Positions 1 to 64,000 of a DNA stretch of 64,000 nt are shown one piece after another (within the stretch, counting starts at the first letter, position 1; the number at the start of each line of letters is the position of its first letter). The DNA is taken from contig JAHBWT010000003.1 of NCBI GenBank assembly GCA_019636815.1, forward strand, positions 8,086 to 72,085, in the 5' to 3' direction. The translations under genes and the position numbers were made by a program. Origin of the DNA: Nitrospira sp. Lineage in GTDB: Bacteria; Nitrospirota; Nitrospiria; Nitrospirales; Nitrospiraceae. The notes below the pieces were generated by a model that ran no database searches, was not told the origin of the DNA, and saw nothing but the letters and a program-made list of their open reading frames with translations.

Positions 1-364
1 CGATCACGATGCTTTGGATTGTCGGCCATCCGATGAGGCTCCCTATCACAGTGGCCAATCCGATCGACATGAGAATGCCGAGCGGGCCGCCTGCAAGGGC
101 GACCCATTTGACCCGCATCAAGTCCTTCACGGAAAACTCAAGCCCGATCGAGAACATCAAGAGAATGACACCGATCTCTGCAAAGAGCTCGAAGGCGTGC
201 GGTTCTGAGATAGTCAGTCCAGGGGTAAAGGGGCCGATCGCGATACCGCCCAGCACATAGCCGAGAATCAACGGCTGCCCGGCTATCCGGGCAAGCACGC
301 CACCGGAGACGGCGGCAATAAATACGATGGCAAAGTCTTTAAAAAATACGGGATCAGGTTGCAC
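1..364 (-). CDS. cation:proton antiporter (CPA2/Kef-like), N-terminal fragment; gene continues past window start
   Basis: Not in ORF track. GTG at 364 with AGAGG 6 nt upstream. Own translation VQPDPVFFKDFAIVFIAAVSGGVLARIAGQPLILGYVLGGIAIGPFTPGL..FAEIGVILLMFSIGLEFS is a typical Na+/H+-exchanger family N-terminus. Confidence 0.7.
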   Translation of the reverse strand, partial: MQPDPVFFKDFAIVFIAAVSGGVLARIAGQPLILGYVLGGIAIGPFTPGLTISEPHAFELFAEIGVILLMFSIGLEFSVKDLMRVKWVALAGGPLGILMSIGLATVIGSLIGWPTIQSIVI

Positions 365-586
365 GTAACACCTCTTGAGCGAACGCTATTCGCGATTGAC
401 CGGCCATGGCCGGTTGGCGGCAAGGCCACCAGATCGGGGAACGAAAATACCATAGATCAGTGAAGAATGCCGCCACTCATGGATAAATTGTTGGAGTGAA
501 CGATGTAACAAGAAAAGTCTCTGTTTCGTTCAGATCAATCGCCGGTGAGGGATGCCTGCAGCCGAACGCTCGAAGTGAAGATGCGG

Positions 587-907
587 CTACTGGTGTGAAC
601 CGGGGAAATCTTCCGGGAGCGGAGCGCGTGAAGTTACACGCCTTCGCAGGCCCACTTGGCCCAGCAGGAAGGCGCTCACCGGCGCGGTCATGAACAGAAA
701 CAGGGCAATGAGCAGTTTATGCAGGGTGAGTCCATCGGCGGTGTGGATGACGGCCGCGAGCAACAGGCTCCCGACGCCCAACGTCGTGGATTTCGTCGGG
801 CCGTGCAGCCGCATGAAGAAATCGGGGAGGCGAACGAGGCTGAACGCTCCCACGACAATGAACAGACTGCCGACCAACAGGAGCACGGAGACGAGAAGAT
901 CGAGCAT
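587..907 (-). CDS. mrpG: Mrp Na+/H+ antiporter subunit G
   Basis: Track ORF 587..967. Internal ATG at 907 (MLDLLVSVLLLVGSLFIVVGAFSLVRLPDFFMRLHGPTK) is MnhG-like and lies 4 nt after the mrpF stop. Confidence 0.85.
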   Translation of the reverse strand: MLDLLVSVLLLVGSLFIVVGAFSLVRLPDFFMRLHGPTKSTTLGVGSLLLAAVIHTADGLTLHKLLIALFLFMTAPVSAFLLGQVGLRRRVTSRAPLPEDFPGSHQ

Positions 908-911
908 CGTG

Positions 912-1181
912 TTACTCCATGACCTTGCCGCGGGCAAGAAAGCGGGCGAGCGCCGCCGTGGCCACAAACCCGGTCAATGCGATCAGCAGCGCCGCTTCGA
1001 AAAAGATCGACGTGGACAGGTAGATGTCCAGGACGATCAGCAGCGCGATCGTATTGATGTACAGCGTGTCGAAGGCGAGCGCGCGATCGGCCGGATGGGG
1101 GCCGCGCATGAGGCGTACCATGCACAACGTGAGCGCGAGCGCAATGGAACCCAACGCGACATAGACGGCGGCGGTCAACAT
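912..1181 (-). CDS. mrpF: Mrp antiporter subunit F
   Basis: 89-aa three-TM protein, MnhF-like (RLMRGPHPADRALAFDTLYINTIALLIV); position in the mrp gene order. Confidence 0.85.
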   Translation of the reverse strand: MLTAAVYVALGSIALALTLCMVRLMRGPHPADRALAFDTLYINTIALLIVLDIYLSTSIFFEAALLIALTGFVATAALARFLARGKVME

Positions 1182-1660
1182 TCCAGGATCTCCATCAAAG
1201 GGCGCTCATATCGCTCTTTGACCTTGGCGATGAAAGCCTCTTCGTCTTCCAGGTCAAGCACATGCACCAGCATTGTACGTGCATCCGGCGAGAGCGCCAA
1301 GGGGATGGAGCCCGGCGTAATCGAAATCATGCTCATAAACAGCGAGATCGCGGACGGGTGAGTCACGGTCACTGGAACTTTCACGAATGCAGGTCGCAGG
1401 CGCGACACGGGCCCCAGCACGAGACGGGCGACGATGATATTGGCAATGAGGATATCCCACACAACATGTCCTGCCAGCCGTATCGCTCCGGTTACCGACC
1501 GGATGCCGGGCAGACCGCCCAGCAAGGGAGCCACGGCGCGCGGGATGGTCAGCGCCAGCACCAGTGCCAACCCGAGGTGCGCCGGCGAGAAACCGGCCAA
1601 CGCGAGCCAGGTTGCCGCCAGGATCACCGAGAGCATGGGGAAAGGGCAGAGGGTGTTCAT
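1175..1660 (-). CDS. mrpE: Mrp antiporter subunit E
   Basis: 161 aa, MnhE-like; ATGA overlap with the mrpD stop; position in the operon. Confidence 0.85.
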   Translation of the reverse strand: MNTLCPFPMLSVILAATWLALAGFSPAHLGLALVLALTIPRAVAPLLGGLPGIRSVTGAIRLAGHVVWDILIANIIVARLVLGPVSRLRPAFVKVPVTVTHPSAISLFMSMISITPGSIPLALSPDARTMLVHVLDLEDEEAFIAKVKERYERPLMEILEC

Positions 1661-3201
1661 CGGCCAATCTCCGGATAAGGCCGGATCAGCCCCTCGCGGA
1701 GCGGCCCGAGCACGGTGTCGATGTAGGTGGACGGCGCGATCAATTGCGCCGCCGTCTCATCGGTATAGCGCGTGATCGGGGCCGCGAACACGACAAGGAG
1801 GAGGCTGCCGCCGGCCAGCATCGCAAGCGCTGTCCATTCTCCCGCACGTGGAGGAGCGGCCTGCCCAGAGGACGGCGGATCGGTCGTGTTCCAGAGCAGG
1901 ATACTGCCGGCCCGCGAGCAGCCGATCAGAGTGAGCACGCTCGTCACCAACACCACCGTCCAAACCATGGCGGCAGTCGTTCCGTCGTGCGTGCTGTGCA
2001 GCACCATCAGTTTCCCGAAAAACCCCGATGAGGGCGGAACGCCAGCCATGGTGGCGCCGCCGAACAGGAATGCGAGCCCGAGCGGCGTCGCCTGGCGCAG
2101 CGGCGGGCCCGGATGCAGTTGATCGTGCATGGCCCCACGGCTTCGTCCGAGCAGATCGGTGACGAGAAACAGCACGGCGATGGCGAGGGTGGAATGCGCC
2201 AGGTAATAGAGCGCCGCGGAGAGCGCGGCGCTGCCGCCGATCGCCACGGCGGTAAGGATGGTCCCGGCCGAAGCGATCGTCAAGTACGCGGTCATGGTGG
2301 CCAAGCGTTCGGCGCCGAGCGCTCCCACGGTGGCCAGCACAAGGGTGACCAGGGCAACGGGCAGGAGCCAGGAGGACGTTAGCTCCATGGTGGCGTCCGC
2401 CCCGCCACCATAGATCAGGGTGGTCAGGCGAATGATCGCATAGATTCCCACCTTGGTCATGATCGAGAACAGGGCGGCGACCGGAGCGGGGGCGTTCGCA
2501 TAGGCGGGAGGTAGCCAGAAGTAGAGGGGGAAGAGCGCGGCCTTGATCGCAAAGACGCCGAGGAGCAACAGGCCCGCCGCCCGGGCGAGCGCCACGTCTT
2601 CCGACCGTATCTGCGCGATACGCTCGGCCAGGTGGGCCATGTTGAGAGTGCCGGTGATGCCGTACAGCAGGCTGACGGCGATCAGAAAGACGCTGGATGC
2701 GGCGATGTTGACGGCGGCATAGTGCAAAGTCGCGCGCAGCCGGTCCAGTCCCAGTCCCTGCAGCGCGAGGCAGTATGAGGCGATCAAGAGGATCTCGAAG
2801 AAGACGAACAGATTGAACAGGTCTCCCGTGAGGAACGCCCCATTCAATCCCATCACCTGAAACAGAAAGAGCGGGTGGAAGAACTGCCCACGGGTATCCC
2901 ACCCCTGTCCCGCGTACAGCACCGCCGCGAGCGTGAGCACCGCTGTCAAGAGCAGCATGAAGGCAGAAAGACGGTCCGCGACCAGGACAATGCCGAACGG
3001 CGCCGGCCAGTGGCCGAGGGCGTAGACGAGCGGTCGGTCAGGCTGGACGTGCACAAAGATGGCGACCGCCACGGCCAAGAGCCCCGCGGCGGCCCCCAGG
3101 CTCAGCACGCGCGCTGCTGCCAGCGGCGCGCGATACAGGAGCAGGAGCAACGCCGCCGCGAGCGCGGGCAGCACGATTGGAACCACCAGCAGATGAGTCA
3201 T
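1657..3201 (-). CDS. mrpD: Mrp antiporter subunit D (NuoN/ND2-like proton-conducting subunit)
   Basis: 514-aa polytopic protein with the ND2/ND4/ND5-type core (FFHPLFLFQVMGLNGAFLTGDLFNLFVFFEILLIASY). Confidence 0.9.
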   Translation of the reverse strand: MTHLLVVPIVLPALAAALLLLLYRAPLAAARVLSLGAAAGLLAVAVAIFVHVQPDRPLVYALGHWPAPFGIVLVADRLSAFMLLLTAVLTLAAVLYAGQGWDTRGQFFHPLFLFQVMGLNGAFLTGDLFNLFVFFEILLIASYCLALQGLGLDRLRATLHYAAVNIAASSVFLIAVSLLYGITGTLNMAHLAERIAQIRSEDVALARAAGLLLLGVFAIKAALFPLYFWLPPAYANAPAPVAALFSIMTKVGIYAIIRLTTLIYGGGADATMELTSSWLLPVALVTLVLATVGALGAERLATMTAYLTIASAGTILTAVAIGGSAALSAALYYLAHSTLAIAVLFLVTDLLGRSRGAMHDQLHPGPPLRQATPLGLAFLFGGATMAGVPPSSGFFGKLMVLHSTHDGTTAAMVWTVVLVTSVLTLIGCSRAGSILLWNTTDPPSSGQAAPPRAGEWTALAMLAGGSLLLVVFAAPITRYTDETAAQLIAPSTYIDTVLGPLREGLIRPYPEIGR

Positions 3202-3554
3202 GGCTCGTCCACCTCGTTACGGTCCGGAACGGGCTCCCTGCCGTCGGCATGATCGCTCCCCGTCTCGGACCTGGTGCGCACCGCGAGTGCCATGATGAAT
3301 CCGGTCATGCCGAAGCCGATGACGATGGCCGTCAAGACGAGCGCCTGCGGCACCGGATCGGCGTAGATGCTCGTCTCGGGGGCGATGATGGGAGCCGCTC
3401 CCGGGCGAAGCCGTCCCATCAAGAAGATGAATAGGTTTGCGGCGGAGGCCAACAACGACAGGCCGAGCGCGACTGGAAACATGCGCCCGCGTAACAGCAG
3501 ATAGACGGCGCAAGCGGTGATGGTGCCGAGTCCGATCGCCAGCATCATTTCCAT
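3198..3554 (-). CDS. mrpC: Mrp antiporter subunit C (NuoK-like)
   Basis: Inner start MEMMLAIGLGTITACAVYLLLRG at 3554 inside track ORF 3198..4058; ATGA overlap with the mrpA stop; 118 aa, three TM. Confidence 0.85.
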   Translation of the reverse strand: MEMMLAIGLGTITACAVYLLLRGRMFPVALGLSLLASAANLFIFLMGRLRPGAAPIIAPETSIYADPVPQALVLTAIVIGFGMTGFIMALAVRTRSETGSDHADGREPVPDRNEVDEP

Positions 3555-6334
3555 CAGGTGTCCTCCCGCGAGGCGGATGCCGTGCACCGGGCCTGTCCAA
3601 GGGCGGTCAACGTCAACAGCGTCGCGCCGAGCACCACCATGAAGACGCCTAGGTCGAAGGCTATTGCGCTGGCGAGGGTGAGGTCGCCGATGAGCGGGAT
3701 GCGCCAGTGGCCGGTTGCGCTGGTGAGAAACGGTGCGCCAGCCAGCATGCTGGCAAGTCCCGTCACGCCGGCCAGCAGCACGCCGGCACCGATCAGAGCG
3801 AGAAAGTCGATCCGCACGCGGGCGAGTATCGGGCGGAGCCCGTCGCCCATATATTGCATGACGAGCGCGAGCGCGGCGACGAGCCCCGCGAGAAATCCGC
3901 CGCCCGGCAGATTGTGGCCGCGCAGGAACACGTAGACTGCCACCAGCAGCGCGAACGGGAGCAGCACCCGTGCCGCCGCCGCGAACAGGATCTGGTTCAT
4001 CGACGGTAAGGGCACGGCCGGCGGCGTGTCGGTGCGCAGTCCGGCCAGGAGCATCCATGCTCCCATGGCCGCCATCCCGAGGACGATGATCTCGCCGAAG
4101 GTATCGAATCCGCGGAAATCGACGAGCAACACGTTCACGACGTTATTCCCGCCGCCACCCGGCACGCTGTGCTCCAGAAAGTACCAGGCGATCGATTCTT
4201 CTTCGCGCGTCAGCACCGCCCATGACAAGCCCGCCACCATCACACCTGCGCCCGTCGCCAGGGCGGCATCGCGCGCTCTCCGCCCGCGCGTCGATTCCCG
4301 CCGCGTCGACTGCGGCAGGAGCGCGAGCGCCATGAGCAGCAACAGCGTCGTGACGACCTCGACGGCGAGCTGGGTCAATGAGAGGTCGGGGGCCGAGAAA
4401 TAGGCGAACGCGATCGAGGTAGCCAGTCCGACGACGCCGGCCAGGATGATGGCGACGACCCGCGTGTGATGCAACCAGACGGCACCGAGGGCCCCGGCCA
4501 TCGCCGCGCCCCACACTACTATACCTAGCGTCGGCGGTACTGCGGGCGTCAGGTTCCCCGCGCCAAACCCATGTACCACGAACGGCCATGCCCCGAGTCC
4601 GAGGAACGTTGCAATGACCAATGCCAGGGAGCGCTGGAGCGAGCCGTTGTGAAGTTGGTTCGTGAACCGGGCCGCAAGGACGATCAAGCCGTCGTACGCG
4701 TGCTGAAAGAGCAATCGTCCCGTGTAGCGCACCGGCACGTGCAGGTGCAGATCATAGTGATGCCGCAGCAGCCAATAGATCACCGCCCCGCCGGCGAGGG
4801 CAACCGCGCTCATGGCCAGCGGCAGCGTGAAGCCGTGCCAGATCGTGATGTGATAAGCGGGCAGCGAGTCCCCGACCACCTCCCGCGCCGCCGCATCCAC
4901 CAGCGGGGCGACGGTATAGTTGGGCAGGACGCCGACCGCGATGCACACGACCGCCAGGATTTCAGCCGGCACCTTCATATAGCGCGGCGGCTTGTGCGGC
5001 GGGTGCGGCAGATCATGCGGCTTGTCGAAGAACACATCGTGGATGAACCGGACTGAGTAGGCGACGCTGAACATCGCCCCCAGCGTGACGGCGGCCGGGG
5101 CGACCCCCTCCAACAACGGCAGACCATGAAGATCGAGCGCTTCGGCAAAAAACATTTCTTTGGAGAGAAACCCGTTGAAGAGCGGGACGCCGGCCATCGC
5201 CGACGCCGCCACGATGGCCAGCGTCGCCGTCTGCGGCATGTTCCGCCAGAGTCCGCCCAGCCGCCGCATGTCGCGGGTTCCGCATTCGTGATCGATGATG
5301 CCAGCCGCCATGAAGAGCGACGCTTTGAAGGTCGCATGGTTGCCGATGTGAAACACCGCGGCAACCGAGGACATCGGCGTATCGAGTCCCAACAGGAACA
5401 CAATGAGGCCGAGGTGGCTGATGGTCGAATACGCGAGCAGGCCCTTCAGGTCGTGCCTGAACATCGCCACGTACGCCCCGAACACCATCGTGACCAGGCC
5501 GACGCCGGTCGTCGTGTATTCGAACACGAGGTTGCCGCCGAGCAAGGGATAGAGCCTCGCAAGCAAAAACACGCCGGCCTTTACCATGGTGGCGGAGTGC
5601 AGATACGCCGAGGCGGGCGTGGGCGCCGCCATCGCCGCGGGCAGCCAGAAGTGAAATGGAAACTGCGCCGATTTGGTGAACGCTCCCAACAGAATCAGCG
5701 CGAGGGCGACATTGAACCGAGGATGATTCCGGATCGCCTCGCGGGCCGAGAACCAGGCGGAGAGCTCGAAGCTCCCGGCAATCTCGCCGATGAGCAGGAG
5801 CCCGGCGAGCAGGGCGAGCCCGCCGCCGCCGGTGACGGCAAAGGCCATGCGCGCACCCTGTCGGGCGAGCGGGCTGTGGGTCCAGAATCCGATCAGCAGG
5901 AAGGAGGAGAGGCTCGTCAGCTCCCAGAACATCACCAACAGCAGCATGTTCTCGGAGAGGACGATGCCCAGCATCGCGGTCATGAACAGCATCAGCAGGG
6001 CGTACAGCCGGCCGATGCGGTCCTGCGGGGACAGGTAATAGCGCGCGTACAGAACGACCAGCAGGCCGATACCGAGAATGAGCAGCGAAAAAAAGAAGCC
6101 CAGTCCGTCGAGCCGGAACGAAAGGTTCAACCCGAGCTGCGGCAGCCACGGCCAGCTCACGAGAATCCGTTCACCCGCCAGGACGGCAGGAGCCTCACCG
6201 GCCAGCAGCGCAAGGCCGCCCGCGATCGGCACGGCGGCGGCCCAAGCGGCGGCGGTGAAGCCCCGGCGCTGCGCAAGGAGCGCGCCGGTGGCGCCGGCGA
6301 GGAAGGGAAGCAGGATGATGATCGGCAGCGTCAT
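3554..6334 (-). CDS. mrpA: Mrp antiporter subunit A with fused MrpB-like C-terminal domain
   Basis: 926 aa. NuoL/ND5-like N-terminal region plus extra C-terminal TM domain. There is no separate mrpB, so this is the six-gene (group 2) Mrp layout. Confidence 0.9.
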   Translation of the reverse strand: MTLPIIILLPFLAGATGALLAQRRGFTAAAWAAAVPIAGGLALLAGEAPAVLAGERILVSWPWLPQLGLNLSFRLDGLGFFFSLLILGIGLLVVLYARYYLSPQDRIGRLYALLMLFMTAMLGIVLSENMLLLVMFWELTSLSSFLLIGFWTHSPLARQGARMAFAVTGGGGLALLAGLLLIGEIAGSFELSAWFSAREAIRNHPRFNVALALILLGAFTKSAQFPFHFWLPAAMAAPTPASAYLHSATMVKAGVFLLARLYPLLGGNLVFEYTTTGVGLVTMVFGAYVAMFRHDLKGLLAYSTISHLGLIVFLLGLDTPMSSVAAVFHIGNHATFKASLFMAAGIIDHECGTRDMRRLGGLWRNMPQTATLAIVAASAMAGVPLFNGFLSKEMFFAEALDLHGLPLLEGVAPAAVTLGAMFSVAYSVRFIHDVFFDKPHDLPHPPHKPPRYMKVPAEILAVVCIAVGVLPNYTVAPLVDAAAREVVGDSLPAYHITIWHGFTLPLAMSAVALAGGAVIYWLLRHHYDLHLHVPVRYTGRLLFQHAYDGLIVLAARFTNQLHNGSLQRSLALVIATFLGLGAWPFVVHGFGAGNLTPAVPPTLGIVVWGAAMAGALGAVWLHHTRVVAIILAGVVGLATSIAFAYFSAPDLSLTQLAVEVVTTLLLLMALALLPQSTRRESTRGRRARDAALATGAGVMVAGLSWAVLTREEESIAWYFLEHSVPGGGGNNVVNVLLVDFRGFDTFGEIIVLGMAAMGAWMLLAGLRTDTPPAVPLPSMNQILFAAAARVLLPFALLVAVYVFLRGHNLPGGGFLAGLVAALALVMQYMGDGLRPILARVRIDFLALIGAGVLLAGVTGLASMLAGAPFLTSATGHWRIPLIGDLTLASAIAFDLGVFMVVLGATLLTLTALGQARCTASASREDT

Positions 6335-6352
6335 GGCCGGAAGACGACGGTG

Positions 6353-7237
6353 CTAGAGTCGTTCACGGACGACAAGCACGTCACATTCCGAACCGGTGAG
6401 GACATGGCGCGTGACGCTCCCGAGAAGCAGTTCTTCGGCATGGGACTGACCGTGCTTGCCGATGATGATCACATCCGCCGAAAGCTCCTTCGTCTTGGCC
6501 AGGATCACGGGAGACGGATCGCCGCGCTCGACGGCAAACGATATCCGGTGCGCATCGTTCCCGGCGTTGTGGATCAGATCTATGATTCTCTTCGCGGCGT
6601 CCCGCTGTTCCGCGTCGCAGTATCGCTGAATGGCGTCGTCCGCCGCGCCAGCCATACGGAGCCTCCCTTCGAACGGAACGTGAAACGCGTGGACGATCGT
6701 AATACGGGCGTTGGGAGCGATCAGCTTCGCCATGGTCAACGCGGAAGCGGAATAAGGAGAAAAATCGACCGGCACGATCGCATGCGCATACCCGGCCTTC
6801 GGCGGGCGTTTGGCCACGAGCAGCGGCCGCTTGCACGTACGCAGCAATCGCTCCGCCGTCGTACCGAGGATCAGATCGCGCAGAGGGTTCGCTCCATGCG
6901 CCCCCAGGACGAGCAGATCCGCCGACTCAGACGTCGAAAGAATCTCGGCCAGCACCTGGCCGGTCTTGACGTCCGTGTGCCCGGCCACGCCCGTCTTCTT
7001 GCCGATGTCCGCCGCCAGGTCGTCCAGCATGCGTCTGGCGTCGTCGATCAGCTTGGCCTCGGCGTCGGCCGGCGTGCAGAACAATTTGCGGAGATCATTC
7101 AACGAAGAGCCGCTGACGACGTGCAGCAGATTCAGGCGCGCACGCTGTTCTCTCGCGACGAGGGCGGCGCGCTCGGCGGCATACCGGGCCTCGTCGGAGA
7201 AGTCGGTTGCGGCGGCAATGGACGTCATCGTCGTCAT
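6353..7237 (-). CDS. universal stress protein, tandem Usp domains
   Basis: Two UspA-like halves (LLHVV.., ADLLVLGAHG..; ADVIIIGKHGQSH..LLGSVTRHVL). Start MTTMTS at 7237 shares ATGA with the ATPase stop. Confidence 0.85.
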   Translation of the reverse strand: MTTMTSIAAATDFSDEARYAAERAALVAREQRARLNLLHVVSGSSLNDLRKLFCTPADAEAKLIDDARRMLDDLAADIGKKTGVAGHTDVKTGQVLAEILSTSESADLLVLGAHGANPLRDLILGTTAERLLRTCKRPLLVAKRPPKAGYAHAIVPVDFSPYSASALTMAKLIAPNARITIVHAFHVPFEGRLRMAGAADDAIQRYCDAEQRDAAKRIIDLIHNAGNDAHRISFAVERGDPSPVILAKTKELSADVIIIGKHGQSHAEELLLGSVTRHVLTGSECDVLVVRERL

Positions 7238-10008
7238 GGACAGGTCTCCTCTTTGCGTGCGGAAACGGAGCGACGTGCCCGGCCCCACTTGGAGGGCACG
7301 GCGGTGCTCCCGGTGAAGACGCGGATCACGGCTTTCTCCGCCTCAGCGACCACAAAGACAAAGACTCCCACCAGCGTCACCTTGAGCCACTCTCCAAGGG
7401 TCAGGTGCGTCGAGTTGAAGACGTCCTGTAATGGGCCGGTGTGCACATAGGCGATCTGCAGCAGTGTGCAGGCGGCGATGACGATCAGGACAGAGGGATT
7501 GCCGAGAAACCCCTCGCGCGAGAGCACCGATCTGACGATGTAGCGGCTGTTCAGCAGATAGAACATTTCCGCCACCACGACCGTGCTTACAGCCATGGTG
7601 CGCGCGGTTTCCAGATTGGCGCCTCGGTCGAGTTCCCAGAGAAACAGCCCCAGCGCTCCCGTCATCATCAGCCCGGAGACCATCATGATCCGCCAGACGA
7701 AAAACCACGACAGCAGAGGCTCTTGCGGGTCGCGCGGAAGCCGTTGCATGACGTCCGACTCCGGAGCCTCGAATGCCAGTGCGAGTCCGAGCGTGCTTGA
7801 TGTCGCCATGTTGATCCATAGAACCTGGGCGGCCGTCAGGGGCAACGGCAGCTCGAACAGGATCGCCGCCGTCACGACCAACACTTCGCCGCCGTTGGTC
7901 GGCAGCATGAACAGGACGAATTTCCGAATACTATCGTAGACTCCGCGCCCTTCCTGCACGGCGCTGCTGATCGTGGCGAAATTGTCGTCGGCGAGTACCA
8001 TGTCGGCCGCTTCCTTGGCGGCGTCGGTCCCCTTCAACCCCATGGCCACTCCGACGTCCGCGCGCTTGAGGGCAGGGGCGTCGTTGACACCGTCGCCGGT
8101 CATCGCCACGATGTGCCCCGCCGCTTGCAGCGCATGGACCAGCCGCAGTTTGTGCCCGGGGCTCGTGCGGGCGAAGACATCGACGTCAGACACAGTCAGG
8201 CGGAGCTGCGCGTCGTTCATTGCTTCGATTTCGGCGCCGGTCAGTGCCGGTTTGTCGTGGCCGATGCCGAGACGCGAGCCGATGGCACGCGCGGTGTCCG
8301 CATGGTCTCCGGTGATCATTTTGACCCGGATGCCGGCGGACGTGCATTCCGCCACCGCCGCCATAGCCTCCTCCCTTGGAGGATCGATAATGCCCATGAG
8401 AGCGAGGAGGATGCATCCGGTCTCAACGTCAGCAAACCGCACGTCACGTTGCGCGGACGGTACCTGCTTCATAGCGATCGCCAATGTGCGCATCCCCTGG
8501 CCGGCGCATTCCGTAGCCTGCCCGCCCCAATGGTCCCGGTTGAGCGGCAGGTCCTCGCCGTCGGCGTGGTACTTGTCGCACATATCGACCACGCGTTCAG
8601 GGGCCCCCTTTACATAAATGAACCCATGACCCTCGTGGTCATGATGGAGCGTCGCCATGAACCGGTGCTCGGATTCGAACGGAATGGCGTCGATACGGGG
8701 AAACGCCTCGCGTTCCAATGCCGGATCAAGGCCGGCTTTGACCGCGAGCGTGAGCAGGGCGCCCTCGGTCGGGTCACCTTCCAGCTGCCAGGTCCCGTTC
8801 CGTTTTCGCAGCAGTGCATCGTTGCAGAGCAGGGCGGCGCGCGCGATCCCGGCGACTTCGGGGTGGTCGCCGACCGATACCGCCGCTCCGGAAAGGTGAA
8901 GCCCGCCCTCGGGAGCGTATCCGACGCCGCTGACCTGGAAGATATGATGTCCGGCGATGACCGATTGAACCGTCATCTCGTTCTTGGTCAGGGTGCCGGT
9001 CTTGTCGGAGCAGATGACCGTGACCGCCCCCAGTGTCTCGACGGCGGGTAGGTGACGGATAATGGCGTTGCGTTTGGCCATGCGTCGTACGCCAAGGGCC
9101 AGGGTGATCGTCATAATCGCCGGAAGCCCCTCGGGAATCGCCGAGGCGGCGAGCGCGACAACCATCATGAACATCTCGTTGGGGGGGTGCCCGCGCCACA
9201 GGACACCGATAATGAAGGTGGCCAGAGCCATCACGCCAATGGCGAGCGCCAGCCAGCGGCTGAACCCCGCCATCTGGCGTATCAACGGAGTCGTCACTTG
9301 CTGGACGTGCGCCAGCATCGCGCTGATGCGTCCCAATTCGGTGCGGATGCCCGTCGCGATGACCACGCCCGTCGCCTGTCCGGACACCACCAATGTGCCG
9401 GAATAGAGCATGCAGCGGCGATCGCCCAGCAGGGCGTCAGCGGGCACGGAGGCCACCGACTTCTCCACGACCGCCGATTCCCCCGTCAAGATCGCTTCAT
9501 TCACGTGCAGACTCTTGCCCGCCGTGAGCCTCAGGTCGGCAGGTACCTTGTCGCCGGAAATCAGGGTCACGATATCTCCCTGCACCAGAGCTTCGGCTGC
9601 GATCTGGGCTCGTTCCGCATCGCGGAAGACCGTCGTACGCAGGGAGAGCATGCCGCGGATCGCGTCGAGCGCCTGCTCCGCCTTCCCTTCCTGGATAAAG
9701 CCGATGATGGCGTTGACGATGACGGCGGCGAAAAGGACCGCGGCATCGATCCAGTGGCTGAGCAAACCGGCGATCACGGTGGCGGCCAGCATCATGTAGA
9801 TCAGTACGTTGTGGAACTGTAGGAGGAAGCGCAGCCATCCCGGCCTTTTGACCGGAGGGGGGAGGCGGTTGGGGCCGTCGCGCGCCAGCCGCCGCTCGGC
9901 CTCCTCGACAGTCAGCCCGCGATGGTGATCCGTTTCCAACCGCTCGATCACGTCCTTGACATCGAGGTGATGCCATTGGACGAGATCATCCTGCTCGTTC
10001 TTCGCCAT
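7234..10008 (-). CDS. cation-transporting P-type ATPase (P2, Ca2+/Mg2+-type)
   Basis: 924 aa with LTGES, CSDKTGTLT, MITGDH and TGDGVNDAPALK motifs. Confidence 0.9.
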   Translation of the reverse strand: MAKNEQDDLVQWHHLDVKDVIERLETDHHRGLTVEEAERRLARDGPNRLPPPVKRPGWLRFLLQFHNVLIYMMLAATVIAGLLSHWIDAAVLFAAVIVNAIIGFIQEGKAEQALDAIRGMLSLRTTVFRDAERAQIAAEALVQGDIVTLISGDKVPADLRLTAGKSLHVNEAILTGESAVVEKSVASVPADALLGDRRCMLYSGTLVVSGQATGVVIATGIRTELGRISAMLAHVQQVTTPLIRQMAGFSRWLALAIGVMALATFIIGVLWRGHPPNEMFMMVVALAASAIPEGLPAIMTITLALGVRRMAKRNAIIRHLPAVETLGAVTVICSDKTGTLTKNEMTVQSVIAGHHIFQVSGVGYAPEGGLHLSGAAVSVGDHPEVAGIARAALLCNDALLRKRNGTWQLEGDPTEGALLTLAVKAGLDPALEREAFPRIDAIPFESEHRFMATLHHDHEGHGFIYVKGAPERVVDMCDKYHADGEDLPLNRDHWGGQATECAGQGMRTLAIAMKQVPSAQRDVRFADVETGCILLALMGIIDPPREEAMAAVAECTSAGIRVKMITGDHADTARAIGSRLGIGHDKPALTGAEIEAMNDAQLRLTVSDVDVFARTSPGHKLRLVHALQAAGHIVAMTGDGVNDAPALKRADVGVAMGLKGTDAAKEAADMVLADDNFATISSAVQEGRGVYDSIRKFVLFMLPTNGGEVLVVTAAILFELPLPLTAAQVLWINMATSSTLGLALAFEAPESDVMQRLPRDPQEPLLSWFFVWRIMMVSGLMMTGALGLFLWELDRGANLETARTMAVSTVVVAEMFYLLNSRYIVRSVLSREGFLGNPSVLIVIAACTLLQIAYVHTGPLQDVFNSTHLTLGEWLKVTLVGVFVFVVAEAEKAVIRVFTGSTAVPSKWGRARRSVSARKEETCP

Positions 10009-10214
10009 TACTTCGTCCTGCTCATTCCTAGAATCGAGGAAGCTATCATATAAGGCTTCCCCGCAACAGAATCAACGGTTGCCAATCAATCCGAGCGAGT
10101 AGGCTGCTGGCGACGGTGGCGAGGAATACAATCGCAAGGTCTGGTACTGGTGGGATCAGATCCAGGAGAGATGGAAGCGATCAGGGAATCGTACAAGAGG
10201 AGGATGCAAAGTCC

Positions 10215-10511
10215 ATGATGAAACATTATACTTCAACCCTGCGGTCTAATCCTAACTATGACAGGGGGACACTCATGGCCCAGCCACGTGTTGCAGCCAA
10301 ACAACCATCTGTAATGGAACTGGAACCGGGAACCTATTACTGGTGTTCCTGCGGGCGTTCGCGGGACCAACCGTTTTGTGATGGCTCTCATCAGGGAACT
10401 GACTTTGAGCCGGTTGAATTCACTGTGGACGCGAAGAAAGAAGTGGCGTTGTGTCAGTGCAAACATACCAAGACCCCGCCGTTCTGCGACGGGACACATC
10501 AGGCACTCTGA
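10215..10511 (+). CDS. CDGSH iron-sulfur domain protein (two CDGSH motifs)
   Basis: CSCGRSRDQPFCDGSH and CQCKHTKTPPFCDGTH. In-frame ATG at 10215 preceded by AAGAGGAGGA; the track ORF starts earlier, at 10116. Confidence 0.8.
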   Translation: MMKHYTSTLRSNPNYDRGTLMAQPRVAAKQPSVMELEPGTYYWCSCGRSRDQPFCDGSHQGTDFEPVEFTVDAKKEVALCQCKHTKTPPFCDGTHQAL

Positions 10512-10548
10512 TGGCGCGATTCCCTCACAGGTTGCCCCTTCGTGTGCC

Positions 10549-12135
10549 ATGCCTCTTGAGCCGTTCCTGGCGGATGGTCCATACTGCCCGCGTATGAATA
10601 GGCCGGCCATATCCCCCTGTGAGGATCTTGCGGAGCGCTATCAAGCGCTCCTCGAAGTCGCGCAGGCGATCTCTGCGCAGCGAGACCTCGATCAACTGTT
10701 TCGTGATCTTGCCCATCGGCTTCCGCGTGTTGTACAGGTCAATTATGTCGATCTCTCCCTGCATGATCCCATCAAGAAACTGATGCGGTTGCATACCATT
10801 CAGGCCAATGTTCCGGCGGACCTTGTGGGAGGACATGAGGTCACGATTGAAGACTGTCCAGCCGGACTGGTGTGGCAAGAGCAACGACCGGTCCTTGTGC
10901 CGAAGTTGACCGAGGAGCGTCGTTGGCCAAAGGTGATCGGTTATATGAAGGAAGATGGGACGGAGTCGTTTTGTTTTGTTCCGCTCACCACGGCGAGGGG
11001 GCGGTTGGGTGCCATGGGATTCATGAGCTTGCAGAAAGAGGCTTATAGCGATAGGGATATCGAGTTTCTTCAACAAGTGGCTCAGCAGGTGGCGGTCGCG
11101 GTCGAAAACGCGCTGGCATTCCAACAAATTGCCGAGCTCAAAGATAAACTGGCGAAAGAGAAACTGTACCTCGAAGAGGAGCTCCGCATCGAGCACGGAT
11201 TTGAGGACATCATCGGTGACAGCAATGCCTTAAAGCAGGTACTCAAACAGGTGGAGGTCGTGGCCCCGACCGATTCGACCGTCTTGATTCAAGGGGAGAC
11301 GGGGACCGGCAAGGAACTCATTGCCCGCGCGATCCATCGTTTGAGTACCAGAGCAGAGCGGACGTTTGTCAAACTGAACTGCGCGGCCATTCCGACCGGA
11401 TTATTGGAGAGCGAGCTTTTCGGGCATGAACGAGGAGCATTCACCGGGGCGATTGCGCAGAAAGCCGGCCGATTTGAACTGGCTGATAAGGGCACGATCT
11501 TCCTCGATGAAGTCGGGGAGATCCCGTTAGAGTTGCAATCCAAACTGCTGCGTGTCTTGCAGGAGCAAGAATTTGAGCGATTGGGCAGCACCAAGACCAT
11601 TCGAGTCAACGTGCGGTTGATCGCCGCGACCAACCGGGATCTCAAGGGGTTGGTAGAGACCAAACAGTTTCGCAGTGACCTGTATTACCGGTTGAATGTG
11701 TTTCCGATCACCTTGCCGCCGCTACGTGAACGCCCGGAAGATATTCCTATCCTCGTCCGTTATTTTACCCAGCACTATGCCGTTCGCATGAAAAAGAATA
11801 TCCAAACGGTTCCCGCCAAGACGCTCGATATGCTCTCCCGATATGCCTGGCCAGGAAATGTTCGTGAACTCGAAAACATCGTCGAACGTTCCGTCATTCT
11901 CACGCATGGAACCGATCTCCAAGTGCCGATCAGTGAACTCCAGACGGAGAGCCGTCATGCCACCATCTCCGCAACAACGCTCGAAGAGGCCGAGCGTGAA
12001 CAGATTCTGCGCGCCTTGCGCGAAACGAAATGGGTCGTGGGGGGGGCGGCAGGCGCCGCGGCCCGGTTAGGTATTAAACGAACGACGCTTCAGTCTAAGA
12101 TGCAGAGGCTCGGCATCGCTCGTCTCCAAGCCTGA
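10549..12135 (+). CDS. sigma54-dependent transcriptional activator, GAF-AAA+-Fis HTH, no receiver domain
   Basis: GAF-like N-terminus, Walker A GETGTGKE, GAFTGA loop, C-terminal HTH (AAARLGIKRTTLQSKMQRLGI). Start uncertain: 10549 or 10594. Confidence 0.9.
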   Translation: MPLEPFLADGPYCPRMNRPAISPCEDLAERYQALLEVAQAISAQRDLDQLFRDLAHRLPRVVQVNYVDLSLHDPIKKLMRLHTIQANVPADLVGGHEVTIEDCPAGLVWQEQRPVLVPKLTEERRWPKVIGYMKEDGTESFCFVPLTTARGRLGAMGFMSLQKEAYSDRDIEFLQQVAQQVAVAVENALAFQQIAELKDKLAKEKLYLEEELRIEHGFEDIIGDSNALKQVLKQVEVVAPTDSTVLIQGETGTGKELIARAIHRLSTRAERTFVKLNCAAIPTGLLESELFGHERGAFTGAIAQKAGRFELADKGTIFLDEVGEIPLELQSKLLRVLQEQEFERLGSTKTIRVNVRLIAATNRDLKGLVETKQFRSDLYYRLNVFPITLPPLRERPEDIPILVRYFTQHYAVRMKKNIQTVPAKTLDMLSRYAWPGNVRELENIVERSVILTHGTDLQVPISELQTESRHATISATTLEEAEREQILRALRETKWVVGGAAGAAARLGIKRTTLQSKMQRLGIARLQA

Positions 12136-12236
12136 CGACTCATCGCGGTAGACCTACGCATCACGCGCGTCGCCTTTTGTCGACCCGGACGCCTCGCCGG
12201 TCGATTGAGAACGTTTCATTACCCGGTCCGCGAGGC

Positions 12237-13115
12237 TCACCGAGCAAGTGGCTCGGACGAGCCCACTTGCCCAAAGCGGCCGCTGTTGAAATCATTCGCG
12301 GCCTGCCTGATTTCTGCTTCGCTGTTCATCACGAACGGGCCATACCCCACCACTGGTTCGTCGATGGGCTCCCCCGTCAGGATGAGTACGATCGCCTCAT
12401 GATCGGTGTGGATGGTAACGTCGCTCCCGTCGCGCTCAAGCCGAACAATCTCCGCCTCGCCGGCAGTCTGGGTGCCGTTGATGACGACTTGGCCGGCGAG
12501 CACCGCAATCATGGTGTTGTGCCCCTCGGGAAGGTCCAGTGTGAGATCGATGGCTCGATCGAGGCGCAGATCCCAGAGGTTGACGGGCGTAAATGTGCGA
12601 GCCGGCCCACGAACACCGTGGAATTCTCCCGCGATGATCCGTGCCGTCCCACCCGCCAAGGGGACGACCGGAATGTCGGCGCTGGTGATCGCCTGGTAGC
12701 CAGGAGGACTCATTTTGTCTTTTGCCGGCAGATTGACCCACAGCTGGACCATCCGAAACGGGCCGCCTGTTTTGCTGTAGTTCGATGAATGGAATTCCTC
12801 ATGGATGATGCCGCGAGCTGCCGTCATCCATTGGACGTCGCCCGGTCCGATGACTCCACCATTTCCGGCGGAATCGCGGTGCGCAACTTCTCCATCATAG
12901 ACGATGGTGACCGTTTCGAATCCGCGATGCGGGTGCTGCCCCACGCCACGTGGATGATCGGTGGGATCGAACCGATGCGGCCCCGCATAATCAAACAGCA
13001 GGAACGGGCTGATGGCCGTGCTATCGTGGTGGTATGAAAACAGTGATCGAACGGGGAACCCATCCCCGACCCAATGACTCCCGTCGGCTCGCAGAATGTC
13101 GGCAATCTTCTTCAT
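12237..13115 (-). CDS. pirin family protein
   Basis: MKKIADIL..HPHRGFETVTIVYDGEVAHRDS cupin motif. ATG at 13115 preceded by GAAAGGAG. Confidence 0.9.
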   Translation of the reverse strand: MKKIADILRADGSHWVGDGFPVRSLFSYHHDSTAISPFLLFDYAGPHRFDPTDHPRGVGQHPHRGFETVTIVYDGEVAHRDSAGNGGVIGPGDVQWMTAARGIIHEEFHSSNYSKTGGPFRMVQLWVNLPAKDKMSPPGYQAITSADIPVVPLAGGTARIIAGEFHGVRGPARTFTPVNLWDLRLDRAIDLTLDLPEGHNTMIAVLAGQVVINGTQTAGEAEIVRLERDGSDVTIHTDHEAIVLILTGEPIDEPVVGYGPFVMNSEAEIRQAANDFNSGRFGQVGSSEPLAR

Positions 13116-13169
13116 GGCTGCTCCTTTCTCGATGCGATGTCTTGACCGTTCATCTCTCGTTGATAAGGT

Positions 13170-13197
13170 AGTATAGGCTCGCCTCAACAACTTTCAA
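13170..13197 (-). promoter_or_regulatory. candidate sigma70 promoter for the pirin gene
   Basis: On the minus strand, TTGAAA-N16-TATACT about 50 nt upstream of the pirin ATG. Confidence 0.35.
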
Positions 13198-13251
13198 GTA
13201 CGGTCCAGGAGGATACCGTCAGTGACCAAGCTTCCACTATCTCGCAGTTCA

Positions 13252-13269
13252 TGCCGATCTATTTCGGCA
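13252..13269. promoter_or_regulatory. palindrome TGCCGA-N6-TCGGCA (candidate enhancer/UAS)
   Basis: Perfect inverted repeat about 138 nt upstream of the -24 GG at 13399; an extra TTCGGCA half-site lies at 13281-13287. Confidence 0.35.
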
Positions 13270-13397
13270 CGTGACGATTCTTCGGCATCTGCCCATCGTC
13301 AATTGTCATCCGTCTGCAAGGGATCTTCCTGTTCACCTCATCTAGTTCGCTCACAATTCCAGAGAATTGCGCAGCATGCTCCATCACAGTAACCTGT

Positions 13398-13412
13398 TGG
13401 AATGCTCTTTGC
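13398..13412 (+). promoter_or_regulatory. candidate sigma54 -24/-12 promoter P1
   Basis: TGGAATGCTCTTTGC has GG-N10-GC spacing with TTGC at -12. It lies 47 nt upstream of the ATG at 13459. Confidence 0.55.
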
Positions 13413-13458
13413 CCTTCGACGTGGGTAGCATCACCCAAAAGGAAGCGGAGGTAACGTT

Positions 13459-13596
13459 ATGAATGAGATGATTCTACAGAGTTTATGGTACGGCATATTC
13501 GCAACCCTGCCGCTGGTTATGACAAGGATGTTGATCAGGAATGCGATGGTGAGGGCGATTGCGCATTGGCGGCCCTCTTCCACCAGTTCTAGATAG
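13459..13596 (+). CDS. unlisted 45-aa small ORF (hydrophobic N-half)
   Basis: ATG preceded by GGAGG 8 nt upstream. [45 protein letters not shown] ends 11 nt before the doxX-like start. Confidence 0.35.
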
Positions 13597-13607
13597 GGGG
13601 GTGTCCC

Positions 13608-14054
13608 ATGTCATTTTTTAAGACCGATGATTCGTGGGCCGGTCTCATCCTTCGGGTTGGGCTCGGCGTGGTGATGTTCGCGCATGGCGCTCAGAAGCTC
13701 CTAGGCTGGTTTGGTGGAAACGGCTTTGAAGGAACGCTGGGTTTCTTCACGCAGAAGATGGGGCTACCATGGCTCGTGGCCTTTCTCGTCATCATCGGAG
13801 AGTCCCTCGGTAGTGTAGGACTCATTGTCGGATTCCTGACACGATTCACGGCGGCAAGTTTTATCGTGATCATGCTCGGTGCGATCGCCACGGTGCATTG
13901 GCCGTACGGGTTCTACATGAACTGGTTCGGGCTGCAACAGGGAGAAGGATTTGAATATCATCTCCTGGTCATCGCCATGAGCGCTGCCCTTGTCGTGATC
14001 GGGGGAGGGAAATGGTCTGTGGATGGCATCATTGCCGCTTGGCTTGAGAGGTGA
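13608..14054 (+). CDS. DoxX family membrane protein
   Basis: 148 aa, four TM; [23 protein letters not shown] is a DoxX signature. Confidence 0.85.
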
Positions 14055-14225
14055 AAGAGTTTCAAAACAGCTGGGGAAAGCTGTGAAAAACGAACGTTAT
14101 GAGGCGGTCGCGCCGTGTTCTGATGAGCGAATTTTATGGTTGACTTGTAACAAGATAAGGCGGTATCAGACCGGACCAGGGAACTGTTGGACGAAACAGT
14201 TGGCTAATCTAGAAAGGAGCATAAG

Positions 14226-14762
14226 GTGAGAAGAATCAATTATTTGTTGTTATGTGCGCTAGGAATGGTTTTCTTCCTGGGGCAAGGCAACGGCTCTTTG
14301 GGGTACGCGAAAACCGTTGAGGCAGGAGATTCCAGTTCAAGTTGGAGCGGGACGGGCGAGTTCATGGAACTTGGGGCCGGAGATCAAGTCGTCAATGGAA
14401 TAGTCAAAGGAGTGCTGATCTCCCGTCATAAGGACGGAGGCAAGATGATTGTTCATTCGTCCAGATTGGCCTGCCCGGTGCGTGTCAACCTCAATAGAAG
14501 CAAGGATTATCAGGCGATGGAAGGACTCTGCACCATCGTGGCGCATGAAAGGAAAGATGTTGCGTATGGCCACTGGAAGTGCGTTGGGAACTTAAAAGAG
14601 TGCGTGGGCGATTTCACGTTTACGGGTGGTTCCGGTGGATTCACTGGCATGTCAGGAACCACTCCTTTTCAGACCAGCATCGTCTTTGAGCTCCAGGAAG
14701 GGAAAATGGGTCAAGCGATCGGGTATGCAGTCTGGCCGAACTTGACGTATATACTGCCTTAG
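14226..14762 (+). CDS. secreted hypothetical protein
   Basis: GTG start with AAGGAG 6 nt upstream; signal peptide MRRINYLLLCALGMVFFLGQGNGSLGYA; six further Cys after the signal peptide; no family recognised. Confidence 0.6.
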   Translation: MRRINYLLLCALGMVFFLGQGNGSLGYAKTVEAGDSSSSWSGTGEFMELGAGDQVVNGIVKGVLISRHKDGGKMIVHSSRLACPVRVNLNRSKDYQAMEGLCTIVAHERKDVAYGHWKCVGNLKECVGDFTFTGGSGGFTGMSGTTPFQTSIVFELQEGKMGQAIGYAVWPNLTYILP

Positions 14763-14776
14763 AGCCTCCATTTCTT

Positions 14777-14809
14777 CCGGCACGCGCCGATCATTCGGCA
14801 GCGTGCCGG
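14777..14809. promoter_or_regulatory. 33-nt hairpin/palindrome containing GCCGA-N4-TCGGC
   Basis: CCGGCACGCGCCGA TCAT TCGGCAGCGTGCCGG, with no U-tract. It could act both as the terminator of the preceding gene and as the UAS for P2, about 113 nt downstream. Confidence 0.35.
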
Positions 14810-14904
14810 ATCATCGGCAGATTCTCACCGCAGTACATTCCTTTCGGCGAAGTAACTCGTAATTATTTCGGCAGCTTCAATAGTGCCGGCTCATCAACGA
14901 TTTC

Positions 14905-14919
14905 TGGAATGTATGTTGC
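14905..14919 (+). promoter_or_regulatory. candidate sigma54 -24/-12 promoter P2
   Basis: TGGAATGTATGTTGC has GG-N10-GC spacing and is almost identical to P1. It lies 40 nt upstream of the ATG at 14960. Confidence 0.55.
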
Positions 14920-14959
14920 CAAATAAAAATGGTGAACCCTTAAGCAAGGGAGGTCGATC

Positions 14960-15196
14960 ATGGCGACGGTGGGATTACTGGAGAAAAAACCGACAGGGCG
15001 GGAGAGCCAAACCGATTCCATACGTTGTGACAGGTGCAGGGGCCTGATGATCATTGAAGAGTCTTTCGATTCTATAGCCGGGGCAGCTCATGGCGATTTT
15101 CTGGTGAGGCGTTGTGTGCAGTGCGGAGAAGTTGTCGATCCCGTTATTTTGCAGAATCGCCGATCGCAGCTCGGTAATAATCCAGCCGAGCCATAA
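14960..15196 (+). CDS. small C4 zinc-ribbon protein (paralog of 34459..34710)
   Basis: GGGAGG RBS. CDRC-x25-CVQCGEVVDPVI has the same spacing and motif as the second copy. Confidence 0.6.
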   Translation: MATVGLLEKKPTGRESQTDSIRCDRCRGLMIIEESFDSIAGAAHGDFLVRRCVQCGEVVDPVILQNRRSQLGNNPAEP

Positions 15197-15212
15197 AGTG
15201 ACAGACTACGGC

Positions 15213-15560
15213 ATGCTGAAGATCACTCAACAACGAGGCGTATCACCACACTCGCTCTTGCTCGTACTCGAGGGACGATTGGCGGGCTCTTGGGTTGAGG
15301 AGCTCGACGCGTATTGGCGAAAAATGTCCGAGGAGGATCACCAGCGCGCAGTGATCGACTTGGTCGGTGTGACGTTCGTCGATGCGGGCGGCAAGTCGGT
15401 CTTGGCACGCCTGTGGAGGCAAGGGGCGGAGCTACGGGCATCCGGCTGTTTGACGCGGTGTATCGTCGAAGAGATCACCAGGGGCGGTAGGTTCAATCCA
15501 TCGAGTAAGAGCAAGGGAGAGGACACGCTTGCTTCGAGAGCGACGCAAGAGGAAACGTGA
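15213..15560 (+). CDS. STAS domain protein (anti-sigma-antagonist-like)
   Basis: Inner start MLKITQQ. LVLEGRLAG..VIDLVGVTFVDAGGKSVLARL is a STAS pattern, but with DAGG instead of the phosphorylatable DSSG. Confidence 0.7.
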   Translation: MLKITQQRGVSPHSLLLVLEGRLAGSWVEELDAYWRKMSEEDHQRAVIDLVGVTFVDAGGKSVLARLWRQGAELRASGCLTRCIVEEITRGGRFNPSSKSKGEDTLASRATQEET

Positions 15561-15694
15561 AATGTGCGATCATCCGGGCGTTAAAGTGGCGGGGGGAGGT
15601 ACTCCGTCTTGGACTTGTCGCAGTCTCATCCGTCTCGATATAGTGACGTGTTTTGCCTTATCGAGGAAATGGCGATGAAGTTAGGAATAACCGC

Positions 15695-16936
15695 ATGAGG
15701 TTTTTGGATGTGTATTTTTTCAGACTCTTCGCTTTATTGATGACATCAGTCGTGATAGCCGCGGTGCTTGGATGCAAAGATGACGTAGGTTCTGCTCCTG
15801 CACCACCTCCGATCCCGCAGGTAGAAGTCGTGACGGCGATCGCGCGGACCGTGCCGGATGAACCGGAATTCATCGGACAGGCGGAGGCGTCTCGTCCGGT
15901 TGAAATTCGCCCTCAAGTCACCGGTATCCTGAAAGCCGTGTTGTTTTCGGAAGGGCGAGAGGTGAAAAAAGGCACCAAGCTCTACCAGATCGATCCAGTG
16001 CCGTTTGAGGCGACTTACAAAAGCGCGCAGGCTAGGATCGCGGAAGCGGAAGCGCGGTTGGTCCAAGCCAAACAGGATCTGGCCCGTGTTAAACCGTTGC
16101 TCGTAGAGCAGGCCGTCAGCCAAAAAGACGTGGACGACGCCGTCGCGGAGGATTTAGCCGCGAAGGCCGGTTTGCAAAGAGCTCAGGCCGATGTGATCAA
16201 GGCCAAGTTCGATTTCGATAACACCACAATCGTCGCTCCAATCACCGGCCTCATCGAGCGAAGCCGGTATTACGAGGGCCGGCTGGTTTCGGCTCAAACC
16301 GATTTGCTGACCATTATTCATCGTATCCATCCGATGTATGTGGTGGTCAATGTCCCGGAGACGTTTCTGCTCAAACGACGTCAGGATGCTATCGCCGTGG
16401 GGCTTCAACATCCCGGCCTCACTCAGCTGAAAGGCACGGTCATCCTGGCCGACGGCAGCACCTATCCCCATGAAGGCGTCCTCGATTTTACCGATGTCGG
16501 CCTGCGGACCGAAACGGGATCGAGGCGGGCCCGATTCGTCGTCCCCAATCCCGACGGAATGCTGCTGCCCGGGCAATTTGTGAGTGTACGCTTTAAGGGA
16601 ACAGTGAAAGACCATGCCTTGTTGGTGCCTCAGCGAGCGGTCCAGCAAGGGCCCCAGGGGCCGATCGTGTTTATCGTGGGCGAAGACGATAAGGTGGAAA
16701 TTCGGCCCGTCAAGGCGAGCAGCTGGCAAGACCAGCAATGGATCATCGAGTCGGGCGTGCGGTCCGGCGAACGGGTGATCGTCAGCGGCTTCCACACCGT
16801 GACGCCGGGAGCCCCCGTCAGACCGATTCCGGCCGCCGAGTCAAAGGACAACGGAAAACCGAACAACGGAACGTCGGTCGGCATGACCGACCCTGCTTCG
16901 GACACGAAGCCCGAAGCCTTGAAGGATTCGCAGTGA
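15695..16936 (+). CDS. RND efflux periplasmic adaptor (MFP) lipoprotein
   Basis: AAVLGC lipobox; HlyD/AcrA-like (KLYQIDPVPFEA.., TTIVAPITGLI). Confidence 0.9.
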   Translation: MRFLDVYFFRLFALLMTSVVIAAVLGCKDDVGSAPAPPPIPQVEVVTAIARTVPDEPEFIGQAEASRPVEIRPQVTGILKAVLFSEGREVKKGTKLYQIDPVPFEATYKSAQARIAEAEARLVQAKQDLARVKPLLVEQAVSQKDVDDAVAEDLAAKAGLQRAQADVIKAKFDFDNTTIVAPITGLIERSRYYEGRLVSAQTDLLTIIHRIHPMYVVVNVPETFLLKRRQDAIAVGLQHPGLTQLKGTVILADGSTYPHEGVLDFTDVGLRTETGSRRARFVVPNPDGMLLPGQFVSVRFKGTVKDHALLVPQRAVQQGPQGPIVFIVGEDDKVEIRPVKASSWQDQQWIIESGVRSGERVIVSGFHTVTPGAPVRPIPAAESKDNGKPNNGTSVGMTDPASDTKPEALKDSQ

Positions 16937-19900
16937 GCTCACGTTTTTTCATCGAACGGCCGATCTTCGCGTCGGTCATCTCCATCGTCATCATTGTCAT
17001 CGGACTCGTGGCGCTCGCCACCCTGCCCATCGCTCAATTTCCCGATATCAGCCCGCCCGTCGTACAGATCGAAGCAGACTATCCAGGCGCCAGCGCGGAA
17101 GTCGCGGCGGATTCGGTGGCGCGAACGATCGAGGTTCAGCTCCCGGGCATCGACAACCTCCTGTATTACGATTCCACGAGCACAAACGACGGCCACGTCA
17201 GCATCAGGTTGACGTTCGAGATCGGCACCAACGTGGATATCGCGCAAGTGCAGACACAAAATCGCGTGAAGCTCGCCGAGCCGCAATTGCCCCCCGAAGT
17301 GGTCCGACAGGGGATCAGCGTCTTGAAGTTTTCCCCCGATCTCCTGGTGGTCGTCGCGATGAGTTCGACCGATCCGACCCACGACTCGGTCTTTATCTCG
17401 AATTATGCGTTGTTGCGTGTCCTGGACAATCTCAAGCGGATCCGTGGAGTGGGACAGGCCGTCGTCTTCGGACAACAAAATTACTCGATGCGCTTGGTCT
17501 TGAACCCTGTGCGGATGGCTCAGCTTGGGCTGACGCCCACTGATATCGCCGCCATTGTTCGGGAACAAAACCGCGATTTCCCTGCCGGACAAGTGGGCCG
17601 CGAGCCGGCGCCGAAGGGGACGGAGCTCACGATTCCCATCATGACGCAGGGACGATTGACGGAAGTGAGTGATTTCGAAAATCTCATCGTTCGAGCCATG
17701 CCGGACGGATCGGTGATCCGCCTGAAGGACGTCGCGCGGGTTGAATTGGGAGCCCAATCGTACGTGATGCAGGGTCGATGGAACGGGAAACCGAACGTGT
17801 TTCTCATCACGTTCCTGGCTCCCGGTGCCAACGCGCTCGATACGGCCAAACACATTCGCGCTGAGATGAACGAACTCGCCAAGGCGTTTCCGCCGGGGCT
17901 GATGTACGACATTCCTTACGACACGACCAAGTTCATCGAGGTGTCGATCAAGGAAGTGCTCAAGACGCTGGCCGAGGCGATGACCCTCGTCATTCTTGTC
18001 GTGTATCTGTTCCTGCAGAGTTGGCGAGCCACCTTGATCCCCGCCACCGCGGTTCCGGTTTCACTGATCGGCACATTTGCCGGTATGGAGGCCTTGGGGT
18101 TTTCCATCAATACGCTCACTCTCTTCGGCATGGTGCTGGCTATCGGCATCGTGGTGGACGATGCCATCGTCGTCGTCGAGAACGTCGAGCGGCACATGAG
18201 GGAGGAATCCGTGTCGCCGCGGGAAGCCGCCAGAAGGGCCATGGCGGAAGTCACCCGTCCGGTAATCGCGATCGTCCTCGTATTGGTATCCGTGTTCGTG
18301 CCGGTCGCGTTTCTCGGCGGAATCATCGGCGAACTCTATAAACAATTTGCCATCACGATCGCCATGGCGGTGACCATCTCGGGGCTGGTGGCCTTGACGC
18401 TCAGCCCCGCGTTGTCGGCGCTGGTGTTGAAGCCGGGCGGTGAACATCATGAGACGGGCTTTTTCGCGTGGTTCAACAGGTTTTTTGACTGGACACGGGA
18501 GCGCTATTCCAGAGCCGTGGATGTCGTGATCAGATGGCGGGCCGTGTCTTTCTCGGTGTTTGCGGTGATCGTGGTCGCGGCCTTGGGACTCTTTCGCATG
18601 ATTCCTCCCGCCTTTTTGCCGGACGAGGACCAAGGGTATTTCATCACGATCGTGCAGCTGCCCGACGGCGCGTCCAAGCAACGGACCGATGAAGTCCTCC
18701 AGAAGATCGAACGGTATTTTCTCTCGGTCCCGGCCGTCCACTCGACCGATGCGATGTCCGGCATGAACTTCGTCTTCAATACGCGGGGTCCTAATTCCGC
18801 CACCATGTTCATTCCATTGCACCACTGGGACGAGCGCAAGTCGGGTGAGCATGTTCAGGCGTTGGTCGGGGCGGCCTACGGAGAGTTCGCAAAAATTCCC
18901 GAGGCCTTGGTTCTCGCGTTCAATGCCCCGCCGATCCGCGGGATCGGTGCGACGGGCGGATTCTCGCTGCAAGTCCAGGATCCGAGCGGGGGAGACTTCC
19001 AGGAATTGGCCGCAGCCACTCAGGAATTCGTGGCGAAAGCGAAGGAAAATCCGGCGATCGCCGGGATCGGGTCCAATTTCCGCGTCACCGCGCCCAGATT
19101 GTTCGCTCGCGTCAACCGCGAGAGGGCGAAGGCGTTGGGAGTGCCGATTTCGGAAATCTTCGATACGATGCAGGCATACTTCGGCAATTTCTATATCAAC
19201 GACTTTCTCAAATTCGGTCGAGTCTATCGCGTTCAGACGGAGGCCGAGGCTGAGTTCCGCGCGAGCCCAGACGATATCGGGAAAGTGTACGTGCGATCGC
19301 TGAGCCCAGCCGTCACGGCACTCGGCGGCTCCGGCCTCGGAGGGATGATGATTCCGCTCGATACAGTGGTCGATACTGAGTTCACGAGCGGTCCCGATCC
19401 GGTGACCCATTTCAACGGGTTCAACACAGCCTGGGTGCTGGGAGCCGCGTCGCCCGGCTACAGTTCCGGTCAGGCGTTGGAGGCGCTCGAACGTACGGCG
19501 CAAGAGGTGTTGCTTCCCAAGGGGTACACCCTCGAATGGAGCGGCATTTCGTATCAAGAAGCGAAAGTCGGGGGGCAGTCGGGGTTGGCGTTCGGGTTCG
19601 GCCTCTTGATGGTCTTTCTGGTGCTGGCGGCGCAGTTTGAAAGCTGGACCGTGCCGCTCGCCGTCATTCTCGCGGTACCGTTCGGCGCCTTCGGCGCCAT
19701 GTCCGCCGTGTGGCTGAGAGGAATGACGAACGACGTGTATTTCCAGATCGGCTTGGTCACGCTGATCGGATTGGCGGCTAAAAATGCCATCTTGATCGTC
19801 GAATTCGCCAATCATCGCCGAAGCGACGGCATGCCGCTCCAGCAGGCGGCAAAGGAAGCGGCGCGGTTGCGGTTTCGGGCGATCATCATGACCTCCATGG

Positions 19901-20160
19901 CTTTCATCGGCGGCGTGTTGCCGTTGGCGATCGCCAGCGGCGCGGGAGCGGCCAGCCGTCAATCCATCGGAACCGGTGTGTTGGGTGGAATGCTGACCGC
20001 GACATTTCTTGCGATATTTTTTGTCCCGCTGTTCTTCGTGACGGTTCGCAAGGTCGGCGAGCGATGGGCTCCCGTCCGGGAACGACCCGATTTGCCGGGG
20101 ACGCCGCCTGAACGAGTCCGCCAAGGGCACCCCGGGACTTTAGCGGACGGAGAGCATTGA
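16933..20160 (+). CDS. RND efflux permease (AcrB/HAE1 type)
   Basis: GTGA overlap with the MFP stop. SSRFFIERPIFASVISIVIIVIG is the canonical AcrB N-terminus; about 1075 aa. Confidence 0.95.
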   Translation: MSSRFFIERPIFASVISIVIIVIGLVALATLPIAQFPDISPPVVQIEADYPGASAEVAADSVARTIEVQLPGIDNLLYYDSTSTNDGHVSIRLTFEIGTNVDIAQVQTQNRVKLAEPQLPPEVVRQGISVLKFSPDLLVVVAMSSTDPTHDSVFISNYALLRVLDNLKRIRGVGQAVVFGQQNYSMRLVLNPVRMAQLGLTPTDIAAIVREQNRDFPAGQVGREPAPKGTELTIPIMTQGRLTEVSDFENLIVRAMPDGSVIRLKDVARVELGAQSYVMQGRWNGKPNVFLITFLAPGANALDTAKHIRAEMNELAKAFPPGLMYDIPYDTTKFIEVSIKEVLKTLAEAMTLVILVVYLFLQSWRATLIPATAVPVSLIGTFAGMEALGFSINTLTLFGMVLAIGIVVDDAIVVVENVERHMREESVSPREAARRAMAEVTRPVIAIVLVLVSVFVPVAFLGGIIGELYKQFAITIAMAVTISGLVALTLSPALSALVLKPGGEHHETGFFAWFNRFFDWTRERYSRAVDVVIRWRAVSFSVFAVIVVAALGLFRMIPPAFLPDEDQGYFITIVQLPDGASKQRTDEVLQKIERYFLSVPAVHSTDAMSGMNFVFNTRGPNSATMFIPLHHWDERKSGEHVQALVGAAYGEFAKIPEALVLAFNAPPIRGIGATGGFSLQVQDPSGGDFQELAAATQEFVAKAKENPAIAGIGSNFRVTAPRLFARVNRERAKALGVPISEIFDTMQAYFGNFYINDFLKFGRVYRVQTEAEAEFRASPDDIGKVYVRSLSPAVTALGGSGLGGMMIPLDTVVDTEFTSGPDPVTHFNGFNTAWVLGAASPGYSSGQALEALERTAQEVLLPKGYTLEWSGISYQEAKVGGQSGLAFGFGLLMVFLVLAAQFESWTVPLAVILAVPFGAFGAMSAVWLRGMTNDVYFQIGLVTLIGLAAKNAILIVEFANHRRSDGMPLQQAAKEAARLRFRAIIMTSMAFIGGVLPLAIASGAGAASRQSIGTGVLGGMLTATFLAIFFVPLFFVTVRKVGERWAPVRERPDLPGTPPERVRQGHPGTLADGEH

Positions 20161-21590
20161 TGCGGTCTTTTTCGATCTGTCGTTGCATATCACTGCTGGT
20201 ACTCAGCGCAGTGGTGACATCCTGCGCCATGGGCCCGGACTACCAGCGGCCTCAGACCGATGCGGAGGATCGGTTCCGCATGGCGGATGGGCAGTCGGAT
20301 TTGCCCTCGTTGGCTAACTTGCCCTGGTGGGAACTGCTGCGCGACGAGCAGCTTCAACAACTCATTCGTATGGCGCTTGCGGAAAATTACGATCTTCAGC
20401 GTGCTGTCGCGACCATAGAGGAGTTCCGGGCCAGGGCTTTGATCACTCAAACCGACTATTTGCCGCAAATCACGGCCGCAGCGAGCGCACCGGCCGGCCG
20501 CAGCGCCGTGTTCTTGTTTCCCGGATTTGCCAGTCCGTTCAACTATTACTTGTTAGGCAACCTGTCGTGGGAGATGGATTTGTGGGGGCGCGTCCGGCGC
20601 ACGAACGAAGCCGCTCGCGCCGATTTATTGTCGAGGGAGGAGAACCGCCGCGCGGTGACGATTCAGCTGGTCAGCGCAGTGGCTGAAGCCTATTTCAACC
20701 TGCTCCAGTTCGACTTGCAGCTCGATATTGCCGAGCGAACGTTGCAGTCATGGGAAGAGTCGGTGCGGATTGCCCAGGCGCGCCTGCGTCAAGGAATGAC
20801 CTCGAAGCTGGATGCAGATCAATTCGAAGCGGAACGAGCCAATGCCGCGGCACGTACGGCGGAGCTCCATCGGCAGATGGTCCAAGCCGAGAATCACTTG
20901 AGCATATTGCTGGGTCGTAAACCTTTTGCCGTCGCGCGCGGGCGTTCATTGGACCAGCAAATTGTGCCGCCGGACGTGCCCGCCGGTCTACCATCGGAGC
21001 TCCTGCAACGACGACCCGATCTCTTGGCGGCGGAGCAACAGTTGGCGGCTGTGACCGCTCGCATCGGCGCGGCCAAAGCCGAGCGATTCCCCAGAATTAC
21101 ATTGACCGGGTTGGCCGGCTTGGCCCATCCCGAATTGTCCTTGATCTTCACGGAAGCGTCCTCCTTCGGTGTGTTCGGTGCCGGCCTGGCCGCTCCTTTG
21201 CTTAACGCTCAAGTTCTAGGTTTTCAGCAAGAAGCGATAGAGGCGCAAACCAAGCAAGCGGTGGCTCAATACCAACAGGCGGTTTTAACGGCCTTTCGCG
21301 AAGTCGAAGACGCCCTCGTCGCGGTGCAGACAGCTCGCGTCCAGAGCGAATCCCAGCAGCAGCAGGTCACGGCGCTGCAGTCGGCGTTGAAACTCGCGGA
21401 CCTGCGCTATCGAGGAGGGCTGGCCAATTATCTGGATGTCCTTGTCGCCCGAAGAAACCTATTTGAAGCGGAGCTGGCCTTGACCAGTACACGCCGGTTG
21501 CTCTTGGCGTCGGTCGTCCAACTGTACAAAGCGCTGGGTGGTGGATGGACGCCTGACGCGCAATCACCTGAGGTGAGTACGAAAGGGTAG
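20160..21590 (+). CDS. RND efflux outer membrane factor lipoprotein (NodT/OprM family)
   Basis: VVTSCA lipobox; GPDYQRP motif; tandem OEP repeats. Confidence 0.9.
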   Translation: MRSFSICRCISLLVLSAVVTSCAMGPDYQRPQTDAEDRFRMADGQSDLPSLANLPWWELLRDEQLQQLIRMALAENYDLQRAVATIEEFRARALITQTDYLPQITAAASAPAGRSAVFLFPGFASPFNYYLLGNLSWEMDLWGRVRRTNEAARADLLSREENRRAVTIQLVSAVAEAYFNLLQFDLQLDIAERTLQSWEESVRIAQARLRQGMTSKLDADQFEAERANAAARTAELHRQMVQAENHLSILLGRKPFAVARGRSLDQQIVPPDVPAGLPSELLQRRPDLLAAEQQLAAVTARIGAAKAERFPRITLTGLAGLAHPELSLIFTEASSFGVFGAGLAAPLLNAQVLGFQQEAIEAQTKQAVAQYQQAVLTAFREVEDALVAVQTARVQSESQQQQVTALQSALKLADLRYRGGLANYLDVLVARRNLFEAELALTSTRRLLLASVVQLYKALGGGWTPDAQSPEVSTKG

Positions 21591-21595
21591 AGGCT

Positions 21596-22225
21596 GTGGA
21601 AAAACCGGCGCGAACACACTTCCACATTCATGATCTGCTTGCTCGTCGTTGGAGTCCTCGTGCGTTTGATGAGCGGCCGGTCGAGACTGATACGCTGCGG
21701 ACGCTTTTCGAGGCAGCCCGCTGGGCGCCCTCCTCGAATAACGAGCAGCCTTGGCGGTTTATCGTGGCGACTAAGCAGCACCAGACGGACTGGAATCGTT
21801 TGTTTGAGTGTTTGGCGGAGGGCAACAGACGATGGGCCTTCCGCGCACCGGTGCTGGTTCTTTCCATTGCCAGTATGCAGTTTGAAGACGATGGGAAGCC
21901 GAACCGCCATGCCTTTCATGATACTGGGTTGGCGACGGAGAATTTTGTGTTACAAGCGACAGCACAAGGGCTGATCGCCCACCAGATGGCGGGTTTCGAT
22001 GTGGAGAGGGCGCGACTCGATCTCCGGGTCCCGGCAGGCTATGAACCTGTTGCCATGATTGCCGTCGGGTATCCAGGTGATTCCGCACTCCTGCCGGAAC
22101 GGTTGCGAGAGCGGGAACTACGCCCACGGGATCGCCGCCCGATTACAGCATGGACATTTTCTGGGCAATGGGGAACCGATTTCCTTGCCACTGATTTAGT
22201 TCAAGAAGAGGAGTCCAGTCGATGA
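21596..22225 (+). CDS. nitroreductase family protein
   Basis: LLARRWSPRAFDERPV..ARWAPSSNNEQPWRF. Confidence 0.85.
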   Translation: MEKPARTHFHIHDLLARRWSPRAFDERPVETDTLRTLFEAARWAPSSNNEQPWRFIVATKQHQTDWNRLFECLAEGNRRWAFRAPVLVLSIASMQFEDDGKPNRHAFHDTGLATENFVLQATAQGLIAHQMAGFDVERARLDLRVPAGYEPVAMIAVGYPGDSALLPERLRERELRPRDRRPITAWTFSGQWGTDFLATDLVQEEESSR

Positions 22226-22953
22226 AATCGTTGAGCAGTAAAGTGGCGATTGTGACCGGGGCTTCGAGCGGAATCGGTCGAGCCATTGCAGAACGAATAG
22301 CCGAGGAAGGCGCTATCGTTGTGGTGAATTATTCAACAAATTCAGAAAAAGCCCAACAGGTGGTCGTGGGAATCCAAGCGAAAGGGGGCAAGGCCTTGGC
22401 GGTCCAGGCCGACATGAGTCGCGCGGCGGATGCCCGTCGTCTTGTGATCGATACGGTCAAGCAATTCAACCGGCTGGATATTCTGGTCAACAATGCGGGC
22501 AAGTTCATGCCAAAACCGCTTGAGGAGACTACGGAGGAGGACTTTGATAGTGTAATTGACCTCAATGCCAAGGGGCCCTACTTCGCCATGCAAGAGGCGG
22601 CAAGAGTGTTGAAAGACGGTGGGCGTATCGTGAATATCTCGACGGGCGGGACACATCTGAGCTTTCCGGGAGCCACAGCCTATCTCGGCAGCAAGGCGGC
22701 GCTTGAGCAGTATACCAAGGGTTTGGCCCAAGAATTGGCTCCCAAGGGAGTTACGGTCAATACCGTTTCACCGGGTTTCACCGAAACGGGGATGATGACG
22801 GAAGAGTACCGGCAAATCGGCATTCAGCTGTCGCCGATGAAGCGGCTCGGAGTTCCTAAGGACATAGCTGATGTCGTCGTGTTCGTGGTGAGCGAGGGTG
22901 CCCGGTGGTTGACGGGGCAGACGATCCAAGTCGGCGGCGGGATTGTCATGTAG
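22222..22953 (+). CDS. SDR family oxidoreductase (FabG-like)
   Basis: TGASSGIGRAIA, NNAG, and YxxxK (YLGSKAAL). Confidence 0.9.
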   Translation: MKSLSSKVAIVTGASSGIGRAIAERIAEEGAIVVVNYSTNSEKAQQVVVGIQAKGGKALAVQADMSRAADARRLVIDTVKQFNRLDILVNNAGKFMPKPLEETTEEDFDSVIDLNAKGPYFAMQEAARVLKDGGRIVNISTGGTHLSFPGATAYLGSKAALEQYTKGLAQELAPKGVTVNTVSPGFTETGMMTEEYRQIGIQLSPMKRLGVPKDIADVVVFVVSEGARWLTGQTIQVGGGIVM

Positions 22954-23171
22954 CAGGATGTTGAAACGGCCGCCAGCGTCGTCTCGCGTCGCTCAGAGGC
23001 TCAACGTACAGGACAGAGTACGCCTCGCGGGGGGCACTGCCGTCTCGACGGCGCGCACAGACGTGACGCTCTTTCCTCATCGCGCCGTGCGCCTCTCCGC
23101 GGCCTTGCTCGGTGAAAGGCGAGTCTTGGCGAGCGGGGGTGGGTGATAGCAGTGCCTGTTTGAACATCCTG
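22954..23171. repeat. structured intergenic repeat, copy B (TIR CAGGATGTTGAAAC / GTTTGAACATCCTG)
   Basis: Starts directly after the TAG stop of the SDR gene and ends at the NmrA RBS. Shows collinear similarity to 51153..51277. Confidence 0.5.
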
Positions 23172-23186
23172 CAGGAGGGAGTGATC

Positions 23187-24137
23187 ATGGCTGAAAGGAA
23201 AATCATTGCCGTTGTGGGCGCGACCGGGGCGCAAGGTGGTGGGCTCGTGCGAGCAATCGTCAATAATCCGGGGAACGAATTCATGGTTCGCGCATTAACC
23301 AGAGACCTGAATTCTGACAAAGCGATGGCACTCAAGAAACTCGGTGCAGAAGTCGTATCGGCCGATTTGGACGATAAAGTCAGTCTCAAACGAGCATTTG
23401 CAGGCGCGTATGGCGTCTTCTGTCTGACCAATTTCTGGGAACACTTTTCTCCAGAAAAGGAATATGCGCAAGCGAAGAATCAGGCCGAGGCAGCCAAGGA
23501 AACAGGGGTGCACCATGTCATCTGGTCTACGCTTGAGGATACGCGACGATGGGTTCCACTCTCAGACAACCGTATGCCGACATTGATGGGCCGGTACAAG
23601 GTTCCGCACTTTGACTCCAAAGGCGAAGCGGATCAGGAGTTCAGCAAGTTGAATCTTCCCGTCACGTTTCTCCTGACCTCGTTTTACTGGGACAATATGA
23701 TCTTCTTCGGCATGGGACCGAAGAAAGGACCGGATGGAGGACTTCTTTTCGTGTTGCCGATGGCCGACAAGAAGTTGCCTGGCATTGCGGTCGAAGATAT
23801 AGGAAAATGCGCCTTCGGCATTTTCAAGAGAGGGAAGGAATACATCGGGAAACGCGTGGGCATAGCTGGTGAACATCTCACCGGCACGGAAATGGCTGCC
23901 GCGCTGACGAAAGCCATGGGACAACCGGTGCGCTACAATGCCGTGACACCCGAGCAGTATCGCGGGTTCGGTTTCCAGGGTGCGGATGATCTTGGAAACA
24001 TGTTTCAGTTCAAGCAAGAGTTCAATGATGAGTTCTGCCGTCCACGCGATCTGGCACATTCAAAAAGCCTCAATCCGGAACTTCAGTCATTTGAAGCTTG
24101 GCTGGCGAAGAATAAGGGCCGCATTCCCATAACCTGA
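23187..24137 (+). CDS. NmrA family NAD(P)-binding protein
   Basis: GGAGGGA RBS; IIAVVGATGAQGGGLVRAI Rossmann motif. Confidence 0.85.
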   Translation: MAERKIIAVVGATGAQGGGLVRAIVNNPGNEFMVRALTRDLNSDKAMALKKLGAEVVSADLDDKVSLKRAFAGAYGVFCLTNFWEHFSPEKEYAQAKNQAEAAKETGVHHVIWSTLEDTRRWVPLSDNRMPTLMGRYKVPHFDSKGEADQEFSKLNLPVTFLLTSFYWDNMIFFGMGPKKGPDGGLLFVLPMADKKLPGIAVEDIGKCAFGIFKRGKEYIGKRVGIAGEHLTGTEMAAALTKAMGQPVRYNAVTPEQYRGFGFQGADDLGNMFQFKQEFNDEFCRPRDLAHSKSLNPELQSFEAWLAKNKGRIPIT

Positions 24138-24743
24138 TGCATGACGTCGATGGCGAGCCGATCGACCATCTTTCCAAGGTCGATCTGGTGATGCGGCGAT
24201 TAATCCAGGAAATCGGTCCCGTTGCGTTCAAGCCGAAGGTGCGCCGCTCGCCATTCGAATCGCTCGCCCGCCTACCGACAACTTCACGCCAGAGCAGCCG
24301 GGGGTATCCTTCAGCGGTTCGTAGCGCTTTTCCCCGGGCGGAGATTTCCCCCTCCGATGAACTGTTGGCTATGCGTGTGGGATCGATCAGGAAAACGGGC
24401 TTTTCACGACCAAAAATCACGGCGCTTCGCGACTTGGCTTTCAACGCACTCGATGGTACGGTACCGAAAGATCGCATCATCAAGGAGCTGGCTAACCGGT
24501 CGATTGTCAGGCGGCTCATCGAAGTCCGAGGCATTGGACGGTGGAGATGTTACTGATCTTTCAGTTGGGGCGCGCCGATGTATTACCGGTCGATGACTTC
24601 GGCCTACGGAACGGCTTTCGTATCGCGCACCGAGGGGCGGGAATGCCTACACCGAGGCAAATGCTTCAGTATGGGGAAAGATGGAGCCGTTTCGTACGGC
24701 CGCTGCCTGGTATCCCTGGCGGGTGGCTGATCGAGAACAGTGA
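24137..24743 (+). pseudogene. DNA-3-methyladenine glycosylase II (AlkA C-terminal HhH-GPD) pseudogene
   Basis: Family-like segments are spread over three frames: PFESLAR / ILQRFVALFPG / SDELLAM..RKTGFSRPKITALRDLA..VRGIGRW / VEMLLIFQLGRADVLPVDDFGLRNG..ERW / PFRTAAAWYPWR. This implies about 4 frameshifts, near 24270, 24350, 24540 and 24684. Confidence 0.6.
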
Positions 24744-24760
24744 GGTATGAAGGTGCTTTG

Positions 24761-25642
24761 ATGGCCGATCCTAACAAACGGCTCGACTCCAACGTCCCGG
24801 GCAATTTTTACGTGGATGCAACCTGCATCAATTGCGACACCTGTCGGCAGTTGGCGCCACTCAGCTTCGAAGAGATTGGAGACTATTCTGCGGTCAGTTG
24901 CCAGCCGGACGGTGAAGAGCAGGTTCGTCACGCCTACCAGGCGTTGCTTGCGTGTCCTGTCGGGTCCATTGGCACGGAGCACGGCGACAAGTCGCGGCTG
25001 CAAGCGGCGATGGCGAGTTTTCCGCTCCATCTTGAAAACGGAGTGAGTTATTGCGGCTTCAATTCGGAGAAATCGTTCGGAGCGAATAGTTTCTTCATCG
25101 AGCACTCTGATGGCAACTGGCTGATCGACTCTCCCCGCTATCTCAAGCATCTGATCGAGGTCTTTGAGAAGCGAGGGGGCATAGCCCATATCTTTCTCAC
25201 GCACAAAGATGATGTGGCCGACGCAGACAAGTACGCTGCGCATTTCGGAGCGGAGCGAATCATCCATCGGGCAGATGCGGATGCTGTCTCGATTGCGGAA
25301 CGGATTGTTGATGGGGAAGAGACGCTCCAGGTCGGATCAGAGTTCCAAATCATTCCCGTGCCGGGTCACACAGCCGGGAGTATGGCGCTGCTCTATAGGG
25401 AGCGCTTTCTCTTTACGGGGGATCATCTTTGGTGGGATCCGCACACAAAGTCGTTGGAGGCCCCCACTCGTCGGATCTGGAGAAAATGGACGTTGCTCGA
25501 CTCTATCCGCAAACTCCTCGACTACCATTTTGAGTGGGTGCTCGCCGGACACGGGGATCGGGTTCATCTCTCCTCGGCTGAAATACGAGTGCAACTTCTG
25601 GCATTGGTCGAGCGTCGCGAAAAGAGCCGTGTCTTGCGCTAG
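24761..25642 (+). CDS. MBL-fold metallo-hydrolase with N-terminal ferredoxin-like Cys cluster
   Basis: FYVDATCINCDTCRQLAP..ACPVGSI, then HKDDVADA and PGHTAGS MBL motifs. Confidence 0.85.
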   Translation: MADPNKRLDSNVPGNFYVDATCINCDTCRQLAPLSFEEIGDYSAVSCQPDGEEQVRHAYQALLACPVGSIGTEHGDKSRLQAAMASFPLHLENGVSYCGFNSEKSFGANSFFIEHSDGNWLIDSPRYLKHLIEVFEKRGGIAHIFLTHKDDVADADKYAAHFGAERIIHRADADAVSIAERIVDGEETLQVGSEFQIIPVPGHTAGSMALLYRERFLFTGDHLWWDPHTKSLEAPTRRIWRKWTLLDSIRKLLDYHFEWVLAGHGDRVHLSSAEIRVQLLALVERREKSRVLR

Positions 25643-25644
25643 CG

Positions 25645-27279
25645 ATGCTCACATTCGTCACACAGTGGATTGATCGCAACATTCTCTCGCTTGGCCGTGA
25701 GATGCGGCTGTCCTATCTGCCGCCGCTCATGGTCTATGTGGCCTACGGCATCTCGGGCCTGACCGGTATCGTCGGGACGTTCTTCGTCAAGGACTACCTC
25801 GGCCTCTCCGCCGCCTTTCTGGCCGCGCTTGGCTTTTGGGCCGGGATTCCCTGGGCCCTGAAGATGCCGATCGGCCATACGGTCGATCTTCTGTGGCGAT
25901 GGAAGAGCTGGCTCGTAGGGGTGGGCGCAGGGCTGCTGGCTCTCAGTCTCGGCATCATGGCCCTGCTGATCGGCGACCGCGAAACCATGACGGCTATCTT
26001 GCCGGCCGAAGTCTGGTACGTTCTCAGCGTGCTATTGGCCCCAATTGGATATGTGGTGCAGGATGCGGTTGCCGATGCCATGACAGTCGAAGCCGTTCCT
26101 CGTGTCGACGATCAAGGCCGGCCATTCGATGACCAGACGAGAAAGCTGATGCATACCACGATGCAGACACTCGGTCGCATCGCGATTGTCGGCGGTGGCA
26201 TCCTTGTGGCGCTCATCAACGTATATGTTTTCACTGGAACCGAAGGGTTGCCTCAGGCTGATCTCGTTCGGCTCTACCAGCGAATCTATCTCCTGGCGAT
26301 GGTCATCCCCGTGGTGTCGGTGCTGGGTGTCGGATTGGCATGGTGGCTGAACCGTCAAAAGAGACAGCGGCTTGTCCAACAGGGATTTACCCAGGATCAG
26401 GCCCGGCACATGGTGAACGTTCGAGATACCGAGAATGAGTCGACAAAACCAAACTGGTGGATCCTCGGTGGAAGTTCGGCTTTTGTTCTCTTCACGTTGA
26501 CTGTCGGGCTGGGAGGATTCCCATACCGAGAAGAGATCGTGTTCACAGGTTCCATGGCCATCGTCTTGTTCCTGATGTCGAGACTCGTACGAGAACTGGA
26601 GCCGGACAAGAGGCTCACTCTGGTCGGCACGGCGGCGGTGATCTTTGCGCTACGCGCGATTCCAGGACCTGGCCCAGGTTCGACCTGGTGGATGATCGAC
26701 GACTTACAATTCGATCAGCAGTTCCTTTCAGTCCTATCCTTGATCGGCGGCACCGTAGCGTTGGCCGGCATGTTCGTCTTTCGACGCTTTATGGCGGAAC
26801 GCTCGATCACGTACATCGTCGGATTCTTGACCGTTGTCGGAACGATTCTCTCTCTTCCGATCGTCGGGATGTTTTATGGGCTGCATGAATGGACGGCGAA
26901 GGTGACCGGTGGGGTGGTCGACGCCCGCTTTATTGCCTTGATCGACACGGCATTGGAGTCGCCGCTCGCGCAGATTTCCATGATTCCGATGCTGGCCTGG
27001 ATTGCCAATTCGGCTCCGGCTAGTCTCAAAGCGACCTTTTTTGCCGTGATGGCGTCGTTTACCAACCTCGCGCTTTCCTTGAGCCAGCTCGGAACCAAGT
27101 ATCTGAACCAAATCTTTGTGGTGACCAGGGAGGTGAAGGACCAAGCGAGCGGCGCCATTCAGATACCGGCCGATTACGGTCAGCTCGGCGATCTTCTCAT
27201 CACACAACTGGTGATCGGCCTGGCCCTTCCGTTCTCCGCCATCCTATTTGCGAAGCTCACGAAATTTAAGAGCGCGTGA
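25645..27279 (+). CDS. BT1 (folate-biopterin transporter)-like MFS membrane protein
   Basis: 544 aa, polytopic; VKDYLGLSAAFLAALGFWAGIPWALKMPIGHTVD resembles the BT1 family N-terminal signature. Confidence 0.65.
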   Translation: MLTFVTQWIDRNILSLGREMRLSYLPPLMVYVAYGISGLTGIVGTFFVKDYLGLSAAFLAALGFWAGIPWALKMPIGHTVDLLWRWKSWLVGVGAGLLALSLGIMALLIGDRETMTAILPAEVWYVLSVLLAPIGYVVQDAVADAMTVEAVPRVDDQGRPFDDQTRKLMHTTMQTLGRIAIVGGGILVALINVYVFTGTEGLPQADLVRLYQRIYLLAMVIPVVSVLGVGLAWWLNRQKRQRLVQQGFTQDQARHMVNVRDTENESTKPNWWILGGSSAFVLFTLTVGLGGFPYREEIVFTGSMAIVLFLMSRLVRELEPDKRLTLVGTAAVIFALRAIPGPGPGSTWWMIDDLQFDQQFLSVLSLIGGTVALAGMFVFRRFMAERSITYIVGFLTVVGTILSLPIVGMFYGLHEWTAKVTGGVVDARFIALIDTALESPLAQISMIPMLAWIANSAPASLKATFFAVMASFTNLALSLSQLGTKYLNQIFVVTREVKDQASGAIQIPADYGQLGDLLITQLVIGLALPFSAILFAKLTKFKSA

Positions 27280-27319
27280 CGGTTGTGCTGAGACTGCGGG
27301 AAAGAAGCCAAGGAGATAC

Positions 27320-27631
27320 TCATCGCTCTGCCGATTCCACCGCCCAAGCGACTAATTGCTCGGTATCTTCCAGAATATCAATAGGGACTTCACAGAAGGA
27401 CTTCAGTATCTGCTTGGGATTTGGGCGAAACGGTTTCATGCTCTGATTTTTGTAGCGTTCGACCGTCCGCGGGGTCACTTTGAAATACAACCGACCCTTG
27501 TGAATGATGCCGAAAAAAGCGGTGCGCTGATAGAGCCCGTAACCGCCGAACATCGCGCGGCATGTCAGTCCCCTGAGATCGGTGAGTTGATCCAGCACGA
27601 AGTCCTTGAAGCCGTCGTGCTCGGTCGGCAT
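27320..27631 (-). CDS. TfoX N-terminal domain protein
   Basis: CRAMFGGYGLYQRTAFFGIIHKGRLYFKV. Confidence 0.8.
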   Translation of the reverse strand: MPTEHDGFKDFVLDQLTDLRGLTCRAMFGGYGLYQRTAFFGIIHKGRLYFKVTPRTVERYKNQSMKPFRPNPKQILKSFCEVPIDILEDTEQLVAWAVESAER

Positions 27632-27637
27632 GAAGTC

Positions 27638-28495
27638 TTAAGTGGGCTTGCGCGCCGTGACCATGCGCACGGCGATCGGCAAGGCGACGATCGAGCCTTT
27701 CCTGTATTGCTCGGCCGCTTCAATGATGCGCTGCTTGGCTTCTTTCTGTTGAGTCGAACTCAACCCGGCCCATAGATTTTGAATCGGTGCGGCAATGTCC
27801 AGGAGGCTGGAAACGTAATGATCAGCCGATGGAAATCTGACATCACCGAGAAATTCTTCGTCGGAAATATCCGCAAATCCGGCTTGCTGCAGCATAGCGG
27901 CAAGCTCACCGGGTTTCGCGAGGCGGAAAATCCCAGGAGCCGACGGATCTGGCGGGGGAAGTTCCATGAATTGCTTGATGATGTCGATGGGAATCTTGAG
28001 GTAAGGGTTCTTGTCCGGTGCAGACCAGACTGCTGCGGCTACCCATGTGTCTTGTTTAAGGACACGTGCGATCTCGGCCACGGCCTTTGGAATCTCCGGT
28101 AGGAACATCAAACAAAACCTGGTAATGACTGCGTCGAACGAGGCTGGCTCAAACGGCAAGATCGTCACATCGCCCGTTCGGAATGTGACGTTGGAAAGCT
28201 TCAGCAAAGCCGCCTTGCGCGTGGCCGCTTCGAGCATCTGATCAGCCAGGTCGATCCCGATCACGCTGCCGCTCACTCCGACCGCCTGAGCTGTGAGCAG
28301 GGCCGGATAACCGGTGCCTGATCCAAGGTCCAACACGCGAAGGCCGGCGCGCAGCCGAGCATCGCCGACAAGCCGATGATTGAGGAAGGCCATCTGCTCG
28401 TCGAAGAAGCGATCCCATTTCTCCCAGCCGCCGGCGACGCGATTCCAATCCTGGCGCTGGCCTTCGATGATTTGCTCGGGCGATAGGGATGCCAC
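27638..28495 (-). CDS. class I SAM-dependent methyltransferase
   Basis: VLDLGSGTGYPAL motif I. The start is probably the GTG at 28495, because the upstream gene ends at 28501. Confidence 0.8.
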   Translation of the reverse strand: MASLSPEQIIEGQRQDWNRVAGGWEKWDRFFDEQMAFLNHRLVGDARLRAGLRVLDLGSGTGYPALLTAQAVGVSGSVIGIDLADQMLEAATRKAALLKLSNVTFRTGDVTILPFEPASFDAVITRFCLMFLPEIPKAVAEIARVLKQDTWVAAAVWSAPDKNPYLKIPIDIIKQFMELPPPDPSAPGIFRLAKPGELAAMLQQAGFADISDEEFLGDVRFPSADHYVSSLLDIAAPIQNLWAGLSSTQQKEAKQRIIEAAEQYRKGSIVALPIAVRMVTARKPT

Positions 28496-28500
28496 AACAT

Positions 28501-28935
28501 TTACCTTAAGGTCTGTAATGTCTCGCGTAGCTCCGCGAGTTCGGAGACGAAGAGGTCCAGGTGTTGATCTCGCTGTGGCTGATCGTCTTTGAACTTCCAC
28601 AGGCGCTTGAAAATGGTCTTGAGTTCTTTATTGTGTGTTACGGCCAATGCATAGGTGGGCTGTTCTCTCACGGATTTCTCGATGCAGCAGATGCTGTCAC
28701 TGATGGCGTGAAACTGATTGTGGAGATCGTCGAAAGATTGATCGACCCCTTTACCCCCTTTGGCGGCAATGGCCGAAGCTTCCGCCATGTTGGTGAGGTT
28801 AATGACCGTCTCGAGACCCGTTGTCCCCTTTGCTTTTTCCGTAAATTCCTTGGCGTGGGGATAAAACAAGTAACTGCAGCCGGTCGTGCTTAGCAGGAGA
28901 AGCGCTGCTAGTAGGAAGAGCGTCTTCAAGTCCAT
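28501..28935 (-). CDS. hypothetical lipoprotein
   Basis: Signal peptide with lipobox LLLLSTTGC; no family recognised. Confidence 0.6.
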   Translation of the reverse strand: MDLKTLFLLAALLLLSTTGCSYLFYPHAKEFTEKAKGTTGLETVINLTNMAEASAIAAKGGKGVDQSFDDLHNQFHAISDSICCIEKSVREQPTYALAVTHNKELKTIFKRLWKFKDDQPQRDQHLDLFVSELAELRETLQTLR

Positions 28936-29030
28936 ATACCCTCCTTAGTGAGTCTAAAACGTTGCTTCGTGGTGATTCGTCGAGCCTTCCCCTGTGCGGG
29001 AGGAGGCCCCAATCCGCACATTTCTGGTGC

Positions 29031-29231
29031 CTAGACAGTGACCGTCTTAACCGCCGCTTGTACTTTGTACACCATTTCCGGTGGGATCGAGTTAATCTTG
29101 TGACACTGTTTGGCGTGCGTGGCGACAAGTTGCATGAGTTCCGCTTCGGTCTCGGCTCGCACCTGGAATCCACAGCCGCCGCGCGGTTGAACATCCAGAC
29201 ACCCCAGTCGTTTGTATTGCTTGTCCGCCAT
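29031..29231 (-). CDS. DUF1059 domain protein
   Basis: 66 aa; C-DV-..CGFQVRAETEAELMQLVATHAKQCH..IPPEMV is a DUF1059 pattern. Confidence 0.75.
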   Translation of the reverse strand: MADKQYKRLGCLDVQPRGGCGFQVRAETEAELMQLVATHAKQCHKINSIPPEMVYKVQAAVKTVTV

Positions 29232-29684
29232 GAACTCCTCCTCTGGTTGGAGTTGAGTTGGCCTGGCGCAGGGACGAATCTATTGCCGTTGGAATAAGGC
29301 CTCTCGACGGGTCCACCATGAATTTAGGGTGCGTATCGATGATCGTAGTGGATTAGTGTTTCGAGATCAACCCTCTTGTTGGGACAGATGTGTGAGTGGC
29401 GATATCGCGGGAAGAGATCGGCCTTGTGGGCTGTGTAAGAGCCTCTTCGACAGAATTGATTATGCATCCGAGGATAAAAGTCAGAAGTGGGGAGGTTTTC
29501 CGGTCGGTCAATGATTATAACTAACCGGTCGGTTTTGTAGTTGTCAAGATAGAGTGGCAACGGCAGTGCCTCATGAGAATTCGGCTAGGCATCCCTGCAC
29601 GTTTCACGGCTCGGAATTATAGAAGATACACACCTAGCCCAGAGTTTGCTGCCTAAGCAAAGCCGAGAGGATATGGATAGTTCG

Positions 29685-29867
29685 TTACGCGCTCTGATTA
29701 CTGGCACTCGGCCACACTGATAATGCGACTGCAACGACCAGGTATACGACACCCGCAACGACTGCTCCGAGATTGATTTCGTACCATGCGTTAATCCCGA
29801 GGAACAGCTCATTCAGAAAAAGGCCTAGCACCAACATCACCACTCCAAGCCAATTCCAGAAACTCAT
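29685..29867 (-). CDS. small two-TM membrane protein, paralog 1
   Basis: AAGGAG RBS; 60 aa. Shares LGLFxNELxFxxxWYxxN with the ORF at 30003..30188. Confidence 0.55.
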   Translation of the reverse strand: MSFWNWLGVVMLVLGLFLNELFLGINAWYEINLGAVVAGVVYLVVAVALSVWPSASNQSA

Positions 29868-30002
29868 GGGCGGTCTCCTTTCTTTAGATGGTCTTCACAC
29901 TTCCGTGGATAACCCGAGCCAACTCAAGTGAACTTCACCCTCAGGACCAGAAAAAGAAAGATTGCGTGTTGCGTTGTATCAGGCCATTAACTAAATAGAC
30001 CG

Positions 30003-30188
30003 TCAAGCTTCCTGGGCGTGTATGCCTCCCCAGAGTGAGAGCCACAGTGCAACTCCGTAGTACATTGCAGCGACAAAAACCAAGGAAAAGTTGGCATCGT
30101 ACCAGACGTTCAGAAAGACGAGCTCATTGAAAAAGAGACCGAGAAACAACATGAGAAATCCGATAACATTAAACCAACGAAGTCCCAC
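30003..30188 (-). CDS. small two-TM membrane protein, paralog 2
   Basis: GTG start with AAGGAG RBS; 61 aa; paralogous to 29685..29867. Confidence 0.55.
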   Translation of the reverse strand: MGLRWFNVIGFLMLFLGLFFNELVFLNVWYDANFSLVFVAAMYYGVALWLSLWGGIHAQEA

Positions 30189-30425
30189 GATTAGCTCCTT
30201 CTAGTGATGATCGCCGACTAAACATATACATCTACTGATCGCTTAAGGAGGTCATTCTTCAGGATTGCGGCCAGATTGTACGCCGTCTCTCTTATGAAAA
30301 TCTACAGCTAACATTACGGATAAAGAACTGAGACCTGGATGTGGTACATGTTTCACTGGTTCGGCCTGGACCGATATTATTATGTATTGGGATAGTCTCT
30401 ATCAGGCCAGGCGCTGAATGGCCAT

Positions 30426-31502
30426 ATGCCAAGAATTATTGCGCACTTAGATATGGATGCGTTCTTCGCGGCGATTGAGGAACGTGACACTCCCGCGTTT
30501 CGAGGGGTCCCGCTTGTTGTGGGTGCCGATCCTCTTGATGGCAAGGGGCGCGGAGTTGTCTCTACATCGAACTACCTAGCACGAGCCTATGGTATTCACT
30601 CCGCGACGCCGATCTCCACTGCGTGGCGCTTGTCGGAAGCGGCTCGTCATGCAGGTAAGCCCCCGGTAATCTTTGTTTCGGTCGATATGCCGAAATACGC
30701 ACGGGTGTCTGAGGAAGTGATGCGAACCGTACGGCGCTTCATCGCGAAAGTCGAACAAGCCAGTATCGACGAAGTTTACGGTGATCTAAGCTGGACGGAA
30801 TCCTACGAAGAGGCGGAGCGAATCTGTCGCCGCTTGAAAGAGGCGATTGTATCAGAAGTGCGGCTGACGGCTTCAGTCGGGATCGGACCGAATAAGTTGA
30901 TCGCCAAGATTGCTTCGGGATGGCAGAAGCCAAATGGGCTCACAGTGGTGCGCGAGGAGGAAGTCGAGACTTTTCTGTCTCCACTTTCGGTCCGCGTGAT
31001 CCCTGGCATCGGTCCCAAAACGGAGACCATGCTGAGGGAGAAGGGGATCACGATCGTCAATGATCTGAGACATCTGTCCGTGCATGTGCTCGAACAGCTA
31101 CTAGGGAAACGGGGTGTGGCTCTCTATAGCAAGGCTTGTGGGCAGGATGACTCGCTAGTCGAAGAACATTCGGAGGTGCAATCAATCAGTGAGCAGGAAA
31201 CGTTTGAGTCCGATACGCTCGATAGCCACACACTGTTCACTCGACTCGACAGCCTTGCTCGAGGTGTGATGGATCGCCTGACTCTCGAAGGGTTTGAGGC
31301 TTTTCGGACCGTAGTGCTCACGGTTCGTTTTGCGGACTTTGAGACCAAGTCGCGTGCCCATACCTTGGCCGCAGCAACGCGCGATCCGGGAGTATTACAG
31401 CGTGAGGGGCTAAAATTGCTTATGCCGTTTCTCGACCGCCGTGAAAACATCCGCCGAAAACGCATCCGTTTACTTGGCCTTCGCCTGGAAAAGCTGGTCT
31501 GA
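30426..31502 (+). CDS. dinB: DNA polymerase IV
   Basis: IAHLDMDAFFAAIEERD, SIDEVYGDLS, and the rest of a Y-family polymerase core. Confidence 0.92.
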   Translation: MPRIIAHLDMDAFFAAIEERDTPAFRGVPLVVGADPLDGKGRGVVSTSNYLARAYGIHSATPISTAWRLSEAARHAGKPPVIFVSVDMPKYARVSEEVMRTVRRFIAKVEQASIDEVYGDLSWTESYEEAERICRRLKEAIVSEVRLTASVGIGPNKLIAKIASGWQKPNGLTVVREEEVETFLSPLSVRVIPGIGPKTETMLREKGITIVNDLRHLSVHVLEQLLGKRGVALYSKACGQDDSLVEEHSEVQSISEQETFESDTLDSHTLFTRLDSLARGVMDRLTLEGFEAFRTVVLTVRFADFETKSRAHTLAAATRDPGVLQREGLKLLMPFLDRRENIRRKRIRLLGLRLEKLV

Positions 31503-31944
31503 TTGGCCAACCATGGAGCAATTGATCAAACCGTATGGGGGGAAGTTGTGACGTATTAGCGGAGTAGTGCATCTGCAGGATCTGCAGGAAGATATACAGA
31601 ACTTATACTTCTGCGAAGGAAGACTATAGTTGCCTGTATGTTTTTTCATCAAGATTGCAATTAAACATGAAATCATATGCTTATGCGTTAATTCCAACGG
31701 AAGTGTGAATCAATCTCCCTCCGCTCATCGGATATGACGGTGTATTCATTTTCGATCTTGCCAGCATATCCTTCATAAATCCAAGCGTATGCCCGTAATT
31801 GTCATATAGGCATGAAACTTGCTCACCCAAAGACATACACGTGAGTTGCACCCTGGAGGTGTCGTGGGAGTAGGCTCAGGAGCAAAGATCGTCCGTAACG
31901 GATCACGCCCATACCGAGCGGATAGCCTCAAGGGTAGGGTGGCT

Positions 31945-32307
31945 ATGGCGGGCATGCTTCGGCAGGGCAAGGCTTCTGTTCACTCGCGCAGATTCGAGGC
32001 TCGGTGCAATGAACAAAAGGTATGTGCTTATGGGTTATGTGAGTCAACCGATGGAGAGCGTTTGGTTATTGAACAGGGTGAAGCATACTGTCTGAACCGA
32101 AGTGAGCATGGCATTCTGGTTCTGATGGGAGGGCGGCCTCGATTCAGACAACATATTGAGTTCCATGTTTCGGAAACTCGTTGGGAACATTCCTTGAACT
32201 TGTACGAAGTGCAGTGGACTAAAGCTGTACCTGTTGAGTCCCATGGTGAACTGTTTCTAGTCGGGTGTCGGCTGGTATTTGAAGCGTCTCGATACTGGGC
32301 GTTCTAG
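31945..32307 (+). CDS. PilZ domain protein (putative c-di-GMP binder)
   Basis: RRFEAR (RRxxxR) followed 30 aa later by NRSEHG ((D/N)xSxxG). Start taken at MAGM inside track ORF 31819..32307. Confidence 0.45.
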   Translation: MAGMLRQGKASVHSRRFEARCNEQKVCAYGLCESTDGERLVIEQGEAYCLNRSEHGILVLMGGRPRFRQHIEFHVSETRWEHSLNLYEVQWTKAVPVESHGELFLVGCRLVFEASRYWAF

Positions 32308-32519
32308 GAGCGGTTCGTACGATTTACCAAGCCCACTTCTCCTCAACCCCGCTTCCTCTTCAGATGGTCTCCAGAGCCTCAATATGGCGTTCCTCATTGA
32401 TAGGAGCGTCTTCCTAGACATACCTACATTCTCTGTGTCCCTAGAGAAATCGTTACCTACGTTGTTCAAGATTATGAATACAGATTGATTGCCAGCCAGG
32501 ATGGCTTTATCCTGCCCGC

Positions 32520-33962
32520 GTGGTGCTCTGGTTCGTCATTCTCTACCTCATCCTGTCGGTCGGTATCGGACTTTTCGCCGCGACTCGCGTACAGAATTCA
32601 AAAGACTTTGCCGTTGCTGGAAGATCCCTGCCCCTCGCCGTAGTCACGGCAACGGTGTTTGCGACCTGGTTTGGTGCTGAAGCCGTCTTGGGCATCTCGG
32701 CGACATTCGTTAAAGAGGGGCTGCGTGGCGTGGTGGCCGACCCTTTCGGATCGAGTATGTGTTTGATGCTCGCCGGACTGTTTTTTGCGCCACGGTTGTA
32801 TCGACTCAACATGCTGACGGTGGGCGATTACTATCGGTATCGTTATAACCGCACCATCGAAGTTCTCTGCACGCTGTGCATTGTCGCCTCCTACTTGGGC
32901 TGGGGCGCGGCCCAATTCAAGGTGCTTGGACTGGTGCTCAATGTCGTGACGGAAGGAATGGTCAGTCAGTCGGTGGGCATCATGATCGGTGCGGCCATCG
33001 TTCTAACCTACACGACGTTTGGCGGTATGTTCTCCGTGGCGATCCTCGATTTTGTTCAAATATCAGTGATCATGGGAGGATTACTCTACATCGCATCGAT
33101 CGTGGGGGAGATGGCGGGTGGGGTTCCAACGGTCATCTCACATGCGGCTGTGGCCGGGAAACTGGACTTGTTCCCACCGGCCACCCTCACGGCATGGATT
33201 CCCTTTATCGGAGCTTGGATGACCATGATGCTCGGCTCGATCCCACAGCAAGACGTATTCCAACGGATTACTTCTGCAAAGAATGAGCGGACGGCTGTCA
33301 GGGGATCGTTATTGGGGGCTGGGCTCTATTTTGCATTCTGTTTTATCCCGATGTTTCTCGCATACGCCGCCACACTGATTGATCCAGCCAAATTTGGTGC
33401 GCTTTTAGAGCGGGACTCTCAGCTTATTCTTCCGACCCTCATCCTGGAGCACACTCCACTCCTGGCTCAGGTCATTTTTTTCGGAGCGGTTCTGTCTGCC
33501 GTGATGAGTTGTTCAAGCGCAACCTTGCTCGCTCCATCGGTTGCGCTGAGTGAGAACGTCATTCGGCCAATGTTTGCACAGGTCAATGATGCGGAGTTTC
33601 TCCGCCTGATGCGCGTTGTCTTGCTGGTGTTTGCAGCAGTGGTATTGACCATTGCGCTGTGGTCGGAAGCCACCATCTACAAGCTCGTGGTGAATACCTA
33701 TAAGGTGACTCTCGTGGCGGCATTTATCCCCTTGGTCGCCGGGCTCTATTGGAAGAAAGCCACGACACGGGGGGCTCTTTTCGCCATTGTCGCAGGCCTT
33801 ACGAGCTGGTTGGTAGGCGAATTATTGAGTCAGCCCACCGATGTCTGGCCGCCGCAGCTCATTGGGTTTCTGATGGCAGGAATGGGCATGCTGGTGGGAT
33901 CGTTATGGCCTCCACCAGCGCGTGCATCTGAGACTCCAACGGAAAGAGTAGAGAACGGGTGA
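32520..33962 (+). CDS. sodium:solute symporter family transporter
   Basis: GTG start; DFAVAGRSLPLAVVTATVFATWFGAEAVLG is an SSS signature. Confidence 0.9.
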   Translation: MVLWFVILYLILSVGIGLFAATRVQNSKDFAVAGRSLPLAVVTATVFATWFGAEAVLGISATFVKEGLRGVVADPFGSSMCLMLAGLFFAPRLYRLNMLTVGDYYRYRYNRTIEVLCTLCIVASYLGWGAAQFKVLGLVLNVVTEGMVSQSVGIMIGAAIVLTYTTFGGMFSVAILDFVQISVIMGGLLYIASIVGEMAGGVPTVISHAAVAGKLDLFPPATLTAWIPFIGAWMTMMLGSIPQQDVFQRITSAKNERTAVRGSLLGAGLYFAFCFIPMFLAYAATLIDPAKFGALLERDSQLILPTLILEHTPLLAQVIFFGAVLSAVMSCSSATLLAPSVALSENVIRPMFAQVNDAEFLRLMRVVLLVFAAVVLTIALWSEATIYKLVVNTYKVTLVAAFIPLVAGLYWKKATTRGALFAIVAGLTSWLVGELLSQPTDVWPPQLIGFLMAGMGMLVGSLWPPPARASETPTERVENG

Positions 33963-34028
33963 AAACGGCGTGCCGCCTAGCCCTCGACCAGCCTCATTTT
34001 GCCAGAGAGATTCATTGTTTTGGCATGC

Positions 34029-34391
34029 TTAGTGATCCAGCGCGAAGCGTACGGCCCGACGGATGTCTTCCGGTGTGAAGGGTTTCTGAATCACGCGTCG
34101 TGCGCCGAAGAGTTTGGCGACGTTGAGAAAGTTCTGATCACCGGTTGCGCCGGTGATGGCAATGACTCTGGCGTCTAGGAATTCTTGTGTCAGAGCGAGC
34201 GTGACTTCCATCCCATCTCGCTCCGGCATCAAGATGTCAGTGATGACAAGATCAGCAGGTGCTTCTCGATAGAGCATGAGACCGACTTCGCCGTTCGCGG
34301 CTTCGCGAATCCGGTGACCATCTTCTTCAAGAATGCGACGCAACAAGGTCCTGATCGGTGCGTCGTCATCGACAATCAAAATAGAAGCCAT
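34029..34391 (-). CDS. single-domain response regulator (CheY-like)
   Basis: ILIVDDD, DLVITDILMP, KPF. Confidence 0.9.
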   Translation of the reverse strand: MASILIVDDDAPIRTLLRRILEEDGHRIREAANGEVGLMLYREAPADLVITDILMPERDGMEVTLALTQEFLDARVIAITGATGDQNFLNVAKLFGARRVIQKPFTPEDIRRAVRFALDH

Positions 34392-34458
34392 GTCGTCCCC
34401 CTCGGCTGCGGATCCGCGAACGAGTCCGCTTGAACAGCAAGTCGCCGATCATTCGCCA

Positions 34459-34710
34459 TCAGGCCGCTCGCATGATGACAGCATGTGTCTCGGTGCGGAC
34501 GTCGGGTTCCTCGTAGGGTAGTTCGTGGCGTGGTGGTGTCAATGCCGGTTGGTTTTTAGCGAGACGATGTTTCTCGATGACCGGATCGAGCACATTGCCG
34601 CAATTCATGCAACGGTATCCGCTGGCCCACATATGCCCGATGGTCCCGTCAAAATCCAAGAAATGATCTCTCACCAAAAGCCCCTGACAGCGTGAACAGT
34701 TCATAATCAT
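34459..34710 (-). CDS. small C4 zinc-ribbon protein (paralog of 14960..15196)
   Basis: CSRC-x25-CMNCGNVLDPVI. The third-codon ATG (34704) has better spacing to the AGGGGG RBS. Confidence 0.6.
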   Translation of the reverse strand: MIMNCSRCQGLLVRDHFLDFDGTIGHMWASGYRCMNCGNVLDPVIEKHRLAKNQPALTPPRHELPYEEPDVRTETHAVIMRAA

Positions 34711-34971
34711 CCCCCTGTGATAAGTTTCCGTGGCCGATGTCCGTTGTCAGAAGCATAGCCAAGGGGTTGAGACAAAGGTAGACACGGAGGAAGTACTACG
34801 GAAGGAGGGGGCTACGACGATGGAGAATCCAGCCTGCTGACAGTGTCGCTGTCGACAGAAAGAACTCCTGACAGGTAACGGACCGGAACAAGTTTTTTCA
34901 GCTCAGGCCTCCTGAATTTGGTAAGCTCCACATTGTTTTCTTCTCCGACGAATAGGGGGTAAGCTGAGCGT

Positions 34972-37284
34972 ATGTCATTTCGGATCTCGCCAGGTTTGGC
35001 TGTATGGATAAGGAGGAGCCTGGTTTGGTGCCTTGGAATTGCCGGGATCGGCGTGTTTGCGCTGGCAGGATACGGACTTTTCCTCTCCACGAGTCTGGCC
35101 TTGCCCAAGAGCGACGAACATCCGCCGTTGCTGATCTATGGCGCGCCGTTTTTTCTCACACCGGGGCTCCATCCCGCGGACGAGGGCTTGTTCGACCGTC
35201 TGCATCGTTTGGAGTATCGACCGGTCAAGGCCAAACCGAAGGCGGCCGGTGAGTATTTTGCAACCACGAATTCGATCGAGATTTTTTTGCATGCTCAAGA
35301 AGAAAGCCGGCTTCCTGCCCGATTAGTCCGACTGACGTTGGCTGACGGGATCGTGACCAAGGTCTTGTCCGCCGTCGATGGTCAACCCCTCTCGCTCGTG
35401 AGGCTCGAACCGGCGTTGATCAGCGGAGTGCGCGGCGGTACCAAACAGCTTCGGGAATGGACTCCGCTGGATCAGATGCCTCCCGTCTTGATTAAGACGC
35501 TTCTGGCCATTGAAGATCGACGCTTTTTCTCCCATTTCGGATTTGATCCGATTGCCGTCGGGCGGGCGCTGTGGACCAATATCACCCGTGGGGCGATCGT
35601 GCAGGGCGGGAGCACACTCACTCAGCAATTGGCCAAAAATCTCTTCTACTCCCCTCGACGCACCCTTGGACGGAAGTTCCAAGAATTCGTGGCTGCTCTG
35701 GCGCTCGAGTTCAAGTACCGCAAGCAGGATATTTTGGAAAGCTATATGAACGAGATCTATCTGGGCCAAGCCGGCCCGGTCTCCATCTACGGTGTCGGAG
35801 AAGCGGCCCATCGGTACTTCGGCAAACCACTCGATCAACTCTCGATCGAAGAAATTGCGCTGATCGTCGGCCTCATCAAAGGTCCCAATAACTATTCGCC
35901 TGTGAAAAACATCGACGCTGCGACCAAGCGTCGAAACGTGGTGCTTCACCGCCAGCGGGAAGAAGGCATCGTGACGGAGGAGGCATTGCAATCGGCGTTG
36001 ACTCAGCCGGTGAAGGTTGTGTTGACTGATGACGCACTCACGGATGCTCCGTACTTCGTCGATTATCTGCTCAGAGAAATCGAACAGGGGACGGGCGCGG
36101 TCATTCCCGAAGGTGCACGAATCTATTCGACGCTCGACTCCAGAGCGCAGCAAATTGCGGCGCAGGTGTTACACGAAGGCCTCATGAAACTTGAGAAGAA
36201 CTATCCTCCGTTAGCCGAAGCTGATCCGCCGCTTCAAGGCGCTGCGGTGGTGTTGGATGTGAGGCGCGGTCATGTGTTGGCGATGGTGGGTGGGCGGGAC
36301 TATCGAGTGAGCCAGTTCAACCGCGCGGTGCAGGCCCATCGATCAGCGGGTTCTTTGTTCAAACCGTTTGTGTATTTGGCTGGATTTGAAACGGCCCGCG
36401 GGCAGGGGGCGAATGGTCTCACGCCGGCGACGTTGTTGGCAGATGAACCGGTGACCTTGGAATCAGGGACCGGTCCCTGGTCGCCTCAAAACTATGACCG
36501 GCAGTATCGAGGGCAGGTGACAGTCCGATCGGCACTTGAGCAGTCATTGAACGTTCCGGTCGTCAAAACGGCTCACCGGACCGGGATGACGGCACTTACG
36601 CACCAGCTCCAAGCTTTCGGCATTACTACTCCCTTGGCGGATAACCTATCCCTCGCGCTTGGGACTTCCTCGGTGTCGTTACTTGAAATCACGGCTGCGT
36701 ATGCCGGACTTGCCAATGGAGGGGTAGTCATTCGTCCTGTGGCGCTGTCCAACCTGACGCGTGAAGGGGGAGAGACCGTCTGGAGTCCACCCCTGGATCG
36801 ACGTCAGGCAGCGACTCCGCAAGGAGCGTTCCTCGTCACGTCGCTCCTGAAAGGAGTGGTGGATCACGGTACTGCTTCCAAAGCCAGAGCTCTTGGGGTG
36901 CAGGGGCCGGTCGCAGGCAAGACCGGGACCACCGATGGATCTCGAGACGCCTGGTTCGTCGGATATTCGCCGGACATCGCGATCGGCGTGTGGATTGGGT
37001 TTGATGATGAGCGATCGATCCATCTGACCGGTGCGCAGGCTGCTCTCCCCATCTGGAGCGAACTGGCCGTTCGGCTCATCCCGCGGGATCTCCCGGATTT
37101 TGAGATACCGACAGGGGTCGTTCAGCGTCGGATTGACCCCAGAACCGGTCAACTTGCGACGTCACGATGTCCGGAAAACAGACCTGAGTTCTTCATCGCG
37201 GGGACGGAGCCCACGACCTATTGTGAAGTTCACGGAGGAGGGATTTGGGAACGAGTGAAGCAGACGCTTGGCTTGTCCTCATAG
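34972..37284 (+). CDS. penicillin-binding protein 1A (GT51 transglycosylase + transpeptidase)
   Basis: EDRRFFSHFGFD, GGSTLTQQL, SLFKP (SxxK) and KTGTT motifs. Confidence 0.92.
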   Translation: MSFRISPGLAVWIRRSLVWCLGIAGIGVFALAGYGLFLSTSLALPKSDEHPPLLIYGAPFFLTPGLHPADEGLFDRLHRLEYRPVKAKPKAAGEYFATTNSIEIFLHAQEESRLPARLVRLTLADGIVTKVLSAVDGQPLSLVRLEPALISGVRGGTKQLREWTPLDQMPPVLIKTLLAIEDRRFFSHFGFDPIAVGRALWTNITRGAIVQGGSTLTQQLAKNLFYSPRRTLGRKFQEFVAALALEFKYRKQDILESYMNEIYLGQAGPVSIYGVGEAAHRYFGKPLDQLSIEEIALIVGLIKGPNNYSPVKNIDAATKRRNVVLHRQREEGIVTEEALQSALTQPVKVVLTDDALTDAPYFVDYLLREIEQGTGAVIPEGARIYSTLDSRAQQIAAQVLHEGLMKLEKNYPPLAEADPPLQGAAVVLDVRRGHVLAMVGGRDYRVSQFNRAVQAHRSAGSLFKPFVYLAGFETARGQGANGLTPATLLADEPVTLESGTGPWSPQNYDRQYRGQVTVRSALEQSLNVPVVKTAHRTGMTALTHQLQAFGITTPLADNLSLALGTSSVSLLEITAAYAGLANGGVVIRPVALSNLTREGGETVWSPPLDRRQAATPQGAFLVTSLLKGVVDHGTASKARALGVQGPVAGKTGTTDGSRDAWFVGYSPDIAIGVWIGFDDERSIHLTGAQAALPIWSELAVRLIPRDLPDFEIPTGVVQRRIDPRTGQLATSRCPENRPEFFIAGTEPTTYCEVHGGGIWERVKQTLGLSS

Positions 37285-37387
37285 GTAGCGCTCTCGCCAC
37301 GCCGGGGTGCTGAATTCCACAAACTGTTAGGCAGATCCCCGGTCTTCAGGTAACCTTCGGGAGACTGGCCTGCACAGAGGAGTCTCC

Positions 37388-37831
37388 ATGAAAAAGACCG
37401 GCTATGCGGACGACGACAACATTACGCTCTTGGCAAAGGGCGTCGAGCTGAAGGGTGAAATCAAAGTCGAGGGCACGGTGCGCATAGATGGGCGCCTGGA
37501 AGGTGATGTGCATACGAAGGGCGAAGTGATCGTCGGCGAAGATGGTGTGGTGAAGGGCGCCATCCATGCCGATTCGGTGATCAGTAGTGGACGCATCAAA
37601 GCCACCGTCACGGCCACAGGGAAAATCCAGCTTCTCAAAAACGCCATTCTGATCGGCGAGGTGCATTGTCCCACGATGCTGATGGAGGAGGGGGCCAAAT
37701 TTCAGGGCGTGAGTGATATGGGTGTCACCGGGTGGCCGGAAGAAGCGCCGAAGTTGCCCAGCAATGTCCGAGATATGAATGCCCATCGTGGGAAGGCGGT
37801 TGCATTGATCGGAAGAGAAGTCGATCTCTAA
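37388..37831 (+). CDS. bactofilin family cytoskeletal protein
   Basis: KGEIKVEGTVRIDGRLEGDVHTKGEVIVGEDGVVKGAIHADSVISSGRIKATV is the beta-helical DUF583 repeat pattern. Confidence 0.85.
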   Translation: MKKTGYADDDNITLLAKGVELKGEIKVEGTVRIDGRLEGDVHTKGEVIVGEDGVVKGAIHADSVISSGRIKATVTATGKIQLLKNAILIGEVHCPTMLMEEGAKFQGVSDMGVTGWPEEAPKLPSNVRDMNAHRGKAVALIGREVDL

Positions 37832-38064
37832 ACTCCTCCTGCCTCCGGTCCCCAGTGTCATCCGCTTATCGGGTGATCTCCTTCCTTCCGTCACGAATTC
37901 AAACGAGAATGGCAATGAGACCGGCTGCTTCGTCGGAGCAGTCTTCTGAAGACGTCCACGCGCCTGGCGTGTGGATCCGAGGCCGAGGCGGGAGAGCAAT
38001 GGTTCCTGCCCCTTTGCCTATCCCCTTCTCATAATTAGTCGCTAGGGAAGATGAAGTAGCCTAG

Positions 38065-39357
38065 ATGCTCAATCGTAGAAGGCAGATGCAGTTCAGGGTA
38101 GTGATCATCACCATCGTCGGCATCGCTGCGTGGCTCCCTAGTGGGGACCTGTCCAATAGGGCTCGACCGTTCATGTCGTCCGTTGCCCTGGCCGGGGATC
38201 GCTCGTACGGGATGCAATCGACGAAGTCGGATGCCTTTGCAGACTTCAAGCAGGGACAAGCCTATGCCAATCAAAAGCAGTATGAGAAAGCGGTAGAAGC
38301 ATTTACCACAGCCGAACACAAAGGTCTGGTGCTCTATGAGTTATTCGTCTTTCGAGGATTCGCCTATCACGAGCTGAACCAACTCCAAAAAGCCCAAGAG
38401 GATGCCGAGAAGGCCATTGCGCTGCAACCTACGAGGATTTTGGGCTATGAATTGTTGGCGGCTGTGCACTATGCAATGAACCATCCTAATGACACGATCG
38501 AAGTGGTCACCAGGGGGCTTGCTCGGGTAGAAGGCCTCGAGAAGGCAAAACTCCAGAAAACTCGAGGTATTTTATTCTTGAAGCTTGGCCGGCAAGAAGA
38601 GGCCATTCGCGACCTGACTCAAGCCGAAGCGTTGGGACATGCTCCGGCAGTTCTCTACCACAGCCGGGGACGTGCTTATAGCGAACTAGGTCAGTACGAA
38701 TTTGCTCTTCGAGACTATTCGGAGTCGCTTACCATTAAACCAAGTGACAACCTTGCTCTCCGAGATCGGGGGTGGGTCTATGGCTGCATCGGGGAGTTCG
38801 ATAAGGCGCTGACAGACTTTGATCACATACTTGCCATGGACCAAGAGGATGTTTTGGTGCATAGCATGCGTGGATGGACACGACTGAATACCGGCGACGT
38901 TGAGGGCGCTCTGGCTGACCTGAATTATGCTGTGGCGCATGGAGACCAAGACCCTTGGACATTTCTTGGAGCTGCAGACGGCTACTATCTTCAGGGCAAC
39001 ATGACTAAAGCACTCGAAGTAAACGAACAAGGGTTAGCCCTAAAGAATGCTGATAAGGATGCAGACGCCAGATATAGGCTCCAGTTTCAACGAGGCCTAT
39101 TTCTCCTTGTGAAAGGACGAGAAGAGGAGGCTCTAAGGTTCTACAAAGAGGCGGAAGTTGCAGCCAGCAAGCAGCCAGATCCTCTCACGTTGAAGGAGGC
39201 GATTGCTGATATTCGGGGAGCGATTCACGTTCATCCTCAGATTGCCAAGGCAGCTGATTCCCTTCTGAAGGAACTTGAACGTACATTGGCGGAAACAAAG
39301 CCACCGCACAAGCCACGCCCGAATCAATGTCAGCGGCTCAGCAAAAGAAATGGGTGA
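38065..39357 (+). CDS. TPR repeat protein with N-terminal TM/signal segment
   Basis: Repeated A..Y...G.Y..A..D...A 34-mers throughout. Confidence 0.8.
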   Translation: MLNRRRQMQFRVVIITIVGIAAWLPSGDLSNRARPFMSSVALAGDRSYGMQSTKSDAFADFKQGQAYANQKQYEKAVEAFTTAEHKGLVLYELFVFRGFAYHELNQLQKAQEDAEKAIALQPTRILGYELLAAVHYAMNHPNDTIEVVTRGLARVEGLEKAKLQKTRGILFLKLGRQEEAIRDLTQAEALGHAPAVLYHSRGRAYSELGQYEFALRDYSESLTIKPSDNLALRDRGWVYGCIGEFDKALTDFDHILAMDQEDVLVHSMRGWTRLNTGDVEGALADLNYAVAHGDQDPWTFLGAADGYYLQGNMTKALEVNEQGLALKNADKDADARYRLQFQRGLFLLVKGREEEALRFYKEAEVAASKQPDPLTLKEAIADIRGAIHVHPQIAKAADSLLKELERTLAETKPPHKPRPNQCQRLSKRNG

Positions 39358-39438
39358 TCTCCAGACCAACCACACCACGTTCGCTCAACGACAATCTCCT
39401 GACCGTCACGGACGCGAAGAATCAGACGACCAGATCGG

Positions 39439-40184
39439 AGAAAAGGTGTCAGGAACCTTTTCTTGACATGAGGTGATCGGACGACATGCCATGCGCGGTC
39501 ATGGGCCGTCCGTTGCGAGTCGCTGTCGGGGGCATGATCTATCATGTCCTGAACCGAGCCAATGGCCGACTGCCGCTGTTTGAACAGGCCGGTGACTATG
39601 AGGCCTTTGAGAAGGTTCTTGGCGAAGCGCACACCCGTTGGCCAATGCGGATTGTGGCCTACTGCCTGATGCCCAACCACTGGCATCTCGTGCTGTGGCC
39701 TCGGCGAGACGATGATCTGTCGCGATTCATGGCCTGGGTGACGCTGACGCACACCCAGCGATGGCATGCCCACCGGCGGTCTGCTGGCGCGGGGCATCTC
39801 TATCAGGGGCGCTTCAAATCTTTTCCCGTGGAGGCGGACGACCACTTCCTCTCGGTGTGTCGGTATGTCGAACGCAACGCCGTGCGAGCACACCTGGTGA
39901 CTCGTGCGGAAGAGTGGCGCTGGTCAAGTCTGTGGCGGAGAGGGCAGAACAGCGTCCGGGCAGCTGCCTTCTTGTCTGAATGGCCGGTGGCTCGGCCGCG
40001 AGGCTGGGTGAAGTGGGTGAATGAGCCGCAGACGGATACTGAATTAGAAGCGCTGCGACGGTCTGTCTGCCGAGGGCAACCCTTTGGCTCGGAGGACTGG
40101 GTGCGGCGCACCGCGAACCGGCTAGAGTTGGACGGAACCCTCCGACCGCGAGGACGACCCAAAAATGCTTTAAAAGGTTCCTGA
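39439..40184 (+). mobile_element. RayT-type unit: Y1 transposase gene bracketed by 13-bp inverted repeats
   Basis: TCAGGAACCTTTT (39449-39461) is the exact reverse complement of AAAAGGTTCCTGA (40172-40184). The left copy lies within a 9-bp-stem hairpin, AGAAAAGGT-GTCAGGA-ACCTTTTCT (39439-39463). Confidence 0.55.
39486..40184 (+). CDS. REP-associated tyrosine transposase-like protein (IS200/IS605 Y1 superfamily)
   Basis: YHVLNRANG, LMPNHWHLVLWP (HuH) and RYVERNAV (catalytic Tyr region), plus a C-terminal extension. Confidence 0.8.
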   Translation: MPCAVMGRPLRVAVGGMIYHVLNRANGRLPLFEQAGDYEAFEKVLGEAHTRWPMRIVAYCLMPNHWHLVLWPRRDDDLSRFMAWVTLTHTQRWHAHRRSAGAGHLYQGRFKSFPVEADDHFLSVCRYVERNAVRAHLVTRAEEWRWSSLWRRGQNSVRAAAFLSEWPVARPRGWVKWVNEPQTDTELEALRRSVCRGQPFGSEDWVRRTANRLELDGTLRPRGRPKNALKGS

Positions 40185-40580
40185 GTTGAGCCAAACAAGA
40201 TGGGGCTCGAATCGTTTTGTACTTTGGAGCGTGTAGGCGAACCTGAGCCGTAAGCGTCTGTTGAGTTGGGGGCAATGACAAGAATGCGTTCGATAACAAA
40301 CCTTCGGCAATGCGATGGTGGTGCCCTTTACCAGCAGCTTCAAAACCCAATCGGTCATCGATAATGTGCGGCCTCCGGCGGTGCAGCCAAGCCCCAGTTC
40401 ATTGGCGTTCCACCAGATCAACCGACGAATAAACAAATCGCGCGTACTCAGTGGGTTGGGCACCCAGTATGTAAGACCTGGCTGGGACATCGCTCTTATT
40501 CGGTTCATCCTTCCACCCGTGACAGAAATCGCTGGATCTGCTATCTACTTGGCACCTCTTAAGAGAGCGCCACGTCATTT

Positions 40581-41678
40581 ATGACTCGACAGCAGATCTT
40601 CTCCATCGTGTTCTTTTCTCTGTTGGTGTTGTTGCTCTACCAGATTGGGTTGATGTTCAAACCGTTCTTATTTTCGGCGCTCTGGGCCGGGCTGCTTGCT
40701 CACTGGGCCTTCCCCTTGCATCTTCGTCTGACGAGACTGATCGCTGGCAAAGAGGCGCTATCCGCAGCCGTTCTGACCGTTGGGGCGTTGGCGATCGTGG
40801 TCGTCCCGTTGGTGGTGATGGGGGTCATGTTGGTGCGTGAGGCTGGCGTGGCGGAGCAGGAGGTCCGAGTCTGGATTGCAGGGGGAGGGCTGGAGAGACT
40901 ACCAGAGCAATTGGCGACCGTCCCCGTTATCGGTAGCTGGTTGAAGTCGGCTTTGGCAGGGAGTGCGACGCCCACCTTCTCCTTGGAACAGTCGGTGATG
41001 ACGGGAGTGAAGGAACTCAGCCAATTTCTGATCGGGGGGATGGGAGACCTGCTGAAGAGCACCTTCGCGCTCGTCGTCAATTTCCTCCTGATGTTGCTGA
41101 TCCTCTTTTTTCTCTTCACAGATGGCCGGCAGTGGCTCTCGGTGCTCTACGATTTGATTCCGATGGAGGAGACACACAAGTCAAGAATCCTGGTCCGGTT
41201 GGATCAAACGATTCGGGCCGTGGTGAAAGGGGTGCTGGTGACGGCGATCGTGCAGGGACTGCTGGCGGGTATGGCCTATGTGGCCCTCGGCGTGCCGTTT
41301 CCGATGGGACTCACGGCGTTGACCATCGTCTTAGCTCCCATCCCGTTCGGCGGAACCGGACTGGTCTGGTTGCCCGTGGCACTCTATCTATTCTGGGTCG
41401 GGATGACCGGGGAAGCACTGGCCATGCTGGTGTGGGGAATTGGTGTGGTCTCGATGGTCGATCAATTTCTTCGACCTTGGTTGATCGGTCAAGATGTACA
41501 GATTCCCGTGCTCTTGCTCGTCTTGAGCGTGTTAGGAGGATTAGCGCTCTACGGATTGCTCGGCCTGTTCATCGGTCCTATTCTCGTCAGTTTATTGATG
41601 ATCGCCGTGCAGATCTATCGAGAAGAATACCATCTTAAGCAGGTGGCTGAATCCGCGAACCCGCCCGCTTCTCCATAG
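40581..41678 (+). CDS. AI-2E family transporter (PerM/UPF0118)
   Basis: 365-aa polytopic protein; the C-terminal region VSMVDQFLRPWLIG is typical of the family. Confidence 0.88.
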   Translation: MTRQQIFSIVFFSLLVLLLYQIGLMFKPFLFSALWAGLLAHWAFPLHLRLTRLIAGKEALSAAVLTVGALAIVVVPLVVMGVMLVREAGVAEQEVRVWIAGGGLERLPEQLATVPVIGSWLKSALAGSATPTFSLEQSVMTGVKELSQFLIGGMGDLLKSTFALVVNFLLMLLILFFLFTDGRQWLSVLYDLIPMEETHKSRILVRLDQTIRAVVKGVLVTAIVQGLLAGMAYVALGVPFPMGLTALTIVLAPIPFGGTGLVWLPVALYLFWVGMTGEALAMLVWGIGVVSMVDQFLRPWLIGQDVQIPVLLLVLSVLGGLALYGLLGLFIGPILVSLLMIAVQIYREEYHLKQVAESANPPASP

Positions 41679-41720
41679 CAGTATGGCGACCCGTCGACGG
41701 TTCACGCGTAACGCGATCGG

Positions 41721-42314
41721 CTACTCGAGTGGAATGGTGATGGCGATTCCACCCATCACATCGTTCAACTGAAAATCCTGTTTCGGGCTCAGAGGATGAC
41801 TGTTATGGCAGGTGACGCAGGCGGGCGAGACGGCGCGATCTGAATAGATGGCTTGGAAATACTGCTTCTTGCCGCTTGAGACGATCCCGGTGATGGGGTG
41901 ATCCGGCTCTCGCCTGAGAGCGTCCAATGCCTTTCGCTCAAACTCGGTCGCAGGCGCATTACGCTGATAGATCGGGGAAAAGCCAATCAGCCTGTAACGG
42001 ATGCCTTTCCCGCTTTCCGCGACCAATCGACCGGAGTGTTGGAGGAACTGGGCGGGTAAGGGCAGCGTGTTGTCCTGTTCCCAATGTTCAGTCGAAGCCA
42101 CGACGCCCTTTTCCTGCAATCGGTTGACGATGTGTGAGGTGTAAAACGTGCGGTCGGCTTCCAGGACGGCATGGACGTAGTCGGCAACTTTCTCCGGCGT
42201 GATGCCGACTGATTTGGGGCTCTCTTTGGCGGCGTGGAGCCCAGCCGCAGTCCAGAATCCTCCTAAGAGGAATGCGACGGTTGTGGCTTTGAACGCGAAG
42301 CGGCGGTAGTCCAT
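41721..42314 (-). CDS. DUF3365 (Tll0287-like) periplasmic heme c sensor protein
   Basis: AAGGAG RBS 5 nt before the ATG at 42314; signal peptide; CVTCH heme-binding motif followed by ..MGGIAITIPL. Confidence 0.8.
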   Translation of the reverse strand: MDYRRFAFKATTVAFLLGGFWTAAGLHAAKESPKSVGITPEKVADYVHAVLEADRTFYTSHIVNRLQEKGVVASTEHWEQDNTLPLPAQFLQHSGRLVAESGKGIRYRLIGFSPIYQRNAPATEFERKALDALRREPDHPITGIVSSGKKQYFQAIYSDRAVSPACVTCHNSHPLSPKQDFQLNDVMGGIAITIPLE

Positions 42315-44743
42315 GGGTCTCCTTGAGAGGACGGTAAGGGATTGATCGGGAGCGTGACGAGACATGCCGTTCCTCGAGCGTCGGTGCACTCTATGCGGAT
42401 GTCGCCCCCGAACTTTCGGACAATCCGCCTTGCGACAGTGAGTCCGAGCCCTGAACCTTCTCCTTGCTCTTTCGTCGTGAAGAACGGGTCGAAGACTCTT
42501 GAAAGGTGCTGCTTGGCGATGCCCGGCCCGGAATCGGCGATGGTAATCGTGACGCTCTGATCTGAAACGACTGTCGCCAGCGTGAGTGTCCCGTTGCCCT
42601 TCATGGCATGGGCGGCATTGGTCAGCAGATTCAGGAACGCTTGCCGAAGTTGGTCCGGGAGCACGAGCACCGGAGTACCTCCGGCATAGGTCTTGTGGAT
42701 CACGACACCCTTCATCTCCCCAGTGGTTTTGGCGGTGGCAAGCGCGTCATCCAAGACCTCCTCCACATGCACGGGGATCGGCTGATCCGCACTCTCGCGA
42801 TCGATGACACCGGTAAAGTCGCGGATGATCGCGGCCATGCGACGGCCATGCGCCACGATGTCTCGCGCGTAGCTCTTGATATGCTCCACGTCCCGTTCAT
42901 CCTGAATCACTTCCCCCAATCCAATGATTCCGAACAAAGGATTGTTGAGTTCATGACCGATGCCGGCCGTCAATCTCCCAAGGCTTCCTGCCTTCTCCGC
43001 TTGAACAACCTGGTCCTGCAGCCGGCTTTCGTCCGTGATGTCCCGAAGCACCAGACCGATCGTGTCTTCTTCGCCCGGTTTGGCAGGCAGCCTGAACCAT
43101 TGATAATGGTAGATGCGCGGTCCGATGGTCAGTTCAGCGCGATGACCGGCCGGTTCATGACCTGGAAGAGGCTGTAACGGGTCTCTCGGTATCGTCTCAT
43201 GCTCAAGATCGGTGGCGGTGTTCGACGCACCGCCGTTCATCTGGAATTCCGCTTGAAGCTGTTTCTGAACGTCAGGAGCGAGCGACAGAATCGAAAACAG
43301 AGAGACGTCCGACAACGGCCCTCGTACCGCGAACGCGTCGCGGGCCGCCTGATTGATATAGCGCACGACTTGGCGGCCATCGATCAAGAGGATGGGAGTC
43401 GGAACGGCGTCCAAGATTTGATCCGTGGACTGCTGGAGGACCTGGACTTCTTGGGTTTTCAACTTGACTTGGTCGGTCAGTCCCGCAAATGCGGCTTTCA
43501 ACTGCGCATTCATGCGAGTGAATTCCCGGGCAAGGTCTTCCAACTCGTCGCCGGTGTTGATCTGAATCGGTGTCTGGAGCTCGCCACGCCCGATGGCTTG
43601 CGCCGCCTGTTGCAGCTGCCGGATCGGCGTGACGATACGACCTGCTGCAATGTAGCCCAGCGAGACGAGCAGCGCGGTGGCGACGGCTCCGAACACCATC
43701 ACCCAGGTGAGCAAATGCTGGATCGGCGCGAAGAGCTCATCGGACGATTGCCAGACGAATGTGTGCCACGATCCGTTGGTCGCCCGGCTGGTCTCAGGAA
43801 GTGGGGCAAAACCGATGACGGATGTTGAGTCTCCGCCGTGGCCGTCGCTGGCGGCTTGTACCCAGCCGGGATGTTGGGGGGTGACGAGCGGCGTCAGGTT
43901 TCGATCGGACAGAGGGACGCCGGTCGGAAGAATGGGGCAACTGATGACGATGCCGTGACTGTCAATCAGCATGACATGGCCGGTCTTGCCGAATCGAATG
44001 GCATGGGTTGCAGGGGAAAAGAACTCCTTGGCATCGATGACATGATGGAGTACTCCAACGGCTTCGTAACGCAGGCTATCCATGACAGGGAGGGAGATCG
44101 TGAAGACATACGCATTCACCTGGTCGTCGAAACGGATATCCTCGATGTAGAGCTTGCCTGCCGTTTTGTTGAAAGCCCCTTGCCACCAAGAGGTATCGTG
44201 GTGCCTGAAAGCCGGATGGTCGGTCATGGTGGCGACGAGTATTCCCTGCGCATCGGTCAGGAACAGCATCTTGGTCGATGCACGGACAACCTGTGGCAGC
44301 AACTGGCCCGGTGGGCTGTAGACTCCGGCATAGTATTCGCGGAGCAACGAGCTGATCGGATTCTCCGTCAGTGATTTCATCGCAGTAGGGTCTTGTCCTG
44401 CCCAGCGCTGTTCGAGCTCCGTGGAAGCCGCGGTCGAATGTTGTGGATCACGCGAGTCATCTCGACGGCGTTCTAGTTCCCGAATGATCGTCTGATCATG
44501 GGCGATCCGGGCGGTGTGCGAGATTTCTTCAACCACGAGCAGGTCGAGTTTGCGAGCCGCTTCCGTTGCTAGAGCTTCGAAGCTTTCTCCACTGATTTCG
44601 CGGATTTCCTGAGACCCTTGCCAGAAGGCCATGCCCAAGCCGATGACGAGGGGAACGATTCCGACAAGAAGCATGGACAGTATGACTTTGGTCTTGAGTC
44701 CCCATCGGCTGCTTGTCGGTGAGACTGTGGGCGTCGTCGTCAT
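42263..44743 (-). CDS. sensor histidine kinase (periplasmic Cache-like, HAMP, PAS, HisKA, HATPase)
   Basis: Two TM segments flank a periplasmic region of about 300 aa. HAMP (GDELEDLAREFTRMN), H-box GHELNNPL, DSGPGI and GSGLGL. Confidence 0.9.
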   Translation of the reverse strand: MTTTPTVSPTSSRWGLKTKVILSMLLVGIVPLVIGLGMAFWQGSQEIREISGESFEALATEAARKLDLLVVEEISHTARIAHDQTIIRELERRRDDSRDPQHSTAASTELEQRWAGQDPTAMKSLTENPISSLLREYYAGVYSPPGQLLPQVVRASTKMLFLTDAQGILVATMTDHPAFRHHDTSWWQGAFNKTAGKLYIEDIRFDDQVNAYVFTISLPVMDSLRYEAVGVLHHVIDAKEFFSPATHAIRFGKTGHVMLIDSHGIVISCPILPTGVPLSDRNLTPLVTPQHPGWVQAASDGHGGDSTSVIGFAPLPETSRATNGSWHTFVWQSSDELFAPIQHLLTWVMVFGAVATALLVSLGYIAAGRIVTPIRQLQQAAQAIGRGELQTPIQINTGDELEDLAREFTRMNAQLKAAFAGLTDQVKLKTQEVQVLQQSTDQILDAVPTPILLIDGRQVVRYINQAARDAFAVRGPLSDVSLFSILSLAPDVQKQLQAEFQMNGGASNTATDLEHETIPRDPLQPLPGHEPAGHRAELTIGPRIYHYQWFRLPAKPGEEDTIGLVLRDITDESRLQDQVVQAEKAGSLGRLTAGIGHELNNPLFGIIGLGEVIQDERDVEHIKSYARDIVAHGRRMAAIIRDFTGVIDRESADQPIPVHVEEVLDDALATAKTTGEMKGVVIHKTYAGGTPVLVLPDQLRQAFLNLLTNAAHAMKGNGTLTLATVVSDQSVTITIADSGPGIAKQHLSRVFDPFFTTKEQGEGSGLGLTVARRIVRKFGGDIRIECTDARGTACLVTLPINPLPSSQGDPWTTAASRSKPQPSHSS

Positions 44744-45882
44744 GACTGAACGTCCCCTTCCCCGAGCGATGGGTCACCAGGAAATGTGAGGGTAAACGTG
44801 GAGCCTTGACCGACATGGCTTTCGATTCCAATGGAGCCGTGCATCTGCTGGATCACATTTTTGACATTGTAGAGACCTAGTCCCGTTCCCTTCCCCGGCG
44901 GCTTCGTGGTGTAGAACGGCTCGAAAATTCTGGTCAATACCTCAGGCGCGATGCCGCAACCGGTGTCGGACACACGAACCTGCGTTGCGCCGGCCGCAGC
45001 GGTGGTTTCCAGGGTCAAGGTGCCGTGATGTTCCATGGCCTGAACCGCGTTCGTAATCAGGTTCACGAATACGTGGAGGAGTTTATCAGGATTTCCCTTG
45101 ACGACGGCCTCAGGTTGGTATCGCTTGCGAATTTCAATGTCTTGAAGCGCCACGGCATAGCGGGCGATCTTGAGGGCTTCATCGAGCTTGCTGTTGACGT
45201 GAATGAGGCCGTCCTGCCGTAAGGATGCGCGGCGAGAGTAGGAGGTGAGGTCCCGGCAAATGGCGGTCGTTCGTTTGACGGCATCAATGATATCCAGGGC
45301 TTGAGCGTGTACGGCCTCGATGTTCGTTTCGTCGGCCAGATTTTCGGCCATGCCGAGAATCAGCTGGAGCGGATTGTTCATGTCATGAGCGATGCCGGCC
45401 GCGAACGAGCCGAAGCCGGCGAGTTTCTCGGCATGGAGTAACTCGGTTTGCAACGTCGATTCATGTTGTACGAGCAGCCAGAAAAGCCGGGAAGCCTGCC
45501 CACTGACGATATCGACCCCGGTCGGTCTCTGTTGCCGAAGGGCTGATTCCACCGTCGGATCCCCCGTGACGTCCATCACAAGGTTGAGGGTTTGGTCCTT
45601 GAGCAGATCGGCGAACCGACCGGCCACCGGCACGTTCAGCTCCTGGGCCCGTTTTAGCCCTGGCGCTGAAGAGTCCCGGTCAGTAATGCCGACGATTTCA
45701 ATCGCCCGGATCTGATGGAGCACCTCGAGAAGCGCGGTGCCTCCACGGCCGGCACCGATAATCGCAACCCTCATCGGATGGGCAGCCAAGGGGTTGCTCC
45801 GTTCGCTCTCCGCCTTTGCATGAGCGATGGTCCGAGAAGCGGCCGCCGCACCCGTTCCCTCCGATGTGGTCCAGTCCATCAT
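44740..45882 (-). CDS. cytoplasmic histidine kinase with N-terminal Rossmann-fold domain
   Basis: VAIIGAGRGGTALLEVL (GxGxxG), then H-box IAHDMNNPL, DTGCGI and GTGLGL. No TM segment. Confidence 0.85.
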   Translation of the reverse strand: MMDWTTSEGTGAAAASRTIAHAKAESERSNPLAAHPMRVAIIGAGRGGTALLEVLHQIRAIEIVGITDRDSSAPGLKRAQELNVPVAGRFADLLKDQTLNLVMDVTGDPTVESALRQQRPTGVDIVSGQASRLFWLLVQHESTLQTELLHAEKLAGFGSFAAGIAHDMNNPLQLILGMAENLADETNIEAVHAQALDIIDAVKRTTAICRDLTSYSRRASLRQDGLIHVNSKLDEALKIARYAVALQDIEIRKRYQPEAVVKGNPDKLLHVFVNLITNAVQAMEHHGTLTLETTAAAGATQVRVSDTGCGIAPEVLTRIFEPFYTTKPPGKGTGLGLYNVKNVIQQMHGSIGIESHVGQGSTFTLTFPGDPSLGEGDVQS

Positions 45883-46313
45883 AGGGGCGCCAATTCTCGC
45901 CGTTCCATAGCGCGACCGACGGCAGCCTTCAAGGTCTCGCCCTCTACCGGCTTCACGAGATAATCCACCACACCCTGCCGGAGGAGAGAGGTCGCCATGT
46001 CGGTGTCAGGGAACCCGGTCAGAACAATCAAGGGCACGCGCGGATAGTTTTCGCGGAAGTAGGCAATCGCTTCGATACCATTCACCTTCGGCATTCGAAT
46101 GTCGCAGATCATGACATCCAATAACAGGCGATTTTCACCCGAGTTGATGACTTCAATGGCCTTCTCCCCATTCTCCGCTTCAAGTACGTCGTACCCAGCT
46201 TTTTGCAGAGTCATTCGCACGACCTTGCGGATGTCTGGCTCGTCATCGACGATCAGGACTCGACCGTTGCAGCTGTCACCTCCTACAAAAAAACCGGATT
46301 TGAATTCACTCAT
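45879..46313 (-). CDS. single-domain response regulator
   Basis: Inner start MSEFKS with AAAGGAGG RBS; VLIVDDEPD, DVMICDIRMP, KPV. Confidence 0.9.
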   Translation of the reverse strand: MSEFKSGFFVGGDSCNGRVLIVDDEPDIRKVVRMTLQKAGYDVLEAENGEKAIEVINSGENRLLLDVMICDIRMPKVNGIEAIAYFRENYPRVPLIVLTGFPDTDMATSLLRQGVVDYLVKPVEGETLKAAVGRAMERRELAPL

Positions 46314-46556
46314 GGCAACCTCCTTTGTGAAGACGGGGTGGTATGCTTTTCGTTCATATCTGTTGGCAAGGACGATGCCGAAATGTGACAAAGATATATG
46401 CAACGCTTTCGATAACTTGCCTGTCCAGGACTGAAGGCCCTGCTTAGAGTTGCTCACATACACCACCACAATGCTGAAAACCACCAACGAAGAGGCACAT
46501 TGCGTTTCGCAGCTGATTTCGGCTAGGGTATTGAAAAGCAAGAGGAGTGGAGGCCG

Positions 46557-46796
46557 GTGATTACACCAGACGTACTGACCGACTATATTCGAAAAAGCCT
46601 GCCGGATGCCGTGGTGACGGTGACTGATCGTACGGGAACGATGAATCACCTAAAGGTAGTCATTGTCTCCGAGGGGTTTCAGGGGAAAAACCTCCTGGAC
46701 CGGCATCGTATGGTCTATCAAGCGTTAGATGCGCCGATGAAGGATGGTCGGATTCATGCGCTGGAATTGACCGCCCGCACCAGGGATGAAGCATAG
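46557..46796 (+). CDS. bolA: BolA family protein
   Basis: 79 aa; SEGFQGKNLLDRHRMVYQAL..IHALEL. Confidence 0.85.
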   Translation: MITPDVLTDYIRKSLPDAVVTVTDRTGTMNHLKVVIVSEGFQGKNLLDRHRMVYQALDAPMKDGRIHALELTARTRDEA

Positions 46797-46805
46797 GAGG
46801 AGACC

Positions 46806-47129
46806 ATGGCCGATCCGATCGAAGAAGAAATTCAGCAAGAGGTAAAGGTTCATAAAATTTTGATTTATGGCAAGGGAACCAAGACGATGCCGATGTGCGG
46901 GTTCACGAGGGAGACCATGCAGTTTTTCGACAAGTATGGATATCCGTATGAACTCATCGATGTCCTGTCGCAACCGGCGAAACGGGAAGCGCTGACGAAG
47001 ATGACCAATTGGCCGACGCTTCCCAAGGTGTTCATCGACGGCACCTTTTACGGCGATACCGACATTCTCGATCCTATGGCTGCCAAGGGTGAGATCGAAC
47101 CACTGCTGAAAAAAGCATTTGAGAAATAA
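46806..47129 (+). CDS. monothiol glutaredoxin (Grx4 family), active site CGFT
   Basis: ILIYGKGTKTMPMCGFTRETMQFF..WPTLPKVFIDGTFYGDTD. Confidence 0.9.
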   Translation: MADPIEEEIQQEVKVHKILIYGKGTKTMPMCGFTRETMQFFDKYGYPYELIDVLSQPAKREALTKMTNWPTLPKVFIDGTFYGDTDILDPMAAKGEIEPLLKKAFEK

Positions 47130-47366
47130 GGAGAGCCTCGGCTGGCGAACGGCGCGCGAGGCTCGGTTGCGCCATGACGCATGGAGGCCAGACGACTAAC
47201 GAATCCTTACCTTTTCTCCGGATGCTCCTCTAAGGCTGCGACTTCATCGCAATGCCGTCGCATCCGACATTGTCCGCCAACAAATCTGGCAATTACTGCA
47301 ATGGCGCGAACCGCCTCGCACATCCGTTCCATCCGAGACTTAGAAAGATGGGGTGGAGAGGCTCCT

Positions 47367-48197
47367 ATGATGAGAGGACTCCCCTATATGGCAGGTACGT
47401 TGGTCCTAGCGCTGTGCTCAACTACTGCCCTGGGATGTGTCGCTGATCGTCAGCATAGTCAATTTGTTCGAGAACAGTCGCGGATTGTCGATCTCACACA
47501 CTCGTTCGGGGCGGATACGATTGTCTGGCCGACAGAGCAGGATTTCAAACTTATCGTCCAGTATGCCGAGGACACAGCGGGCGGGTATTACTATGCGTCC
47601 AATCGTGTGGAGATGCCTGAGCATGGCGGTACGCACCTTGATGCGCCAATCCACTTTTCAAAAGGGATGCAAACGCTGGATCAGATTCCCATCGAGCGGA
47701 TGATCGGAGCCGGTGTCCGAATCGATGTCGCTGAACAATGTATCCGTGATCCTGATTACCGCGTGACTACTTCTGATCTCGAACGGTGGGAAGCCGAGCA
47801 TGGCCGAATTCAGGACCACGCCATCGTCCTGTTGAGTACGGGCTATGCCCGATTCTGGCCAAGTCGGAAGGGCTATCTAGGAACTGAGCTGAGAGGGCAG
47901 GAGGGAGTGCGGGCGCTGCATTTCCCTGGGTTACATCCGGAAGCGGCAGCCTGGCTGGTGCGTGAACGGCAAGTCAAAGCCGTTGGTATCGACACGGCGT
48001 CGATCGATTATGGCCAATCGACGAAATTCGAGACGCACGTCGCGCTGCTTTCCCGCAACGTGCCGGTGTTCGAGAATCTAGCCAATCTGCATGACTTGCC
48101 GGATCGGGGCTTTGACGTCATCGCGCTGCCTATGAAAATCGCCGGAGGCACCGGTGGCCCGCTCCGGATCATTGCGGTAGTGCCACCCTCGCGCTAG
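47367..48197 (+). CDS. cyclase family protein (arylformamidase/KynB-like) with lipoprotein-type signal
   Basis: HGGTHLDAPIHF cyclase motif. N-terminus MMRGLPYMAGTLVLALCSTTALGC. Confidence 0.8.
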   Translation: MMRGLPYMAGTLVLALCSTTALGCVADRQHSQFVREQSRIVDLTHSFGADTIVWPTEQDFKLIVQYAEDTAGGYYYASNRVEMPEHGGTHLDAPIHFSKGMQTLDQIPIERMIGAGVRIDVAEQCIRDPDYRVTTSDLERWEAEHGRIQDHAIVLLSTGYARFWPSRKGYLGTELRGQEGVRALHFPGLHPEAAAWLVRERQVKAVGIDTASIDYGQSTKFETHVALLSRNVPVFENLANLHDLPDRGFDVIALPMKIAGGTGGPLRIIAVVPPSR

Positions 48198-48834
48198 TTT
48201 TCGATTCCGACTTGTGGTGCTTTGATCTCCCTTGTAGACCATTCACAGCTGGGATAAGGATTCCAGTCTTACCGCCAAGCATCATTCCCTGCCCTAACAG
48301 AAACCACCGGCCGACGAGGGCAGCGGTTGCGGCATCCAACTCATCACTCGTCGCTGTCTTTTTCAAACCGCGCAGTCCGAGTTTCCGCAATCCAGTCAGC
48401 AGGCCTAGACGATCTTGGTGTTGACGAGGGATTTCCCACAGATCTTGCGCTGCGCCTGGATAGCATTCCACGGTCTGATAACCCATCGCAGTAAGGCGCT
48501 TCTTTAAGGCTAGGCCACGTTCTGTCAACATGCGCATGGGGCCGAGTGTCACGGGGAAGAAGCGGATACCGCGGCGGAGCAGGGCTCGATCGCACTCCCG
48601 CAGATGTTCGCCAGAACGATCATGAATCGTGCACCGGCCTTTGGGCAAACTATGTGGAGCATCGATTGGCACGAACGTTGGCCGAGTCTCCTTCACGAAG
48701 TGAATGATCTCATCGTCGCTAAATGTGACGAGTGTTTCAGCTCTCAGATCGTGTAGCACACACAGCACCGTCGGCCGCTGCGGAGACCCGGCGAGATCGA
48801 TGCCGACTATAACCAGCGGTGCGTTCTTAGCCAT
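48169..48834 (-). CDS. predicted RNase H-fold nuclease (DUF429/COG2410-like)
   Basis: N-terminus LVIVGIDLAGSPQRPT plus size. The assignment comes from memory of the family pattern only. Confidence 0.45.
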   Translation of the reverse strand: MAKNAPLVIVGIDLAGSPQRPTVLCVLHDLRAETLVTFSDDEIIHFVKETRPTFVPIDAPHSLPKGRCTIHDRSGEHLRECDRALLRRGIRFFPVTLGPMRMLTERGLALKKRLTAMGYQTVECYPGAAQDLWEIPRQHQDRLGLLTGLRKLGLRGLKKTATSDELDAATAALVGRWFLLGQGMMLGGKTGILIPAVNGLQGRSKHHKSESKTSARVALPQ

Positions 48835-48905
48835 GGAGTTTGCCTGCCGTGGGATTATAGCAGGCTCGCTTTCATCCTTTTAGGTTTCAGCGGACAAATG
48901 TATAC

Positions 48906-49097
48906 TTGTTTATCATGAAACCCGAAAAACCGACCATCTCTCAAGTGCTGGGCCGGCGACCAAGCGGGTTGAGTCAGCAGCTTGCTGACGAGAAGATTGA
49001 GCGAGCGAGGCATCAGACTCCAGAAGAACGGCTGACCATTGCATTGTACCTTTCCGATCTCTGCTACGAATTAAACCAGTGTTTTCCGAAGCCTTAA
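48906..49097 (+). CDS. small hypothetical protein upstream of the degraded nucleotidyltransferase
   Basis: 63 aa; overlaps the pseudogene start by 19 nt; no family recognised. Confidence 0.3.
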   Translation: MFIMKPEKPTISQVLGRRPSGLSQQLADEKIERARHQTPEERLTIALYLSDLCYELNQCFPKP

Positions 49098-49632
49098 GCC
49101 AAATTATTGAACGTTTGGCCAAAGCCCAAAAAGCTCGGCTGGTTCATTCTTACGCGTTGATTGGCGGCTTTGCGGTGTCGGCCTGAGGTGTTGCGCGAGC
49201 TACACAGGACATTGATCTTGCAGTAGCACTTGGGACATTAGAACCACAGACACTGGCTGCCCACCTGGGGGCCATCTATGAACCGGGCGGCATAGAGGAC
49301 CCGTTACGAGGAGTCTTCAGACTCAACCTGAAATGCAAAGGGCAAGAAGTGCCGGTTCAACTGATTGTGCTGCCGTCAAAACTGGCAGCCATCGCGTTCA
49401 ATCAAGTTGAAACGCTGAAGGTGCTGGGTTGCTCGGTGCCAGTGGTAAATTGGCGAGCCTCGTGCTCTTGAAGCTCTTTGCCGGGGGACCAATTGATTTG
49501 CAAGACGCCCGAAACATTGTCGTAGTGCGAAAACCCGATGAAGTTGATCGGGAGGGCCTCATCGCTCAGGCCGATACGTTAGGACTTACTCAAGAGGCAC
49601 GAATTCTGTTTGATTCGGCGGCGCTGAGCTAG
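49079..49632 (+). pseudogene. nucleotidyltransferase-fold (Pol-beta superfamily-like) pseudogene
   Basis: GTG at 49079. LIGGFAVSA*GVARATQDIDLAV has an in-frame TGA at 49184, where Trp is expected. A frameshift at about 49441-49470 precedes LVLLKLFAGGPIDLQDA. Confidence 0.5.
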
Positions 49633-49722
49633 TGCCCTCCTGTCGCAGACATTTCCGAGGTTTTCCACTGGCGGGCCACGACAGAGAATTCGGCTTGCCT
49701 CTACATCTCAACCAGGTGTGGC

Positions 49723-49762
49723 ACGAGTGCTCTCGATTGGGCACTCGTCTCGTTCTTCTCTC
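49723..49762 (+). terminator. possible intrinsic terminator
   Basis: ACGAGTGC-N10-GCACTCGT followed by a T-rich CTCGTTCTTCTCTC. Confidence 0.3.
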
Positions 49763-49787
49763 AGGCTTGTCATCCGGGCAAGTGTGG

Positions 49788-50990
49788 TTAAGCCACGATG
49801 GCTTGTTTAGTTTCGTCCAAATGCTTTCGCAGGTAGGCCATGAAAGGAGTGCCGCCGGTGCCGACTGCCGTGGGATTGGTGGTACTGGTTTGATGTTGGC
49901 GATGGATATAGCTGTCGGCGTAGCCGATATGAATTTCCCGGAACTGGGCCAGCAGGTCGATGCATGCACAGTAGGCGGACCATAGTTCAGGGTGACTCTG
50001 CCTGCGATCATGAGCATAGCCAGAAAGGAGAACCCGCCCTTGGCTGTCAATTTGGCTCTCCAGGGCATGAAGAAAGGCGCGATGGCGGGGAGGCATGTAC
50101 TCGCGCATCTCTTGGAGATATACCGTCAAGGGATCGGGCGCGTGGCGGATGCCCAGTCCCGCGTCCAGACAAGGGACGATCGTGCTCTGTGAGCCGGTCT
50201 CGCCACGAAATTGCTGCGGCTGTTGGGAATAGGCTTCGACGTTGTCATAGATCAGGCCATCGGGCAAGGACGGGCTGTTCTTCCAGCCGTGGATGTAGGG
50301 TCTCACGCGAGTATAGTAGACATAGGGATCGCAGCGCTCCTTCATGCGAAGCAGCGTGTCCCGCATGGCAGTTTGCGCAGATGCCAGGGCATGTAAACCC
50401 AAGAATACCTCGTCGTCATTCTCTTTTGCGGCTCCGTTGATCGCCCGCACTAGGCCCTCCAAGCCAGGCCCTGCCTGCCGCTCAATCTGGATGTGAACCA
50501 CGACAAACCACTCTTCATCCAATCCACCGAGAAAATTTTGCAGTAGCACGATGTTGTCGAGCTGAATCGGCTTCGCTCCGTCAAGCCGGCGCCAGTTGTC
50601 CAGCGCGTAGGAAGTATAGGAAAGGATCGGCGGGCGACCGAGTTTCTGGGCGACCTCATACCATGGTCGTGCGAGCTGGGAGGGGAGCTTGATGGCCGGT
50701 TGCCCCGGTGTTTCCCAAACATAGGCGTGGCCGGAAAATGAAAGGATGCGCATCGCTGCTCGATACTCCTCTTCCCGCCAAGTAGAAGGGATGGACGGAA
50801 GCAGCGACGGTTGTTCGTCGATAAACTGCCGGACCTGGCGCGTGCTCAGCAGCTTCGGCATCTCACGGCTCAGATGGTTCAGTACCGGACAGTCGGGCAG
50901 AGTTTCGCAAGGATCCGACGACAGGAATCCCCGCTCATAAGAGATGTCAAAATCTGCAAGCGACAACGGCTGGGGTATTGAGGATTTCAC
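49788..50990 (-). CDS. indoleamine 2,3-dioxygenase family heme dioxygenase
   Basis: GETGSQSTIVPCLDAGLGI and LQEMREYMPPRHRAFLHAL match the eukaryotic IDO GGSAGQSS and FLQDMRRYMPPAHRNFL regions. GTG start at 50990 has AGGAG 5 nt upstream. Confidence 0.88.
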   Translation of the reverse strand: MKSSIPQPLSLADFDISYERGFLSSDPCETLPDCPVLNHLSREMPKLLSTRQVRQFIDEQPSLLPSIPSTWREEEYRAAMRILSFSGHAYVWETPGQPAIKLPSQLARPWYEVAQKLGRPPILSYTSYALDNWRRLDGAKPIQLDNIVLLQNFLGGLDEEWFVVVHIQIERQAGPGLEGLVRAINGAAKENDDEVFLGLHALASAQTAMRDTLLRMKERCDPYVYYTRVRPYIHGWKNSPSLPDGLIYDNVEAYSQQPQQFRGETGSQSTIVPCLDAGLGIRHAPDPLTVYLQEMREYMPPRHRAFLHALESQIDSQGRVLLSGYAHDRRQSHPELWSAYCACIDLLAQFREIHIGYADSYIHRQHQTSTTNPTAVGTGGTPFMAYLRKHLDETKQAIVA

Positions 50991-51042
50991 GGAGGCTCCT
51001 TGCCACACTCTACCACTCCTCGACAGGATTGCAATCGGCCTC

Positions 51043-51080
51043 AAAAACAAAAAGGCCGCCTTCTCAGGCGGCCTTTTTCT
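51043..51080 (-). terminator. rho-independent terminator of the metK-ahcY transcript
   Basis: GGCCGCC-TGAGAA-GGCGGCC followed by TTTTTGTTTTT on the minus strand. Confidence 0.75.
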
Positions 51081-51152
51081 CTCCTCCGCAGATGCGGCGT
51101 GGGTGCTCTCGCACTGTGCGCGCTCTTAACCTCAGCGAGCATTCGCCCGAAT

Positions 51153-51277
51153 CAGGATGCTCAAAATGGCAGCCCGGCTAGGCCGCAGGGAGCTCGGCGA
51201 CCGAAGCGTACCCTTGCGGTACGTTGCAGGGAGACGAGCGACTGAGAACAACGCCGGGGGACATTTTCAGCATCCTG
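51153..51277. repeat. structured intergenic repeat, copy A (TIR CAGGATGCTGAAAATG / CATTTTGAGCATCCTG)
   Basis: 16-bp terminal inverted repeat with 1 mismatch, 1 nt after the ahcY TAG. The interior is collinear with copy B: GTCGCTC, CAACGTAC..GTACGC, CTCCCTGCGGCCT. Confidence 0.5.
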
Positions 51278-51278
51278 C

Positions 51279-52661
<1,383 letters not shown>

Positions 52662-53810
52662 TTAGAGTCCGGTGTCCTTGCGCAGCACCCTGCTCTTATC
52701 GGTTTTTTCCCACGTAAACTCCGGTTCGTTACGTCCGAAATGCCCGTAAGCCGCAGTCTTACGGAAAATCGGCCGCCGAAGCTTGAGATGATCGATAATG
52801 CCTCGTGGGGTCAAGGGGAAATGTTTGCGCACGAGTTTGTCGAGCATATCAACCGAAACTTTTTCGGTATTCTTGGTATCAACCAGGACTGATACCGGAT
52901 CGGCAACTCCGATGGCATAGGCCAGCTGCACCTCGCACTTATCGGCCAATCCGGCAGCGACGAGATTCTTGGCGATATAACGAGCCATATAGGAGGCCGA
53001 GCGGTCCACCTTCGTTGGGTCTTTGCCGGAAAAGGCACCGCCGCCATGGCTGCCGTGTCCGCCGTAGGTATCGACGATAATCTTCCGGCCGGTGAGACCG
53101 GTGTCGCCCATCGGGCCACCGACCACGAAACGGCCGGTCGGATTGATGTGATGCTTCACGCTGGTCGGGTCATAGAGCCCTTTCGGCATCACGGGCTTAA
53201 TCACCTTTTCCATGAGGTCACGTTCGATTTGTTTATTGGTGACATCGGGGCTGTGCTGTGTGGAAACGACAATCGTATCAATCCGCACGGGCTTGCCGTT
53301 CTTGTACTCGACCGTCACTTGCGACTTACCGTCCGGGCGTACCCACTTGAGAATGTTTTTCTTGCGCACCTCGGCCAGGCGCTTCGTCAGCCGGTGGGCC
53401 AACACGATCGGCATCGGCATCAGCTCATCCGTTTCATTTGTGGCGTATCCGAACATCAGACCCTGATCGCCGGCCCCTCCGGAGTCCACGCCCATTGCGA
53501 TGTCTCCGGATTGTTGGTGGATGGCGGTCAAGACCGAGCAGGTATGAAAGTCGAATCCCCACGACGCATCGCAATACCCGACATCCTTGATGACTTCACG
53601 GATAATATCTGGGATTTCGACGTAGGCCTTTGTAGAAATTTCGCCGGCTACCAGCGCGATGCCGGTGGTCAGAATGGTTTCGCAGGCGACGCGGGAATGT
53701 TTGTCTTGAGCGATGATGGCATCCAAGATCCCGTCTGAAATTTGGTCGGCGATCTTATCCGGATGGCCTTCAGTAACCGATTCCGAAGTGAACAGATAAT
53801 TGTCTCTCAT
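52662..53810 (-). CDS. metK: methionine adenosyltransferase
   Basis: [35 protein letters not shown]. Confidence 0.95.
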
Positions 53811-54136
53811 ATGCCCCTCGTGGGTTCAGGTTGTGGAAAACCGGCGCGATGCTGTCTGTCCTTACGGTGGATGTGAGGATGTGGTGCCGAATGACGAGCC
53901 ACGCACAAACCCACACGATTCTAGAGACATCGATCGGGTTTGTCCATCATTTCGGCGGGAGAGGTTTGAAAACTTGTCACTGGCCGCTTGCTTGACTCAG
54001 GTTTTTATAGGCTTGTACCATAGCTAGGTTTCCCAGAAATTGTCTCACTGTCGAGCATGAAACCATGCTTAGCGGCCACACTTACGGTAAGCTGGAACAC
54101 CCGCTTAATCCGATGTAAATATTATTTGAAAATTAC

Positions 54137-54694
54137 ATGGGACATCACCTCATCATAGCATCGTTCTTAACCTTCGTGGTTGCCGGTGGGATTGTTCTGG
54201 TATCTTTCTCTGTGGCGGAACCAGCTCAATCTGGGAAGCGATCAACTCTTGAACGGGGTATGGTCCAAGTTGGTGACGAAGCGCCGAATTTTGCTCTGCG
54301 CGACCTCACTGGAAAGGTGAGGAACTTGTCGCAATTTAGAGGCAAAGTCGTTCTCCTGAATTTCTGGGCAACCTGGTGCGGGCCCTGCCGTGTCGAGATG
54401 CCTGCCATGGAACAGCTGTATCAAACGTTCCCACGACGTGAATTCGAAATTCTCGCAGTATCAACGGATGCGCAGGGGACGACCGTGACACGGCCGTTTC
54501 AACAGCAAATGGGATTGACGTTTCCCATTCTCCATGACTCCGAGTATCGCACCGGGTTGGTATATGGAGCGCGCGCACTGCCGATCACCTTCATGCTGGA
54601 TCGACAGGGAATTGTGCGGCAGAAAATCTTTGGTGCGCGCGACTGGGCTTCACCTGAGGCCCGTGAATTGATTCATGCTCTGATGAAGTCCTAA
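54137..54694 (+). CDS. TlpA/ResA-type thiol:disulfide oxidoreductase
   Basis: N-terminal TM segment; FWATWCGPCRVEMP. Confidence 0.85.
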   Translation: MGHHLIIASFLTFVVAGGIVLVSFSVAEPAQSGKRSTLERGMVQVGDEAPNFALRDLTGKVRNLSQFRGKVVLLNFWATWCGPCRVEMPAMEQLYQTFPRREFEILAVSTDAQGTTVTRPFQQQMGLTFPILHDSEYRTGLVYGARALPITFMLDRQGIVRQKIFGARDWASPEARELIHALMKS

Positions 54695-54696
54695 CG

Positions 54697-55443
54697 ATGA
54701 CTCAATCAATCCCACAGATTTCTCTGATTGCAGCCTTTTCAGCGGGGCTTCTTTCGTTTGTGTCTCCATGCGTGTTGCCCCTTGTGCCGAGCTATATTTC
54801 CTACATTACCGGGCTGTCGGTCGAACAGCTAGCGGATGCCTCTGAACGTGAAAAATTCAAGAAGGCGATCATCGCGAACTCCTTGTTGTTCATCGGCGGG
54901 TTCTCATCCGTGTTCATCGCATTCGGCGCGTCCGCCAGCTTTCTCGGTCAGCTCTTACTTAGCCATCAAGACATCATCCGCCGTATCGGCGGAGTGTTGA
55001 TCATCGTGTTTGGACTGTATCTGCTTGGGATACTCAACCTCAAGTTCCTCAAGATGGAGCATCGGTATCAATTTCGAAATCGACCGGCTGGATACTTGGG
55101 GTCGTTCCTGATCGGAGTGGCGTTTGCCGCAGGGTGGACACCCTGTGTAGGACCGGTGCTGGGATCCATTCTTCTTTATGCGAGTACTACTGACTCTCTT
55201 CTCAACGGGATCGTACTATTGACATGTTACTCGCTCGGCTTGGGCTTGCCGCTGTTCCTTACGGCTTTGGGTGTAGATCGATTTCTCGTCTATTTCAAAG
55301 AAGTGCGAGCCTATTTGTGGGGAGTTTCGACGGTGAGCGGCGTAATGCTGGTCCTCGTCGGCGTGATGATCTACGCGAATTCACTCACGATGGTGACGAG
55401 TTTCTTGGAACGATATGGGATTGGTTGGTACCTAGGCCAATAG
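54697..55443 (+). CDS. ccdA: cytochrome c biogenesis thiol-reductant transporter CcdA
   Basis: FVSPCVLPLVPSY and GWTPCVGPVLGSIL conserved Cys motifs. Confidence 0.9.
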   Translation: MTQSIPQISLIAAFSAGLLSFVSPCVLPLVPSYISYITGLSVEQLADASEREKFKKAIIANSLLFIGGFSSVFIAFGASASFLGQLLLSHQDIIRRIGGVLIIVFGLYLLGILNLKFLKMEHRYQFRNRPAGYLGSFLIGVAFAAGWTPCVGPVLGSILLYASTTDSLLNGIVLLTCYSLGLGLPLFLTALGVDRFLVYFKEVRAYLWGVSTVSGVMLVLVGVMIYANSLTMVTSFLERYGIGWYLGQ

Positions 55444-55644
55444 TGGGGGGTTGCAGTGGGAACTCACGATCTCGGTCTTACTCGCTGGCCACTCGCAACG
55501 TACGCGAGCAGCAGCAGTGGGTCACTAGCCCTCACGCTCGGCGGTCTCGTGAACGATTTTCCGAGTATCCCTTTACAGGGCTCAGCTCACACACGCTGAT
55601 TTCTTACGCAACGCCTCGCCTGTGAGTTGTTCCAGCCTGCAGAA
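55444..55644. repeat. possible divergent third member (copy C) of the intergenic repeat family
   Basis: Fills the spacer exactly between the ccdA TAG and the bamD TAG. Ends pair imperfectly (TGCAGTGGGAACTCAC / GTGAGTTGTTCCAGCCTGCA). On the minus strand it begins GCAGGCTGGAAC. Contains CGCAACGTACGCG and ACGCCTCGC, as in copy B. Confidence 0.3.
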
Positions 55645-56628
55645 CTAGCACCAGGCGCCAAGGCGGCAGGTCGTAACGCCTTGCCCTAGTGCGCTGGCAG
55701 AGGGCGCGCCAATTGTTTCCATTGCCGATGATGATTGTGAAGAAACAGATGGCCTGTTAGTGGCGTGCGCCTGGCTATTGGGGACCATCGTCGGGGTTGC
55801 ATCGGAGAGGGTGATAGAGTCCGCTTTCTGTGCAAGGAGTGTCTTGGGGGGAGCTCCGCCGATTTTTCCCAATAAAGTGCTCCCGGCTTCAGAAGCCGTA
55901 CTGTTTGGGTATTTGTCCAAGAGTGCGAGGAGATTGTCTCGTGCCCAATCGTCAGCTCCCATTTCATGGTAGGCCTTGGCTTGGAAGTACAATGCATCTG
56001 AGGCGGCCGGCTTATCGGGATAGGTTTTGATGACCTGTCCGAACCGGTGAGCGGCGGCAAGATATGAACCCCGTCGGTAATAGAATTGTCCTACAAAGAG
56101 ATGCATCTGGGCGATCCAATTGTGGCACTCCTCAAGTTTTTGCTGCGCTTGTGCATCGTACCGGCTGGCGGGGAAATCTTTTCGCATCTGCTCGAACGCC
56201 GCGATGGCTTTCTGCATCGGTTCGGGATCTCGATCGATGGTTTTTGCCATCATGACATGAATTTCCCCGATCCTGAATGCCGCATAGGGTGCCAGAACGT
56301 GATTGCGATGAAGGTCCATGAAGTGGTTGTACTCGACTAAGGCCTCCGCATATTCCTCTTTCTCAAAATACGCCTCCCCCCGTTTCATGATGACATTGGG
56401 GTGGTAATGGTTGTCGACGGTATCACCGATAAAAATTTGTTCGTCCGTTCCACTGATGACTTTCTTGATCCCGCTCCGTACGTCGCCGGGGGTTATATCA
56501 CCGGCACAGGAGACCAAGAAGAGAGACCCGAAGGTGAGACACCCGACCAGCCGAAAAGTTGAAGATTTGGATGGTAGAGGAACATCGAGACGAAAACAGA
56601 AGGAACTCATGCCTGACACACATAGCAA
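55645..56628 (-). CDS. bamD: outer membrane protein assembly factor BamD-like TPR lipoprotein
   Basis: Lipobox LFLVSCAG. BamD-like TPR core including LFVGQFYYRRGSYLAAAHRFGQVIKTYP. Start is 56628 or 56610. Confidence 0.72.
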   Translation of the reverse strand: MLCVSGMSSFCFRLDVPLPSKSSTFRLVGCLTFGSLFLVSCAGDITPGDVRSGIKKVISGTDEQIFIGDTVDNHYHPNVIMKRGEAYFEKEEYAEALVEYNHFMDLHRNHVLAPYAAFRIGEIHVMMAKTIDRDPEPMQKAIAAFEQMRKDFPASRYDAQAQQKLEECHNWIAQMHLFVGQFYYRRGSYLAAAHRFGQVIKTYPDKPAASDALYFQAKAYHEMGADDWARDNLLALLDKYPNSTASEAGSTLLGKIGGAPPKTLLAQKADSITLSDATPTMVPNSQAHATNRPSVSSQSSSAMETIGAPSASALGQGVTTCRLGAWC

Positions 56629-56664
56629 GGAAAGAGGGAAAAATCAATCACATGGTTAGTTTGG

Positions 56665-56693
56665 TTGACCAGCCTGCTGATGCTCCCTATAAT
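56665..56693 (+). promoter_or_regulatory. sigma70-type promoter of fabH
   Basis: TTGACC-N17-TATAAT, 57 nt upstream of the fabH ATG. Confidence 0.55.
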
Positions 56694-56749
56694 CCGGCCC
56701 CGCGACAGCAGATTGAACAATTTTGTGACAAGTGATCGTGGTTTAGAAG

Positions 56750-57742
56750 ATGATTCGACCGCGGCTCATTGGAACAGGCAGCTATCTTCCGTCCCGTGTC
56801 GTCACTAATGAGGAGATTGCCAGGATGACAGGGGTATCTCCGGCTGGTGTTGAACGACTCACTGGTATTCGGACGCGTCGTTGGGCTGCGGAGCAGGAGG
56901 CGTCTTCCGATATGGCGATTGCCGCGGGGCGTCGAGCCCTTGATGCCGCAGGGTGTAGGCCTTCCTCCATCGATGCCATTATCCTGTCCACAACGTCCCC
57001 TGATATGGCCTTCCCATCAACAGCGTGCGCTGTCCAGCGAGGTCTGGGATGTAAGCAGGTTGGAGCTTTTGATGTATCCGCCTCATGTTCGGGGTTTTTG
57101 TATGGCCTTTCCATGGCGCAGGCCATGATCCAGAGCACTCAGGTGAGGACCTGCCTCGTGATCGCTTCAGAGGTGAAGTCGCGATCGCTCGATTACCAGG
57201 ATGAAGCGACCACACTATTGTTCGGAGACGGAGCCGGAGCCGTTATCGTCCAAGGCGAAGAAGATCGCAGCGCTGAGTGGCGAGGGATTCTCAGCATCAA
57301 GTTATACGCCGATGGGGCGCACCACGGACTCATTTGTGTTCCTAGTGGTGGATCGCGACTGCCATTGACTTCCGAGGCGGTAAGAACAAGAGAGCATGTG
57401 CTTCGCATGCGGGGGGCGCCGCTCTTCCGGTTAGCCATTCGACGGGTTGAACGCGCGGTAATGGATATCCTGAAGGAATGTGGCGTCCGTTCCGAGGATA
57501 TTAGGCATGTGGTGCTCCATCAGGCGAACGGGCGCATTTTGTCGCAAATCGCAGGTCGCGTGGGCGTCGGGGACGATCGCCTGGCATCGGTGATCGAACG
57601 ATATGGCAACACGTCCTCGGCCTCTCTTCCCATCGCGCTCGATGATTCGGTCCGCGGTGGAAAGATCTCGCCCGGAGATTTGGTGCTGCTCGGCAGTTTT
57701 GGCGGGGGCCTGACGTGGGCCACGAGCCTCGTACGCTGGTAG
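56750..57742 (+). CDS. fabH: 3-oxoacyl-ACP synthase III
   Basis: DVSASCSGFLYGL (active-site Cys), HQANGRI and GNTSSASLP. Confidence 0.92.
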   Translation: MIRPRLIGTGSYLPSRVVTNEEIARMTGVSPAGVERLTGIRTRRWAAEQEASSDMAIAAGRRALDAAGCRPSSIDAIILSTTSPDMAFPSTACAVQRGLGCKQVGAFDVSASCSGFLYGLSMAQAMIQSTQVRTCLVIASEVKSRSLDYQDEATTLLFGDGAGAVIVQGEEDRSAEWRGILSIKLYADGAHHGLICVPSGGSRLPLTSEAVRTREHVLRMRGAPLFRLAIRRVERAVMDILKECGVRSEDIRHVVLHQANGRILSQIAGRVGVGDDRLASVIERYGNTSSASLPIALDDSVRGGKISPGDLVLLGSFGGGLTWATSLVRW

Positions 57743-57809
57743 AGACTGAATCCGCTCACAAGCGCATCATTGCCACACACATCCGACTCAGGAGTCCGAG
57801 ATATAGAAG

Positions 57810-58430
57810 ATGATGTTCGGTCTACTCCCCAAAGAAGAGGCCTTTTTCGATCTGTTGAAACAAGCGGCTCATAACGTCATAGAAGGAAGTCGTCTGCTCA
57901 AGGAGCTGATGGAGGACTATACGAACGTCCGGGAAAAGACGCTGCAAATTAAAGACGTGGAACATGTCGGTGACGGAATCACCCATGACATTGCCGTCCG
58001 CCTTAATCAGACCTTCATTACTCCCATTGACCGGGAAGACATCCATGATCTGGCCAGTGCATTGGACGATATTCTTGACGCTGTGGAAGCGGTGGCGGAT
58101 CGATGCGCCATCTACAAGATTGAGCGACCGACTGCCTGTGCGATTCGGCTGGCTGATATTCTCTACCAAGCCTGCGTCGCAGTGGGTCACGGAGTCGATC
58201 GAATCGGCATGTCACATGCCGAAGTCAAAGAGTTCACCGTGCAGGTCAACAGTCTTGAGAACGAAGCGGACCGTGTATCACGCGATGCTATTTCAGAGCT
58301 CTTTGAAAAGGAGCCGAACCCTATTGCGGTCATCAAATGGAAAGAAATTTACGAAACGCTGGAGGATGGAACCGACCGGTGCGAAGACGTCGCCAATGTG
58401 ATCGAGCGCATTGTCCTCAAACAGACGTAA
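57810..58430 (+). CDS. DUF47 family protein (PhoU-like, Pit accessory)
   Basis: 206 aa; EHVGDGITHDI..REDIHDLASALDDILD..ENEADRV pattern; sits upstream of pit. Confidence 0.85.
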   Translation: MMFGLLPKEEAFFDLLKQAAHNVIEGSRLLKELMEDYTNVREKTLQIKDVEHVGDGITHDIAVRLNQTFITPIDREDIHDLASALDDILDAVEAVADRCAIYKIERPTACAIRLADILYQACVAVGHGVDRIGMSHAEVKEFTVQVNSLENEADRVSRDAISELFEKEPNPIAVIKWKEIYETLEDGTDRCEDVANVIERIVLKQT

Positions 58431-58532
58431 CCAGCCATGAACCGAAGGCGCGTTCCTGAAGGCGCTTCATTCTCAGGCGGTTCTTACAAATGGCTTAGGT
58501 AGCCAGATTGGCGAATAGTATTCCCACTGGAT

Positions 58533-59525
58533 ATGACAGAACTCAGCGGCTTGCTTCTTATAACGGTGATCCTTGCTCTCCTGTTCGATTTTTCGAACGG
58601 GTGGCACGATTGTGCGAACGCGGTGGCGACCGTTGTGTCCACCCGTGTGCTGAGCCCGATCGCCGCGGTGTTGCTGGCGGGACTGTTGAATGTCGCCGGG
58701 GCCTTCTTTTCCACGGCAGTGGCGAAGATGATTGGGGGAGGTATTGTCTTCCCCGACGCCATTACCAATGCCGTAGTGGCTGCAGCCATGGGCGGCGCCA
58801 TTCTGTGGAATTTCCTCACGCTGATGTTAGGATTGCCCACCAGCTCGTCGCATGCGCTGATCGGCGGCCTCGTCGGCTCGGCTGTGGCCCATGGCGGCTG
58901 GACGGTGGTCCAGTTTCAAGGCCTGCACAAAATTCTTGAAGCCATGATCGTCTCTCCCCTGATGGGGTTTGTGATGGGATTTCTTATTATGATTCTCGTC
59001 GGTCGGACCTTTTCCCGGGTGCACCGAGGAGTTGCCACCAAGATATTTAGTCGGCTCCAAGTCCTTTCCGCGAGTTTCATGGCCTTTAGCCACGGAGCGA
59101 ACGATGCTCAAAAGGTGATGGGAATCATCACACTCGCTCTGGTGGCGTCCGGGCAGTTGACCACATCTGAAGTGCCGACCTGGGTGATCGTGTCCTGCGC
59201 GCTGGCAATGGGTCTTGGAACCACAGTGGGCGGGTGGCGAATTATCAGAACGTTAGGGATCAAGATGGTGAAGCTCGAGCCTGTTCACGGGTTCGCCGCT
59301 GAGACCGGTGCCGCGGCAGTCTTGCTGTTTACGGCGCACTTTGGGCTGCCGGTCAGCACGACCCACACCATCACCTCATCAATTCTGGGTGTGGGATCGA
59401 CGAAGCGGCTATCGGCGGTTCGATGGGGGGTGACGAGAAAGATCTTCTCGGCCTGGATATTTACACTGCCAGGGGCCGCCCTGTTGGGAGCGGGAGTCTA
59501 CGCTCTATTTGCGTCATTCCACTGA
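58533..59525 (+). CDS. pit: inorganic phosphate transporter, PiT family
   Basis: FDFSNGWHDCANAVATVVSTR and FSHGANDAQK repeats. Confidence 0.92.
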   Translation: MTELSGLLLITVILALLFDFSNGWHDCANAVATVVSTRVLSPIAAVLLAGLLNVAGAFFSTAVAKMIGGGIVFPDAITNAVVAAAMGGAILWNFLTLMLGLPTSSSHALIGGLVGSAVAHGGWTVVQFQGLHKILEAMIVSPLMGFVMGFLIMILVGRTFSRVHRGVATKIFSRLQVLSASFMAFSHGANDAQKVMGIITLALVASGQLTTSEVPTWVIVSCALAMGLGTTVGGWRIIRTLGIKMVKLEPVHGFAAETGAAAVLLFTAHFGLPVSTTHTITSSILGVGSTKRLSAVRWGVTRKIFSAWIFTLPGAALLGAGVYALFASFH

Positions 59526-61358
59526 GCCAGAAACTGACGTTCCGGGGTTGATGAGAAGGCGAACGACAAATCGACTTCCCCGCGGCCGATTTGCCTCCAC
59601 CCAGACCTGTCCTCCATGTCCTTCGACGATGTGTTTCACGATGGCTAATCCCAATCCGGTTCCCCCTAGCTCGCGCGATCGTGCCTTGTCGACACGGTAA
59701 AAACGCTCGAACACGCGTGGCCTGTCCTGTTCAGGGATCCCAATACCGGTATCCGCGACGCTGATATCGATCGCGTTCGCGAAAGGCTGGGTGTTCGTCA
59801 AAGCGGGAGCCGGCGTCGCAGCGACCGTGATCGTCCCGCCCTTCGGGGTATACTTGATGGCGTTATCGAGTAGGTTGGTAAGAACCTGGACGAGACGACC
59901 TTCGTCTCCTGCCACCGCCGGGAGCCTCGAATCGATCGCCGTGGTGAGATGATGGCGATTCTTGTCGGCTATCGGCTTGACGACTGAAAGCGCGCGCTCC
60001 ACCAAAGACCTCGGTTCAATCGGTTCTTTCTTGAACGAGATGCCGCCTGATTCGATCTTTGATAGCTCGAGCAGGTCTTCGATGATCAGGTTTAATCGAT
60101 CGCTTTGCTTGAGGATGATGTCCAAGAACTTCGTGGACGCCACCGGATCGTCTTTGGCTCCGTCGAGCAAGGCCTCCACATAACCTTTGATGGATGTGAG
60201 CGGTGTGCGAAGCTCGTGAGAGACGTTCGCCACGAAATCTTTCCGTATCTTTTCCAATCGACGAAGATCCGTAATATCGTGGAAGACCAACACCACACAC
60301 GCTTCGTTTTCTCGTCTCCCTCCCGCAGGTGATGCTTCAATCTGTAGGCATCGCCCCGTGAGCGGCAGCACGATTTCATCCTGATGATGCGCCGGCGAGC
60401 GCAGGATGATGGCCACCAATTCATTGAGCTGTTGATGGCGAAACAGGTCGGTACAGGGACGACCGCGTGCTTCCACACGTGAGATGCCGAACATCCGTTC
60501 CAACGCCGGATTGACCTGCAAGACGTGGCCCCGATAGTCCAAGACCATGACGCCTTCAACCATCGATGTCAGGACTGCCAGGAGTTGAGCACGATCTTCC
60601 GATAGCTCGTCGATCTTGGTCTGAAGCTGGTCGGCCACACGATTCAGTGTGCAGGCCAGGAGGCCCACTTCATCCTGTGCGGTTGTCCGGATGTGGAGGG
60701 CGTGGTTGCCGGCATCCAGTTGCCGGGCAGCCGAGACGATATCCGACAGCGGCTTGGTAATGCTGTGTGCCAACCAGACACTGAGCGTAAGGGCGACGAG
60801 GAACGCCGCTCCAAGGGAGAGAAAGAGATGCTTCCGTGTCTCCGATAGCTCACGGTCAAGCACAACCATCGGGAGTCCCACACGCACAACGAGTGGTGAA
60901 GTGTCCTGGGCTGTCTTCATGAGGACGGCCCGATACATCACCCGTTCACCGGTGGTGTGGCTGGAGCGGACATCGTGTCCCTGTCCGGTGGAAAACGCTT
61001 GGTCGACTTCAGGCCTGGATTTGTGGTTTTCAAGTGTGGAGAGGTCGGCATCTCGTACGGCGCTGTCGGCAAGGACAGTTCCGTCTACGGCGATTAAGGT
61101 CACCCGGGCCGCAGCCCGATTCCCGAGGTCGCGCGTGGTGTCCTGGAGTTGAGTGGGGAGGGGAGATGGGTGACCTGCGCCAAAGAGGGACTGGAACCCA
61201 TATTCAACGAGTTTGGTTTTCGCCTCGAGTGTCTCGCCCAGTTGTGCCAGATGCTGTCTTTCGAGGGCTTGAATCGTCATCGCGCCGGCAATGAACAGGC
61301 CACAGGCCACTGCCACCAGCGTTCCAGTCATTACCTTCCAGCGGATCGACCACGTCAT
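59514..61358 (-). CDS. phoR: phosphate regulon sensor histidine kinase PhoR-type
   Basis: VSHELRTPLTSIKGY. FYRVDKARSRELGGTGLGLAIVKH closely matches E. coli PhoR. TM-periplasmic-HAMP-PAS layout. Confidence 0.85.
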   Translation of the reverse strand: MTWSIRWKVMTGTLVAVACGLFIAGAMTIQALERQHLAQLGETLEAKTKLVEYGFQSLFGAGHPSPLPTQLQDTTRDLGNRAAARVTLIAVDGTVLADSAVRDADLSTLENHKSRPEVDQAFSTGQGHDVRSSHTTGERVMYRAVLMKTAQDTSPLVVRVGLPMVVLDRELSETRKHLFLSLGAAFLVALTLSVWLAHSITKPLSDIVSAARQLDAGNHALHIRTTAQDEVGLLACTLNRVADQLQTKIDELSEDRAQLLAVLTSMVEGVMVLDYRGHVLQVNPALERMFGISRVEARGRPCTDLFRHQQLNELVAIILRSPAHHQDEIVLPLTGRCLQIEASPAGGRRENEACVVLVFHDITDLRRLEKIRKDFVANVSHELRTPLTSIKGYVEALLDGAKDDPVASTKFLDIILKQSDRLNLIIEDLLELSKIESGGISFKKEPIEPRSLVERALSVVKPIADKNRHHLTTAIDSRLPAVAGDEGRLVQVLTNLLDNAIKYTPKGGTITVAATPAPALTNTQPFANAIDISVADTGIGIPEQDRPRVFERFYRVDKARSRELGGTGLGLAIVKHIVEGHGGQVWVEANRPRGSRFVVRLLINPGTSVSGSVE

Positions 61359-62065
61359 CCTGGCTCGTCGAAGTCTTTCAGTTTGTACCCAAGTGATTTG
61401 ACCGAGACGATGGCTTCTTCAAGGAGCGGCAGCTTCTGTTTCAACCGTCGGATGTGAACGTCGACCGTTCTGGTTGTCCCATAGTAGTCGTAGCCCCAGA
61501 CGGCATTGAGCAACACCTCGCGGGTGAGCACGCGGCCCCGATGGCGGAGCAAATGTTCGAGTAAGCCGAATTCCTTGGTCGTCAAGGTAACCTCTTGTTT
61601 ACCTAGGCTGACCTCATGCCGTGAGAGATTCATCGTGAGCGTTCCATAACGGTAGAGGTCAGGTTCGGTCTCAGGTGTGCGTTCGACTCGCCGCAGGAGA
61701 GCTTTGAGGCGGGCGACCAGCGTTTTCGGACTGAAGGGCTTGGTGACATAGTCATCTGCGCCCAGTTCGAGCCCGACGATCGTGTCCGACTCTTCGGCTT
61801 TGGCTGTCAGCATGATGATCGGGAGCATTGCAGTATCGGGAGCGGAACGCAGGCGCTTGCAGACTTCCAGCCCGTCCATCTCCGGCAGCATGAGATCAAG
61901 GACGACCAGATCGGGCTTATCCTCCGTGGCTTTCTTCAAGGCTTCGAGCCCGGTCATGGCGACGACGGTTCGAAAGCCTTCTTTCTCCAAGTAGTGCTTG
62001 ACGAGGTGCAGAATGTCGCGCTCATCTTCGACGATCAGGATTTTCTTGTGAGTCATGCTGCCCAT
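61355..62065 (-). CDS. phoB: phosphate regulon response regulator PhoB-type (OmpR family)
   Basis: ILIVEDE, MLTAKAEESDTIVGLELGADDYVTKPFSP, winged-helix C-terminus; ATGA-type overlap with phoR. Confidence 0.88.
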   Translation of the reverse strand: MGSMTHKKILIVEDERDILHLVKHYLEKEGFRTVVAMTGLEALKKATEDKPDLVVLDLMLPEMDGLEVCKRLRSAPDTAMLPIIMLTAKAEESDTIVGLELGADDYVTKPFSPKTLVARLKALLRRVERTPETEPDLYRYGTLTMNLSRHEVSLGKQEVTLTTKEFGLLEHLLRHRGRVLTREVLLNAVWGYDYYGTTRTVDVHIRRLKQKLPLLEEAIVSVKSLGYKLKDFDEPG

Positions 62066-62152
62066 GCGGATCTCTCAGCGTACGGGGGAGGGAAGAAGCT
62101 GTCAAGTAACTGCGGGAAGACGGTGGTTGAACGTAGTCCACTGCCGGACAGA

Positions 62153-63178
62153 TTACTTGTAGGCGACGGCCGCGCTTGACGGGCCTGCAAGGTGGATGAC
62201 CTCGAACCGCTTGAATCCGACATCGCCACACCACCGGCGAAAATCCGCGCCCGAATAATCGAACGCATCGCCGAATTCGATGAGCATGTTGAGGGACATG
62301 AGCAGCCCATGCACATTCTCGCGCCGGGCATCGTCAATCAGCGCTTCGATGGCCACCAACGCGCCGCCTGGTGGTAGCGCGTCGTACGCAGAGTGGATCA
62401 GGTGCATTTTTTTCTCAAGATTCCAGTCGTGCAGAATCATACCCATCGTAATGACGTCGGCCTTTAGCAGTCGGTCCTTGAAGAAGTCGCCGGACGCGGT
62501 GCTTACGCGACTCTCCAAGCCAGCGGCGGCGATGTGTTGCTTCGCGATCGGCTCGACGACCGGCAAATCAAAGCTGACGCATTTCATATGGTGGTGCCGC
62601 TTAGCGACCTCGATACTGAGCAGGCCGGTCGCACCGCCGACATCGCAGAGAGTACGGAATTGTGAGAAGTCGAACTTCTCCGCGAGGGCCTCGAAATTGA
62701 TGCGCGAGAGCCCGGTCATCGCGCCCATGAATTGTTCCAATCTGGGTAGGTTCGAATAGAGTTCCTCAAACATTCCCTTCTGGCCGTGCTTGACCTCGTT
62801 CTGCGGCCGGCCTGTCCGCACCGCCTCAGGCAGATCGTTCCAAAATTTGAACAGTCGTGCGCTGAGCATGACAAGAAGGCCACCGATGTACCGCGGACTC
62901 GTGGCATCGAGGAACAGTGCTCCTTCGGGTGTGTTGAAATACTTCGACTGTGGACCGTCACCATCGCGGCCGAGAAACTTCATAGCCACGAGGGCGTCAA
63001 AAAAGTCCGGATTCGCCCGTGGATGGAATCGCAATTCTTTGCCCAACTCCTCTCCCGTAAGGCGGCGGCTGCCGAGCGTGGTGAACAGACCAACCTCGAC
63101 GGCTGTCAGCAAGACTTTTGAGCCCCAAAAGCTGAAGGCGGTTTGTAAGATAGCGGAAGGATTCGGAGTAGGATTCAT
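62153..63178 (-). CDS. O-methyltransferase (Methyltransf_2 family with dimerisation domain)
   Basis: Inner start MNPTPNPSAILQTAF. LCDVGGATGLLSIEVAKR motif I; ILHDWN. Confidence 0.8.
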   Translation of the reverse strand: MNPTPNPSAILQTAFSFWGSKVLLTAVEVGLFTTLGSRRLTGEELGKELRFHPRANPDFFDALVAMKFLGRDGDGPQSKYFNTPEGALFLDATSPRYIGGLLVMLSARLFKFWNDLPEAVRTGRPQNEVKHGQKGMFEELYSNLPRLEQFMGAMTGLSRINFEALAEKFDFSQFRTLCDVGGATGLLSIEVAKRHHHMKCVSFDLPVVEPIAKQHIAAAGLESRVSTASGDFFKDRLLKADVITMGMILHDWNLEKKMHLIHSAYDALPPGGALVAIEALIDDARRENVHGLLMSLNMLIEFGDAFDYSGADFRRWCGDVGFKRFEVIHLAGPSSAAVAYK

Positions 63179-63227
63179 GTGTCGACATTTCCCTTGTGAG
63201 TAGGGACGAGTTGCTCGGTGCTCCTGA

Positions 63228-63635
63228 TCACCGATCTGCTCGACTCCTCGCTCGTACATCCACGAGAATTCCGCAGAGATCAATGAACACCCGTACGTTT
63301 CCTGTGGTGTCCTTCCGCGCGACCGTGAAAATGAGGTCGGACCCTGGATCTGCATAGAGTATTATTTCCTGGCTTCCAAAATACCTCGCTGGAAATTCAG
63401 GCTCGGCTATGCCCGCACTACCAGAGGGTGCAATTGGATAGATGCCGATTCTCGAACCTGTCGTCACGTGAACAGCGTAAAAAAGGGGTTGGTTAGGTTG
63501 TCCAAATCCGTTGATCCCAAGAAATTTGACATGGAACCGTTTGTTGGTGGGAACGGTACCGATGGTGACTTCCTTGCTGCTTTCTCCATTACTCAGGTTG
63601 ACGACCGCGCCCGTTTGAAAAGGTCTTTGAGCCAT
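63228..63635 (-). CDS. hypothetical protein (beta-rich, no family recognised)
   Basis: AAAGGAGG RBS 7 nt before the ATG; 135 aa with no signal peptide. Confidence 0.55.
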   Translation of the reverse strand: MAQRPFQTGAVVNLSNGESSKEVTIGTVPTNKRFHVKFLGINGFGQPNQPLFYAVHVTTGSRIGIYPIAPSGSAGIAEPEFPARYFGSQEIILYADPGSDLIFTVARKDTTGNVRVFIDLCGILVDVRARSRADR

Positions 63636-63737
63636 CTGAGGCGCCTCCTTTCACAAGAAGGAAACAAAGAGCGAAGAGTTTTGAGTTGCCACTAGAATAT
63701 GAAATCTCGACAGACTCCTGGATTGCCCCGCTCTCTG

Positions 63738-64000
63738 CTATCTCTTCTTCACCACTCGTGTGACGATCTGTTCGGCGCGGCCGATCGTCTTGCCTAAGAA
63801 GCCGCCGACGGCTTGGCCGACCTTCCTTGCCTGACGACTGGTGGGCGTGGACTTCGCCTTCTTGACCCCTTTCTTGAGCTGACGGCTCGATGTGGATGCA
63901 GCATCAGCAACGGTTTTCTTGAGTTGACGAGCCGTTGCGCCAGCCTTGCCTCGAAGAGCCTTTCCCTTTCGCGCAAGCTGCTTTCCAGCAGTGGCAACTT
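63738..64000 (-). CDS. C-terminal part of a Lys/Arg-rich basic protein; gene starts beyond the window end
   Basis: Not in track (no start in window). Own translation ..GKQLARKGKALRGKAGATARQLKKTVADAASTSSRQLKKGVKKAKSTPTSRQARKVGQAVGGFLGKTIGRAEQIVTRVVKKR, stop at 63738-63740. Internal ARQLKK/SRQLKK repeats. Confidence 0.4.
   Translation of the reverse strand, partial: VATAGKQLARKGKALRGKAGATARQLKKTVADAASTSSRQLKKGVKKAKSTPTSRQARKVGQAVGGFLGKTIGRAEQIVTRVVKKR

Follow-up and report, generated by a model that had tools for sequence, protein, structure and literature searches.

A conserved Nitrospira sigma-54 regulatory module probably driven by an FhlA-like enhancer-binding protein encoded beside a CDGSH protein

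The window analysed here, a 64 kb stretch of Nitrospira sp. DNA, holds what is probably one copy of a conserved Nitrospira sigma-54 regulatory module driven by an enhancer-binding protein (EBP); the idea that the adjacent CDGSH protein signals to this EBP is speculative. As judged from sequence comparison, the regulatory switch composed of the EBP, paired inverted repeats (dyads) and sigma-54 promoters is real and common to many bacteria, the core of the module being found also in Acidobacteriota, Planctomycetota and Binatia, and the module adds a previously undescribed case to a type of system that is already known. An rpoN gene has been cloned from a Nitrospira (PMC8553950), and sigma-54-dependent regulators are reported to adjoin nxr operons (PMC6606698, PMC7522533). 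The sequence features listed in a first-pass annotation of this DNA were all found, to within one base.

The EBP gene (10549-12135, plus strand) encodes an FhlA-like protein in which Pfam identified GAF (residues 45-187), AAA+ (Sigma54_activat, 221-387) and Fis-type HTH (HTH_8, 477-520) domains, the same scan detecting no receiver domain. Conservation across 99 homologues showed the GAFTGA motif to be present, and the C-terminal sequences gave KRTTLQSKM as the recognition helix. FhlA is the top NCBIfam match of this protein, with 552 bits, under the cut-off of 830.

The two -24/-12 boxes previously proposed downstream of this gene are both present on the plus strand with exact GG-N10-GC spacing. 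The P1 motif, TTGGAATGCTCTTTGCC, occupies 13397-13413 (box TGGAATGCTCTTTGCC, 13398-13413) and the P2 motif, CTGGAATGTATGTTGCC, 14904-14920 (box TGGAATGTATGTTGCC, 14905-14920). The distance from box to start codon is 40 nt for P2 (start at 14960), as annotated, and 46 nt for P1 (start at 13459) rather than 47. Allowing one mismatch, TGGAATG-N4-TTGCC occurs only at these two sites in the 64 kb, with 0.35 occurrences expected. Scoring with a sigma-54 matrix, a rough approximation that served as a scanner only, with the opposite-strand count as its control, placed each box among the five best-scoring sites when both strands of the window are considered. An orthologue of the P1 box (TGGAATGCCTCTTGCC) precedes the small ORF and DoxX gene in locus L096, upwards of 30 loci have an orthologue of the P2 box ahead of their zinc-ribbon gene, and in most Nitrospira loci a sigma-54 box lies 150-250 nt past the EBP stop codon. 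On these comparative grounds, the P1 and P2 boxes are conserved promoter elements.

Upstream of each box stands a putative enhancer. The palindromes TGCCGA-N6-TCGGCA (13252-13269) and GCCGA-N4-TCGGC (14786-14799) were confirmed as annotated and belong to conserved dyads, but the implied likeness of the two enhancers did not hold, since that of P1 combines N6 and N4 spacings with mixed bases. It spans 13252-13301 (plus strand) and comprises five half-sites, TGCCGA (13252-57), TCGGCA (13264-69), TGACGA (13272-77), TCGGCA (13282-87) and TCGTCA (13296-301), with N6 in the first dyad and the dyad at 13272 lying 126 nt ahead of the TGG of the box. Three of the five, the two arms of the first dyad among them, carry C as the middle base of TG-x-CGA (C-type), and those at 13272 and 13296 are A-type. 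The P2 enhancer (14777-14819, plus strand), identified from the sequence, a dyad scan and an RNA fold, consists of a half-site CCGGCA (14777-82) and the dyads CGCCGA-N4-TCGGCA (14785-14800) and TGCCGG-N4-TCGGCA (14804-14819), which start 120 and 101 nt ahead of the TGG, a placement 24 nt short of the 144 nt that is typical. Among the additional TTCGGCA copies reported, the one placed at 14812 is in fact ATCGGCA at 14813-14819 and that placed at 14868 begins at 14867; as TTCGGCA is common in the window (30 copies against 12.7 expected), a lone half-site carries little meaning.

Counts within the window would by themselves be compatible with these matches having arisen by chance in a GC-rich genome, given that the loose pattern TGG-N8-TTGC (12 against 9.2 expected) and TGCCG-N(2-12)-CGGCA (3 against 1.9) are no commoner than expected. 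The significance of the elements comes instead from their combined architecture, conserved across related loci. In 160 such loci (1.40 Mb), the unit formed by a TGGAAY-N5-TTGCY box and two tandem TGCCGA-N4-TCGGCA dyads matched at 67 places on the strand of the EBP and at two on the complementary strand, with dyad starts peaking at about 144 and 123-126 nt ahead of the box; exactly two of these units, P1 and P2, fall in the window. Orthologous conservation, the fixed geometry of dyads and box and the co-variation of the recognition helix with the half-site, described below, make a chance origin extremely improbable, and on the comparative data it looks already excluded.

The residue X of the helix KRTTL-X-SKM tracks the middle base of TG-x-CGA, Q pairing with C, T or S with A, and L or I with T. 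Among 58 Q-type EBPs with detectable downstream dyads, 51 have C-type half-sites and 5 have mixed ones, while G-type and A-type half-sites occur once each, the latter in L096; T/S-type helices pair with A-type half-sites in L012, L027 and L050, and L/I-type helices with T-type half-sites in L019, L072, L063 and L044, a co-variation for which the number of independent events is small, perhaps two to four. A search beside the EBP gene did not reveal the predicted enhancer type in L014, L015 and L047. The C-terminus of Escherichia coli FhlA reads KRTTLLSRM, with L at position X where the window EBP carries Q, and the half-sites TTTCGACA and TTTCGTCA are present in E. coli between hycA and hypA and ahead of hycB and fdhF. 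The half-sites upstream of FhlA-regulated genes, TTTCG[A/T]CA, are both A-type and T-type, which together with the Q-type helix facing A-type sites in L096 indicates that the residue-base code is a preference, not a rule. Given the co-variation and the FhlA half-sites, the dyads are almost certainly the enhancers of this FhlA-related EBP family, and the cluster EBP would most likely switch on both sigma-54 promoters via these conserved paired binding sites.

Two other readings of the palindromes bear on this assignment. The palindromes could be chiefly RNA hairpins that terminate or stabilise transcripts or that belong to a repeated extragenic element, as the P2 segment 14776-14810, which starts 14 nt after the stop of the preceding secreted-protein ORF, folds with -35.2 kcal/mol (z -6.3) and the palindrome 14786-14799 forms the tip of this hairpin. 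We consider this very unlikely as the main function, because the hairpin is not followed by a T-run and goes unreported by a terminator scan, the dyad-to-box distance is constant in dozens of loci whatever the upstream gene, the identity of the dyad middle base follows that of an HTH residue, and the P1 copy is flanked by divergent genes, a setting in which no transcript ends; a secondary role of the P2 hairpin as transcript end or terminator is possible. A more serious alternative, although still somewhat unlikely, is that P1 answers mainly to a paralogous EBP with a T/S-type helix encoded elsewhere in the genome, leaving only P2 to the local Q-type EBP. The half-site spacing of P1 is exactly that of the TGACGA-type enhancers of L096, L012, L027 and L050, with which it is collinear, two of its half-sites are A-type, and in L012, L027 and L050 the small ORF and DoxX come immediately after the gene of a T/S-type EBP. 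Against this stand the C-type majority among the P1 half-sites, the presence of DoxX under a purely C-type promoter in L083, L100 and L128, and the lack of a second EBP gene within the 64 kb window. Besides the cluster EBP, a paralogous regulator may act on the hybrid enhancer of P1 as well.

The CDGSH gene (10215-10511, plus strand) encodes a CISD3/MiNT-like protein of 98 amino acids with two CDGSH motifs (Pfam zf-CDGSH in two stretches, E 1.9e-21), whose best matches among solved structures are 3tbn (1.6e-23) and, for CISD3, 6avj (2.4e-19). The first-pass annotation had placed it next to the EBP gene in the same orientation, which is correct (37 nt gap), and had proposed that it, the GAF domain or both gate the EBP; gating by CDGSH finds no support beyond gene order. 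That this [2Fe-2S] protein should be a dedicated redox co-sensor, acting on the EBP by contact or cluster transfer in a two-protein signalling unit, appears improbable to us. The adjacency is repeated in L002-L004. Of the 72 metagenome loci whose sequence extends far enough past CDGSH, 26 show it too and at least 42 encode a family member of the EBP within the 4 kb flank, and OrpR (PMC8359166) offers a precedent for an EBP that senses redox through an Fe-S cluster, although the cluster is housed in the EBP itself. However, the commonest link of CDGSH is a preceding glyoxalase gene (37 of 69 loci), and the cluster around them also includes pirin together with genes for a DsbA-like protein and a Rieske-FMN reductase; in at least 20 loci CDGSH is separated from the EBP by an NAD(P)H-binding gene, and in four loci CDGSH directly precedes the pump genes without an EBP. 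The EBP of L001, 87% identical to ours, has no CDGSH gene in 4.4 kb upstream, non-Nitrospira EBPs share the enhancer without CDGSH, and the partner conserved with the EBP across phyla is the STAS protein, not CDGSH. The only widely conserved GAF cysteine in the 99 homologues is C142, too few ligands for a single-chain cluster, and the literature searched yielded no paper joining CDGSH and sigma-54. By gene order, CDGSH closes the series of enzyme genes in a conserved operon for redox and detoxification functions and would be co-transcribed with the EBP as such; its gating of the EBP is speculation.

Sequence elements, conservation, geometry and residue-to-base co-variation were established directly, whereas binding, activation, operon extents, signal and physiological role are inferred. 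A signal at the GAF domain would lead the EBP, bound to two tandem TGCCGA-N4-TCGGCA repeats plus an extra half-site about 100-145 nt upstream of TGGAAY-N5-TTGCY, to spend ATP in opening the sigma-54 closed complex. P1 would drive the small membrane ORF (13459-13596, plus strand; 45 amino acids, conserved, one hydrophobic helix) and DoxX (13608-14054, plus strand; Pfam DoxX, 5.7e-23), and perhaps the following secreted-protein gene; a paralogous TGACGA-preferring EBP may share its mixed enhancer or may until recently have been the owner from which the enhancer was captured. Homologues of the small ORF with 43-46 amino acids precede DoxX in L012, L050 and L027, and tblastn found a 56% match in L096. 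The secreted protein (14226-14762, plus strand; 178 amino acids), without match in Pfam and NCBIfam, was earlier called an orphan, yet homologues exist in at least ten loci (L001, L036, L041, L043, L096, L100, L103 and others). The pirin gene (12237-13115, minus strand; Pfam Pirin and Pirin_C), with its own sigma-70-like promoter (TTGAAA-16-TATACT, 13197-13170, minus strand, by promoter scan), is an opposite-strand neighbour not driven by P1.

P2 would drive the zinc-ribbon and STAS genes and read on towards the RND pump. The zinc-ribbon protein (14960-15196, plus strand; 78 amino acids), with two invariant CxxC pairs (C23, C26, C52, C55) in a 16-sequence alignment, has no relatives in Pfam, NCBIfam or solved structures. 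The STAS protein (15213-15560, plus strand) matches Pfam weakly as a single sequence, and its family profile confirms the domain, matching SpoIIAA-type antagonists at 5e-4, with 17 of 26 family members matching STAS_2; it carries alanine at the usual phospho-serine position. The proposal that DoxX and the zinc-ribbon/STAS pair form one regulon is supported by close relatives, where a single such promoter precedes them: zinc-ribbon gene and DoxX share a C-type promoter in L083, L100 and L128 (in L083 also with STAS), and in L096 one promoter serves all four of the small ORF, DoxX, STAS and the zinc-ribbon gene. The possible inclusion of the pump needs correction, as the pump has its own conserved sigma-70-type promoter (TTGTCG-18-TATAGT, 15615-15644, plus strand, by promoter scan), with CTTGCCGCCGTCTC...GGTACAAT conserved in about 15 loci in the gap that separates STAS from the membrane-fusion gene.

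The efflux genes, all on the plus strand and in an order kept across related loci, encode the membrane-fusion protein (15695-16936), the RND pump (about 16933-20160) and the outer-membrane factor (20157-21590), as assigned by Pfam. The redox neighbours, which are pirin, a nitroreductase and a dehydrogenase-like ORF in the window, and DsbA-like, glyoxalase, Rieske-FMN reductase and NAD(P)H-binding protein genes at related loci, suggest, as neighbouring genes only, that the module responds to redox-active or electrophilic toxic compounds. The nitroreductase gene (21596-22225, plus strand; Pfam Nitroreductase, 7.5e-25) directly follows the pump genes, and the short-chain dehydrogenase-like ORF after it (22222-22953, plus strand) was assigned by membership of cluster c10, whose representative, judged by eye, resembles an enoyl-reductase/SDR.

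The genes proposed by the first-pass annotation were borne out, with the gene of a protein carrying two CDGSH motifs (10215-10511) located 37 nt before the same-strand gene of an enhancer-binding protein (EBP, 10549-12135) that contains a GAF domain, an AAA+ domain with an intact GAFTGA loop and a Fis-type HTH, and no receiver domain. The neighbouring genes encode a pirin (12237-13115, minus strand, with its own sigma-70-like promoter at 13197-13170), a 45-residue product with one hydrophobic helix (small ORF, 13459-13596, plus strand), DoxX (13608-14054), a secreted protein of no known family (14226-14762), a zinc-ribbon protein (14960-15196), a STAS protein (15213-15560), the membrane-fusion, RND and outer-membrane factor components of an efflux pump (15695-21590) and, according to Pfam, a nitroreductase (21596-22225). 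The small ORF is conserved before DoxX in L012, L027, L050 and L096 (L numbers denote the 160 related loci that we compared with the window); we take it to be a real gene, and its product probably acts as a small partner of DoxX in the membrane.

The AAA+ domain of the EBP matches Pfam Sigma54_activat at 1.2e-74, HTH_8 was also found and the GAFTGA loop is conserved in 99 homologues, features that, together with predicted cognate sites for the HTH near a -24/-12 box, are those of a bacterial sigma-54 activator. In a set with one genome for each species, 80 loci with EBP relatives were found, among which the closest are from Nitrospira metagenome-assembled genomes (74-89% identity). The protein does not reach any of the curated NCBIfam equivalog cut-offs, and three named candidates were rejected. 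Its best match is FhlA, the E. coli formate hydrogenlyase activator (NF011958), which spans model positions 186-688 (GAF, AAA+ and HTH) with 552 bits against a cut-off of 830, leaving the first 185 residues of FhlA, including its N-terminal domain, without counterpart in the EBP. Its downstream genes, coding for zinc-ribbon, STAS, DoxX and efflux proteins, also differ from the hydrogenase and formate dehydrogenase targets of FhlA (hyc, hyp, fdhF). NorR (NF003451) reaches 375 bits against 476 with a match confined to residues 144-485, so that the GAF domain is not aligned, and NifA (TIGR01817) reaches 434.9 against 528.85. Both resemble the EBP in the order GAF, AAA+, HTH, in the absence of a receiver and in activating nearby operons for stress or metabolism at sigma-54 promoters via multiple upstream sites, but their binding motifs are different (TGT-N10-ACA for NifA and GT-N7-AC for NorR). 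What the EBP does share with FhlA is the absence of a receiver domain, the recognition helix KRTTL-X-S(K/R)M and the half-site family TTTCG-N-CA, present in several inverted and direct copies before a sigma-54 promoter, whereas its specificity residue, Q, and its half-site, TCGGCA, are distinct. We have filed the EBP, its enhancer and the sigma-54 promoter as a classical module of the FhlA lineage in which the targets and the specificity are new.

Both -24/-12 boxes proposed by the first-pass annotation are present in the sequence where it had placed them, one before the small ORF and DoxX (promoter P1, box 13398-13413) and the other before the zinc-ribbon and STAS genes (promoter P2, box 14905-14920). 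The palindromes it had described upstream of them are likewise in place, but of its additional half-site copies the one assigned to 14812 reads ATCGGCA and the one assigned to 14868 begins at 14867. The two boxes have GG-N10-GC spacing with flanking TGG and TTGC, are conserved before orthologous genes and are predicted, on this sequence criterion, to be sigma-54 promoters. The string TGGAATG-N4-TTGCC is rare in the window (2 found vs 0.35 expected). Looser patterns (TGG-N8-TTGC, TGCCG-Nx-CGGCA, TTCGGCA) occur in the window at chance level or are generally common, so they do not discriminate and window counts give no significance; a scan with a bare GNCG-N6-CGNC dyad, that is, an inverted pair of half-sites, was also discarded as too weak alone, with 13 window matches that are mostly intragenic.

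The comparison of related loci was more informative. A TGGAAC-N5-TTGC[C/T] box is found 150-250 nt past the EBP stop codon in most Nitrospira loci, and the conserved box lies just upstream of the zinc-ribbon gene or, in some lineages, of DoxX. Alignment of the upstream DNA revealed a fixed enhancer layout consisting of two tandem TGCCGA-N4-TCGGCA dyads, which begin some 144 and 125 nt upstream of the TGG of the box and are followed about 10 bases later by an extra TCGGCA half-site. When box and dyad were scored jointly over 1.40 Mb of fetched DNA, using a rough, approximate sigma-54 matrix and the opposite strand as control, the EBP strand gave 67 matches and the control strand 2, with dyad-to-box distances peaking sharply at 144 and 123-126 nt. 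Boxes and dyads are conserved together with the EBP in orthologous loci; the CDGSH gene is absent beside the EBPs of L001 and of other phyla. The same layout accompanies related EBPs in Acidobacteriota, Planctomycetota and Binatia, and the window holds exactly two such units, those of P1 and P2. The family box consensus, TGGAAYG-N4-TTGCY, has A at the fourth position versus the textbook C, despite the scanner favouring C. Inspection by eye of the region between enhancer and promoter for an IHF site gave imperfect matches only.

These scans also detected sigma-54-like boxes elsewhere in the window. The best-scoring one (14.2), AGGCATGAAACTTGCT, is located in AT-rich intergenic DNA (31808-31823, plus strand) just before an ORF without family match (31819-32307), with no TGCCGA dyads nearby, and L009 has a similar box, AGGCATGCATCTTGCT, at 9598. 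Another one (13.6), TGGAATACGTCTTGCT, is antisense within a sodium:solute symporter gene (33247-33262, minus strand) and is probably due to chance because no dyads are close by.

The base at the centre of the half-site varies together with a single residue, X, of the recognition helix KRTTL-X-SKM. Where dyads follow the EBP gene, Q at position X is accompanied by TGCCGA (C-type) half-sites in 51 of the 58 Q-type EBPs with detectable dyads, T or S by TGACGA (A-type; L012, L027, L050), and L or I by TGTCGA (T-type; L019, L072, L063, L044). The C-terminal helix of FhlA from E. coli K-12 reads KRTTLLSRM, and the E. coli hycA-hypA intergenic, hycB upstream and fdhF upstream regions, which we take to be the mapped FhlA enhancers, contain TTTCGACA and TTTCGTCA half-sites. 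The residue/base pairing and the E. coli helix and half-sites point to FhlA-type DNA recognition by the Nitrospira EBP with a changed specificity base, and the dyads are assigned to the adjacent EBP as its predicted enhancer sites. The rule reflects few independent evolutionary events and the FhlA regions accept both A and T at the specificity base. It also has an exception in L096 (6040-6200), where a Q-type EBP 88% identical to that of the window is followed by a purely TGACGA-type enhancer before the small ORF, DoxX, the zinc-ribbon gene and STAS; for the EBPs with T at position X of L014 and L015 and that with I of L047, matching dyads were not found beside the gene. If a single helix residue (Q, T/S or L/I) sets a single half-site base, the P1 enhancer would be midway in a rewiring between paralogues. 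Such a one-residue/one-base rule, common to E. coli FhlA, would allow target prediction from sequence for many uncharacterised regulators of the family in several phyla.

The two promoters of the window are not recent duplicates of each other, since their flanks differ and their orthologues in relatives are promoters of different types. P2, with its 5' leader, corresponds to the zinc-ribbon promoter of L001, L083, L100 and L128 and its enhancer is purely C-type. P1 corresponds to the small ORF/DoxX promoter of L096, L012, L027 and L050, whose enhancers read TGACGA-N6-TCGTCA, N2, TGACGA-N4-TCGTCN, N8, TCGTCA; its spacing is identical to theirs, and three of its five half-sites are C-type and two A-type. 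This combination of the spacing of TGACGA-type enhancers with mixed half-site bases suggests that P1 may be controlled by the local EBP, by a T/S-type paralogue encoded at another genomic site or by the two together; no second EBP is encoded in the 64-kb window. The first-pass proposal that DoxX and the zinc-ribbon/STAS pair belong to one regulon gains support from close relatives, in which DoxX, the zinc-ribbon gene and STAS share a single promoter. The P2 dyads also fold as a hairpin (14776-14810, -35.2 kcal/mol) starting 14 nt after the preceding stop codon. An intrinsic terminator was rejected here, as the T-run is absent after the hairpin and the terminator scan reports none; the hairpin may still play a secondary part where the transcript ends. 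Additionally, an inverted repeat, CCCTT-N4-AAGGG (14937-14950, plus strand), overlaps the zinc-ribbon ribosome-binding site in the 5' leader, is conserved in L001, L083, L100 and L128 and may control translation.

Nitrospira oxidise nitrite in soils, waters and treatment plants and, to our knowledge, little of their gene regulation has been worked out. The locus offers a concrete, testable regulon made up of a single regulator with a defined binding motif, two promoters and a few target genes. Literature searches, including those for GAF-domain EBPs with RND efflux and for Nitrospira transcriptomes with DoxX, pirin or CDGSH, returned no description of it, and searches with the enhancer and promoter motif strings gave noise only. 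No rpoN was found among the ORFs scanned in the 64 kb of the window; rpoN of a Nitrospira has been cloned (PMC8553950) and sigma-54-dependent regulators are known in the genus (PMC6606698, PMC7522533).

Regarding the targets, the zinc-ribbon protein has invariant CxxC pairs, no relatives in solved-structure or family searches and a single-sequence structure model that is unusable (mean pLDDT 56). The profile of the STAS family hits 1tid, 1th8 and 1sbo (5e-4 to 1e-3) and 17 of 26 members match STAS_2, consistent with a predicted STAS fold like that of SpoIIAA-type anti-sigma-factor antagonists. Assignment to the SpoIIAA type by a phosphorylatable serine was rejected, because the phospho-serine position of the DSSG loop is alanine in the family consensus (fIDAeGk vs FMDSSG; VDAGG in the window protein). 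Both HycA, for FhlA, and PspA, for PspF, are modulators encoded inside their own regulon, and the presence here too of a small protein as first gene of a predicted EBP-activated operon invites the purely conjectural idea that the zinc-ribbon and STAS proteins could feed back on the EBP. Neither protein has sequence similarity to HycA. A further difference from HycA and PspA is found in four Acidobacteriota loci (L040, L066, L074, L078), where STAS and a TolC-like outer-membrane efflux protein form one in-frame fusion whose two parts are separated by a signal-like hydrophobic segment. The topology is odd, and the fusions point to a connection of STAS with the pump rather than with the EBP.

The RND pump, a possible member of the regulon according to the first-pass annotation, has a sigma-70-type promoter of its own, CTTGCCGCCGTCTC...GGTACAAT (15615-15644, plus strand), conserved between the STAS and membrane-fusion genes of about 15 loci, and is therefore not solely sigma-54 dependent. 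In several loci a TetR-family gene lies just upstream of this promoter. The regulon is likely to be connected with the efflux pump and with the ability to tolerate redox-active or toxic compounds. Some Nitrospira loci (e.g. L026, L034, L036, L041) carry extra genes between the zinc-ribbon gene and STAS, encoding a SAM methyltransferase (weak thiopurine-methyltransferase match), a TerB-domain protein, a TetR regulator and a DedA-rhodanese fusion, a content that hints at chalcogen or thiol stress.

It had also been proposed that the CDGSH protein gates the EBP. The protein has the motifs CSCGRSRDQPFCDGSH and CQCKHTKTPPFCDGTH, corresponding to two stretches in Pfam, matches 3tbn (1.6e-23) and 6avj (2.4e-19) in the structure database and is predicted by motif count to be of the two-domain CISD3/MiNT type. 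It shares with CISD3/MiNT and bacterial 3TBN the two CDGSH motifs in one short chain, and differs from them in that its gene lies within a redox/detoxification operon beside an EBP gene. A metagenome search with this protein provided 80 further loci, 72 of them with enough downstream sequence. In 26 of these 72 the EBP gene is directly adjacent to CDGSH, in 4 it follows within 150-400 nt and in 9 it comes after an intervening NAD(P)H-binding gene; in another 11 the contig ends after the NAD(P)H-binding gene, before any EBP, and in 4 (L110, L121, L123, L138) the genes directly after CDGSH are those for membrane fusion and RND, without intervening EBP, zinc-ribbon or STAS genes. The usual upstream neighbour of CDGSH is a glyoxalase gene (37/69 loci), and the EBPs of L001 and of other phyla lack an accompanying CDGSH gene. 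The conserved CDGSH/EBP order within Nitrospira is what would be expected from the shared operon history of a detoxification cluster and does not single out CDGSH as the partner of the EBP.

An iron-sulfur signal reaching an EBP has a precedent in OrpR of Desulfovibrio vulgaris, which senses redox via an iron-sulfur cluster and shows that such chemistry can gate an EBP (PMC8359166). That cluster is within the EBP itself, whereas here the CDGSH protein is separate and a single cysteine of the GAF domain, C142, is widely conserved. We consider it improbable that the CDGSH protein, presumably co-transcribed with the EBP and predicted to bind redox-active [2Fe-2S] clusters, feeds a redox or iron-sulfur signal to this EBP, which would have lost the additional N-terminal GAF domain(s) that its longer relatives possess. 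A new kind of signalling is not established, the CDGSH link being one of conserved gene neighbourhood only. If the arrangement is real, a sigma-54 activator would have its sensor on a separate protein, a pairing for which, in agreement with the first-pass annotation, our literature search for CDGSH together with sigma-54 found no report.

Finally, the glyoxalase gene that usually precedes CDGSH belongs to a same-strand cluster of pirin, DsbA-like, Rieske-FMN reductase, glyoxalase and CDGSH genes, as identified by Pfam, before which neither a sigma-54 box nor dyads, as a sign of autoregulation, were found in any locus. Upstream of the CDGSH gene in the window, the opposite strand (1657-10008, minus) carries a tandem universal-stress-protein gene, Mrp-type antiporter subunits and a large ORF that, judged by eye, has the look of a P-type ATPase.

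Follow-up and report, generated by a model that had tools for sequence, protein, structure and literature searches.

In ISfinder, the target of IS701 elements is the tetranucleotide YTAR. The same tetranucleotide is duplicated upon insertion of IS5 (PMC5009759), and IS711, which belongs to the IS5 family, duplicates the TA found within YTAR (PMC2266754). It was also reported that the IS701 family, split from IS4, generates conserved duplications of exactly 4 bp and shows a wide phylogenetic spread, and that most IS4-family ends start with 5′-CA (PMC2266710). The elements known as MITEs, such as Correia/NEMIS of Neisseria, MITEAba12, Nezha and Chunjie, are small and non-coding, and combine terminal inverted repeats, a short target duplication, insertion polymorphism and hairpin formation. 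Correia elements and REP/BIME sequences form the comparison set for hairpins that influence neighbouring genes. REP/BIME sequences are intergenic palindromic mosaics often placed after stop codons or between convergent genes, and the REPs themselves are 20–40 nt long, generate no duplication and are tied to RAYT (HUH).

Two spacers, copies A and B, found in the window, i.e., the whole 64-kb stretch of Nitrospira DNA that was analysed, belong, with a probability of roughly three in four, to a family of non-autonomous transposons of the cut-and-paste type (MITEs) whose copies abound in Nitrospira. The family is apparently undescribed, and a search of the literature, within the searchable papers, on Nitrospira MITEs or REPs and on the terminus sequences returned nothing relevant. 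An earlier note on this DNA had left the choice between a MITE-like mobile element and a conserved 3′-UTR RNA. The mobile half of that proposal was sustained by dispersed copies, filled and empty sites, 4-bp duplications and termini in other phyla, and the RNA half gained no positive support.

As in the MITEs mentioned above, the Nitrospira units are short (121–130 nt for the core and ~200 nt for the core-plus-module composite), lack a transposase gene, possess terminal inverted repeats, and occur as many dispersed copies with filled and empty orthologous sites; by our estimate, they also share the figure of ~100 dispersed intergenic copies per genome. They differ from the known MITEs in sequence and host, in having three terminus copies instead of two, in that most copies consist of the core without the right end, and in a mosaic interior with nested modules. 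The resemblance to REP/BIME lies in the palindromic mosaic and in the location after stops or between convergent genes, but a REP/RAYT origin was rejected because the unit measures 124–200 nt, ends in inverted repeats and shows a 4-bp duplication. The 4-bp YTAR duplication is shared with IS5, whose ends differ (GG, in contrast to CA here); when the ends of IS5 from E. coli K-12 were compared, only a weak likeness was seen, with 15 of 18 positions identical once two gaps were introduced (AGG-TGC-GAACAAGTCC against AGGATGCTGAAAAAGTCC). As for IS701, the 4-bp duplication is shared, and the 5′-CA start of the Nitrospira termini agrees with that published for most elements of the IS4 family, from which IS701 was split. 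An integron attC site was also considered and rejected, since RYYYAAC/GTTRRRY motifs were absent, the termini read CAGGATG.../...CATCCTG, and the copies are dispersed. The family is ordinary in kind and appears undescribed in detail, its particular traits being the mosaic three-terminus architecture and a logic in which stop codons act as safe harbours.

The two copies in the window

Copies A and B, whose sequences and coordinates were as the earlier note had given them, are the only family members in the window, and their pairwise alignment agreed with the shared termini and collinear inner blocks claimed for them. Copy B (22954–23171, plus strand) is a solo core of 218 nt with two interruptions, lacking the right module and a right-hand YTAR. 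Its placement directly after the TAG of the SDR gene and before the ribosome-binding site of the NmrA gene was also verified. The SDR gene (22222–22953, plus strand; Pfam adh_short_C2, E = 1.4e-59; adh_short) ends with a TAG at 22951–22953, contained in the GTAG that forms the 4 nt immediately 5′ of the copy, and the NmrA-family gene (23187–24137, plus strand; Pfam NmrA, E = 6.8e-54) presents an RBS, GGAGGGAG, that starts 4 nt past the copy, with the ATG at 23187, 15 nt downstream.

Read on the plus strand, copy B starts with the left terminus CAGGATGTTGAAAC (22954–22967), of the true-end type with G at position 10, which is followed by the apical hairpin CAACGTAC-loop-GTACG (23002–23022), a conserved alignment block corresponding to pairs 57–61/74–78. 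Next comes a 63-nt insertion (23029–23091) that is missing from the other copies and for which no full-length relative was found among the retrieved family loci. The core resumes with the 3′-arm block CCTCTCCGCGGCCTTGCTCGG (23092–23112; family consensus CGCTGCGGCCTTGCTGG), and is interrupted again by a degenerate nested mini-module of 42 nt (23113–23154), made up of a small hairpin and a G-rich GGGGGTGGGTGA tract. The copy closes with the right pseudo-terminus CCTGTTTGAACATCCTG (23155–23171), with the C-equivalent at position 10, its 3′ end being GTTTGAACATCCTG. Copy B is thus a core interrupted by a 63-nt insertion and a 42-nt nested mini-module, not simply a longer copy.

Copy A (51153–51277, minus strand) is a full-length solo core of 125 nt, again with no right-hand YTAR and no right module that could be recognised, in which the left terminus CAGGATGCTGAAAATG occupies 51262–51277 and the right pseudo-terminus CATTTTGAGCATCCTG occupies 51153–51168, both on the minus strand. 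It follows ahcY (51279–52538, minus strand; S-adenosylhomocysteine hydrolase, Pfam AdoHcyase), and a single base (51278) separates it from the TAG stop of this gene (51279–51281). As in copy B, the sequence to the left of the copy is GTAG and takes in the TAG of the gene itself. Downstream of copy A, an intrinsic terminator with a 13-bp stem and a T run was found at 51049–51078 (minus strand). The copies themselves were rejected as intrinsic terminators, since neither harbours a U tract or received a terminator call, and the ahcY terminator is a separate structure.

The claim that the element corresponds to no known RNA family was upheld, with zero Rfam matches in the window at gathering thresholds, and a search with copies A and B, a composite and a second repeat type, at E values up to 1, returned nothing on the elements. 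The weak sub-threshold Rfam matches all fell on the neighbouring terminator hairpin. The terminus pattern was matched eight times in the window at up to two mismatches, against 2.75 expected, and the only four matches with zero or one mismatch were exactly the four ends of copies A and B. The resemblance of one end to a CRISPR repeat, noticed earlier together with the lack of an array, proved irrelevant: there is no array, and the four termini in the 64 kb form two inverted pairs, so a CRISPR repeat was rejected.

When an nhmmer profile was derived from 117 copies of other genomes, it matched copy A from end to end (model positions 1–124, E = 6.2e-24), and copy B at model positions 1–77 (22954–23028, E = 2e-12) and again at its right end (model positions 104–124). 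A long hairpin was predicted for each of the two sequences. The predicted fold of copy A reached −57 kcal/mol (z = −5.1 relative to shuffled sequences), and that of copy B −101.6 kcal/mol, with a marginal z of −2.0.

Anatomy and distribution of the family

A scan of one genome per bacterial or archaeal species for two termini lying 84–114 nt apart revealed at least 120 loci; among the matches listed, 112 were from Nitrospira, Nitrospiraceae or Nitrospirota, with the complete genome of Ca. N. defluvii among them. The suspicion that the two spacers belong to a wider family was borne out by the profile search, which significantly detected both A and B, and which recovered 138 distinct full cores of ~124 nt in ~0.8 Mb of DNA from the listed loci. 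With one seed per locus left out, the density was ~1 core per 32 kb, equal to that of the window, and by extrapolation a genome of ~4.3 Mb would carry on the order of a hundred copies. These copies are dispersed beside housekeeping genes, such as ahcY, rpsR, ssb and prs.

The core, of ~124 nt, is a long imperfect hairpin. Its left arm begins with the true terminus CAGGATGCTGAAAAAG, and its right arm closes with an inverted pseudo-terminus, distinct from the true one at position 10. The outer stem, of ~23 bp, is formed by CAGGATGCTGAAAAAG-CCG-CCAGC paired with GCTGG-A-CGG-CCTTTTTGAGCATCCTG. The single mismatch pointed out earlier in the terminal stem of copy B was the same one in copy A, at position 10 (G on the left, C-equivalent on the right), and is common to most of the ~135 terminus-pattern copies; position 8 is a pyrimidine (Y) that is matched on the opposite arm within each copy. 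The interior of the core is variable and defines at least four subfamilies, of which copy A represents the GTCGCTCGTCTCC... type and copy B the TCGCTCAGAGGCT... type. The apical hairpin CAACGTAC-loop-GTACG is found across the family, and its pairs (57–61/74–78 in the family alignment) were 97% paired, with compensatory changes, in agreement with the conserved stem proposed from the two copies. The inner blocks CGTTCTCGC, CAACGTAC and TGCGGCCTTGCTGG are conserved across subfamilies, and the right module decays.

This right module, of ~76 nt, is recognisable after 53 of 133 cores (~40%). It lies on the strand of the core and directly adjoins its right end without exception, as found in 38 adjacent cases and in none on the left side. 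It ends with ...TTTTTCCGCAGCCTG, an inverted sequence (CAGGCTGCGGAAAAAC) that makes a third terminus copy and, as in the left end, has G at position 10. True ends are characterized by G at position 10 and the internal end of the core by C, and the complete element, of ~200 bp, comprises the core and the right module, with CAGGATGCTGAAAAAG ... CCGCAGCCTG as the full-element end pair. The ends of the 124-nt hairpin had been taken as those of the element itself, which holds for the left terminus; the right one is an internal pseudo-end.

Some cores also contain a nested mini-module of ~45 nt (a small hairpin plus GGGGTGGGCGGGTGA), inserted at different positions and in both orientations. It was found at the position seen in copy B in two further loci (L028 and L040), and elsewhere in the core in five others (L027, L098, L062, L007 and L021).

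Coding and promoter functions were also considered. Both strands present an ATG within CAGGATG, which is preceded in the right module by an SD-like AGGAGAA 13 nt upstream. However, core lengths of 122, 123, 124, 125 and 126 nt are all common and no reading frame is conserved, and a coding role was rejected because copy lengths differ by 1–2 nt and frames are not kept. The right module was also inspected by eye for a promoter of the sigma-54 or sigma-70 type, which was rejected since the spacing does not fit, and a promoter scanner applied to the window alone found none.

The termini are not restricted to this interior. The 15–16-nt termini enclose unrelated sequences in a Binataceae MAG, two Bryobacterales MAGs, a Turneriella MAG and Minicystis rosea, and perfect 4-bp repeats were seen in the two Bryobacterales MAGs (TTAG/TTAG) and twice in Turneriella (CTAA/CTAA). 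In Turneriella, two direct termini were found at one end and one at the other. Since the three-terminus layout recurs there, it seems to belong to the transposase system itself rather than being an accident of Nitrospira.

Evidence of mobility also came from orthologous sites, for which filled and empty states had been regarded as a telling check and were found between related species, with differences in both directions. The C-terminus and TAG of the gene are identical in a filled locus (L105) and in its empty counterpart (L066), and the empty gene ending at the same residue and TAG indicates that the element does not supply the stop codon. At another site, one species is filled after a TAG (L113) and two are empty at the same codon, which is TAA (L015 and L081); conversely, these two are filled at a site where L113 presents another repeat following that TAG. 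In one case, the subfamily differed between two species, and a third one had a different repeat following the same TAG.

Among the ahcY relatives from metagenomes (80 sequences, with amino-acid identities of up to 84%), none carried the element, and the two closest of them (L121 and L122) harbour other palindromic repeats right after the TAG. A Nitrospiraceae MAG locus (L107), which is 84.8% identical to the window over 2.9 kb at the nucleotide level, contains the orthologous copy A. In L046/L098, the SDR orthologue ends with the same final residue and is followed, after the same TAG, by a complete element in the orientation opposite to that of copy B, with a second element upstream; the SDR site was therefore hit independently or rearranged.

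Target duplication, stop codons and the proposed partner transposase

Among composites, the flanking 4-mers were identical in 14 of 42 cases, against 7.3 expected (p = 0.0006), with the consensus YTAR, a target of the IS5-group/IS701 kind. The identical pairs included TTAA, CTAA, TTAG and CTAG, besides the non-YTAR pair TTCG. In solo cores, window copies included, identical 4-mers directly flanked only 1 of 97; in cores scored as solo, the left 4-mer recurred 74–77 nt downstream in 12 cases, against 4.1 ± 2.0. The presence of the 4-bp YTAR duplication around composites and its absence around solo cores indicate that the ~200-bp composite is the transposing unit. Some observations count against a transposon: only 14 of the 42 duplications are perfect, and most cores, both window copies among them, have no right-hand YTAR. 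Solo cores may have arisen when the right module decayed or was deleted, or by some other route.

One such route would be a single-strand HUH mechanism (IS200/IS605- or RAYT-like), by which solo cores would have been spread and inserted 3′ of YTAG without duplication. Solo cores do present YTAR on the left only, a precise right boundary and a hairpin over their whole length, and lack a duplication, which is the trace expected of such elements. Nevertheless, we regard this route as highly improbable, given the long terminal inverted repeats, the complete form with 4-bp duplications, the many solo cores that keep a remnant of the right module or a duplication 74–77 nt away, and the lack of an HUH gene beside any copy.

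The width of the duplication bears on a different alternative, in which an IS630/Tc1-mariner-type transposase would duplicate only the TA of an NTAN target (CTAG preferred), and the base between TA and CAGG would belong to the element. The ends of Tc1/mariner elements also begin with CAG. Both flanks are centred on an invariant TA, the flank found most often is CTAG, and all three Turneriella copies fit a fixed A...C element flanked by TA. In composites, however, the outer flank positions co-vary: 28 agree at positions −4/+1 against 19.9 expected (p = 0.005), and 29 agree at positions −1/+4 against 24.0 (p = 0.03). Moreover, the TTCG/TTCG pair has no TA, and the TTAG/TTAG and CTAA/CTAA cases would leave the element with non-complementary first and last bases. 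A TA-only duplication was rejected on the co-varying outer positions and the TTCG pair, and an enzyme of this type seems rather improbable.

The footprint therefore favours a 4-bp duplicating enzyme, and we infer from it the behaviour of an IS5-group or IS701 element for the candidate partner transposase of the MITE. In the proposed mechanism, a DDE transposase acting in trans, IS5-group-like or IS701-like, would bind the two outer termini, excise the unit and insert it into YTAR. An IS5-like ORF was searched for in ~1.2 Mb of family-locus DNA (tblastn with E. coli InsH) and none was found, and none of the isolated termini in the retrieved loci lay beside a transposase or a long ORF; these negative results, like the weak likeness to the IS5 ends, count against the proposal.

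The target sequence would also account for the genomic position of the copies. The left flank of 117 cores was TAG in 59 and TAA in 17 (76/117), and the preceding base was C or T, i.e., Y at position −4. In the 127 evaluable cores, TAG or TAA was found immediately 5′ in 82, and 55 of these 82 stops terminate an ORF of at least 80 codons, compared with only 13.6% for the whole set of YTAR sites in that DNA. Complete elements touched a stop codon by the left end in 11 cases, by the right end in 10 and by both in two, without orientation bias. In two loci (L006 and L100), the element forms the whole spacer between convergent genes, and each duplicate provides the stop codon of one gene.

A TAG or TAA preceded by a pyrimidine corresponds to YTAR, and its duplication would regenerate the stop codon; insertion into YTAR followed by duplication thus preserves the stop, and surviving copies come to abut stop codons. 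An insertion at this position would cost the host nothing, insertions within genes would be purged, and the survivors would pile up after stops. The location directly after a TAG, noticed earlier, reflects the YTAR target and not a 3′-UTR function.

Copies A and B, both of which lack the ~76-nt module with the true right end, are relics rather than intact elements, most likely immobile relics of insertions at the SDR and ahcY stop codons. The right module and the duplication on the right-hand side would have disappeared from both, copy B would also have received two nested insertions, and no further movement would be expected. They would now be carried passively, copy A in the 3′ UTR of ahcY and copy B in the SDR–NmrA intercistronic spacer.

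The core hairpin and consequences for Nitrospira

Selection on the core itself would offer another explanation, in which the hairpin is a functional RNA or DNA structure (a 3′-end stabiliser, an RNase site or a protein-binding site) and mobility only spread it. The long stem was paired in 94.5% of the alignment cells, and 18 of 28 pairs presented double changes. A total of 118 cells had changed on both sides, against 18.9 ± 4.0 in a shuffle control that ignores relatedness, and none of 500 shuffles reached this value, which is not predicted by the neutral decay of a dead transposon. Similarly, the window and L107 copies of A are 93.7% identical, closer than the 85.6% of their coding flanks, a difference that also counts against a transposon. 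Further points in favour of a selected core are the folding of copy A beyond that of its shuffles, the inner blocks kept across subfamilies in the face of right-module decay, and the occupation of the same post-stop sites by different hairpin repeats in different species. In addition, the location of copy A between the ahcY stop and a canonical terminator suggests that it should be transcribed as part of the 3′ UTR.

Several observations reduce the weight of this explanation. No Rfam family matched, the lack of a U tract excludes a terminator, and complete elements occur in either orientation relative to the gene they touch. If the strand that is transcribed in the window is considered, A-C mismatches (92) exceeded G-U pairs (45), the opposite of what selection at the RNA level would leave on that strand; a single helix contributes most of this excess, which may stem from a small number of events. 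The arms of a palindrome can also change together without selection, by template switching or founder effects. As for the orthologous copies, the other six of the seven pairs compared fell within the range of random pairs, giving no clear signal. Altogether, a core maintained by selection is unlikely as the main account, and an added RNA role for the hairpin of the MITE is possible.

It could also be speculated, although with a low probability, that the core hairpin was domesticated as a standard post-stop or intercistronic structure, a functional analogue of REP/BIME, and that the transposase possibly belongs to an undescribed IS lineage. The ends of such a lineage may carry three binding sites, two of them on the same side, and it may be shared across at least five phyla. 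If true, domestication would explain why the pairing of the core is kept by compensatory changes as the right end decays, and why unrelated hairpin repeats swap at the same post-stop sites.

Nitrospira comprises the main nitrite oxidisers and the complete ammonia oxidisers in soils and water treatment, and nearly all of its genomes are metagenome assemblies. A repeat present at an estimated ~1 copy per 30 kb explains many odd conserved spacers in these genomes, and can be masked and annotated. The family may be one cause of contig breaks, since some contigs end at or beside copies (e.g., L078 and L108), and its filled and empty sites are usable as strain and lineage markers. The MITE also illustrates how an element that duplicates YTAR can hit a stop codon (TAG or TAA) without damage, also when two convergent genes share it, as in L006 and L100; the duplication leaves the stop intact, and stop codons thereby act as safe harbours. 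Should the hairpins act on the stability of mRNAs or on the polarity of operons, many housekeeping genes would be influenced at once.

Modules of the element and insertion between convergent genes

In the Nitrospira MITE family, the right module of ~76 nt adjoined the right end of the core in every case, as found in L055 (6782-6861), L046 (2279-2357) and about 50 further loci (L numbers designate loci from other genomes, mostly Nitrospira or Nitrospiraceae), and at its distal end the terminus recurred a third time, in inverted form (TTTTTCCGCAGCCTG), with YTAR next to it. This module was absent from both window copies, A and B.

Cores may also harbor a nested mini-module of ~45 nt, composed of a GGRAAAGGCGCGTCTTGGCGCGCC hairpin and GGGGTGGGCGGGTGAGAA, whose position varied and which occurred in either orientation; one instance lay outside any core. 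Instances were observed in the window (23113-23154), L028 (920-969), L040 (5159-5208), L062 (3700-3738), L007 (882-923), L027 (196-219) and L107 (7926-7948). The G-rich tail of this mini-module is striking.

A single complete element was the sole separation of two convergent genes in L006 (3581-3702 plus right module) and L100 (2464-2587 plus right module), where the stop codon of each gene lay in one copy of the duplicated 4-mer. This arrangement implies that, prior to insertion, the two genes had overlapping stops in common.

Shared termini and other repeats at post-stop sites

The family termini also enclosed unrelated elements of 110-155 nt, flanked by TTAG/TTAG or CTAA/CTAA duplications, in Bryobacterales, Turneriella, Binataceae and Minicystis rosea (L041:6652-6762, L077:5487-5617, L087:2027-2166, L106:982-1121, L052:4291-4444, L004:7244-7363 and L103:132-251). 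In Turneriella, one element end carried two direct termini, 26 nt apart.

A second repeat type, found in 15 loci (including L010:6816-7000, L098:1737-1855, L046:996-1083, L021:4031-4126, L070, L061, L039 and L051), had its first ~25 nt, CAGGATGCTGAAAAAGTCCGCCAGC, in common with the main family, although its palindromic interior of ~100 nt (..GGGAGCGGCCAGGTGCCC..TGCTCGCAGAACGCGCACGAT..) was unlike that of the latter; it had no match in Rfam. Part of this interior was also found after the ahcY TAG in L121. In L121 and L122, the closest metagenomic ahcY relatives, the main family was absent, and the TAG was directly followed by other long palindromic elements (L121:3255-3380; L122:2253-2470, exemplified by GGGATCGCCGGAGTTG...CAACTCCGGCGATCCC).

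A GT-rich/AC-rich hairpin repeat, TTTGTTTGGTT...AACCAAACAAAC, was identified in L066 (4832-4906), L081 (5040-5092), L113 (4068-4119), L090 (1839-1884 and 3958-4017) and L045 (5270-5341), immediately preceded by TAG stop codons in L066 and L113. The L066 site was occupied by the main family in L105.

Other features of the window

A canonical intrinsic terminator (51049-51078, minus strand), bidirectional in form, with a 13-bp stem and a T run, separated copy A from the IDO-like gene; for this terminator, Rfam returned only sub-threshold matches to leader and sRNA terminator hairpins. Elsewhere, a 75-nt direct repeat (264-338 and 10068-10142; 73% identity, spacing 9.8 kb) probably originates from paralogous genes, with no relation to the MITE family.

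Copies at contig ends

Several MAG contigs terminated within or immediately beside a main-family copy, with copies at or near contig ends in L078 (3244-3300), L108 (2-123) and L011 (14-137), which suggests that this family adds to assembly breaks in Nitrospira metagenomes.
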